A stretch of 64,000 nucleotides of DNA from Haliotis cracherodii (taxonomy: Eukaryota): assembly GCF_022045235.1 (NCBI RefSeq), contig NW_027266275.1, positions 77,190,001 to 77,254,000 of the forward strand, read 5' to 3'. Shown here in pieces: positions 1 through 64,000 of this stretch. Numbering within the stretch: the first letter of the stretch is position 1; the number at the start of each line of letters is the position of its first letter. Both the position numbers and the translations under genes were made by a program. Under the pieces are notes generated by a model, which was not told the origin of the DNA, searched no databases, and saw only the letters and a list, made by a program, of their open reading frames with translations.

Positions 1-207
1 TTTTCGCAAAATCACAAAAAAGACAATAAACAGTTGAACAGTAATCTGTCATGTACACAAAATTACATTTTGTATATCCTACAAATGCATTGAGATTGTA
101 ATCTTGGGTACCGTATATATAATGGTAGCAAATGAATATTACATGTTCTTCCACTGCAGACATGTCTTTACAACGTATCTGACAACGTGACAGACATCGA
201 TGCTCAC

Positions 208-3200
208 CTGTACCCTGGTGGGAGGTCAGAGCCTCTGTTTGGATTGCACATATCTACATCCATGTCAATATCCATGAAATCTGAAATATACAAACATCCC
301 ACTAAGGCTGCTCATAATCCAGTGATATCCATCCTACACAGATTGAGAACTGACTATTAATAGTTTGTTATCCCTTGAACAAAACTTTCATCCACCTATG
401 CATCCAGCTTTTGACAATATTCTTATAAGTATACAATAAAGTAATAATTCAACATAAAATCAGTTAGCTGGTTCCTTGCATTTTGTGTCAATATTGATGA
501 CTTTTATTTCCGTTCCTAGTTTCAAATGATTCATGACTCACAAATGCATCACAAGTTACACTGTACTTATATCTGACCATCCTCTATTATACAGGATGTT
601 ATATTTCTCCATTCCACGAGAAATACCCTGGACCCATTCACAACCATAGCTTCGTTTTGAGTTCAGTTCCAGTCACACGACACAAAAAAACGGACGCCCA
701 AACAAACAACACAATATCACCAGTCTTTGTTACGTAGCATAAAACCTTCCTCCCCACTGCCTTACCTCTCACAAAAACATTTGTCAAGCTAAAAATTAAT
801 TAATAACAGACTTCTGATTTATCAAGGGCTCGCACAGTCGAGGCCATGATTTTGAATGTAGATCCTAGCCAAGCTATGGTGACGATTGGGTCCAGGGTAT
901 AATTATGTCATTATACGATTGGGTCCAGGGTATAATTATGTCATTATACGATTGGGTCCAGGATATAATTATGTCATTATACGATTGGGTCCAGGGTATA
1001 ATTATGTCATTATACGATTGGGTCCAGGGTATAATTATGTCATTATACCATTGGGTCCAGGGTATAATTATGTCATTATACCATTGGGTCCAGGGTATAA
1101 TTATGTCATTATATGATTGGGTCCAGGGTATAATTATGTCATAATAGAAGGGAGATGATCGAGGAGGACACCTGACTTCCACACTTACCTGTGTCTTTCC
1201 TTGAGAGTTTTTCCTCTGCAATTTCTGCCAGATAATCTTGCTGGACTTGCACAATCTCGGCACTGGTTTTACAGGCGACGTATCTCTCCAACAGAGCTTT
1301 GTTCACCTTGTAGAAGTTACTTCCCCACTTGAACTTTGACAAGAGAATTGTTCCTAGTTCCTTGAATCCTGTGGAATTTAACCAGATCCTGCAATTATTC
1401 TAATAAATAGTCATGGTAGATACTTTTGAAATAATTACAGTTTTTCTCATTCACAATCGGCAATTTACATGACATAACTTTAAGACTGAAGTTGGTTTCA
1501 ATATAAATTACAATTAAAACATCCCTAGAGTTTCCTGTGGCCATCATCCCTGGGATGTATGAACATGCGAAGAGTTACTTCCCTTAGAACATACACCAAA
1601 GCAATAAAACGTGTTTACATGAACTCAAGTCCACCTTCTTTAGCAATGTAAAATGTAAAGTAAGATGGTATCCCGTAAGTAAATATTGGGATGTAAATAG
1701 TGGGATGAAAATAGCGTAAAGTTTTAGAACAAGGATATAGCATACACATTAACTGTGAGGCATCACTGGGGCTGTATACCTGAGAATGCCTGCTGAGTTC
1801 AGACAGATAGTCCCCAGTATCCAATGCTTGTCATATTTGTGAGTGAGTTTGGTTTTAACGCCTCTTTGAACAATATTTCAGTCATATCACGGTGAGTCAG
1901 CTTGATGTGGGAGGAAAGCCTGAAGTGATGCAGCTCCTAAGATGCTTACCATATTGGTGAAACCCTCGAGCATGGGTATAACATTGACATATAGGAACAT
2001 AATCATCAGGAGTCTGGCATAGGTACCCACGATCACGGGTCCTTCTGTGCCAATTTACGAAGCCATCTTAGCACAAAGGTGAACATAACTCCCATACCTT
2101 AAGAAGACTTACGTCGGTTGTAGCGCCAAGGTTGTCTTTTACAACGGCTTCCTGGTGTTCCACAGGGACACAACTGCTTGTCATAATAATCATTTACCAG
2201 TTGGGATACAGCTGTAACAATGTGTCACCTAGTCCACCGGGGGTGGTCAGACCTGAATGGACACTGTTGTTTGTGCTATAAACTAAAGGTTTATCTGATC
2301 CAGACATGATATTTATCATACTATACAGGCTGCCAGGAGATACATGACTGCAGCATAAAACACTCACTCACTCCTACCTGTGAGATAGAAAGCAGCTGCA
2401 TATGCCTCTACACAAGACAGTTTGCATGGACGGCCATAGTTGACCAGGTTGGTAGCTATGAGATAGGGCAGAAGACGAGGGTGACCGGCCTTCATCTTGG
2501 AGAAGGGTGTGTCTTCCAATCTAGCCCAGGAACAGTCTACCACAGCCAAGCCGCTCTGAGCAATGATGTCACTGTAACCGAAAACCAAGAGATCATAAAT
2601 ATTTTTGAGAACAACAGTTATATGGATGAATGGTTTGTTTGTTGTTTATTGCCACACTCCGCAATATTCCAGCTATAAGATTGCAACCTGTAAATAATCA
2701 CATCTGGACAAGGCAATCCAGTGATTGACATTGCTGTAGTACAATGACACACATTCAATCAAGTGACTGAGCCTTCCGGTCCATTAAGTCACCTGACTCC
2801 CCTCTGACAACCAGCATAGGTTGCCCTGAACCTGGAATCCCAACTAGGAGTCATATGGGCAGATAGATGATAAGCTCTACTAGTTCACAGTTAATACGGT
2901 CCATCTATGTGAAGACAGCATCTTCCACATCGGCAAATATACAGTGAAGTCTCATAATCCGACAATCGGCTTTAATCGACACTAATGATGGGAATCGATT
3001 CAATAAGTGCTATTTAGAACGGTTAATCCGGCAGTCTCACACTCTGACACACCTAATTTGCAACGATTTACCAAAATCACTCATTAATCAGTCTTGTTAA
3101 TCCGACACAATGTATATTTCTTCATGACTATCCATTAGATTATGTACCAGAAAAAAGAACCACCTTACAATGGTCCCATCACAATGTAATATTTCAGTGT

Positions 3201-4064
3201 TCTTGACTGAAACTTGTAAACGACACACACCACTAACCTATCTTCTGGGGAGACACATCTCGTACCAACTGGTGTAAGCACTATTCCATCAAAGCGCTGC
3301 TGAAGTCTCAGTGTGCGGACATAGCCCAGTCGTCCTAGCTTCCTGCCCGAGCATTTCTTGGGGTCACACTGCTCCAAGTCCCACATTGCCAGGGGACACG
3401 GGAATTTGGCCTGAGCAGTGTCTGTGAGATGAACATGACATGTTTCATGGACAAATTGCTAAAATAATAGTTAAAAGTTAGCAAAATTCTAAACATCTTT
3501 GCATACATTGTATAGTTTGCAATACAGTCCAGCTTGATGCCAAGATAGATGAAGAAATATCCTTATTCAATAAAGAACTTATCATTTTTTAAATATCACG
3601 CTTATTCAATTATGAGTTCAGAAAAAAAAGAATGAGCTGAAAATGTGATAATTCTTCACAATCTAATGTCCAGTTAAATGCATAATCTAAGTTTGTTGTC
3701 ATTATGATAACGATTATGATCAAAGAATCTTAATAAGAGTCTACAACACTCTTAATAAGAGTCTACAACACATGATCATTATCAGAAATCATGGCACCAA
3801 TATTATTTAGCTGCATATCTGTTTGCAAATTTTGAGTAACATTTTATTCACATAAATTATGTGATTTATCATGTTAATAAATCCTATACTTATAAATCTA
3901 TAAGTATTACCATCAACAGCTGCTTGAAGATTTTCTGAAAATCTTTCTGGGTCAAATTTTGAAGTTCTGTTTTTCCGATGATCATTTTTTGAATGGTGAT
4001 GACTACCTCCCTTGCCTTGCTTCCCATGTGGTTTATCCTGCTTGTGACCTTTGCTCTTCCCCAT
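208..4064 (-). CDS. TSR3: 18S rRNA aminocarboxypropyltransferase Tsr3; 5 coding exons visible, last exon(s) probably left of the window
   Basis: Exons 4064-3911, 3421-3238, 2571-2378, 1368-1189, 280-208 with GT/AG ends and matching phases. Translation has [58 protein letters not shown] and [11 protein letters not shown], typical of Tsr3. Confidence 0.95.
880..1144. repeat. 33-bp minisatellite, ~8 copies, TSR3 intron 4
   Basis: Unit ttgggtccagggtataattatgtcattatacga; explains ORFs 874..1263, 886..1116 and 905..1144. Confidence 0.95.
1838..2010 (-). mobile_element. Partial copy of tRNA-derived SINE family A
   Basis: Shares gtcagcttgatgtgggaggaaagcctgaagtgatgcag and the (tgag)n tail with 4443-4722. 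Confidence 0.75.
2630..2850 (-). mobile_element. Degenerate copy of non-tRNA retroposon family B
   Basis: (gttt)n tail then gccacactccgcaatattccagctata, as in 57030-57269. Confidence 0.7.
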
Positions 4065-4442
4065 GATGACTTTTATAACCTTCAAAATAAACGCATGAAA
4101 AACAAAGATAAACAAAAAAGTGACAAAACAGTATTTCCGGAGAATAAAAGTAATATGTAACGTTACATAAAATCCATGTGATATAAACTCACTGTGCACT
4201 TAATAATGGTACAGAGGGCCATGCAGAGTATGTGTGCTTAATTCTCAGCACAGGTAATACAGAGAGTATACCCTGCATACACAAAATAAACACCAAAATC
4301 AGAAATGTACCCCAGCATGCTAATTTTGTGGGGGATGAGATAAACAGCACAATTGTGTAATACTGCAACTCAGTTTATGTCACCGTCAAAATGAAACTTG
4401 TTGTTATGCAATAATGAATTGTGAAAATATTTGTTTACAGGA

Positions 4443-4722
4443 GTGAGTGAGTGAGTTGGGCTTAACGCCACTTTTAACAATATTCCAGTTATATCGCGGT
4501 GTGTCAGCTTAATGTGGGAGGAAAGCCCGAAGTGATGCAGGTCTAAGACGTTTACCACTTCGGTGAAACCCACGAGCACGGGTATGGTGCTGACAAACCT
4601 AGAAACATAATCGGGGTGAACCGGGATTCGAACCCACAATCATAGGTTTCTGGCGTGCCCAAGGGACGCAACTCTGCACAGCGAATCGCGGCGCCTTAGA
4701 CGACTGGGCCACCCGTGCCCCC
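4443..4722 (-). mobile_element. Full-length tRNA-derived SINE (family A) with target-site duplication (TSD)
   Basis: Minus strand has A-box-like gtggcccagtcgtctaagg, B-box ggttcgaatccc and a (ctca)n tail; 12-bp TSD ttgtttacagga at 4431-4442 and 4723-4734. Confidence 0.9.
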
Positions 4723-5112
4723 TTGTTTACAGGAAGGTACCAGTGATACATTCTGGAGTACGTGTACCAATAACGACCCTAACCGGCTCTGATAATAGCA
4801 TAGAATAGCAAGAGCGAGCGAGAATAGCATAGGTTCTTTAACCTAAAATCTTTCAGCGGGAATATGAATAAACATTTTGGTTTAGATTGAGGGTCTGTCA
4901 TGTCATGCATGGTCTGTCTAAATTATGTTTACCCAGTGAAACTAGATTCCTCCTTGTCAATTTCCTGTTATCATCTGCTTATGTTGTTAAATATCGTAGA
5001 TATGTGACAAACAAACACTAAAGAGGGCCACTGTTGTTGTGCAATGTGATCAGTGGTTGATACAAAATATGATCACATTTCAACACTATGCAACATCGTG
5101 TTTGGGCAACAT

Positions 5113-5140
5113 GGGCGCCGCCATCTTTACGTCACGTGAC
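5113..5140. promoter_or_regulatory. Probable core of the TSR3/GNPTG bidirectional promoter: YY1-type site plus CLEAR/E-box
   Basis: gccgccatctt (reverse AAGATGGCGGC) at 5117-5127 and palindrome GTCACGTGAC at 5131-5140, between the divergent start codons. Confidence 0.65.
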
Positions 5141-5441
5141 AAAACATTACCTGAAAGATAAAAAAATTACAAACTAGATTGAAATTTAACGTGTCATGCA
5201 TATGTATATATTCTTCAAATAAAATCAATTGTTAGTATACACTACAACATGATTGTTAGGGTTTACTCATTGATCTCGTAAAATATCGTTTAGTCGTGAT
5301 GAAAACAAACGACGAATTCTGAATTCTCCGTACAGGGGTGATAGGATTCACATAAACATGGAAATCAGTAGTTATTACCTCTATGATTGAAGTTGAGAGT
5401 TTAGAGATTGGCCACATGACTGACTAAACACGGTCGAAGCA

Positions 5442-8400
5442 ATGGGGCTTAGATTTGTTGTGACGTTAATATTTATTTTATCCTTTGTTAAAAAAGGTAT
5501 TCATAATGTTCATTATTCCAACTTTGCTATCTGGCAAAACTCCGTCTCGGTGCAATTATTGTCACGTGGATTACTGAGTACTTTGATTATGCTTGTTGTT
5601 GTGATTGTGTTTGTGATGCTGGCTTACTTTACCATGTGTAAACACACACGCATGCACACAAACACACACTTGAAATTTCACTTCCTCTCAGCTCTGCTGT
5701 GAGATAGCAGGATGTACCGCTTACCGAATTTAAACACCATGTACACACTCTGGGAAAGCAGATAATAGTAATTGAATGTCATGCAGACCAGGGTCTTATC
5801 AGACAGGGGAGGTGAAAACAAGCAACTTTTATGAAACTGGTCTTACTGTTAAAAGGGTGTTGTGCAAAAGGTTACTCACTTTCTAAGTATCCACTTTAAC
5901 CTTTCAAAGTTTGGTTGTTTCATGATTTTAATTCCCATGGTTACAATGATATTTCTTCCTTACCAGATGTCTTCGGTAATATGGTCAGCATGAAGATAGT
6001 CGATGAACCCTCAAGCTATGGGTGAGTACCAGAACTACAATGTTGTATTTGACTTTTTGACGAAGTATTAGTGTTAATATGCTGTATTAATAATTGCATC
6101 ATTCTTCAAGTGACATGCAGTGACAACCATCCCCAAGTCCCATGTTGTTAATTGCTATTGGACCCGTGAAGATCCGGGGTAGAATAGGTCTTCAGCAACC
6201 CATGCTTGCTGTAAAAAGCGATTATCGTGTCTTAAGAGGGATCAGGTGGTCAGGCTCTATGACTTGATTGATGCATGTCATATCACTGGGTTGTCTGGTC
6301 CAGACTCGATTATTCACAGACTGACGTCATATAGCTGGAATATTGCTGAGAGCGCCATTAAACAACAAACAAACAACAGACAAACAATGGCTAGTGACGT
6401 GTACTGTATTATCTTCCATTCCCTTTTGACAGTTTAAGCAACAGTTTTGGTGGCCTGTACCAGTCCCAGGAAGACAAGCTGCAGATGAGGGTTCATCCAG
6501 CCAACTTCTCGGGCCCTGCTCATCTCAAGAGGCTGGTGGGGAAGTGCTTCAGTCTTGTGGACAACAGGTCAGTTCTCACATCCTGTACCGTAGTCTTGAC
6601 AGCATTGGCCATGTTTTTGAGCACGACCCCACCACCTCTTCATGTATTTTGGATCTCAATTTTAAATCTGAACACCAGTTTGAAAAAAATCTCTTTGTGA
6701 TCAATGAGCTGTGAATGTAGCTCACCTGGACCAGCCTAGATGGCAGCCAAGTCGCCCAGTAACAGCTGTTATAAATTAGACAATTAGCGCCTTATTAGTT
6801 ATTCTTTTTTTATTGTTTGGTATATATCAACGGGAGGTCAGTGGTTATTTAGTCCAATGCCCAGTTACATAGATAGAGACTTCAGCATGATCATGATGAT
6901 TAATGTTTAATAACTTGGCACCAAATTGTTTTCGTGACAAAGAAATTTATTTCATACACTTCTCAAGTATGTCAGCTGTGATTTAGACCTGTCATTACAG
7001 TCCTATGATGTCTGTTGGACTATTGTAATTTTGTGGAAGTTGAGTCACCTCATTGTCAGCCACAGCCACTGTACATGCAGTCATGGCAACAATTGTAGTC
7101 GTAAGGCCACAGTTTCTGTTCTGTACATTTCCTTGTGTCTGTTTCCAGCTATAAGTATGAGTTCTGTCCCTTCTACAACGTGACCCAGCATGAGCAGAGC
7201 CTGAGATGGAATCCATACAGCGGAGTTCTGGGGTAAGCTGTGATGTGGAGCTTACAGTACACAGTACTGGCATGGGAAATGTTCTACAGTATCATACCAT
7301 ATTAGTCATGCCCGGTTCCAATACACACCCCCTGACTAACTTCTAGACCAATCTGTAAGTAATCTTTTGAGTATCACCTGCAAAGACCAAAAAGATTCAT
7401 TACAGTCTTTATTTCTTGAGTATATTAGAGGTTATTTTTTATAGAAGACTGTGCAGAAGGGGTATATAATTATATAATTGCCTTGTAACTGTTATCTAAA
7501 ATGTGTTTGTGTTATCAACATTTGAATCTCTGAAAACAGATTTAGCTTGTTGAGTATGGTTTAATAAGCGCTGTGTTTTTAAGCAACCTGAAATAATGCC
7601 GATGCAGCTTTAAATTTTAACTCACTCTAAGCAACCTGGGCACTTATGACAAATATGGTGTTTAGTATTCAAATCATTGACAATATACACCAGGTAAATG
7701 TGTGTCTTGTTTGCAGTGTTGACATGATTCATTTAATTTAAATTTACAAGTTTACATGCAGTTGTTTAGGACTTGTAAACAGGATCGAATTACCTGTATG
7801 TACATGAATCTCCTGTTCACAGTACTTGTTCTTCAAGTGTACAACAGCTTTGCATCAATGATGATTACAATATAGGGTGGTTAATACAATACATCTAGCA
7901 AATTGTTTTGTATGTTATATCATGTGATAGGGGTGAGTTACAAGTTTAAATGTCATTTCCACAACGATGTGCTTTAAATCATATTCAGTAAAGGGTGAAA
8001 AAAGATACTTTTTCTGATTTATCAATAAGAAATAAAGTGAGATTTAACTAAGTTTAAGCAGTGAAATAAATAAATATTTAACCCGAAACTAAACCTAAGA
8101 AAAAATGCGTCAGGTAAGAAAGGCATTGAAGTTGTGTGAGTCCATGAAGTGTTGATGATATCTGTTTGTTTGACTGACAGAGGGTATCAGGAGTGGGAGA
8201 TCGAGAACAACACATTCCACGCCATGGTGATGAGGGAGGGCGATGCATGTGGAGAAATATTCCGATCAGTGAAGGTTAGTGTCACATGCCACAGAGGGGA
8301 CGGAAGGAACTCTGTGATGTATGTCCATGTTATTGTCCGTCCCCAGTTACAGTAGGCTTACATGACACATCACTAGAGTTACTCTGCTCACATCTCTCTC

Positions 8401-11400
8401 ATAGATTCTAGACAAGAAATAACATCCTGACTTGTGGGCAACTTTTAGAACTAAAGAATTCAAGGTCACATGCCCATAGAAGACTGTAATAGTCGATACA
8501 GGACACCTATCAATATGTTCAAGTAGAAAGTTCATTCATGAACTGTTACAGTGTTTTTGTGATGGAACATGTTGCATGTTATTCTCATGATTCCGAGAGT
8601 GACACCTGGTGAACTACTTTGGCGACTTTTTTTATATTTCTTGGTTTACGGATGCGCCACTCTTTCAAGGTCCAAATGTTGAAAAAACATAAAAATACAT
8701 ATTACTCTTTTTTTGTTACCGCAGATCTTTACTTTGAGAAATGCATATAAAGTTCAAACAAAAAAGATTTTGTTTCCTTGTTGAGTGTAAAGCAAAGGGA
8801 AGTCACTCTAATATTTCTAGCTGGGATCCTTCTCTGATACCATCAAAGTGTGTCAAAGCAAAGCACAGTGGTAACCAGTTTAATCGTTGTCCATGCTGCC
8901 AAAATGGCGACGTCTTTCATGCATTTCACCATGACATGAATATTCTTATGTTGCCATTTGTGCACAAGCTGTGTGCCAGGGGCATAATGAAATGTACTTG
9001 AGTTGTATACTGAGTTGCTTTCTTTCGTTACTCCAGAATATTTTTTTAAAGATGTACCTACCTAACATTTTAGGACAAAAGTCAAGTAAAGAAAATTGAG
9101 GAGTTTTTTTTGTTTTTTTTAATTTGCCAGCTCACTATTGAAATGAGTTTGAAATCCGTAAACCAAGAAATTAAAAAGAATGTCGCCATACTGGTGTTTG
9201 AAAAGTTGAATTGCAGTAAGCTCACAATTCCTAACATATGTTTTACACATTTATGCAAAGTTAGACTACAATGTCTTCCCCTGCTTGTTGTCAGGTGTTC
9301 TTCAGGTGCAGCAACCACAGCCATGTCACTAAAGTGTCCGAGCCTCACACCTGTCAGTATCACATGGACTTCCTGACCCCCCTGGTCTGCCACAACCACT
9401 CCATGCTGGTGTACCCCACCCTAGCGCGGGAACTGCAGGGGGAGTGGGACAGGGTTGAGGGGGAGCTTGTCAGGGAGGAAATTACTCAACAGGTAAGACA
9501 TGTGTTGGTATGCATCATGGTGAAGGAATATTGGGAATTCTTTGTCTAGAGTTCTGTCCCTTAGCCATGCCAGAAACCTGTGATTGTTAGTTTAAATCTC
9601 AGATTTGCCCTGAATACAATATAACTGAAATACTTCCACATTAAGCTGACACACTGTGATAAAACTGAAATACTGTTTAAAGCAGCATTACACCAAAACT
9701 TGATGACTATAAGAATTTGGATGTTGAACATTTGAGCACAACACAATTTAGATCAATATGTTTGCTCTATCAGTCTATAGCTGTTGTTGTTTTTCTTCAT
9801 GTCTCTAAAGTATGATGTTTTTATTATGGCATTCATTGTGAATGGTTAATGGTGTGTCTGTTTCAGGGCTACAAGAAAAAATTACGAAAAATATTTGAAG
9901 ATGCTGGATATTATCTGTCAAAAGAAAAACATAAAATACTTTCCAAAGTACCAGAGATTAAAAAGGAAGAACCAGCTAAGCCTGTGGAGGAGCCAAAGGG
10001 AGAGTTCTCATCGATGCAAAAATGTACAGAGGTAAGTATGTATAGCTTACACAACATGCTCTATGTTGACCAACTGACATATTGCTGACCCGTGACATTA
10101 CAGACAGATTGCTGACCTGTGACATGACTGGTAGATTGCTGAGCTGTGAAGTGACTGACAGATTGCTGACCCGTGACATGACTGGTAGATTGCTGAGCTG
10201 TGAAGTGACTGACAGATTGCTGACCTGTGACATGACTGGTAGATTGCTGACCTGTGACATGACTGACAGATTGCTGACCTGTGACATGAGAGACAGATTG
10301 CTGACCTGTGACATGACTGACAGATTGCTGACCTGTGACATGACTGACAGATTGCTGACCTGTGACATGAGAGACAGATTGCTGACCTGTGAAATGAGAG
10401 ACAGATTGCTGACCTGTGACATGACTGGTAGATTGCTGACCTGTGACAGACTGCTCACCTGTCATAACTTACACAACATGCTGTACATTGACCAACTGTG
10501 ACAGATTGCTGACCTGTGACATGTCTGGTAGATTGCTGACCTGTGACATGACAGACAGATTGCTGACCTGTGACATGAGAGACAGATTGCTGACCTGTGA
10601 CATGAGAGACAGATTGCTGACCTGTGACGTGACTGACAGATTGCTGACCTGTGACATGAGAGACAGATTGCTGACCTGTGACGTGACTGACAGATTGCTG
10701 ACCTGTGACATGAGAGACAGATTGCTGACCTGTGACGTGACTGACAGATTGCTGACCTGTGACGTGACTGGTAGATTGCTGACCTGTGACAGTTTGCTGA
10801 CCTGTGACGTGACTGACAGATTGCTGACCTGTGACGTGACTGGTAGATTGCTGACCTGTGACAGTTTGCTGACCTGTGACGTGACTGACAGATTGCTGAC
10901 CTGTGACGTGACTGGTAGATTGCTGACCTGTGACATGAGAGACAGATTGCTGACCTGTGACATGAGAGACAGATTGCTCACATGTGACGTGACTGACAGA
11001 TTGCTGACCTGTGACGTGATTGACAGATTGCTGACCTGTGACGTGACTGATCGATTGCTGACCTGTGACATGAGAGACAGACTGCTGACCTGTGACATGA
11101 CAGACAGATTGCTGACCTGTGACATGACAGACAGATTGCTGACCTGTGACATGACTGATTGCTGACCTGTGACGTGACTGATAGATTGCTGACCTGTGAC
11201 GTGACTGACAGATTGCTGACCTGTGACGGGACTGATAAATTGCTGACCTGTGATGTGACATGACAGATTGCTGACCTGTGACGTGACTGACAGATTGCTG
11301 ACCTGTGATGTGACAGATTGCTGACCTGTGACATGACAGATTGCTGACCTGTGACATGACAGATTGCTGACCTGTGACCTGACTGATAGATTGCTGACCT

Positions 11401-12600
11401 GTGATGTGACTGACAGATTGCTGACCTGTGACATGACAGATTGCTGACCTGTGACGTGACTGATCGATTGCTGACCTGTGACGTGACTGATTGCTGACCT
11501 GTGACTGACAGATTGCTGACCTGTGACATGACAGATTGCTGACCTGTGACGTGACTGAACGATTGCTGACCTGTGACGTGACTGATTGCTGACCTGTGAC
11601 TGACAGATTGTTTTACCTGTGATGTGACAGACAGATTGCTGACCTGTGATGTGACTGACAGATTGCTGACCTGTGACATGACTTATAGATTGCTGACCTG
11701 TGACATGACAGATTGCTGACCTGTGACGTGACCGGTAGATTGCTGACCTGTGACATGACTTGTAGATTGCTGACCTGTGACATGACTTATAGATTGCTGA
11801 CCTGTGACATGACCAGTAGATTGCTGACTTGTGACGTGACTGATAGATTGCTGACCTGTGACATGACCAGTAGATTGCTGACTTGTGACGTGACTGATAG
11901 ATTGCTGACCTGTGACGTGACTGATAGATTGCTGACCTGTGACGTGACTGACAGATTGCTGACCTGTGACATGACAGATTGCTGACCTGTGACAGATTGC
12001 TGACCTGTGACGTGACAGATTGCTGACCTGTGACATGACTGATAGATTGCTGACCTGTGACGTGACTGATAGATTGCTGACCTGTGACATGACAGATTGC
12101 TGACCTGTGACATGACTGATAGATTGCTGACCTGTGACATGACTGGTAGATTGCTGACCTGTGACATGACTGACAGATTGCTGACCTGTGACTTACAGAT
12201 TGCTGACCTGTGACATGACTGATAGATTGCTGACCTGTGACGTGACTGATAGATTGCTGACCTGTGACGTGACTGACAGATTGCTGACCTGTGACGTGAC
12301 TGACAGATTGCTGACCTGTGACATGACTGGTAGATTGCTGACCTGTAACGTGACTGATAGATTGCTGACCTGTGACGTGACTGACAGATTGCTGACCTGT
12401 GACGTGACTGACAGATTGCTGAAAGACTCTGTGAGACAAAGGTGTGTCATTCTGTTTTACAGGAAGTCACCAAGTTACGAGAGGAGCTTGCCCAGCTGAA
12501 AGAAGGGCTGCTAGTACGAGGGATCAAGGAGTTCGAGCTAAGTAATAATAAAGGTGAGGAGGTCAAGGGAGGTGATAACTCCAGCATAATCCGTGTGTAA
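5442..12600 (+). CDS. GNPTG: N-acetylglucosamine-1-phosphotransferase subunit gamma (MRH domain), 8 exons
   Basis: Exons 5442-5496, 5967-6021, 6433-6567, 7149-7232, 8181-8274, 9295-9492, 9867-10031, 12463-12600 (TAA), all GT/AG and in phase. Hydrophobic signal peptide, then [69 protein letters not shown] and IFEDAGY, matching GNPTG. Confidence 0.95.
6161..6385 (+). mobile_element. Non-tRNA retroposon family B, full 5' head, internally deleted
   Basis: Starts gacccgtgaagatccggggtagaataggtcttcagcaacccatgc; ends gctggaatattgctgag...ttaaacaacaaacaaac. Confidence 0.85.
10073..12421. repeat. 27-bp minisatellite (with 23- and 19-bp variants) filling GNPTG intron 7
   Basis: Unit gacagattgctgacctgtgacatgact over ~2.35 kb; source of the low-complexity ORFs between 9976 and 12499. 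Confidence 0.97.
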
Positions 12601-13252
12601 TCTGTAACTCAGATTCTTCAACATCACTAAGCTGTACCATTCCTCCAGCATGTCTATGTAGTAGACTAATTATCACATTGTTAATATCTTGTTTAATTCT
12701 GAACTCAAAACGGGGCATTTTTGTTTGTGTTACTGCTCCAAGACATACAGTTTGTTTCTCTGCAAGGAGCAGCCTAGATGTTGTCCAGCTTTTCTAAATG
12801 GGTTTTGTTAAAACCCAAGACATAATTACTCCTTTTCTGGAACAAATTTAAAAAAAACCCCAACCCCATTATAACTCTTTTCCTAAAACTAGACCCAACA
12901 CATGATGTGCAGGTTGTTTGTGTTTGAGTGGGATGTGGAAACTATTTTTTGTTGAAGAAAGTTACAGATCAAATGTTTTGTTTCGATTCAGCTGAAAAAT
13001 AACATGATGCAGTGTATGTTACCATGGTTACTGTGTAAGTATATCACATGTTGTCAAGGTTGTTGTACAGTGTCCTTATTATCAACCTTCTTATTGATCT
13101 ACCATTTAAACATTAATGTATCAGAAACATGTTTGCAGCTGTTTGCTATGCAGTGTTCCTTATTAAGCATAACATGAAAGGGGTCCTGGTCTCTGATTTA
13201 GGGGTCCCTAGATTCCGGTAGTACAGGTGCAGGCTTCGAGGACCCCAGGACC

Positions 13253-13732
13253 CAATCTCATTAAAATCAGATCTTAGTTCTCGCTATCACTAAACAAAGA
13301 TCTTAGGACATCCCATTACAGGTCATGTCAGACCGACCTTGCGCGAACTTTGACCGACCAATGGAATGACCAATCAGAAGGCAGCTTTCTTGTGCTTTAC
13401 GGCACTAATTTCGAATTGGCGACTACACTTTGAAACATATTTTGACAAATTCTCGATTACAAATTTGAAACCTGAACAAGATAACATTCTGGATTGGCCA
13501 ATAGATGGTCTAGATTGTATGGATACAGTTGTTAAACCCGTAACTATCGTTCGGAGTTAAAGTTTTCGAGGCTGCATGATTAGAAATCACATTCTGACTA
13601 TCACTTTCATAATCTGGTAAGAGATGCTCTGATTTGTCGGATGAAAGGTCGTTCTGACGTGACCCCAAATGGGATGTCCTCAGATCTTTGTTTAGCGGTA
13701 GTGAGAACTGAGGTCTGATTTTAATGAGATTG
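13253..13732. mobile_element. Non-autonomous DNA transposon (MITE) with long terminal inverted repeats (TIRs) and 9-bp TSD, Mutator-like by TSD length
   Basis: TIR caatctcattaaaatcaga...tctgattttaatgagattg, extending imperfectly ~90 bp; TSD cccaggacc at 13244-13252 and 13733-13741; second copy at 22411-22867. Confidence 0.88.
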
Positions 13733-15237
13733 CCCAGGACCCTTCTTCATGTGTAACTCTCCATGCAGTCTGTAGTTCATGTGAGCTTTCATATACGTCA
13801 TGTACATCTCTGTGTTGGACATAGACTACCAAATAGAAGTTAAGAACATACCATGACAGATTAACTATAGTAATATGAAACAATCTGGTGTTCTTTAACA
13901 TCTTTTGAGTAGTATATAAGAGGCTTTGTATGGATGATTCTTTAGGGATGCTGCCATGGAGGCAGTATTGGATACATCACTTTTCGTACATATTGTGATG
14001 GTTAATATGCAGTTGTAAATATATAACAAAAGAAGTATTTTCACTTTGGTCTTTGTTTAGTTTATGACCTTTGATCTTCTTCTACTGAGTTGTGTACCCT
14101 AGAATCTATTCTCTGAAATCATAGGTTTGGAAGCTGAAATGTTCAGTATTCAAATTTCAATCCTAGTAACACTGTCTCCAACATATTTTGACTAATCTGG
14201 TTTTGAACATTGGCCCAATTTGCAACTTTTGAAAGAATTTCAATCCCGACTTCCAACCATCCAAATGAAACCATTCTGGTGAGGTACAGAACCTGTTTGA
14301 TGCTGTGTTACCCCTTGTTCTGTTGTGCCTGTGTACTTGTCACGCTGTAACCCTGTGTAATGATGTCGTATGTTAGATACATATATACATACATCATACA
14401 ATATTTGTATGTTGAGTAAATAATGAATGATTTTGTAGTTCATTTTCAATCACTTTCCTGTACACAGATTCTACACCAGTTTGTACACAGCAATGTTTCA
14501 GTAGTTTCAGTTTTGTTGTGACGTGTCTGTGACAACACAGTGTTGATGTATTGCTACAAAATATTGTCATGGTATTTCTAATGGTGAATGTATTTGAGGA
14601 GTCATTATGCCATAACAATTTCCTATCTCATGTGAAGTGTGTCTGTGTCAGATGCTGGGCGTGACCTTGACTTACAAAAGTGGGGATCCAGGGGATTCCA
14701 GTTATTAATTTTTAAGGTCCTTGCAAGCAGTATGATGGTCCTGTAAAGTAATGAAGTGGTGTAGTGTACTGTACGTTTTGATCATTACTTTAGAGCCTGG
14801 AATGAATCAGTGATCACATGGACAGTAGTCATGATTTATGGATGAAATAACAGACACTCCTAACTGCTCTTGATGTGCTGTGGGGACAATGACTATTACT
14901 GTGCATCCTTTGGGACGTAGTATGTGTTTTCTCTGTGTCCCATCTCAACATAACTGCATACTGGACTCACATTTGTGTGTCATGTAAAACCCTGCAAAAC
15001 ATAACTGATTGAGTATTGAGTAACAGCGGCAGGGGACTCGTCTTGCAGCAATAATATAGGCACATTCAGATACATTACATTTTGTTTGTTGGTTGACGCC
15101 TCACTCGGCGGCCTGCTTATACAACACATTGGATGCTATGTGGATGAGGATGACAGGTGAAACTGGCTATGCAAGTCAATTGTTTAAATGTATGCCATGT
15201 TAGGTAACCATAGCAACACTACATCTCAATATTCAGT

Positions 15238-15403
15238 GGCCGTATGGTAAGCTAGTGGTTAAAGCGTTCGCTTGTCATGCCGAAGACCAGGTTTGATTCC
15301 ACTTGAGTACATTGTGTGAAGCATTTCTGGTTTCCCCTGCTATGATATTGCTAGAATATTGTTCAAAGCTGTGTAAAACCATGCTCACTCACTCTCTCAC
15401 TCA
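15238..15403 (+). mobile_element. Short tRNA-derived SINE (family C)
   Basis: agctagtggttaaagcg A-box, ggtttgattcc B-box, (ctca)n tail; related pieces near 18050-18143 (-), 28015-28111, 29955-30015 and 63905-64000. Confidence 0.75.
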
Positions 15404-16856
15404 CATTTCAATATTCACAAATTACTGTTATCATATTATTGACTTTAACACGTCAGTATTTCTGAATGTGTGTGTATGTATATGATACATAATTGTAGAA
15501 AAAGAGTAATACTTTTTGTATCTAACATTAAGATGATAGCAGTGAAGGTTTGCTGATACACCCCAGTTCTGTGTGGGGCATTTTTCAGTGGATTGTTGTT
15601 GGGATTGCGATGACAGCTTTGATTGTATACTCCCCAGGGGGTTCAGATTAAAAAAAACAACCTGAATGTACACTGACCCATTGACTGAGGTACCGCATTC
15701 AACGTAATAAGCGCCCAGGGCGCTCTCAAAATTAGAAATAAGGGGCTCTTATTAGAATATAAATTTGGTGAGAGAAAAAAACAGTTGAAAGATCTTGAAT
15801 ATTGTGATTTATGCTGACAGCCTGGAATGATACAAAAGAAAAGTTTGTGCGTATTATACACATGCCATTTCACCATGTTGGCCGTTGATTTCATTTCCAC
15901 ATTGTTATTTCAGGATCAAGACTTCCGGCTTTGAGGGTCAATTCACCAATACAAGATCACCAAAATGTCACCACAATACGGAATGGAACTGAAGAAAATA
16001 AACATGAATCATTGTGATCTCAATTCATCAACATCATAATCATCATTCAATTGAAATCCACAGACATCCACCTGCCGATGTTGTTAATGTGAGTTGTGTG
16101 ACATCTGGAGAACAGTTCGTGTCGTTCCCATCTCCTACCCAGAGTTCCAAGTAGCCAGCCTGGTACCTCCACCACAGACCAGAGACATGGGATGATCTGT
16201 CACATTTTACACAGTCCATTCAAGATACTGCATCTGTTTGTCATCTGTTTCATTTTTCACAAGTCTACACATTTAGATAAAGATATATCATAGAGTGGTT
16301 GACATTCATTGAGAAAATATCATATTTGCATATTTTCCTTTGTTTACATTGGTTATTCGTCTCCACGTGCTATCATCGAAGCCCTACTTCGATGTTTAAA
16401 GATACATTTCATGCAACTCACTGTTGCAGTTGTAGCAGCATATCTATATAATTATGCATATCTAAAATATCTAAAGCGCACTGAAAGCTTCCATGAGGCC
16501 TGTACTGATTTCAGAATAAGCATGTTTGTTTACAAACAAGAAAGTCTGGTCACGTGATATGCAAATTAGCCTGTGGCAATGGTGTAATGCTGTCATCACT
16601 GCACCCTTGTCATGCTAAGGAGCCAGTGGATGCAAACAAGTTGGCCCATATTTTGAGAGGAATATGAAATTTGTCACGTTATTACATACGACTAAAAAGT
16701 TATGTAATGCGAAAGAATTGGGTGATCCTTAACGTTTTTTTAGTCATATATGTAGAATTGGTTTTGATTTGTTGCTAAGTTATTCTGTATTTTTCCTGTT
16801 ATACTTACCTGTTGTCGGTCAATAGAGCAACGTGTGAATCTAAGTGTGAGAACACT

Positions 16857-17327
16857 GTGGGGATTCTGGGTTAGAATAGGTCACCAGCCACCTATACATG
16901 ATGCATCATACCCCAGTGATGCGAGATGTTGCTCTTATTATCAGTCACTCAATTGTCTGGTCCAGACTTGATATATTTTACAGGCTGCTGTCATACAGCT
17001 GAGACACCGCGAACTGCGGCAGTAAACAACCGTGTGTGGGAACTGAGCAGACTGTGTGTTTGTTTGTTTGTTTGTTGTTTAATGCATCACTCAGCAATAT
17101 TCCAGCTATATGACAGTGGTCGGTAAATAATCGAGTCTGGACCAGACAAATTCAGTGATTTACATCATGGGCATTGAGCTACGCATTTGAGACACAATGA
17201 CATGCATCAACCAAGTCAGCGAGTCTGACCACCCAATCCTGTTAGTCACCTCTTATGACAAGCATCGTTGCCCTTTATGGCAAACATGGTTGCTGAAGAC
17301 CTATTCTAACCCGGATCTTCACAGGTT
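16857..17327. mobile_element. Two family B retroposons tail-to-tail (16857-17030 +, ~17054-17327 -)
   Basis: Second copy flanked by TSD ctgagcagact (17043-17053, 17328-17338). Confidence 0.8.
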
Positions 17328-19500
17328 CTGAGCAGACTAAGATTCATGTGCTGAAACAAGGATTTTAAGGTGCAAGATCAGATTTACTCAGAGGGTGTTG
17401 TTGTGCTTGTTCATCTACACATTTTTTTTACCAACCACATTTAACATGTTTAATGCTATGAATGTTATAGTTTGAGGCTAGTTTCCAGGTCAGGTATTGT
17501 GATTGTACATATTTGCCATGAAAAATCTTAATGATGTGTGGAAACTTGATTCATGACATTGTGATGACTCTACTTATAGTTGATAACCCTGTTGGGATGA
17601 CCTTTTATCATTATAAATAATAATATAATAGTTATAATAACTGTTCCATTTTTTCACATTAAATAATACTCATTGTATTTCGAAAAACTTCACATCTGAC
17701 TTTGCTCCTTTAAGTCATGACTTTAATACATACAGACGAATACATTCCAGTTTTTAATTATTAAAATAGAATTTGAGTTTGGGGGGACAGTATTCTGCAT
17801 TCATCAAGCCTCATACCTGGTAATCCAGATTAATCAGGTTCCACTACATGTACAGAGATGGGATATTCATATTACTGTGGGAATAAATATTTTGTTTACT
17901 GGGTTTCATCTAGTTTGGTTCTACTTTGATGTCTCAAGAGCGATGTCTCCAGATCCCTCTGATCATTATTGGGTATATCCTTGGTCACCAGTACACACCA
18001 CTTGTCATACGAAGGTGATTATCTGGGGGCCTAGGATTTGACACAAAAAATGGGCTTCACACATTGTATCCATGTCGGGAATCGAACCTGGGTCTTTGGC
18101 GTGATGAGTGAATACTTTCACCACTAGGCTACCCAACTGCCCCTTTTCACTATGACAATCCACATCATATGCTTGATGATGAGCATATGTTCACACTGAA
18201 GCAATCCTTAATCATGGTAATCTATGAATGAAAAGAAACACATTGAATAAGAATTGATTTTATGTTGTGAAAATATATTGTTAGATATGACATGTTTACA
18301 GATGATAAATCAAGAATGAATTGTGAGCACTAAGATCTGTTTTTGTGAGACTGGATCTGGGGTAGCACACCCATACAAATACAGTCGTATCCACACCAAT
18401 TATTCACACGCCACTGCTTGAGAACCACTTGTTTTGCACTAGTCAAACAACCAGCTCAAAGACTACACATCCTATCTGTGAGCTTCTGATCATCAACATA
18501 CAGAGATATTAGATACGGACATTGTGAAGCCATAACAAAGATATTTTTATAACCAGCTAACCAGATGACTGCTGACCTCAAGTTTACACATTCATATTTG
18601 AAACTATGCAAAAAAATGTAAACGGAAAATAAAATACTTAGGCCATTTAAAAATTTGATCCCACTTGATAAATTGTTGAGGTTTTGCATCTATTTGAAAA
18701 TTTGACAATTAGATGAAACGGATCTAATAAATATGCAAATATATTTGAATTGATTGATAAACCAAAACTGTTCCATTCAGTGTGGTTAATTTATACAGAG
18801 ATTAAAAATATCAGCCAGTCAGGTGTCACCTCATTTACCATGCCTAACAAACATATCCTGCTCAATCATGCTAGGAATATATGAGTTTTTTGGTATGTGA
18901 AAAAGTCTTTCTGGAATGACAAAGACTACTGCTATTTGTTGCTTTGGAATACCTAGTTTCCATCATACGAGGTGAAAATGGAGCAGGTTTATAGACGACA
19001 TCTATCCTGTATAGGTAGTCATCAGGCACCCATTCCAAGCGCTGCTCAATCCGGGATTAATGAGCTGTAAATTATTGTGCTCATTTTGGTACCTTAGGGT
19101 TTTCTACACACATACCCATTGGTAGTAACACCAGTGACCTGTGATGACAGGGAATTCCATTGTTCATTGTAAGGTCACATGTTACTTTAGGTCTTCAAGC
19201 CCTTGGGTATTGCTTGATGGCTTCCTTTAGCTGAGCTGCCTCCTGGGAGCCTTTGATGGTTTCCACTTGGATGGACTGTGCAGCGCCATGACTGTCTACT
19301 TCGCCGAACAGAGCTGAAGTTCTCAGAAACCATAGCAACTACAAATTGAATGTTGTATTTCAGCCAGAAGTGGTTTCCAGTGTTTAGCACCGTAGACCAA
19401 CCATGTTCACCGTCAATGGTTGATTTAATCCCATGACCAAACTGAGGTACATCAGGGCAGAATAGAACACTGAACTATACACATATAAACACACCTTGTG

Positions 19501-22500
19501 TTATCTAGCTGACTTGGATGTGCTTGGTTCAGTATCTTCTGATAGATCTGAAAACGTACATACAGGCATTAATCTCATGTAGACAAGTCTGGTATCTGCC
19601 TACACAGCCTATCACTGATAATTGTTTAAACCGCTGTTACAATGAAAGATCATTGTTTGATCATGTAAAGTACATTCACATCCCCCAATAATATTCTGTA
19701 GACCACTCATGTCACAGAATTGGAGGCAGCATCTTCATTTCAGGCAACAAATCTAAACAGCATTATTATAGGTTGTAAATTTGTCATTAACATAATAACA
19801 ATCTGCCCGACATATCTGGCTGTGCTGTAAGTCTGATAGAAACTTGTAAACTTGTTTTGGGCACCAGTATGTCCGTCATTCTCAATCTATTACTTATGTT
19901 CCTGTATCAAAATAATCGTTTCTACCTTTTGTGTTGTCAGGTCGTCGTTTCCTACTTTTCAGAAATGGCTGATGGAACACGTCATGGAGGCGCTGGGCCT
20001 GAAGTAGATATAAACACTCTCTAGACAAATGATGTAACAAATAATGAAGCCAGCAAATACTGATCTAAGAGACAAACATTGCTGTACTCACAGTATGCCC
20101 AGCTCCAGTTACTGCCCCATGACCCACTTTTACATCAAACAATAAGAAATCTTTATAAGCACCCCTACAAATACCAGATATTTACATGACAGTCCATACA
20201 GATTTATTTTATGAACAACTGCAGCACAGAAGGGGTATATATTTGCCTAATAACTATTATCAAAAAGGTTTCAGTATCATCGCCATTTGAACTTTGTTTA
20301 TCACTGCTCGATCTCTGAAAACAAATTTAACTTGTTGCGTATAGTTTTAATAGGAGCTCCCTTTGTCAATTTTTCTATGTGACTGAGGTGCTTATTACGG
20401 CAAATACGGTATATGCACGTTTCTAAGAGATAAAAATTATGTCTTTCAGATTTACATGTGTTAGAGTACTGTTCATCAGGGATGGAAGTCAGTAAAAGCC
20501 TCACAGCTTCTCACAGTACATACATGACTTAGAGTAGTTGATGCTTGGACCAAAGATGTAAACAGAACAACTCGGGCAGGAGAGCTTCAAAGATTAATAA
20601 ATGTTAAAAAGCTATCAGCTGACAGACATTTGTTTGCCTCATACCTTCTGAGGTCCAAACCCTGGACACAGCGACAGCTCCTCCCTTCCCGCCTTCATCA
20701 CCTTCTCTAGGCTCTGTCATATAACAAGTAATGGAAGTTCAAGGTCATCACATAGCAAGTTCAAGGTCATCATATAGCAAGTTCAAGGTCATTAGTCAAC
20801 AGTATTTAGAAACAACACAGCTATTAACTCTTCAATTGCACATTCAAAAAGTTGTTTGTTTACTCATCAGATCTTACATAATTTATGGGAAAGAATAACC
20901 TGATCTGTGTACAAGGAAGGCAGCCTGGATGAACTTGTGAAGCTATCACTGATGAATATATCGCATGACAAGGTTGAGCAACTCACCCCAAACGTGGTCA
21001 TGAGGGTCATACAGTCTGTTTTGTTGACAGACTTCACAGTCGTCAGGCAATCTGTCATCTGTCAACAACAAAAATAATGGGAGGTGGAAATGATAACACC
21101 AATGAAAAACCTGTGCCATGTCTTTCAGTCCTTACATGGGCTTCATGGGTTTTGAACTATTTCCAGACACACACCCTGTGGGGTTTAGAGTAGATCCCTA
21201 CCATCAATGCTGGTTGTAAGACGTGATATAAGGACTGGGTGGTCAGACTCGTGACTTGGCGAAAACGTGTCAGCCTACCCTGATGGCCTGGGTTGTCATA
21301 TCCATGATATATCATAACATCAATCACTGGACTGTGGCCCAGAATTGATGATTTACAACAAACACACAGTTACCTTAGCCATGAAGTTGTTCTCTGTTCT
21401 CTCCATGATCGCTTCTGGTGGTTTGTTCTCATACACCTTGTACGTCTCCAGATACCTCCCTGCCTCCTCCGGGCTGGCCATCACAAACAGAGATGGAACC
21501 TTTTAGCCACTTATGAAAACATGTCTTAAAAACACTTTCAACCACTAGTGGAGATAACACATCTTTAAAAACCTTTCAGCAATTAGTGGAAACGCTCAAC
21601 ACTTTTTGCACACTTTCAGCCACATACCACTGAAAAAGGATCCAAAAAATGTTTAAATCATATCTATAGAAATTCAGCATAGGCCTTTCTGGGTGAACAA
21701 ACAAGGAAATGCAATGCCAGATCATGCATCTGATCTAGAGACTGATCTAAGACTAGAGGACCCATGGAGATCTGGGCTACAATAGGTCTTCAGCAACCTA
21801 TGCTTGCCGTAAGAGGCGACTAGCGGGATCGGGTGGTCAGGCTTGCTGACTTGGTTAATGTCATTGTATCCCAATTGGGTGGATAGATGCTCATGATATC
21901 AATTACTGGATTGTCTGGTTCAGACTTAATTATTAACAGACCGCCATCAAATGGCTGGATATTGCTGAGTGCAGTGTTAAACAACAAACAAATCTAAGAC
22001 TACAGTCACCTGAAAGCTAGCATGAGAGTGCAGTCGGCCAGAATACACATCTTGGCCAGGTCCTTCAACAGGTGGTGAGGGTCTTTCTGCAATAAACAGG
22101 AAGTGAGGAACTATTTACCGAAGGAAATTCCTGCCATGGATCAGTTCATTGCTGTACGCCTCTCATTATGTCAACACATACACAGGATACAGTATAATAG
22201 GTGCTGGGAATTGGTTATAAAATCATGATCATCACCGAAATTATTCGGTTAGCGACATGTTGTTGTTTTTCAATGTAAAGTTCAGTACTACAACATTAGC
22301 AGGTCTAACCTGTGAATCGGGTTGAAGACTGCAATACCTACAAGTTTAGGGAGCAGTTCAGAAGTTCTATGTTCTTTAAAAATCTTTAGTCCTTAAAATT
22401 GGGGGTGAAGCAATCTCATTAAAATCAGATCTTAGATCTCGCTATCGCTAATTAAAGATCTGAGGACATCCCATTACGGGTCACGTCAGAACGACCTTTC

Positions 22501-25500
22501 ATCCAACCAGTCAGAGCGTCGCTTACCAGATCATGAAAGTGACACACGGAATGTGTTTTCTAATCACGCAACCTCGAAATATTTAACAGAGGGTATTCCG
22601 AACGACAGTTACAGGTTTTATGATTATATCCATACAACATAAGCCATTCCAGAATGTTCTTTTTATCAGTTTTAAAAATTTTAATCGAGATCGTCAAAAT
22701 ATGTTTTGAAGCGTAGTTGCCAGTTTGAAACTAGTGTCGTAAAGCTCGAGAAAGCTGCCTTCTGATTGGCTAATATCAGTCATTTCACTGATCGGTCGAA
22801 GTTCGCGAAAGGTCGTTCTGATATGAACCCTAATGGGATGTCCTAAGATCTGATTTTAATGAGACTGGGGGTGAAGGGATAAAATTGTTTTCAATTTTCT
22901 TTTCAACAAAGCAATCTTTTTCAGGGAATCACTAGTTCAAGTCAAAGTCAGTTTTGTCAAACATAACGATTGAAAGTAGTTCTAGAATGAGGCTCGCCAA
23001 TACACCAGTCAGCCAGTTTCCATCACATTTCTACATGGATATGTTCAACTCACAGAGATTACAATTGCCTAACTATGATCAACTCACAATATCAACTTGG
23101 ACAAGCAGCACCCTCAGATCAAAACTCTTGCCCAGAAGCTGAAGCCGTTTGTGGACATATTCTGGGTTTAGCTGATGATATCGAAGACTGAAAGAAAACA
23201 AACTGTGTTGATAAACATGTCACAAACACCTGGTAATGTGATTTCATTTCTTTGTTTGTTGTTTGTAAGTAAAATACAACAGTAGACTGCAAATAATGGA
23301 GCCTGCACCAGACAATCTAGTGATTCATTAATATGAGCGATGCCCCTTGCCGTCGGGTAATATGACATGCGATAAACTAATAATAAACATAATAGTTTTG
23401 GGGTCAAGGATCAGCTTTATCATTTAAAGTGACGTCATCAGGATTACCAATTTCAAGATCAACGAATCATGGGTACTACTAGGATCCCTTTGATTAAGTA
23501 TTGACACTACAGTTGTAGATGCTAAGTGTCTTGACTGACAAGGCCCAGGCTAACAAGGTGACACTAAACTATCCACCACGTCCTTCATCTACATCTGAAA
23601 ATCTCAAAGCCCTCCCTGAATTTATTACAGTGATCCCTAGCTACAACGCTACCCTTGGGGTCCAAATAACTGATGAGAGTTATAAGACCGACGTGGAGTC
23701 GTAGGGGGTACATGACCAACAAAACAGTATACATGCTCTGCCTACCTAACACCATCTAGGTTTCACGTTGCAGCATTTGAAAAAGATTAGAATAGTAGTT
23801 GTTTATGATTCATAGCGTAAACAAAACATTGATCGAGTTTTATGCGCTTTGTACAGCAAATTCTGGTGAACGAACTAGTGTAACTAAATGTCTGAGATAT
23901 CTGCTGTAAAGACACACCTGAGGAACAGCGCACATGTTGATTGCCCCATAACGTAATCTGGTACAATGTTCCCGTATTCCCAGGGTATGTTTCTCACATG
24001 CTTCAATATGGGGTTTCCTCTCTGAAATAATATTGAAACATTCATAGATTTACATTCATATTATTAGAGTGAGTGAGTGGGTTGGTGAGTGAGTGAGTGA
24101 TTGAGTCTTTACACCAGTCACAAATATTATACCCATATGTCTGTCATCTCATGGCATCCTGTAACCAGCCAGGTCTGAAATTAGCATGAGGAATGATGAC
24201 ACTGAATCAGCCAGGGTACAAACTATAACTACCCGATTATCATTTCAGACCTTGCTTTCAATATCACAATAGAATGGAGAGTTAATACACTGGACAATCG
24301 AGGATAGCAATGTTCTAGCTAAGGCATAAGCAATGATCCATGATGATGCTGTGACATCAGCCAGGTAACACTGAACCATCCAACCTCCCTTTCGAGTCGC
24401 TTACAACCATGATGAGGCGGCGTCACATAAACAAAGATTCTTACATGAATTTGGAAATGACTCAATTCTGACTGGTAAATCAGAGGTATCAAATCACAAT
24501 AACTACCTGAACACCGTTGGTTTATCTCCAAAATACTTACCTGTCTCTGGTTAACAATCAGGGAGTTTGTTTTTCCTATTTTAGCAAGTGTTGGTAGAGA
24601 TCTGTAAACAGAACATAACAATGATAGCAACTGAATGACCAACCACACTGACCGTACCTTGCTGTTTCAGTACAACGTAATGCTGACATCAGCTTCTAAG
24701 TGTAGCTATAAGCGATTTGGCCTAAAGCATTATAATCAGCAATCCCATACCGCAACTTGTGTATAACTTACAAAGTCGTTTTTAAATTTGGTCGATTTGT
24801 TGTTCGCATTCAAAATAGTTAACTAAATATTTACCAGTATAGTCTACGTAGCTTTGAGTCTACTACACCCAACTTGTATTTTGCAATTATTTTCAGAAGA
24901 TATTAGTTTTAGTATAGGGATTAGTACAAGCTGATCTTACTTTACTAGACAGGGGGTTCGGACTAGTGGACAAAGTCACAGACTGCCAATGTGCCTGTTG
25001 CATTATAGCAGGATAGAAAGAGAGTAATTGCTTTACATGTTGCAAAGAAACAGGATGTTTTTTTTCCATCTCATCTATCATTGTGATCAATATACTTTCG
25101 TGATAAGTTAAAAAAATGTAAAACTTAAAACTCCAAATTTGTATTGTTTTCTTTCTTTGTTTGACAACACTATCTTTTTTGTACCCGGTACAAATCTTTA
25201 GACATCAAGGAATCATAAAAAAGAACATTAGGAAGTCCATTGTTTGGGGATTAGACGTTAAGTTTTCTGGAAGTATGGTATTTCAAATGATATTGGCTAT
25301 GGTATTTACTTCTCCAATAGTCATGGATTATCACTGCAGCTGCAACACAAATATTAACATGGTCAGTACCTAATGTGAAAGATACCTACTCTACAGGTTG
25401 TTCTTCCGCTAATTTCTCTGCTTCCTTTTGTAAACATGTGGATTTTGCTGCAACATCCAGCTTACTAGCTGTCACTTTTGTCAAATTGTTAGCTGTTTCT

Positions 25501-26829
25501 GATTTGCTAACACCTTCTTTTGCAGAATTTATATTTTTATCTGAAACAAAATTGTTAAGTAAAGTAAAGCAGTCAATAAATCATTATGGCTGATACATGA
25601 TGGTATTTAATCAGTTATGGTACTGATCAGTTACCTGTATCAGTTTTGTTTCAAAAAGAGGTCAATTAGCAAGATTAGCTTTAGAGTACACAATTCAATA
25701 TGAATAAATTATATATGATGATAAACATGATAAAGAAGGAAATGGATTGGGATTTCAGGTATAGCTGGCTTTGAATTTGATATGCATGGGAAGAGATTTT
25801 TTCTACATTGTGAATAGAATAACACAGAGGATGATTAACTGCTGTGTTTATTCTCTTAATCTGCAGAAGGATATCATGTAAATACATAACATAAGATGTA
25901 GATGGATTGATCTCCTAGTGCAGGAAAACATGTGGACTTTTCAGAGTTTTATTGTACCATTACTGGATGCAGCCTTTGTGTCTGTTGAGACTGAGCTTGA
26001 TGGGTGTGTGTTGGAGTTGCTACTGTTGGTTGGCAGTCTTTTCTGTGGTAAGCTGGAAGCTACTGATGGTAGCACTTGCTTGGGCAATACACCATCACTC
26101 TTAGACTCATTGACAGTCTTAAAGAGAGGCTTGACTCCTTTCTGTAAAGAATACATAGTGACACAGATCATTAGTGCAACTGCGGACTCAACAAACAATG
26201 TACACTGAACTTCTACATTGTCTTGTTTACTTCTCAGATTAGCAACTGCACTCATTTGCTTGGGTCATACTATATTGCAATACGACTGTCCTGAGTGCAT
26301 ATTTAACACCCTGGCGCATTATTATGTCATATTTAATGTTTTTGATAGGATTATTCTTGTTTATCTCCAATTACAATTGCTTTCAGTTTAGTGACAGCAG
26401 TGCACAGACACCACAAAATAGACAAACGTAAACTACCCTATAGCCATTTAACTAATTTTGCAATACTGTGTAGAAATTAATTTATGTAATGCACTATTAT
26501 CAACGAACCACAGATTTCAATCAGTTTTGTGTCAACCAGAAAAAGAGGAATTAGTGTGTTACGTAATAGGGGAATGGTAGCGGCTATAAAATTTTCTTGC
26601 CCCGTGATGGGATTCGAACCACGGTCGGACGCCTTGTCCACATACTCCGTCAGTAGGCCGACAAGGTGAGGATGTCATCTGTGGGATGACTCCTCGCCCG
26701 ACCCTGCTACATCAGCAAAATGATACAGATGAACCTGTACTGCTGACTGTTGACACTCACTTTCAAACCTGATTCGGCTTTGTCTTTCTCATCTAGTGTT
26801 GGAATTCTAAACCTTCCTTTTCCAGCCAT
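19501..26829 (-). CDS. ERCC1: DNA excision repair protein ERCC1, 12 coding exons
   Basis: Exons 26829-26761, 26141-25958, 25540-25390, 24601-24541, 24021-23918, 23187-23088, 22086-22010, 21473-21374, 21058-20987, 20713-20645, 19998-19926, 19547-19501 (TAA). Translation has [64 protein letters not shown] and [13 protein letters not shown]. The first three low-complexity exons and the last exon are less certain. Confidence 0.93.
20736..20793. repeat. 22-bp tandem repeat, ~2.7 copies, in an ERCC1 intron
   Basis: aagttcaaggtcatcacatagc repeated. Confidence 0.8.
21759..21991 (+). mobile_element. Full-length family B retroposon with TSD
   Basis: gacccatggagatctgg head, (aaac)n tail; TSD core atctaagacta at 21745-21755 and 21992-22002. 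Confidence 0.88.
22411..22867. mobile_element. Second copy of the 9-bp-TSD MITE, inverted relative to 13253-13732
   Basis: Same TIR; TSD ggggtgaag at 22402-22410 and 22868-22876. Confidence 0.88.
26557..26711. other. 155-bp TGT..ACA-bounded element with a Pol III B-box and a strong branched hairpin, ERCC1 intron 1
   Basis: ggttcgaatcc on the minus strand at 26610-26620; stems 26623-26631/26695-26703, 26632-26638/26660-26666 and 26674-26679/26685-26690. Confidence 0.45.
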
Positions 26830-27870
26830 GTTTTGACATTCATGCGCTACAAGTAGATACACCTCAGGTTGTTGATTTCTGTTGAAAATACACGACTATG
26901 GTCAATTTTCTTGCAACAAATAGAAGTATCAAAGGGGGATAAGTCGCACAGTTAATAGCCTTTGGGATACCACAAAACAAAATTCAGATCATGTTGTCAC
27001 TGATTGATCGATTGGTTTTAAAACTAATTAACGGGAACACGGTGAAGAAATTACATCTGGTATAATAAAATTGAAAAATCTTAAATGTTAAAAAAATTAA
27101 AGCAAAACAAAAAACAACAACACGGTTCATTTGTCGAATCTTTCACCAAACAATCATAAATGTTACGAATGTTAGATATTTAACGAGCGCTTCCATCGAA
27201 GGTGATTTCTCTCTTTGTACCACACTTGTACAAAGTCAAAAATTATATGAAATATTCAACCATTTTGAGCAATTTATCCACATATACAATGAACTCGGAT
27301 CCACCTAAAGTAGATCAACTCAGAAATAATAGATGTTGGATAATCGTAAGCATATAAAGAAATACGAGGTATTGGTTTTTGAGTTGTTACGAAAGTTGGG
27401 TAATACATAACACTTAATCCTTGTTTATACAAAACATTGTAATTTAACGGGACAAAGGTTCTTTTTCTATTTAAAACAAAATAAAACAACAAAAACAACA
27501 AAAACAACAACAGTATGGTGACCAAAATGTCCCAAATGTTGAACTAATAATACTTTCCCATAGAGCCTATTTCCCAGCATCCTTCATTGTATAATACTCT
27601 GGGTATTCCATGACGTTCTCTCCGAACAACACGTTTCTATTATCTAATTTGTCCTATTTCATCCCAATACCGATACAGTCTTAATATACGCCAACGTGAT
27701 TTTGCTTATATGATGAAACAGGTAATATGAAAATGTATTAGATGTAAGCACTGTCTACCAGGGTACACGTACAATATTACGTAAAAATCAGTCTCGACAG
27801 ACAGTCTCGGCGTAAAAGGCAAGACAGCGGTGAAAATTATATGAAGGGATAACTTAAAATCAGTAATAAC

Positions 27871-27987
27871 ACCAGGGCCCAATTGCACAAAACGATCTTA
27901 GCGCTAAGATGACCCTGACTCCCATACATTAACATAGGCTTGCGATAGTCGTAGCGCCAAGATCGCTTCGTGCAAGTGGGCCCAGGT
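27871..27987. mobile_element. Small palindromic MITE (family of 58845-58956)
   Basis: cagggcccaattgcacaaaacgatcttagcgctaag...gatcgcttcgtgcaagtgggcccagg. Confidence 0.75.
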
Positions 27988-28111
27988 GTTTGTTTGTTTT
28001 TGTTGTTATTGTTTAACGTCGCACATATGGTACAATGTGTGAAGCCTATTTCTTATATCCGCCGCCGTAATATTGTTGGAATATTGCTAAAAGCGAGTAA
28101 AAACGCACTCA

Positions 28112-28261
28112 NNNNNNNNNNNNNNNNNNNNNNNNNNNNNNNNNNNNNNNNNNNNNNNNNNNNNNNNNNNNNNNNNNNNNNNNNNNNNNNNNNNNNNNNN
28201 NNNNNNNNNNNNNNNNNNNNNNNNNNNNNNNNNNNNNNNNNNNNNNNNNNNNNNNNNNNNN
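28112..28261. other. Assembly gap (150 N)
   Basis: Run of n; contiguity across it is scaffold-level only. Confidence 0.99.
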
Positions 28262-28767
28262 ATCACCATACCAGGGACCATGGGGACTTACAGTGCCTTT
28301 GCTTCCTGCATGGACCCCGGCAGGATTTATATCATCCCTTCAGTCACTGGTGATTGTATACCAGTTAAGCCTGAAGTTAAAATGACGAAAATACTACTCT
28401 TTAAAATTCTGGCATGCATACAAATACTTCGAATGATTAGGGACTTACATACCCTCTTAGGGGGACAATAATTTTACGCTACTTCAACCCCCCTCAAGGG
28501 TACAGCCATTAACAATCTCAGTTAGAAATAAGCACTACCAATTTATAAAAGAATATCCTAAATACATCAAAATTTATGAAACAGTTCTATTTCTTTTAAA
28601 AAGCATAATATTAAACGATAATTAACGTCATTAAAAAGGTCCTTGACCGTTTTAACACTGAAATATTTATCCCTTGTGATGGAAAAATCAATACAGTCAA
28701 GCAGGACATGCTTGACCGTGATTCTTTCATCACAAGGGATCTATCTCAAGTGGAGTAGCATATATAC

Positions 28768-28801
<34 letters not shown>

Positions 28802-28879
28802 TTCCTCAGCGGTATCCATGTACAGGACGTTACCATGAGCACTTAAGCAGGTATACTGAAATAATGGATATTCTCATAT

Positions 28880-29117
28880 AGCAGATGCAGCGTCAGTCTG
28901 AACCCGGTTTCAGTACAGATGCCAAAGATGATTGGTTAGATTCAACTGGGTCATATCAGCCCTAGTATCAGAAAGGAAATATGCCTGTGTTTGATCGCCA
29001 GATGAACGTTGACCTCAAACATTTGCACCCACCCAGCCATGTGGATTTCAAGTCATGCACAGATATGTAATCTCTGCTTCTTGTTGCATTCATTGCCTGT
29101 TCCTCATCCCATGCTAC
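28880..29117 (-). pseudogene. Possible decayed C-type lectin-like exon
   Basis: After a cag acceptor reads VAWDEEQ...STWLGGCKCLRSTFIWRSNTGIFPF*Y*G*YDP; the WLGG..FIW..YWG..P spacing recalls C-type lectin domains, and each stop is one change from CGA or TGG. Confidence 0.25.
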
Positions 29118-29450
29118 CTGTGTGTACATAGTGGAATGACTTTAACACCTTAACATTTATAGTTTGTTTCTGAATACGTCAAGTTATGTTTACTGTTGAA
29201 GCATTGGGCTGTTGTTTTCTGTCGTGAGGTGGTGTATGATGTTGAGGCCATTCAGTAGTACAGTGGATACTGCCATCTCTTATCATTCTGCAGTCCTAAG
29301 TTTGCTTCTTTGAATAGGTGCAGTCTGAGATGTCACTTAATAGTGACAATAGTTTCACTTAGCTACAGTATCTTCCCAGATGTGAAGAGCCCTACACTGT
29401 TTGAGGTATCATTGATCTTCAGCATTTTTCTGCTGTGGTCAAAATATTAT

Positions 29451-29850
29451 TGTTTGTTTGTTGTTTAACGCCGCACTCAGCAATATTCCAGCTATATGAC
29501 GGCGGTCTGTAAAAAATCGAGTCTTGACCAGACAATCTAGTGATTGATATCATTTGCATCGATCCACGTTATTGGCGGATACAGAGGGGGTGGGGGTGGG
29601 GGGTGGGGGGTGGGGGTATTTCTGTATAAATTACCACCAAAGACAATAAATAGATCTTAATTGTGCACCCCCGCCCCCCCTTTTCAAAAAAGCTGTATCC
29701 GCCCATGATTGGTATACGATGACATGCACCATCCAAGTCAGCGCGCCTGACCACCTGATCCCGTTAGTCGCCTCTTACGACAAGCATAGTAGTCTTTTAC
29801 GGAAAGCATGGGTTGTTGAAGACCTATCATAACTCGGATCATTACGGATC
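29451..29850 (-). mobile_element. Family B retroposon with an internal G-rich insertion
   Basis: Tail gtttaacgccgcactcagcaatattccagc; head reverse complement near 29760-29850; unrelated insert ~29570-29705. Confidence 0.8.
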
Positions 29851-30639
29851 TAAACAAGGTGTTAAAGCATGTAATGGAGTAATTTAGAAGACATTTTTTA
29901 CAGGATAACTTAAATTATTAATCATTATTTCACATTTCATAAATAGATTTGTTTTCTCCCGCCACGTTATTGCTGGAATATTGCTAAAAGCGGCGTAAAC
30001 CATACTCACTCACTCATATACAGAAGAGCACGGAGGCGTCTGTAATTCGGATGAAACGTGTATACTTATCATTATGTGTCGAGAGTTAAATGCAGTGGTG
30101 AGCCAGGGCCCACTTGCACAAAGCGTTTTGTGCAAGTCGGCCCATGTGTGGTTAAGTTTAGTATACGTGTGGATTCTTATCTTGAGTGCCAAGATGGCAG
30201 GAATGAGTACATAGATATCTACACAACAGATCATGCACCATCACGATCTCGCACTGAAATACAATCTGGCAGCATTTATCTTCAAGGTCAAGTAACAGGA
30301 CAAGTAAAGCAGGTCAAGGTAATGTCGGCACCTTTCGTTTCTAATGTCACAACTTACCGTAAATATTATTCGTTTAGAGGCCACGGATTAAAAAGCATAC
30401 CTGCCGGATCTATTCCCTGTAAATACAGCTCTGTGCTGTCACTAAATGTGTAGCTATTACACAGTTATTGACCTTCTATCCCCGTTGTTTACCTGGCTGA
30501 AACTAATAGATGCCGACAGGCATTAAATCCAGCCAACGGTAGAAGTCAGGGAATTAATGGTAAGGTGAGGTGGAATGGAGTTTAACGTCGCGTTCAAGAT
30601 TATTGCACTTACACAGTGAAGTACATGCACGTATATGTG

Positions 30640-30920
30640 TGTGTGTGGCTGCTTGTCTTAGTCCGGATTAATGCCGATTCTTTAGTGCTAGCACCGCTGA
30701 GATCCATGAGATACCATGTCTCAATTTAACATGAATACCCCAGACACAGTATTCTGACTCCGAGCCGACCGGTCCTTACTTTAGCCCTAAATGCCAAGCG
30801 CCAGACAGGATAGCAACAAGTACCATTTTTTTACGTCTTTTATAGTATGACGCAGCCGGGTATCGGGCCGACCTACCGCTCCCCGGGCAGACGCTCTATC
30901 CACTAGACCACAGATGTAGT
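30640..30920 (-). mobile_element. tRNA-derived SINE-like element (family D)
   Basis: Minus strand gtggtctagtggatagagcgtctg tRNA-like head; body related to the SINE at 51589. Confidence 0.55.
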
Positions 30921-31070
30921 TCGACTAGTAAAGAATGATGTTATTGGATGATGAACTTATAATCGAGGAAATACGGTACTGATAATCTTATCTCGTCTTG
31001 TTCATCTAGATGTGTTGTAGTTCAGAGTGAAGTTCTGTTATTTGTGGGCTAGCTTCCACTTTGAAGAACG

Positions 31071-32360
31071 ATGTCTGGAAAAGCGCGAGAGTTCCCCCGC
31101 GTCAAGGCAGTGAGGGCCTATACAATGGCAGCTAGCATGAAGGATCAGGGATCCGACTGCCATGACGTTGTAGACGATCACTGGATTAACGGAGGACTGG
31201 CACCAATCGCCAACCCTATGTCAGGCTATCTTCAATACAGAGCTTTCAGGAAATCCTGGGGAATCAACGCACTTGGAACTTTGGTAGTTGAAGTTGAAGC
31301 AGACGATGGAACTACGGGCGTTGGCGTCACCATCGGCGGAGAACCCGGATGTTACATCGTCGAGCGGCATCTAAGTAGATTTGTTGAAGGTCAAGATCCT
31401 CGTGATGTGGAACTTATGTGGGATCAGATGTTCCGAGCTACACTGAACTATGGGCGGAAGGGGTTGCCTATACAAGCTATAAGTGCCGTGGATTTAGCTC
31501 TGTGGGATCTTCTGGGCCGTTTGCGGAATGAGCCAGTGTATGCGTTGCTTGGCGGGAAAACTAAAGATCGCCTGCCAGTCTATTCAACAACGGGTCGCCC
31601 TGATCTCGCCAAGGAATTTGGGTTTGTCGGAGCGAAGATTCCATGTCCATACGGTCCTGATGAGGGAGATGAAGGATTGAGGAAAAACGTCGAGTTCTTC
31701 AAAGGATGGAGAGAGAAAGTTGGACCCGATTTCCCATTGTCTCTGGACTGTTATATGGCTCTGACAGTCCCTTATGCTATTCGTCTAGCAAAGGAATTAG
31801 AGCCACTTGGTCTGAAATGGATTGAAGAATTTCTGCCTCCAGACGATTATGAAGGCTACGGCGAGGTGAGGAAGGCACTGAGAGGTTCGAAAGTTCTTCT
31901 AACGACAGGAGAACACGAATATACAAGGTATGGATTCAGACAACTTCTTAGTTCAAGATGTGTCGATGTTATTCAACCAGACATCACATGGCTTGGAGGG
32001 ATTACAGAAGCCAGGAGGGTGGTTGCCATGGCGTCAGCGCATGACGTCTTGGTCATTCCCCATGGTTCAAGCGTCTACTCGTATCATCTTCAGTATGCCT
32101 TCAGGAACTGTCCACTAGCGGAATTCATCAATCTGAGTCCGAAAGCCGACAAGATTACGCCCTATTTTGGAGGGATATTTCCTGACGAACCTCTACCTAA
32201 AGATGGCTTCATTGACCTTCCACCAAGAGCTGGATTTGGTGTGACATTGTGTAAGGACAATCTGACCAGACCGTACCAAAGGTCAGAGAAAGAGTCTTCC
32301 CAACAGGCAAACCAGAACATAGAGAGAAAAGTACCAGAGAAGGCCTCTTTTCCATTTTAA
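31071..32360 (+). CDS. L-rhamnonate dehydratase-like protein (RhmD/Lra3 family, mandelate racemase subgroup of the enolase superfamily), single coding exon
   Basis: 429-aa ORF with DCHD..DHWI, IANPMS, SWGINALGTLVVEVEA, SAVDLALWDL, GAKIP, LDCYM, WIEE, TGEHE, QPD, IPHGSSVYSYH and AEF, collinear with E. coli RhmD as recalled. AATAAA at 32512; candidate 5'-UTR intron 30560-31009. Confidence 0.9.
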   Translation: MSGKAREFPRVKAVRAYTMAASMKDQGSDCHDVVDDHWINGGLAPIANPMSGYLQYRAFRKSWGINALGTLVVEVEADDGTTGVGVTIGGEPGCYIVERHLSRFVEGQDPRDVELMWDQMFRATLNYGRKGLPIQAISAVDLALWDLLGRLRNEPVYALLGGKTKDRLPVYSTTGRPDLAKEFGFVGAKIPCPYGPDEGDEGLRKNVEFFKGWREKVGPDFPLSLDCYMALTVPYAIRLAKELEPLGLKWIEEFLPPDDYEGYGEVRKALRGSKVLLTTGEHEYTRYGFRQLLSSRCVDVIQPDITWLGGITEARRVVAMASAHDVLVIPHGSSVYSYHLQYAFRNCPLAEFINLSPKADKITPYFGGIFPDEPLPKDGFIDLPPRAGFGVTLCKDNLTRPYQRSEKESSQQANQNIERKVPEKASFPF

Positions 32361-32855
32361 GATTGACAGTTGGATTGCTCGGTTAATTGCTTGTGTGTCA
32401 GCATCTATGCTCAATACTTTGTAAAATAACAGATGTTGAGACTACCATTCGATTATGATGTAAAATGAAAGCATACTGCAGCTTCTAAAATGCCACTTAA
32501 AGACATTGAAAAATAAATGTCAAGAAATTGTAGTCTTTGTTTTGTTGCACATCTATTAGTGAAGACAACAGCAATTCCTTCAGGCATAAAGCATCAATAC
32601 CATAGTTGGGTGTTCAGTAAACAGGAGTTTGAACATATGTGATCGTTGTTTATAAGAACCTGTTGTTTATTTGACCCTGTTACAAACTAGGGTCCTAATT
32701 ACTGTTCAACAGACCTGTGGTGATAAGGGGCAAGAGTATAGGAGCTTGCAAGAGACGACAAAATGGATCATGTTGTTGGGCTTGGCAACATCATATCATA
32801 TATAGGACATCTGTTATATGCAGGAGATACAGAGTATCCTGACACGTGGAATATT

Positions 32856-33097
32856 GTTTGTTTGTTTATTGTTTAACGCTACTATCAGCAATATTCCAGC
32901 AATAAGAGGACGATCTGTAAATAATTGAGGCTTGACCGGACAATGAAGTGAGTGATATCATGAGCATCGATCTATACAATTAGGATATGATGACATGCAT
33001 CAACCAAGTCAAGGAGGCTGACCACACGATCCTGTTAGTCGCCTCTTACGGTAAATATGGGTTGCTGAAGACCTGTTCTACCCCGAATCTTCATGAG
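32856..33097 (-). mobile_element. Family B retroposon
   Basis: (gttt)n tail and gttagtcgcctcttacg...gttgctgaagacctgttctaccccgaatcttca. Confidence 0.8.
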
Positions 33098-34222
33098 TTG
33101 ACAGATGGCATAAGTACTACAGTTTAACGATTATGAGTGGATGAAACCGACCACTGTCTTCTCATTTGCATGTTCCACAAAGGTTACAGTCTCTAAAAGG
33201 GGGACTAGGCAGCTTATTGGCAGTCCCAGGCAATTTGATTCAAATACTTCAGTCTCATTACAATCATATCTTATTACACACTCCCACTACACAAAGATGT
33301 GAGAACATCCCATCACAGGTCAAGCCAGATCAAGATTGCAAATACCTGACACACCACTTTGCTCGTCTGCTGGGTCTATTTTTCGGATGTTGATTGATGT
33401 AGTTGTTGATGATTACCCTGATGACACACAGACGGCCACAGGTGGATGTAATTACGTCTAGGTCAAGGAAGAAACTGCATCAAACCTTGGACATTATCTC
33501 CCACTGAAAGGCAATGCTCATTGGTTGCTCATTTTTTTTGTGAAACCCAACAACTCACTCACTCTTGAGGATTAATGAATGAATAGGAACACTCACACAC
33601 TACTTGTATAAATCATAGTTTATTCATGTGATTCCAGCATTATATTTAAATATATATATATGTTGTAAAGTGACTGAAATATTTAGGCTTTTTGGAAATT
33701 GCCTTTGTGAAAATTCCAGTCATTTTACAACTTGACTGGAACAAATATATACTGGAACAAATGAGCCCAGATTTGAAGACTCAAATTGTAGATTTAGGAC
33801 AAAGCTTTGCTTGCAAAATAATTCTGCCAAGTTCAGTATTTCCAAAAAGTGTGAAAAAAGGAGCAAATTTGGCATTTTAAAAGGAAATAATCTGTTAAAA
33901 AATAAATGGACGGACAAACACATTAACATATCACATTACCTAAATTTAACTTAATAACTTATATACAATAGATACCTTTAATGTACAGAACAAAATATAC
34001 AGACATTTTCATAGTACAGATTATTTCACACAAGGTCTTGACCTTAGCATTCAAACCAGAATGATATTGATAGAACATAAATCTCAAACAGACCGTCAAC
34101 TACAAGCAATGCATTAAACAGTAGGTGATGACTTGTTAGAAAAACTGTTCCAGATACTGATTGGCAGGCAAAAAATCAATCCTGTAGGTCCTCGATTACA
34201 TGCATCGATGCTGGTGAATGCA

Positions 34223-37200
34223 TTAATCCTCATCATGGGGCACCCCCCGGGAGCTGAGAGCGATGGTGACGTTCCTCAATGCTGGTTGTACGTGTGGGAA
34301 CTCCTGGTTGAGCCTGTCCACGATGGTGCTGAGCGCCTGCATGCGATCTATCTGCTTGTTGTGTTCTGTCTCCAGGGAGGACTCCGACTTGCACAGCATG
34401 GTGTACTTGCCATCCTTCACTTGCTGGTAATACTTGTGTTTCTGCTGCTTGGCAATAAGATCCTTCATATTCTGGAACATATTCAATCATATTGGAATTA
34501 CATTTATTAACCATATTTTCTTGAGTATAGAGTACCCCTTACCCCCTCTAGGGGATGCAGTATTTTGGAAAAAGGATTTTTTTAGCCTTATGCGCAGTCA
34601 GATATTTTCGACTCATTTCAGGTGCAGTCATGATATGAAACATCAATTAAGAACTTTGCCATTGTGTCATTGTGTGAATAAAGGCAACTGCAAATTGCAA
34701 ATTCAAATAAATATATTATGCATTTGAATATTAATAATATTGTAATTACATCCGAATTGACTCCATGATCTATGACATTGTTTGTTTACCTCTCTCCTGT
34801 GAACAATGGATGCTATCACTTTATTTCATTATATATTTTATATTTTTGGATGGTAATTGCTAAATCAATTTTCATTCACAACGTATGCAGATTAATCTGT
34901 GTCTATCTACCTAGGAATCTCCACATCAAACCAGCGATGATATCCTTACCACACCTTACAGAATATCATTAAGGTACATTCTCAGCCAAATCCATTACTT
35001 TTCATTGCAGCAAGCTGTAATTGTTGTATTACGTTATGATTGATTAAAATAACAACACTGTCAAAACATGTGAATAATAAAGTCTCACAGTGGAGTGCTG
35101 TCTGTGACTGGACATGTGATCATTTCCTCTATATAAAACCTTTGTGACACAACTTCATTTTTCCCTGCCCTGATACAGGATGCAGTCATAGACAATTTTA
35201 TTAATTAGATATGAATGTGTCCTCTTTGAAACATACTCCCTGGAGCTGAAAACACGATATATTCATATATTTCTTAGATAATGAGAGTTGACACAATAAC
35301 AATTTTTATTTTAAGAATATGCTAATCAGTGGGGGGGGGGGGGGGGGGGGGGGGGGGAAGGGGGGGGAATGAAAAAATGATACGAAAGAGGGGTGGCCAA
35401 GCAAAATTCACAACTATAGGGGTAATGAAAAAATGAAATTTGAATATTATTTTGAGTCTGGTCATTTGCTATAGGCAGGGAGGGGGGAAAATATGATACA
35501 GATCTACAACCAATTCCACCAGCCCACACACTCTCTATAAGATATGACCAGTCCCTTAATTTAATTCAAACACTTTCATGCATAGTTCAAATACAGTACG
35601 CTGAACTAGGGCTGGGACGAGCCCAAATTTACTACCCGGGTACCTGATCCCCTATTACCTGGCCCTACCCGGGTACCCACTGCAGGTCTCAAGAGTTGGG
35701 AACAAAATGTCTGATTGAGAAGTGTTTTATCGTAGCCCTGGCCAAAACTATTTAGATACATGTATCAAACGATCAGATCAGGCGTACACTGAAGTTGACT
35801 GAAGGTTTACCTTTACTCAGACATACACAAGTCAAAAGGATTGTGTCAGAAAGAAATGCGAACATTAGCGACTTGTGGAGTTTTTGTTATCAAACAATAT
35901 ATCATGTGACTAACCACGGGACTGGGTAGTCCTGTGGGTACCCGGGTCCTACTCAGGACCCACCCGACCCTAGTACCCGAGTTACCCGTCCCAGCCCTAC
36001 GTTGAGCCCTTACATAAAGTGCTATTTCCTTGGGCTGAATGCTTTAAGCCTACATACACACTAATCCACAAGAGGATAAATATCAATGTTCCAGACGCAG
36101 CAGCCACTACACCATGATAAGACACAATCCACACCTTTAACTTCACATCAAGGAGCCTCTCGATGTCCCCATCCAGGGTGTCTGCAGAGCCCTGGAGTTG
36201 CTGACAGTTGACCTGCTTCTCCTCGAGCTGCCCACTCAGCTCCTGCTGGTGATCGCGCAGCTCATGAATGTCACTGTCACAGCTTGAAGCATCCTGTAGT
36301 ATAGAGATGGCACACAGAGTGAGTGAGTGACTAGGAGAGAGAGGGAGGGAGCGAGAGTGAGTGAGTGAATGATAGAGGGAGTTTAACGCCACAGTCAGCA
36401 ATATCCCAGATATATGATGGCAATCTGTACATAATGAACCTGAACCAAACAATCCAGTGATAGATATTGTGAACAATGATTCACGCTGTTGGGTATGATG
36501 ACACGCTATATACTAAGTCACCAAACCTGACCACACCATATACTTGGTCATCTCTTATGACCTGCATGAGCTGCTGGGACCTGACCACATGATATACTTG
36601 GTCATCTCTTATGACCTGCATGAGCTGCTGGGACCTGACCACATGGTATACTTGGTCATCTCTTATGACCTGCATGAGCTGCTGGGACCTGACCACATGA
36701 TATACTTGGTCATCTCTTATGACCTGCATGAGCTGCTGGGACCTGACCACATGATATACTTGGTCATCTCTTATGACCTGCATGAGCTGCTGGGACCTGA
36801 CCACATGGTATACTTGGTCATCTCTTATGACCTGCATGAGCTGCTGGGACCTGACCACACGATATACTTGGTCATCTCTTATGACCTGCATGAGCTGCTT
36901 GGACCTGACAACACGATATACTTAGTCATCTCTTATGACCTGCATGAGCTGCTGGGACCTGTTCTAACCTGGAATCCCAACAGGGTCCGTAATGGTTAAA
37001 GTGGTAGTCAACAAGGAAATGTCATCAGTGCTTCCTGAATCTTAATTCTGATCCCTGGTCAGTGATATATCACTTTCATGTCTGCCTGTATTAGTGTGAC
37101 CCAAGCAAACCAGCAACTGATGGCATGAGCAGCGATCTATGCAACTGGAGTACCATGACACATGACAGCCAGGCCACACATTCTTGTTACCAACCGATCC

Positions 37201-40200
37201 TCGCTGGTCAGCTTTTAGTACAATCATGGGGTAATGGCGAGTTCATTGTAATTAGCCCTAGAACAGGCAAACAATCTAACAGGAGCACTGTTCGAGTGAG
37301 TGTGAGTGTGAATTGGGCTTAACACTGCTTTTAACAGTATTCCAGTCATACCACAGCGTGTCAGCTCAATGTGGAAGGAAAGCCTGAAGTGATGCAGATC
37401 TGACATTTACCACTTTGGTGAAACCCCCAAACCCACAAGCATGATGCTGACAAACCTGGAAACAAAATTCAGCATGTCAGCTCAATGTGGGAGGAAAGCC
37501 TGAAGTGATGCAGATCTGACATTTACCGATTTGGTGGAACCCCAGACCCACAAGCATGGTGCTGACAAACCTGGAAACAAAATTGGGCATTTGAACACAC
37601 AATCATAGGTTTAGGGCTGGCCCAAGGGAGACAACTCTGCACAGTGAATTACCGCGCCTTAGGTGACTAGGCCCTCCATGCCCCAAGCACTGTTCGAAGT
37701 AATCATAGTTCAATGACACATTTTCAAAGTGACCCATTCTAGTACCATAATCTCAGCCGCCATTAAGGTAACCTTTACAAGCACTAGGGTTCTAATGTGC
37801 ACAAGGCTACCAACTTAGTCACATCCGAATGACTTCCCTGATTTGCATTTTCAAACAAAATTGACAGAGGAAGAAACAAAACTTACATTTGTTGTTTGTT
37901 TTATCTTTCTACGATGCTCAGCCATCTGTCTCTCAAACGTTCCCTTGGTAACAACTTTCTGCTTCATCTTGGACTGAGAGTCACCTCGGGTAACGATGGT
38001 GTCTCTCCTGAATATATAGATGGATGGATTTAACAGGAAATATAAACAACATACTAACTGGAACAAGTCAAGTCTTGTTTTAAAGCCACTTTTACCATTA
38101 TTACAGGATTAACCAGTGGACTTCCACAAACACCCCTCTGGCCATCCCCCCCCAAACCCCAAACCATCAACATCAAAAACACAACTTCGCAACTTTGTCA
38201 TATTTACTGTTACAGCAAATGTGTTATGAGATATCTAACAGGTAATGAGAACTCCTACAAATACATTACACAGCTGACATACCTGGAGACGGCCTTCTCC
38301 ATGTCCTGGATCATCTTCTCCTGTTGCTTCATCAGCTGACTGTACCTGACCTGCATCCGATGGATCTCGGACTTCATGGCTCTGATCTCCCCCTGTCCAA
38401 TCTCAGAGTCTACAGCTGCCCGGGTCTCCCTGGCAAGCTGGGTCTTCTTCTCCCACAACATGATTTGACGCCTGAAACAAGAAATATTGGATACTTGAAA
38501 AAACTATATTTTTCCTTTAGCAGAGGATGTTAAAATATGAATAAAATTGCCAACCATCTGTCTCTACTCACTCTGCCTCCACTCAGACTGTTCAGTAGCC
38601 TCACTACCACCTGTCTCTACTCAGACTGTTCAGTAGCCTCCCTACCACTTGTCTCTACTCAGGCTGTTAAGTAGCCTCCATACCACCTGTCTCTACTCAG
38701 ACTGTTCAGTAGCCTCACTACCACCTGTCTCTACTCAGGCTGTTCAGTAGCCTCCCGTCCACCTGTCTCTACTCAGGCTGTTAAGTAGCCTCCCTTCCAC
38801 CTGACTCTACTCAGACTGTTCAGTAGCCTCCCTACCACTTGTCTCCACTCAGGCTGTTAAGTAGCCTCCCTTCCACCTGTCTCTACTCAAGCTGTTAAGT
38901 AGCCTCCCTTCCACCTGACTCTACTCAGGCTGTTAAGTAGCCTCCCTACCACCTGTCTCTACTCAGGCTGTTAAGTAGCCTCCCTACCACTTGTCTCTAC
39001 TCAGGCTGTTAAGTAGCCTCCCTTCCACCTGACTCTACTCAGGCTGTTAAGTAGCCTCCCTACCACTTGTCTCTACTCAGGCTGTTAAGTAGCCTCCCTA
39101 CCACCTGTCTCTACTCAGGCTGTTAAGTAGCCTCCCTACCACTTGTCTCTACTCAGGCTGTTAAGTAGCCTCCCTTCCACCTGACTCTACTCAGGCTGTT
39201 AAGTAGCCTCCCTACCACCTGACTCTACTCAGGCTGTTAAGTAGCCTCCCTACCACTTGTCTCTACTCAAGCTGTTAAGTAGCCTCCCTTCCACCTGACT
39301 CTACTCAGGCTGTTAAGTAGCCTCACTACCACCTGTCTCTACTCAGGCTGTTAAGTAGCCTCCCTACCACTTGTCTCTACTCAGGCTGTTAAGTAGCCTC
39401 CCTTCCACCTGACTCTACTCAGGCTGTTAAGTAGCCTCCCTACCACTTGTCTCTACTCAGGCTGTTAAGTAGCCTCCCTACCACCTGACTCTACTCAGAC
39501 TGTTCAGTAGCCTCCCTACCACTTGTCTCTACTCAGGCTGTTAAGTAGCCTCCATACCACCTGTCTCTACTCAGACTGTTCAGTAGCCTCACTACCACCT
39601 GTCTCTACTCAGGCTGTTCAGTAGCCTCCCGTCCACCTGTCTCTACTCAGGCTGTTAAGTAGCCTCCCTTCCACCTGACTCTACTCAGACTGTTCAGTAG
39701 CCTCCCTACCACTTGTCTCCACTCAGGCTGTTAAGTAGCCTCCCTTCCACCTGTCTCTACTCAAGCTGTTAAGTAGCCTCCCTTCCACCTGACTCTACTC
39801 AGGCTGTTAAGTAGCCTCCCTACCACCTGTCTCTACTCAGGCTGTTAAGTAGCCTCCCTACCACTTGTCTCTACTCAGGCTGTTAAGTAGCCTCCCTTCC
39901 ACCTGACTCTACTCAGGCTGTTAAGTAGCCTCCCTACCACTTGTCTCTACTCAGGCTGTTAAGTAGCCTCCCTACCACCTGTCTCTACTCAGGCTGTTAA
40001 GTAGCCTCCCTACCACTTGTCTCTACTCAGGCTGTTAAGTAGCCTCCCTTCCACCTGACTCTACTCAGGCTGTTAAGTAGCCTCCCTACCACCTGACTCT
40101 ACTCAGGCTGTTAAGTAGCCTCCCTACCACTTGTCTCTACTCAAGCTGTTAAGTAGCCTCCCTTCCACCTGACTCTACTCAGGCTGTTAAGTAGCCTCAC

Positions 40201-52200: not shown

Positions 52201-54385
52201 GGGTTAACATCACTTATTTCTCTATATGTTATATGTGTATGTTATATGTTCACACTGCTCGTTTATTTTCTTGTGAAAATGCCTGTTTGTGAATCATTGT
52301 TGTGCGTGCGTTGTAACCATGTTTTGCTCTTTGTTCTTAGAATAAAAAAATGTCTGACGTGGAAATGTCCCTGGTTTCAACCCCCTCTACCCCTGCTCCT
52401 CGGAGTTGCGGGATCTCAGTGAGCTAGCACTATAAATTGGCATCAGTCTGGACTAGTACATGTACAAGCAGCCACACAAACATACAAATGTACATGCATG
52501 TTGCTATATATAAGTGCAATAATCTTGGACGCGACGTTAAACACAATTTCACCTCACCTATTACTACTTACTGACTTTTATTAACATGATTAGTAATTAA
52601 ATAGTTTGGTTTACAGGACAATAATTCAACAACTGTATCATTCATGATTATCATTTGCTCATCATACTGTTGCACAAATCATACATTACAAAATAAGGCA
52701 TATCAAAGTCAATACAACTATTTAGACCAGTGATGCTGTTCAGATTGCTTGGAAAATATAAAAAAATGTAATACCTCTTTTAGAGCTTCTGTTGTCACCT
52801 TGGAGACAACATCCTGAACTTTAGAAGAAGAGGGTCTGGAAAACAGGAAAATATAAAGGATGAGAATGAACATGAAATTGAAAAATATATCAGAAACATA
52901 AAAGCAAAGATCATGGGAGTGAATTGGTGTTTAATTAGGGTTTTATCAGTCTTGTGATTTCCACTTGCATGGAGTCAGGGAAATACATTGAAAAAATACA
53001 TGAAAGATCTGACGTCCAAGTAATGAGAGTAACATTGTGAACACATTAACACCATACCTTGCCAGTTAAATGGTATTGAACACAATGTGCCTGTTTAGAA
53101 GACTCAAGCAGTGATAGAAACTAACATTTTAGTCCACTAGTCCTTCTACTCAGTTGACGATGTAACATGTACGTGAGACAGGTTTTGTTACTTGTAAGAG
53201 TAACTATCTGACTGCATGTGCATGGACAACGGATTTCTGGACAAAAACGGGTCTACAATAATGATAACATGATGATGATAACATATAAGAAAACCCTTAA
53301 ATATTGCAAATGTCTACTTGTCCTTATACCTGTTGGGCAGTTTGGCAAGGACTATAGGACTAGTGCCAATTTCTATCACTGATGTGTCATCAAGTTCTAG
53401 GTTGGGAAGAATGTTTAAAAGGGTGTCATCAAGTTCTAGGTTGGGAAGAATGTTTAAAAGGGTGTCATCAAGTTCTAGGTTGGGAAGAATGTTTAAAAGG
53501 GTGTCATCAAGTTCTAGGTTGGGAAGAATGTTTAAAAGGGTGTCATCAAGTTCTAGGTTGGGAAGAATGTTTAAAAGGGTGTCATCATGTTTTGTACTGA
53601 GAAGGATGTTTCAGGGGGTGTCATCAAGTTCAATGTTTGTCATTATCTGTACAATACTGAACATCGGGCAATTCTTCTACCCTTAAGACACAGCACGAGT
53701 GTTATGGATTGTAAACAAACAGCAGAGGCAATCACTTCATTATATGCACTACATGTTAAATACACTGTTATTTATGTTTGTTAGCCAAGTAGTAATGGAA
53801 CATTGTGAAATGAAAAGTATGTCATCCACAGACTTTCACAATGGCAGATGCCATGCTGGGTTGTTTGTTTGGTTTTTGTTTAACCCTGCACTCAACAATA
53901 TTTCTATATGACGGCGGTCTGTAAATTATCAAGTCTGGACCAGACAATCCAGTGATTGGTATCATACGCATCGATCTAGGCAATTTGGATTCGAGGACCA
54001 CGCAATCCCGTTAGTCTTTAATATTTTCAAACCTAAGTCCTTGCTTATTAGGTTGGACAGTGTGAAATCCACTTGCCAAAAATTCTTTAACCTTACTTAT
54101 TTTTTGTGAGAATCAGACGGAAAGAAAGGTAACAGCAGTAAGATGTACCTAGCTCTTACATTATTTACTGTGATAATCAGAAAGTCAGTCTCTTGGAAAA
54201 TAAATTCATCACTATCTCCGTCGCCCATTTGTCATAAATGTTACCTTTGACACAGATCTGGACACCATTATTATTGAAAAAAGAACATGCATAGTTTCAG
54301 ATTTAAAGCTATAAACAAATGCAAGATATTTTCGTAAATATATCCGCAATGAGTTCACAACAAACCTTTCCTGCTTGTCCGCCAT
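34223..54385 (-). CDS. CCDC40: Coiled-coil domain-containing protein 40 (axonemal 96-nm ruler), 20 exons
   Basis: Exons 54385-54366, 52835-52775, 51446-51341, 50600-50097, 47168-47118, 46615-46329, 45977-45894, 45687-45468, 44797-44640, 44487-44347, 44258-44155, 43795-43552, 43151-42969, 42341-42096, 41582-41369, 40838-40577, 38471-38283, 38007-37887, 36293-36135, 34471-34223; phases consistent throughout. Hallmarks [63 protein letters not shown] and [11 protein letters not shown]. Exons 1-5 rest on phase and composition only. Confidence 0.92.
35607..35999. mobile_element. hAT-like MITE
   Basis: TIR tagggctgggacg / cgtcccagcccta; degenerate 8-bp TSD cgctgaac / cgttgagc. Confidence 0.7.
36527..36961. 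repeat. 57-bp minisatellite, ~7.5 copies, inside a family B retroposon (~36379-36988, -)
   Basis: Unit cctgaccacatgatatacttggtcatctcttatgacctgcatgagctgctggga..., a diverged version of the family B segment cctgaccacccgatcccgttagtcgcctcttacgacaagcatgggttgctgaagacct. Confidence 0.9.
37296..37685 (-). mobile_element. Family A SINE with internal ~115-bp duplication and TSD
   Basis: gtcagctcaatgtgg...ctgacaaacctggaaacaaaatt occurs twice; TSD agcactgttcga at 37284-37295 and 37686-37697. Confidence 0.85.
38556..40576. repeat. 38-bp minisatellite, ~53 copies, filling CCDC40 intron 16, derived from the exon 16/donor junction
   Basis: Unit ctgtctctactcaggctgttaagtagcctccctaccac; period checked at 39001/39039. 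Confidence 0.97.
41229..41328. repeat. 20-bp tandem repeat x5, CCDC40 intron 15
   Basis: gttaaagattatatccaaca repeated. Confidence 0.9.
41757..42105. repeat. 50-bp minisatellite, ~7 copies, each containing the CCDC40 exon 14 donor junction
   Basis: Unit ccccagcagagacatgtccagtagacatcaccccaagtattgagaactta; starts at 41821, 41871, 41921, 41971, 42021. Confidence 0.95.
44818..45215. repeat. (TGAG)n microsatellite with gttgttca interruptions
   Basis: Direct reading; source of the THSL-repeat ORFs. Confidence 0.95.
46798..47072 (+). mobile_element. Full-length family A SINE with TSD
   Basis: Collinear with the reverse complement of 4443-4722; TSD tcacactctcac at 46786-46797 and 47073-47084. Confidence 0.88.
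50417..50597 (-). repeat. Coding 33-bp repeat ([10 protein letters not shown][D/A]) x~5.5 in CCDC40 exon 4
   Basis: gctgatgttggacgtgaatcagccttaggggta repeated in frame. Confidence 0.9.
51589..52557 (+). mobile_element. Composite SINE carrying a ~590-bp LTR-like insert between two copies of its 3' segment
   Basis: 16-bp TSD ctattactacttactg at 51573-51588 and 52558-52573; 51691-51819 repeated at 52413-52549; insert starts TGT (51820) and has AATAAA at 52341. Confidence 0.7.
53110..53381. mobile_element. MITE with cagtgatagaaa TIRs; shorter inverted relative at 63574-63703
   Basis: cagtgatagaaa...tttctatcactg; shared internal ttgggcagtttggcaaggactataggactagtg. Confidence 0.7.
53383..53630. 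repeat. 39-bp minisatellite x~6 directly after the MITE, CCDC40 intron 1
   Basis: gtgtcatcaagttctaggttgggaagaatgtttaaaagg repeated. Confidence 0.93.
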
Positions 54386-54492
54386 ACTGTAAATTGTTGC
54401 TATGCGTCAACAACAACCTGTTGTGGAATTGTGGGTAAAACTGTCGAACCAATAGAAATCGTCGTTACAACATTCACTGGGAATTATTCAAG
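54386..54492. promoter_or_regulatory. Compact bidirectional promoter region with RFX X-box-like site and CCAAT box
   Basis: gttgctatgcgtcaac at 54396-54411 and ccaat at 54449-54453, between the CCDC40 ATG (54385, -) and aagATGgtggcg (54493, +). Confidence 0.5.
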
Positions 54493-54512
54493 ATGGTGGC
54501 GTGTGACAGACG
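54493..54512 (+). other. Probable first exon end of an unidentified divergent gene (MVACDR.. or 5'-UTR)
   Basis: aagatggtggcg followed by a consensus donor cg|gtaagt at 54513; no downstream exon identified with confidence before the window ends. Confidence 0.5.
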
Positions 54513-57029
54513 GTAAGTAGTCGAACGCCGATTTTCTAATACAAAGTTTGTTTGCGCCCTCATTGTGTTATCAGCGATTTTTCAAGACATTTAGAAATTA
54601 TGTTAAATATTTTTCTGTTCAATTCATCATAAGTATGTGTATATATGTGTGAATTTGCCGCTTTGGCGACAATACTGTGTGTTGTTTTTATTCCTTATCC
54701 GCCCCCGTCAATGCTGACTTGTTTGACATCAATGGGCAGTTAGATGAGAATGCTACATTTTTTTTATTTAACTCGGAGCTTTCGAATTCTTAACTTCGGG
54801 AATCTAAACTGTTTACTATGTCTGTTCAGAGGGAAATAGGCACTGTTGAACGGGCCAATCAGTTCATGTAGCTTGGAAATATTTTCACCCCAAGCACAAT
54901 TGTTGTGTTATGCTACTGCTAGGTGCAAAGATTATAACTTGTGTTTACATTGCAAGGTATTCAAGCTGGTAAATTAAAGATTGGACCCCAGCCAATATGT
55001 AGTTTCAGTAAGTTGAATTAGGTCATTCAAACAACACTTTACACATCTGCTGATGTTATGATGAAGATCAATCTACCAGGCACTGAATAATCCATTTCCC
55101 TAGTATTACAGAGAGACAATGTCCCAGTTTCGCACAGGAATCTATTACTATATCTAGACCTGCACGAAAATTGGAAACCAAACTTTGTAGCCAAGTCACC
55201 ATTTATGTGTCACTTAGTGAATTACTTAGTGGAATAACAGTAGGTTGTGTTGAAACAACATTCATATTGATGATGATGATCACATCAGCTCTGTTACCAA
55301 TGTAGAGTACTCATCATAGGTTTCAACACTTATTATCTATCTGTTTAGGAGATTCAACACCCGTAACATTTGAATATTAGTCTAGAAACTCTACCTTCAA
55401 ATATGTTATTGGCCAGTTTCAACAAAAATGAAAACAACAGCATAATACTTATAAATACCTATCAAAAACTCATGTACTATACTGTTAAAATACTCTTTGC
55501 TATTTGAGAATGTAACAAATATGTCACAAAATAACCAATGTATTTTTTATTTAATCATAATTATTTGTGTTTAGTCTTCTACCTTGTTTTGGTCAGTCTA
55601 TTGTATTGGACAGGTATCAGCCTGTTCATTAGAAGTCCACTCAACCATGACCTTATGTGATTATTAGCTGTCTGACAAGTTGGGTGTCTGACAAATGAGG
55701 AGACACCTGATATCGCTGTTGTAACAGCTTAATTAACCTTTGACTTTTAAGCCGACAATCAATTACCTTAATTGCAAATGAGACTTTATGATTCACTGCT
55801 CACATGTCTTTCTATCAGGTTTAATTTGTCTGTTTACATTCCACTATAATGTACCCTGTAAGCTGCTAAATTGTTACTGGCAATACCCTTTGTCTTATAT
55901 AATTAGGATAATTGACAAGTATTTTGATTACCCCAAACAATGTGTTGAAATGATTTAATCTGATAAAATATAATTTCCGAAGGGATAAAGAAAATACAAA
56001 TGTCTGCTAGCTGGAGCAGAATGTTGTTGACAATGCTAATTTTAAAAATGTTAACTAGTTCCCAGCACTTCTGAACATGTCTATATATTTTCTAATCCCC
56101 ATGAAATACCAAAAGTTTCAGATGAACAGGGTTTCACTGTAAATATTCTAACCCTCACTCTACATGGACACTTGCGAAACCGGTTCCTGTGTATACAATT
56201 ACTATTTGGTGCTGATGAAGTTCTTGTTGATTGCTGATTTCATTATGTAAATTGGATTATTGAGGTTGCCACTTTACACAAAGGGTAGTTTCCTACCTAC
56301 CATACACTGCTTACACAATTTGTCAATCTACCCTGTCAGAATATTTATCAATCTACTTACCTGATAAAGAACAAAATGTTTGTGAAATTGAACCTTACTT
56401 TTAAATACTAACTATCATGCTTATTTCTTGTCCTGTATTAAATTATCGGACATTTGGAAATATGTTGTTCTTCATCAGGAATCAAAGTTTGTCATATGAA
56501 CCTCTATGGGTTTGGATCCATCTGCTTTATGAGAGCAAGGAACCAGTTATTTAATTTTATTGCTCTTTCAAATTGACTGAGGAGAGGTGAAAACTGCCAG
56601 AGTACTGATCCACCTGACAAGTTGACAGAGTGATAGACAAGTCCTGAATTCTTTTCCATTGTATCAACTGAAAAGGCTGGTAATTGGTGACTAACTTTCA
56701 GTATGAATACAATACTTATATTTAGTCTATATGTGATCATGGTGATACAAGGAAAGAATTACCAACTATTGTAATGCTAGATATAGAATGGAAATTGTTT
56801 AAACATCTGTGACAAACGTCCTTGTTGTCGCATCAGCGAATAGGGATAAACATATTCTGGGAAGTTTTAAGTGTTCTACTTTTAGTTCATCTTTACAATA
56901 TAAACCAGTGTCCCCTGACATTAAAATCATATACATTTGTATGCATATTAAAAAACTGAGGAATTGCATGAGGGGAGGTGAAATGGAGTTTAACATTGCA
57001 TTATACAGTTATAGATTATTTTCACTTCA

Positions 57030-57269
57030 TTTTGTTCGTTGTTTAATGCCACACTTAACAGTATTCCAGTTATATGACAGCTGTCTGTAAATAATCGAGT
57101 CTGGACCAGACAATCCAGTGACTGACGTCATGAGCATTGATCTACACATTTGGGATACAATGACATGCGTCAACCAAGTCAGTGAGTCTGACCACCTGAT
57201 CCTGTTAGTCACCTTTTTTGGTAAGCATGGGTTGCTGAAGATCTATTCTAACCTGGATCTTCACGGGTC
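57030..57269 (-). mobile_element. Full-length family B retroposon
   Basis: Ends ggatcttcacgggtc; flanked by ttcactt direct repeats. Confidence 0.85.
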
Positions 57270-57489
57270 TTCACTTATGTAGTGATGTGGATGTATGTTT
57301 GTATGGCTGCTTACAATGCCATTTATTGCCAGAGGATGATGGGGAATTGTTGCTTTGTGACAGTAGTATTCATTGGGAGACAATACATGGCACTATTGCA
57401 GAAATGGCAAGTAAACAGGCATCATAAGGTAGGGGAACTTATTCAGACAAATTGCTAATGATTTCAACAATCAGTTTGTATGATGAACA

Positions 57490-58010
57490 CGGGAGATGGT
57501 ACTATGGATATACAACATTTTTATTACAATTGATACAATGTTTCGATGTAGATATTAACACCATGATCAAGCAAGTGATGTGCAGTTAAGTGAAGAAACT
57601 GTGTGCATTTCACGTACAGCTGCAGGGTGAAGAAGTTGCACCCACTGAATCTTCATGACAAATTCAGGAGTTTGTTTTATGATGAGGCAGAGACCATATA
57701 CAGAGGGACAGGCGTCAGCAGTAGATTATCACTTATGGCCACTGCTGTGCCCATGAGTGAAATTGATACATTGGGTCGTCCTGCTGCTTTTCTCCTGCCA
57801 GTGGTCAAGACTCATGTGCAGATGCTCTTATTTGAGGACTTCCATAGTCTGGTAAATAATCTTACACAATGCTTGAATGCTGAGAGTTCATTCCCTTCGC
57901 TTCCCCTCAAGTGCACATGCTGACATAACAATGATATTTCAAGTATTAGGCTGAGCGCAGTTAAAATCAGATATACTTTCTGATGGATGCCCTTTTCAAA
58001 ACACCCAAAT
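57490..58010 (-). mobile_element. Possible decayed Penelope-like element 3' end
   Basis: Minus strand CFEKGIHQKVY..SL resembles the WFERGVKEAIY..SLN end of Penelope GIY-YIG domains as recalled; distal cttgatcatgg..cgaaacattg..aataaa resembles Penelope termini. Confidence 0.3.
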
Positions 58011-58844
58011 AAATAAGAAATAAATTATGCAACCACAAAGAAATATAATAAATCTTCCAATTGACACCTGTAAAAGAACTTTGTTTCATATTTAATGGAG
58101 TATTTACTTGCAGGCGACATTTTCTTTTTGTGAGATAGAACAGTGGGACGTGGTACAATCTAACCGTTCGTTAATTCGCAAGAATGTTAATGTATACATA
58201 TAGTTACTTATATGTAATAAACGTCCTTTAACAATTAGGAAAACTAACATAACTCAACTTATGTAAAGTGTTGGACAGCTGATTAGTCTATTCACGAAAA
58301 GTCTCTCATGTAAATCTTCAAATCAAGTCTTGTGTGAAAGTGCTGCTGGGTCTCGCACAGCAGTGATCGGTCTCCCAGCTAGTCCTGAGGCCGGTTCTGT
58401 GGTATATGGTCTCTGGATGAGGTTATGAGGCCAGTCCTTGTACCCTTTGCACATAGGATTGATTTCAGTTTGAATTCCAACAGGATAATGCCCATCCAAA
58501 CAAAGCTTGTCTTTCAATGGATATTTCGAGAAATGGGAACACCTGTATGCTGCCTTGGTCAATTATGTCTTGACTTTAACTCTCAACCCCCTTTGATATC
58601 ACATGCACCAATGTCCTGTAGCGCTTCACAATCATGACCAACCCTTCGCAGCTCTCCAAGAAAAGTGGCCCAGGTTCCCCGTGCTACCATGATGTCATGC
58701 AGTTGCCTCATGCTAACACTTATGCCAGTCGATCAATCAATGATCAGTAAGTGGTCAGACAACCAATGAACATTTAGACCAAATAGGTCTCTTAACTGGA
58801 GTGACGAAAAAACAATTCTGCTTAACATATCTCCCACTGAAGTC

Positions 58845-58956
58845 AGGGCCCCGTTCCACAAAGCGATCGTAGCGCTAAGATGATCGTAACTCCCATACTT
58901 TATCATCAGCTTATGACAGCTGTAGCGCTATGATCGCTTTGTGGAACGGGGCCCTG
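58845..58956. mobile_element. ~110-bp palindromic MITE; relatives near 2032-2155, 27871-27987, 30103-30144, 45290-45390, 49955-50066
   Basis: cagggccccgttccacaaagcgatcgtagcgcta / tagcgctatgatcgctttgtggaacggggccctg near-perfect inverted repeat. Confidence 0.85.
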
Positions 58957-61594
58957 GACTGGATAATATATTGTGATACACAGTCACTGTATTGCTGGTA
59001 TTGATGAAGTTTGTTGAAACTGCTGTGGATTGAATTTTTTTAGAATATACTATGATGCGTTTGCTTCCAAATTTGTCCATAAAAATTGAAAACTGTGACT
59101 TAATCATTCAAATGTATCTCTTAAACATCGTGAATGTCAACAGTCTTTTCAACTTCCGGTTACTTGTAAACATTTTCTGACTGCTGCACGTGGCAAACAC
59201 GCTGCCTTCTGTGTGAAGCAAATGACTTAATTGTTACTAATTAAACAAGAGGGTGAACCTGGAGCAATAGTCATTGTATAATGAACTGTCACTTCTAAGT
59301 AATTCAAAAGTCCATATTGATAAGATTTCATTTGATACGGGATACGGTCAGAGACCCAAATAATATATTTTATGCCAACAAACTGTAATACCATTTACAA
59401 CAGTTGCTATTTCATGTCATGACACTATATATATTGAATTACTGGATGTCTGGAAGAATGTTTTTATGGTTACTGTCAACATTTTCATTCATAAATTTAA
59501 ATTCTTTTCTATATGAACACAGTGAGAAAGTATGTCAGCAAATTCAACCTGTCAACCATTACGAGTGACGTCTTACACAATAACCTATGACCTTGCATGA
59601 AACATCACAAGATTGTGTACACAGCACATGGTCTATGAACTGCTTTGTGGGCATGAGAACAGACTTGTTTACGTTTTTATTTCCGGGAATTGATTTTAAT
59701 CTGATACACATGATAGGAGTAGACATTATTTACAGTAAAGTTATACAATAAAACTGCTGCCATTCACTTGTGGTAGGAAATGTTACCTGCACTGGGTGCA
59801 ACCTGACAATAAAGGTTACCTGCACTGGTGCAGCTTGGATATAGCGAAATCAATTCCTGGTATAGCATGGCTCTGTAATTTTACACATAAACCAAGAGTG
59901 TATCACATATGTAACACACTATTTGTTAAGCACTTGCAATTAGCTATGGCTTTTTAACTTATTCTTTGATAATTTTAGTTTATTTTGTTGACTCAGTGGT
60001 TTATTATCTTCTAAGCAGTTTGAAACAGTTGTTATATTCTATTGTTGTAGCAACACATAATTGGAGAATAATCAATTGCAGTTGTTGCTGGAGATATGTC
60101 ATGTTACTCATGGATTTTTGTGGATCATTGACGAGCGTAATGAAAATGTTCATTGATCTTCTCAATATTGCAATACTACACCTACTGACAGAAGAAATTC
60201 ATGTTAGCTTTTGATGTTTTTTTCATGTAGTAATTTGTCATAATTTCACGGCACATCTGTCGTGTTGGATTATTGATAAACAGGTAAAGATAAACATATC
60301 TTGAAATTGGATGCTTTGTTTTTTTCATGACAGTGCCAGAAAAAGAATCGTGTGTAACCAATTGACGTCGAGATGATGAGTCTGTTTTTATGAAAACAAG
60401 AGTAAAGCTTATCAATTGAACTGATTCTTAGATTCATATTTGGCAATGGAATCGGTCAAGTATTTTCATTTAGATTTCTGTATTGTATTTTTGTATGAAC
60501 ATGATCAGAATATCATCAATAATTCTGATAGAATAAGAAAATAAGAAATCCATGCAAAACTTACTTTTTTTGTTATATATACTATGTACATCTCGTATTA
60601 TCATGAGTATTGCATATGTTGTATTACGAGATGAATATGACTGAATATGTCAAGTTTTGTATTGTAACATATCTAGTATATATCTAGTGCAACGGAATCT
60701 GGAAAATGTACAGTAAACAAAAGTTGAATCATATCGACATGGTTAATGCATAGTACAATGTCATCTCATTCCACATGACTCAAGACAGTTCATGACAAAT
60801 GACAGGAAATATTAAAAATAGTTCCACGTAAACATGTTAAAAGCAGATAAACATGGTCATATGGTGAACTATTCTCAACAAGACAGGTTTGTCTATGCAT
60901 TTATACCAGGTGGGAGGCAACATTGGGAAATAGGGAAATATGTATTTCGTTCAAATTTCCGATACTGTATCATGATAATGATGATGCATGCATGCAATGT
61001 GTAAAGCTAAGTATCTTGTCTAGTTTATCATTCCAGTTATAAGTGAAATACAAGTCACATTTGCAAAGCTTAAATATTTATTGTTATGATAATTGTGGTA
61101 ATGATAACGTGAATTGAGAATAATTTTATGCAAATTTGGGGCTTGATACAACATTTTGCCAGCAGAGCACAACATATTGCTGAGTATCATGTACAAGTAT
61201 GATCTTGTCCCTTTTCTCAAGTGTGACATTTTCCATATTAGTTTGTTTTTAGCCAAGTGTCAGAGTTTTGCCACAACAGCTGTGTGTACTGTGTGGTGTA
61301 TGTGTATTCATAGCCAATCAGTCAATAGTGGTGCGGCCAGTTGACAAATGCAGCAGCAGAATATGCTGTAACATGCTGGAAAAATATATCTGTAGTATAT
61401 AAACATTTCAGGCTGTCAGCATAAACCACGAAATTTATCTTTCAACTCAAATAATATTCTAATAAGAGCCCCCTATTTCTAATTTCGAGAGTGCCCTGGG
61501 TGCTTATTATGTCGAATATGGTATTATATGTCAGAATAAATGACTGAAAATATTCGACACTTGCCTACTTGCCAGTAGCAATCTGCACTTATGA

Positions 61595-62070
61595 AAGGTA
61601 TACATCCATATATGTATAGTACACAGGTCACAAATCAGGTGACGTTAAGCAAGTTTGGTCATGGAGAGTAGTTGGATGGGTGACAGTGTTGGCAGCTTGA
61701 CTCATAGAGTCATAGAGAGTTTCTAAGGCTTGGTCCTACCCCACACGGAATCACATGTAGCACATGTACTGATGTAGCACATGTAGCATGTGGTGTCTCC
61801 TTTGGTGAATGACTTTGTTCTAGATATGTGGCTAATCACGCAGCAGTGAATGGGTACCCGGGAGGATGAAATAGCAATGTGACTGTTAACCTTCTAGTAG
61901 ACTACATCAAGTTCTTAGTAAGTGCCTCACAGGCAGCTTTGGTTGTATACTCCCCAGAGAGTTGAGAATGCAAATCGAATGCTCACTAATCTACTGACCA
62001 GGGTAATAATAATGTTGCCCCATCATCATTAACTTGGGGAATTTGGCACATTATAAAGGGATTTATTATC
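61595..62070 (+). mobile_element. Old 5S rRNA-derived SINE (SINE3-like)
   Basis: 61634-61684 atcaggtgacgttaagcaagtttggtcatggagagtagttggatgggtgac aligns by eye to the 5S internal control region; followed by a non-5S body (gtgaatgggtacc) and an AT-rich tail. Confidence 0.5.
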
Positions 62071-62993
62071 CTTTGGGCAAGTGTAAACTTGTTATTTATA
62101 GTTTGCCTAAATATGTTGTCATTATTGGGATGAGTTCTAAGCAAGTTGAATTGTTAACATGTAAATGTGTTTCATGTTGCAGAGAATTGTTAATGTTTAC
62201 TTGTTAAAGAATGCAGCTTTCTTAACAATCTGTAGCTGTCTTGTATAGATCCGTAAAAGTTTTTTGGCAGGCCTTAACGGATATCAAAATGTCATATTGT
62301 TTAATCTTTAGTCACAACACAAATGTGTTACTTTGTGTTACCATGTTGAGAGTCTGATGGTGATCAGAAGATAGATCTAATCATCACCCCTAAATGTTTC
62401 ACCCAAAATAAGTCTTGCAGTGATTAATTTGTTACATGTAACACTTGTGGGATGCACAGGATTTTACAGACTAATCACTCTGACATGGGTTTCACACCCC
62501 TCGACCTTTCGGCCTCATGGCGTACATGCCCATTCAGCTTGTACAATCCAATACAGCCCGCAAGTGACACATGTATCTCAGCGCAAGTGACACATGTATC
62601 TCAGCGTAATCCCTGTAATGTGAGTGTTGAGGATATGTTCTGGATGGCTGCAGCATCCTGACTCCAGCTGTTGCACAGTGTGTTGTAATGCTTTATGTGT
62701 CTTCAATTGCTCTATGTATGTAGTATGTGTAATGGGGTTGGATTACCGTTGATTATAATGATGCTGATACACCTTGTGTCATGTGTATGAACTTAAGAAG
62801 GCATGTGGCAGGTACCTGGTGGCCCAGTTGGCAAATGTTGCTGTAATAAGCATGCCAGATGTAACATCTTGAGACCTGTATCACTTTGTCGAGTTTGAAC
62901 TTGCATGCCACATTAACATGATTTAGCTAACATGCCGTGACATTTTTAAGATCCAACTAATTCTCTCAACATGCTCAATGACTAAATTACTGC

Positions 62994-63178
62994 TACAGTG
63001 GAGACACGCTTATCTGGACCCCAGATATCCAGAAACCTCGCCTACCGGACGATATTTACTACATAAAATGCTTTATTTAGCCGGAATCCTGGTTCCCCGG
63101 ATCCAGAGAGTCTGGATTCATATATCCAGACCGTATTTGAGAATATGCAAGTGTTCTAATAAACAAGGTTTGACTGTA
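62994..63178. mobile_element. Tc1/mariner-pogo-type MITE remnant
   Basis: tacagtgg...gactgta ends with TA flanks; similar tacagtg starts at 2940 and 23626. Confidence 0.45.
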
Positions 63179-64000
63179 TATCCAAAGCATGAATAGCTAT
63201 ATGTGCAATATTTGCTGCTGTCTGCTTGCCTTGGCTGGAAGTGAAAGAGCTGAAGTATGTACATGATGTAGGCCAGAGTAACAGCTGTTGTGGCACATCA
63301 GACAGATAATTGTATTACCATTTTAATGTATTCACAACAGTATCATAGGTACCGGTATTCCAGCATTTGTTTCATGCCTGTAGTATTAAGTATAATAATT
63401 TAATGGCAAATTCATTAGTTCTGAGTATTCTGTTAGTGGGAGTAAATTTATTGGAATTGTATCACAAATACAGTCCTGGCTAGGCAGTTTAGGTTTCTGG
63501 ACACAAAAGTCTCTTTTCATCTTTTCTGACTGCGTGCATGTTGGATGTCATTAAATAAACAAAAGAGCCTTTGCAGTGTTAGAAATTAGCACTAGTCCTA
63601 TAGTCCTTGCCAAACTGCCCAATTGTAAAGGTATCCTAAGGACTAGTAGAAATTTGATGTTTTTAAAGGACTAGTGGACTGAAACTGTTAGTTTCTACCG
63701 CTGCTTTGCTGAACAGTCAACTCAGGCTTTGGACATGGACGAGTTGCTAATGTCAGTAACTCAGTTTGATGTTGAATGCAGCACTTCACAATATTCCAGC
63801 TACATGACTTCATTGTAAATGACAATGTTTTAACCGGACATACCAGTGATTGATATTATGAACAATGTTCCACATTGATGGGGGTACGATGACATGTTAT
63901 CAACCAACGTTCAAGCCAATGACCCGGGTTCGATTCCCGACATGGGTACAATGTGTGAAGCCCATTAGTGGTGTCCCCCGCCGTGATATTGCTGGAATAT

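What the first reader, a model, noticed from the sequence alone, without database searches (positions are those of the whole stretch)
31071..32360. Intact single-exon RhmD/Lra3-family sugar-acid dehydratase among intron-rich animal genes
Seen: the four identified neighbours have 5-20 coding exons, but this 429-aa ORF has no intron, keeps the expected catalytic set (K in GAKIP, metal ligands D/E/E in LDCYM/WIEE/TGEHE, D in QPD, H in IPHGS), has a polyA signal and a candidate 5'-UTR intron holding a host SINE. Known: the family is characterised in bacteria and fungi, in non-phosphorylative L-rhamnose catabolism, with fungal L-galactonate dehydratase as a relative; vertebrates have no recognised rhamnose pathway. 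Inference: a horizontally acquired or retroposed gene that lets an algal grazer catabolise L-rhamnonate (ulvan) or L-galactonate (agar/porphyran), implying a little-described animal pathway for algal sugars.
Basis: partly seen in the sequence, partly recalled or inferred. Interest (0 to 1): 0.8.

Follow-up and report, generated by a model that had tools for sequence, protein, structure and literature searches.

The report
Old, intact abalone rhamnonate dehydratase gene
The abalone gene is a real, expressed, single-exon L-rhamnonate-dehydratase-type enzyme gene, but it was not recently acquired or tied to algal grazing: the same gene occurs across molluscs, other spiralians, sponges and choanoflagellates, and public databases already annotate it, although no one has studied its function in animals.

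Summary
Window 31071-32360 (+) is an uninterrupted 429-codon ORF, single copy in a Haliotis genome. It scores 519.5 bits on the NCBIfam L-rhamnonate dehydratase equivalog (cut-off 393). All five RhmD catalytic residues are present (D226, E252, E281, D304, H331). RNA-like contigs from four runs cover it, and it shows mostly synonymous differences between abalone species.

The interpretation mostly fails.
- Orthologues of 64-86% identity occur in gastropods, bivalves, a chiton, a brachiopod, annelids, a flatworm, all sampled sponge classes, choanoflagellates and some marine protists.
- The closest prokaryotes found are only 50-54% identical.
- The eukaryote clade is well supported (99/97), and the gene tree follows gastropod and bivalve relationships.
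- The clade shares a 25-residue C-terminal tail that the prokaryotic relatives lack.

So the gene is old and vertically inherited, not a transfer into an algal grazer. RefSeq already calls the 99%-identical H. rufescens protein "L-rhamnonate dehydratase-like".

Three points stay open.
- The intronless coding sequence seems shared with other molluscs, by inference, while some other eukaryotes have introns.
- The 5'-UTR intron is unproven.
- Pathway partners were not identified.

The animal function is uncharacterised, and that is the only novelty left.

The parts
31071..32360 (+). Uninterrupted coding sequence (429 codons plus TAA) of an RhmD/LRA3-type acid-sugar dehydratase. Mg ligands D226, E252, E281. 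His331-Asp304 dyad. Eukaryote-specific C-terminal tail at residues 405-429, ending FPF.
   Evidence: covered end to end by RNA-like contigs of 4 runs
31011..31070 (+). 5' untranslated stretch directly upstream of the ATG, with A at -3. RNA-like contigs begin at 31013, 31034 and 31041.
32361..32541 (+). 3' UTR with AATAAA at 32512-32517. Contigs end at 32495-32503 and no depth is seen from 32542. No A-run or flanking duplication follows.
30560..31010 (+). Candidate 5'-UTR intron (ATG|GTAAGG ... pyrimidine tract, TCTAG|A). The splice sites are plausible, but the junction is NOT shown by any listed contig.
   Evidence: sequence; no bridging piece listed
30570..30915 (.). Host high-copy SINE-like repeat of about 345 bp inside the candidate intron. 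It shows the locus is embedded in host DNA.
   Evidence: at least 8698 candidates, best copies 82-83% identical; depth in the thousands; ARAGORN finds no tRNA gene here

Best explanation
This is the abalone orthologue of an old eukaryotic branch of the L-rhamnonate dehydratase (RhmD/LRA3) family in the enolase superfamily. It was inherited vertically at least since the molluscan ancestor, and probably since the common ancestor of animals and choanoflagellates. It is kept in sponges and spiralians and is apparently lost elsewhere in animals.

**Mechanism, inferred from the conserved residues and the solved bacterial and fungal enzymes.** Mg2+ held by D226, E252 and E281 binds the carboxylate and 2-OH of a 6-deoxy or related L-acid sugar. 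His331, polarised by Asp304, removes the C2 proton. The 3-OH then leaves, giving a 2-keto-3-deoxy acid; with L-rhamnonate that is 2-keto-3-deoxy-L-rhamnonate.

**State of the gene.** It is transcribed from a single coding exon and is under purifying selection.

**Introns.** The intronless coding sequence is not an abalone novelty. Full-length single ORFs of close relatives sit on megabase host contigs of a Gigantopelta-like snail and several bivalves. That reading is inferred from prokaryote-style gene calls.

**Pathway.** The fate of the product in abalone is unknown. The most economical guess is a dehydrogenase plus FAH-type hydrolase route shared with the L-fucose pathway that starts with ENOSF1.
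For: **Family and residues**
- Searches give the family and the catalytic residues.
- All 28 sampled clade members hit NF011968 at E<=1e-120.

**Distribution**
- Searches show Haliotis rufescens at 99% identity. They also show Gigantopelta, Patella, Lottia, Pomacea, Nucella, heterobranchs, 11 bivalves, Liolophura, Lingula, Owenia, Capitella and Macrostomum.
- Sponges: Corticium, Sycon, Halichondria, Dysidea, Amphimedon. Seven choanoflagellates are also present.
- Nearest prokaryotes found are 50-54% identical.

**Trees**
- Careful tree: eukaryote clade 99/97, Gastropoda 99/86, Haliotis+Gigantopelta 99/96.
- Quick tree: Bivalvia 90, Mollusca 86, Mollusca plus Lingula 82. The one fungal row falls outside.

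**Shared derived feature**
- The C-terminal tail is present in all 48 eukaryote rows and absent from 12 prokaryote rows.

**Genome and expression**
- Single copy. A host SINE lies 100 bp upstream of the exon.
- RNA-like contigs of four runs from four coded organisms cover 31013/31034/31041/31071 to 32443-32503. The unique flanks have zero depth.
- Of the listed differences between abalone transcripts, 14 are synonymous and 3 non-synonymous.

**Single ORFs in other molluscs**
- P0005: 432 aa, 91% identical to Gigantopelta, on a 1.09-Mb contig.
- P0027: 428 aa, bivalve, on a 2.27-Mb contig.
- P0291: 436 aa, mytilid, on a 1.2-Mb contig.
- P0029 and P0032 as well.

**Bacterial context**
- The closest bacterial homologues sit in rhamnonate operons: LysR-RhmD-permease-HpcH aldolase, RhmD-MFS-amidohydrolase-aldolase, and RhmD-TRAP-SDR-FAH.
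Against: - Substrate specificity was not measured. E. coli RhmD is promiscuous (my recollection of Rakus et al. 2008, which could not be read here).
- An RhmA-type aldolase and an LRA2-type lactonase were not found in the genome with single bacterial queries.
- The FAH-family hit is simply FAHD1, and the SDR hits are generic. No pathway is demonstrated.
- Dinoflagellate, cercozoan and pelagophyte sequences sit among the holozoan ones with weak support. Strict vertical descent across all eukaryotes is therefore not shown.
- No cnidarian, ecdysozoan or deuterostome appears among the best 120 hits. Absence is not proven.
- The runs are only guessed to be RNA.
Confidence: 0.8

Rival explanations
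1. Ancient retroposition or reverse-transcriptase-mediated intron loss. An intron-bearing ancestral animal gene, as in the sponge-like contig, was replaced by a processed copy in the stem of molluscs or spiralians. That copy later gained a 5'-UTR intron.
For: - The intron-bearing orthologue L052 has at least 5 introns, and its exons are most like demosponge proteins.
- L053 and L054 carry canonical introns after about residues 75, 105 and 156.
- L050 has two short introns.
- The abalone coding sequence is uninterrupted.
Against: - No parental copy exists.
- There is no poly(A) remnant or flanking duplication, although an event this old would leave none.
- Intron positions do not coincide between L052, L053/L054 and L050. 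That fits independent gains better.
- Single ORFs also occur in protist members: L025, L026, L031/L033.
- The taxa of L053-L055 cannot be fixed.
Confidence: 0.25
2. Recent horizontal transfer from a bacterium or fungus into the abalone lineage. The transfer would provide catabolism of algal sugars.
For: - Single-exon gene among multi-exon neighbours.
- The family is best known from bacteria and fungi.
Against: - Best prokaryotes found are 50-54% identical, against 64-86% for animals and choanoflagellates.
- The gene tree follows mollusc relationships.
- The eukaryote-specific tail is shared.
- Non-grazing holders include vent, freshwater and land snails, bivalves and sponges.
- A host SINE lies upstream, and base composition is like other exons.
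- The fungal row lies outside the clade.
Confidence: 0.02
3. The enzyme is a dehydratase of the RhmD clade, but its physiological substrate in animals is another acid sugar. Candidates are L-mannonate, L-lyxonate, D-gulonate and L-galactonate. It would then not mark a rhamnose pathway at all.
For: - No LRA2-type lactonase or RhmA-type aldolase was found with bacterial queries.
- The eukaryote clade is a separate branch with its own C-terminal tail.
- RhmD promiscuity, from my recollection of Rakus et al. 2008.
Against: - The score is well above the curated equivalog cut-off.
- The best solved matches are annotated rhamnonate dehydratases from three distant groups: Azotobacter 462 bits, Gibberella 437 bits, E. 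coli and Salmonella 386 bits. These bracket the clade.
- The closest bacterial homologues sit in rhamnonate-type operons.
Confidence: 0.3

Closest known systems
Azotobacter vinelandii L-rhamnonate dehydratase (PDB 2oz3/3ekg) and the gammaproteobacterial and Thermoproteales homologues found here
   Same: - Best solved match: 462 bits, aligned over residues 8-404.
- Same two domains, the same Mg ligands and the same His-Asp dyad.
- The bacterial homologues lie in rhamnonate operons.
   Different: - The prokaryotic homologues found are only 50-54% identical; I did not compute a percent identity for 2oz3.
- The prokaryotic homologues lack the 25-residue C-terminal tail.
- They have an operon context. 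The animal gene stands alone among unrelated genes.
E. coli / Salmonella RhmD (YfaW; PDB 2i5q, 2p3z, 3cxo)
   Same: - The mechanistic reference enzyme.
- D226, E252, E280, D302 and H329 all have counterparts in abalone.
- The NCBIfam equivalog built on this family is passed.
   Different: - Lower score, 386 bits.
- The partner aldolase of the RhmA type was not found in the abalone genome with one bacterial query.
Fungal Lra3 (Gibberella zeae 3fxg; Scheffersomyces stipitis LRA3)
   Same: - A eukaryotic L-rhamnonate dehydratase of the non-phosphorylative pathway, 437 bits.
- It also carries a C-terminal extension relative to the bacterial enzymes.
   Different: - Not the sister of the animal clade in the one tree that included a fungal row, a partial Verticillium model on a long branch.
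- The tail of that row does not end in the M/F-P-F motif.
- Fungal genes sit in LRA clusters (PMC7532622). Nothing comparable is seen here.
ENOSF1 / FucD L-fuconate dehydratase, the enolase-superfamily acid-sugar dehydratase already recognised in animals
   Same: - Same superfamily and reaction type.
- The abalone genome also has it, as two tandem copies on contig C34.
   Different: - A different subfamily.
- The abalone ENOSF1-like genes are multi-exon, whereas this gene has a single coding exon.

Membership tests
L-rhamnonate dehydratase (RhmD/LRA3), enolase superfamily | N-terminal capping domain plus C-terminal modified TIM barrel (MR_MLE_N and MR_MLE_C) | tested here: met
   Pfam PF02746 at 46.8 bits and PF13378 at 159.2 bits
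L-rhamnonate dehydratase (RhmD/LRA3), enolase superfamily | Mg2+ ligands Asp/Glu/Glu at the ends of strands 3, 4 and 5 (Ec D226, E252, E280) | tested here: met
   D226, E252 and E281 align to them. They are invariant in 48 eukaryote and 12 prokaryote rows.
L-rhamnonate dehydratase (RhmD/LRA3), enolase superfamily | His-Asp dyad as the sole acid/base catalyst (Ec H329 and D302). The residue roles are from my recollection of Rakus et al. 2008. | tested here: met
   H331 and D304 align and are invariant
L-rhamnonate dehydratase (RhmD/LRA3), enolase superfamily | Score above the curated equivalog cut-off | tested here: met
   NF011968 at 519.5 bits against 393. The next family scores 151 bits. All 28 of 28 clade members match at E<=1e-120.
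L-rhamnonate dehydratase (RhmD/LRA3), enolase superfamily | Dehydrates L-rhamnonate to 2-keto-3-deoxy-L-rhamnonate | not testable with these tools
   Needs the recombinant enzyme
Non-phosphorylative L-rhamnose pathway (LRA1-4 or LRA1-3,5,6) | Partner enzymes present: dehydrogenase, lactonase, and either an aldolase or a dehydrogenase plus hydrolase | tested here: inconclusive
   - RhmA-type aldolase and LRA2-type lactonase were not found with single bacterial queries.
- Family scans hit only weak exon matches.
- The FAH hit is FAHD1.
- The SDR hits are generic.
Processed retrogene | Intron-bearing parental copy elsewhere in the genome | tested here: not met
   One match only in 1.18 Gb. The other enolase-superfamily genes are of the ENOSF1 type.
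Processed retrogene | Poly(A) remnant and target-site duplication at the ends | tested here: not met
   No A-run after 32517-32560, and none is evident on reading 30300-33200. No repeat search was run, and an ancient event would leave no trace.
Recent horizontal gene transfer into the host lineage | Nearest relatives lie in the donor group, the gene is absent from sister taxa, and the gene tree conflicts with the species tree | tested here: not met
   - Animals and choanoflagellates are 64-86% identical, against 50-54% for prokaryotes.
- The gene is present throughout Mollusca.
- The tree is congruent with mollusc relationships.

The most novel reading that the evidence does not exclude
Sponges, spiralians and choanoflagellates keep a strongly conserved acid-sugar dehydratase that other animals appear to lack. 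Across the 48 eukaryote rows (animals, choanoflagellates and protists), 112 of 429 residues are invariant. This enzyme would mark a functioning oxidative, non-phosphorylative route for L-rhamnose or a related 6-deoxy sugar in animals. Its product would probably feed the same lower pathway as ENOSF1-dependent L-fucose catabolism. The clade-specific C-terminal tail ending in M/F-P-F would be a eukaryotic adaptation, for example for assembly or targeting.
Probability: 0.3. Interest if true: 0.5.

Novelty: new member of a known kind. Interest (0 to 1): 0.25.

Why it matters
As a case of gene transfer it does not matter, because the evidence points to ordinary vertical inheritance. RefSeq and KEGG-style annotation already name the gene.

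One modest, real gap remains. A highly conserved RhmD-type enzyme is present in sponges, molluscs, annelids, brachiopods, flatworms and choanoflagellates. I found no open paper on its function in animals, and rhamnose catabolism is not a recognised animal pathway.

A simple enzyme assay and a tissue expression survey would show two things. The first is whether marine invertebrates themselves, and not only their microbes, can oxidise algal or bacterial deoxy-sugars. The second is why most other animal lineages seem to lack the gene.

Tried and rejected
1. **Exon structures.** Intron status outside abalone therefore rests on metagenome contigs and on inference from full-length ORF calls.
2. **Representative search.** The 50%-identity representative search returned mostly fragments and no full-length near relative. 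It served only for outgroups and, through cluster look-up, one partial fungal row.
3. **5'-UTR splice.** The 5' UTR of the 86%-identical transcript-like contig L018 does not align to the window. The splice is untested.
4. **Taxa of the intron-bearing contigs.** Exon-by-exon comparison failed for L053-L055, because the protein is too conserved. L052 leans towards demosponges only.
5. **Neighbourhoods of protist contigs.** L025, L026 and L031 gave no pathway genes.
6. **Rakus et al. 2008.** PMC2562705 is not held. The residue roles are from memory and from the alignments.
7. **Literature.** Two searches were badly framed and uninformative.
8. **ESM Atlas.** It returned only generic family clusters.
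9. **The 656-aa ORF at 10.5-12.4 kb.** It is a translated 24-nt tandem repeat, not a gene.
10. **Contamination.** Rejected, because the gene lies on a chromosome-scale contig with a host SINE upstream.

Full report
**What is there**

The window is contig C12:77190001-77254000 of a 1.18-Gb, 80-contig genome. The ORF at 31071-32360 (+) is 429 codons long. It is the only long ORF in its surroundings and occurs once in the genome.

The protein has the two enolase-superfamily domains. It scores 519.5 bits on the NCBIfam equivalog for L-rhamnonate dehydratase, whose cut-off is 393. The next family, galactonate dehydratase, scores 151 bits.

The best solved structures are all annotated rhamnonate dehydratases:
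- Azotobacter vinelandii 2oz3/3ekg, 462 bits
- Gibberella zeae 3fxg, 437 bits
- E. coli and Salmonella RhmD, 386 bits

I counted through the printed alignment to 2i5q. The E. coli Mg ligands D226, E252 and E280 and the dyad D302 and H329 correspond to abalone D226, E252, E281, D304 and H331. These residues and K189 are invariant in 48 eukaryotic and 12 prokaryotic relatives. The catalytic roles of these residues are from my recollection of Rakus et al. 2008; the paper is not held.

**Whose gene is it**

The nearest database protein is "L-rhamnonate dehydratase-like" of Haliotis rufescens, at 99% identity. The best 120 hits are all at least 64% identical. With the cluster look-ups, they include:
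- gastropods of every major group: Gigantopelta, Patella, Lottia, Pomacea, Nucella, Plakobranchus, Elysia, Candidula, Biomphalaria, Lymnaea
- bivalves: Dreissena, Mercenaria, Ruditapes, Sinanodonta, Pinctada, Crassostrea, Mytilus, pectinids
- a chiton, Lingula, the annelids Owenia and Capitella, and the flatworm Macrostomum
- sponges of three classes: Corticium, Sycon, Halichondria, Dysidea, Amphimedon
- seven choanoflagellates
- a few marine protists: pelagophytes, a cercozoan, Symbiodiniaceae

Many holders are not algal grazers. No cnidarian, ecdysozoan or deuterostome is in that list. This suggests loss but does not prove it.

A scan of 185,579 prokaryotic species genomes with patterns drawn from the abalone protein returned nothing closer than 50-54% identity: Terasakiispira, Salinisphaera, Caldivirga, Vulcanisaeta.

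**Trees**

The careful maximum-likelihood tree has 69 rows under LG+C20+F+G4.
- All eukaryotic rows fall on one side of a branch with support 99/97.
- Gastropoda is recovered at 99/86.
- Haliotis plus Gigantopelta is recovered at 99/96.
- In the quick-tree drawings, Patellogastropoda, Caenogastropoda and Heterobranchia are each recovered.

A second, quick tree added a partial fungal row from Verticillium.
- Bivalvia 90, Mollusca 86, Mollusca plus Lingula 82.
- The fungal row falls outside the animal/protist clade, on a long branch, so its place is unsure.

I left seven long-branch representatives and L016 out of the second tree.

All eukaryotic rows also share a C-terminal extension of about 25 residues ending in [M/F/L]-P-[F/L]. 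None of the prokaryotic rows has it. All 28 sampled clade members hit the RhmD equivalog at E<=1e-120.

Together these results refute a recent transfer into abalone. They show vertical descent, at least within Mollusca.

**Introns**

The abalone coding sequence is uninterrupted.

There are two kinds of indirect evidence.

First, full-length proteins of close relatives were called on very long contigs of metagenome assemblies:
- P0005: 432 aa, 91% identical to Gigantopelta, on a 1.09-Mb contig
- P0027: 428 aa, heterodont bivalve, on a 2.27-Mb contig
- P0291: 436 aa, mytilid, on a 1.2-Mb contig
- P0029 and P0032

If those calls are prokaryote-style single ORFs, as I assume, the intronless state is shared by gastropods and bivalves.

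Second, the metagenome scan returned contigs with genuine spliceosomal introns:
- L052: at least 5 introns, with exons most like demosponge proteins
- L053 and L054: introns after about residues 75, 105 and 156, with canonical splice sites
- L050: two very short introns

These exons were compared one by one and never joined. The taxa of L053-L055 cannot be fixed, because the protein is too conserved.

Intron positions do not coincide between these groups. Single ORFs also occur in protist contigs (L025, L026, L031/L033). I therefore lean towards an ancestrally intron-poor gene with lineage-specific gains. Ancient retroposition in the molluscan or spiralian stem remains possible, at about 0.25.

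No parental copy exists. No poly(A) remnant or flanking duplication is visible.

**Expression and gene ends**

Four runs guessed to be RNA, from four coded organisms and four studies, each hold one contig covering the gene:

| Run | Contig span | Differences from the window |
|---|---|---|
| X1 | 31071-32443 | 1 |
| X10 | 31034-32503 | 22 |
| X11 | 31041-32502 | 20 |
| X2 | 31013-31102 and 31188-32495 | 2 and 11 |

- The unique flanks 30288-30448, 32542-32702 and 33347-33507 have zero depth. This fits transcript assemblies and a 3' end just after the AATAAA at 32512-32517.
- Of the listed differences inside the coding sequence, 14 are synonymous and 3 are not.
- No listed contig bridges the proposed 5'-UTR intron (30560-31010). 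The earliest start, 31013, fits an acceptor at 31010 or a start site there. The intron is unproven.
- The repeat inside it (30570-30915) is a host element with at least 8698 candidate copies. No tRNA gene is called there.

**Surroundings**

Neighbours are ordinary multi-exon animal genes:
- TSR3-like domains split over exons at 2367-3458 (-)
- a glucosidase-II-beta-like exon at 9265-9546 (+)
- a coiled-coil gene with a BRE1-like domain split over exons at 40.5-41.7 kb (-)

The region at 10.0-12.5 kb is a 24-nt tandem repeat that mimics long ORFs. The only other enolase-superfamily genes in the genome are two tandem multi-exon ENOSF1/FucD-type genes on C34.

**Function and pathway**

The closest bacterial homologues lie in classic rhamnonate operons:
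- LysR-RhmD-GntP permease-HpcH aldolase
- RhmD-MFS-amidohydrolase_2-HpcH aldolase
- RhmD-TRAP-SDR-FAH hydrolase

I used those partners as queries against the abalone genome.
- The aldolase and the lactonase were not found.
- The FAH query hit FAHD1.
- The SDR query gave only generic exon hits.

So the dehydratase chemistry is well supported by residues and family scores. A complete rhamnose pathway in the animal is neither shown nor excluded.

Established pathway knowledge is that L-KDR and L-KDF converge after C4 oxidation in the Sphingomonas-type route. From this I infer that a lower pathway shared with ENOSF1-dependent fucose catabolism is the most economical guess. It is only a guess.

**Known or new**

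Among the 51 open papers that mention rhamnonate dehydratase, none of the 40 listed concerns an animal enzyme. A zebrafish ENOSF1 paper only cites the family.

The gene is already named automatically in RefSeq for abalone and many molluscs, and as LRA3 in Mytilus. It is a new, uncharacterised member of a known family. It is not a transfer, and it is not specific to algal grazers.

The earlier scan notes near this place concern other features of the window. A note elsewhere in this genome, on an intronless yellow/MRJP array, reached a similar "not horizontal" verdict on other DNA.

Noticed in passing
window 32283-32357 (residues 405-429); alignment: All 48 eukaryotic members carry a C-terminal tail of about 25 residues. 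It ends in a conserved [M/F/L]-P-[F/L] at the very C-terminus. The tail is absent from the 12 prokaryotic relatives, and the one fungal row ends differently. Its function is unknown.
   Followed up: partly
window 10000-12500: A tandem repeat with a 24-nt unit gives overlapping ORFs of up to 656 aa on both strands, with no Pfam hit. The translation is a monotonous 8-residue repeat. It is not a gene.
   Followed up: yes
G000:C34:7035875-7058036 (L003-L005): Two tandem multi-exon ENOSF1/L-fuconate-dehydratase-type genes about 19 kb apart. They are the only other enolase-superfamily genes found in the genome.
   Followed up: partly
L053 (63-1173) and L054 (458-1753): Two metagenome contigs of very different G+C (0.41 and 0.59) carry orthologues. 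Their introns sit at the same two places, after about residues 75 and 156. The organisms are unknown.
   Followed up: partly
window 29322-30126 and 32864-33185: Further high-copy repeats flank the gene. Summed contig depth is in the tens of thousands in all four runs, with many chimeric joints between the two flanks.
   Followed up: no
window 36484-36996, 44565-45243, 50050-50608, 53282-53683: Several short-unit tandem repeats translate into long repetitive open frames on both strands (for example HSLT and PTSATPKA repeats). Some lie within or near the downstream coiled-coil gene.
   Followed up: no
window 2367-3458 (-), 9265-9546 (+), 38258-46661 (-): Neighbouring genes are a TSR3-like ribosome-biogenesis gene, a glucosidase-II-beta-like exon, and a long coiled-coil gene with a BRE1-like domain. 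All are split by introns.
   Followed up: partly
window 28112-28261: A run of N (assembly gap or masked stretch). It was left untouched.
   Followed up: no
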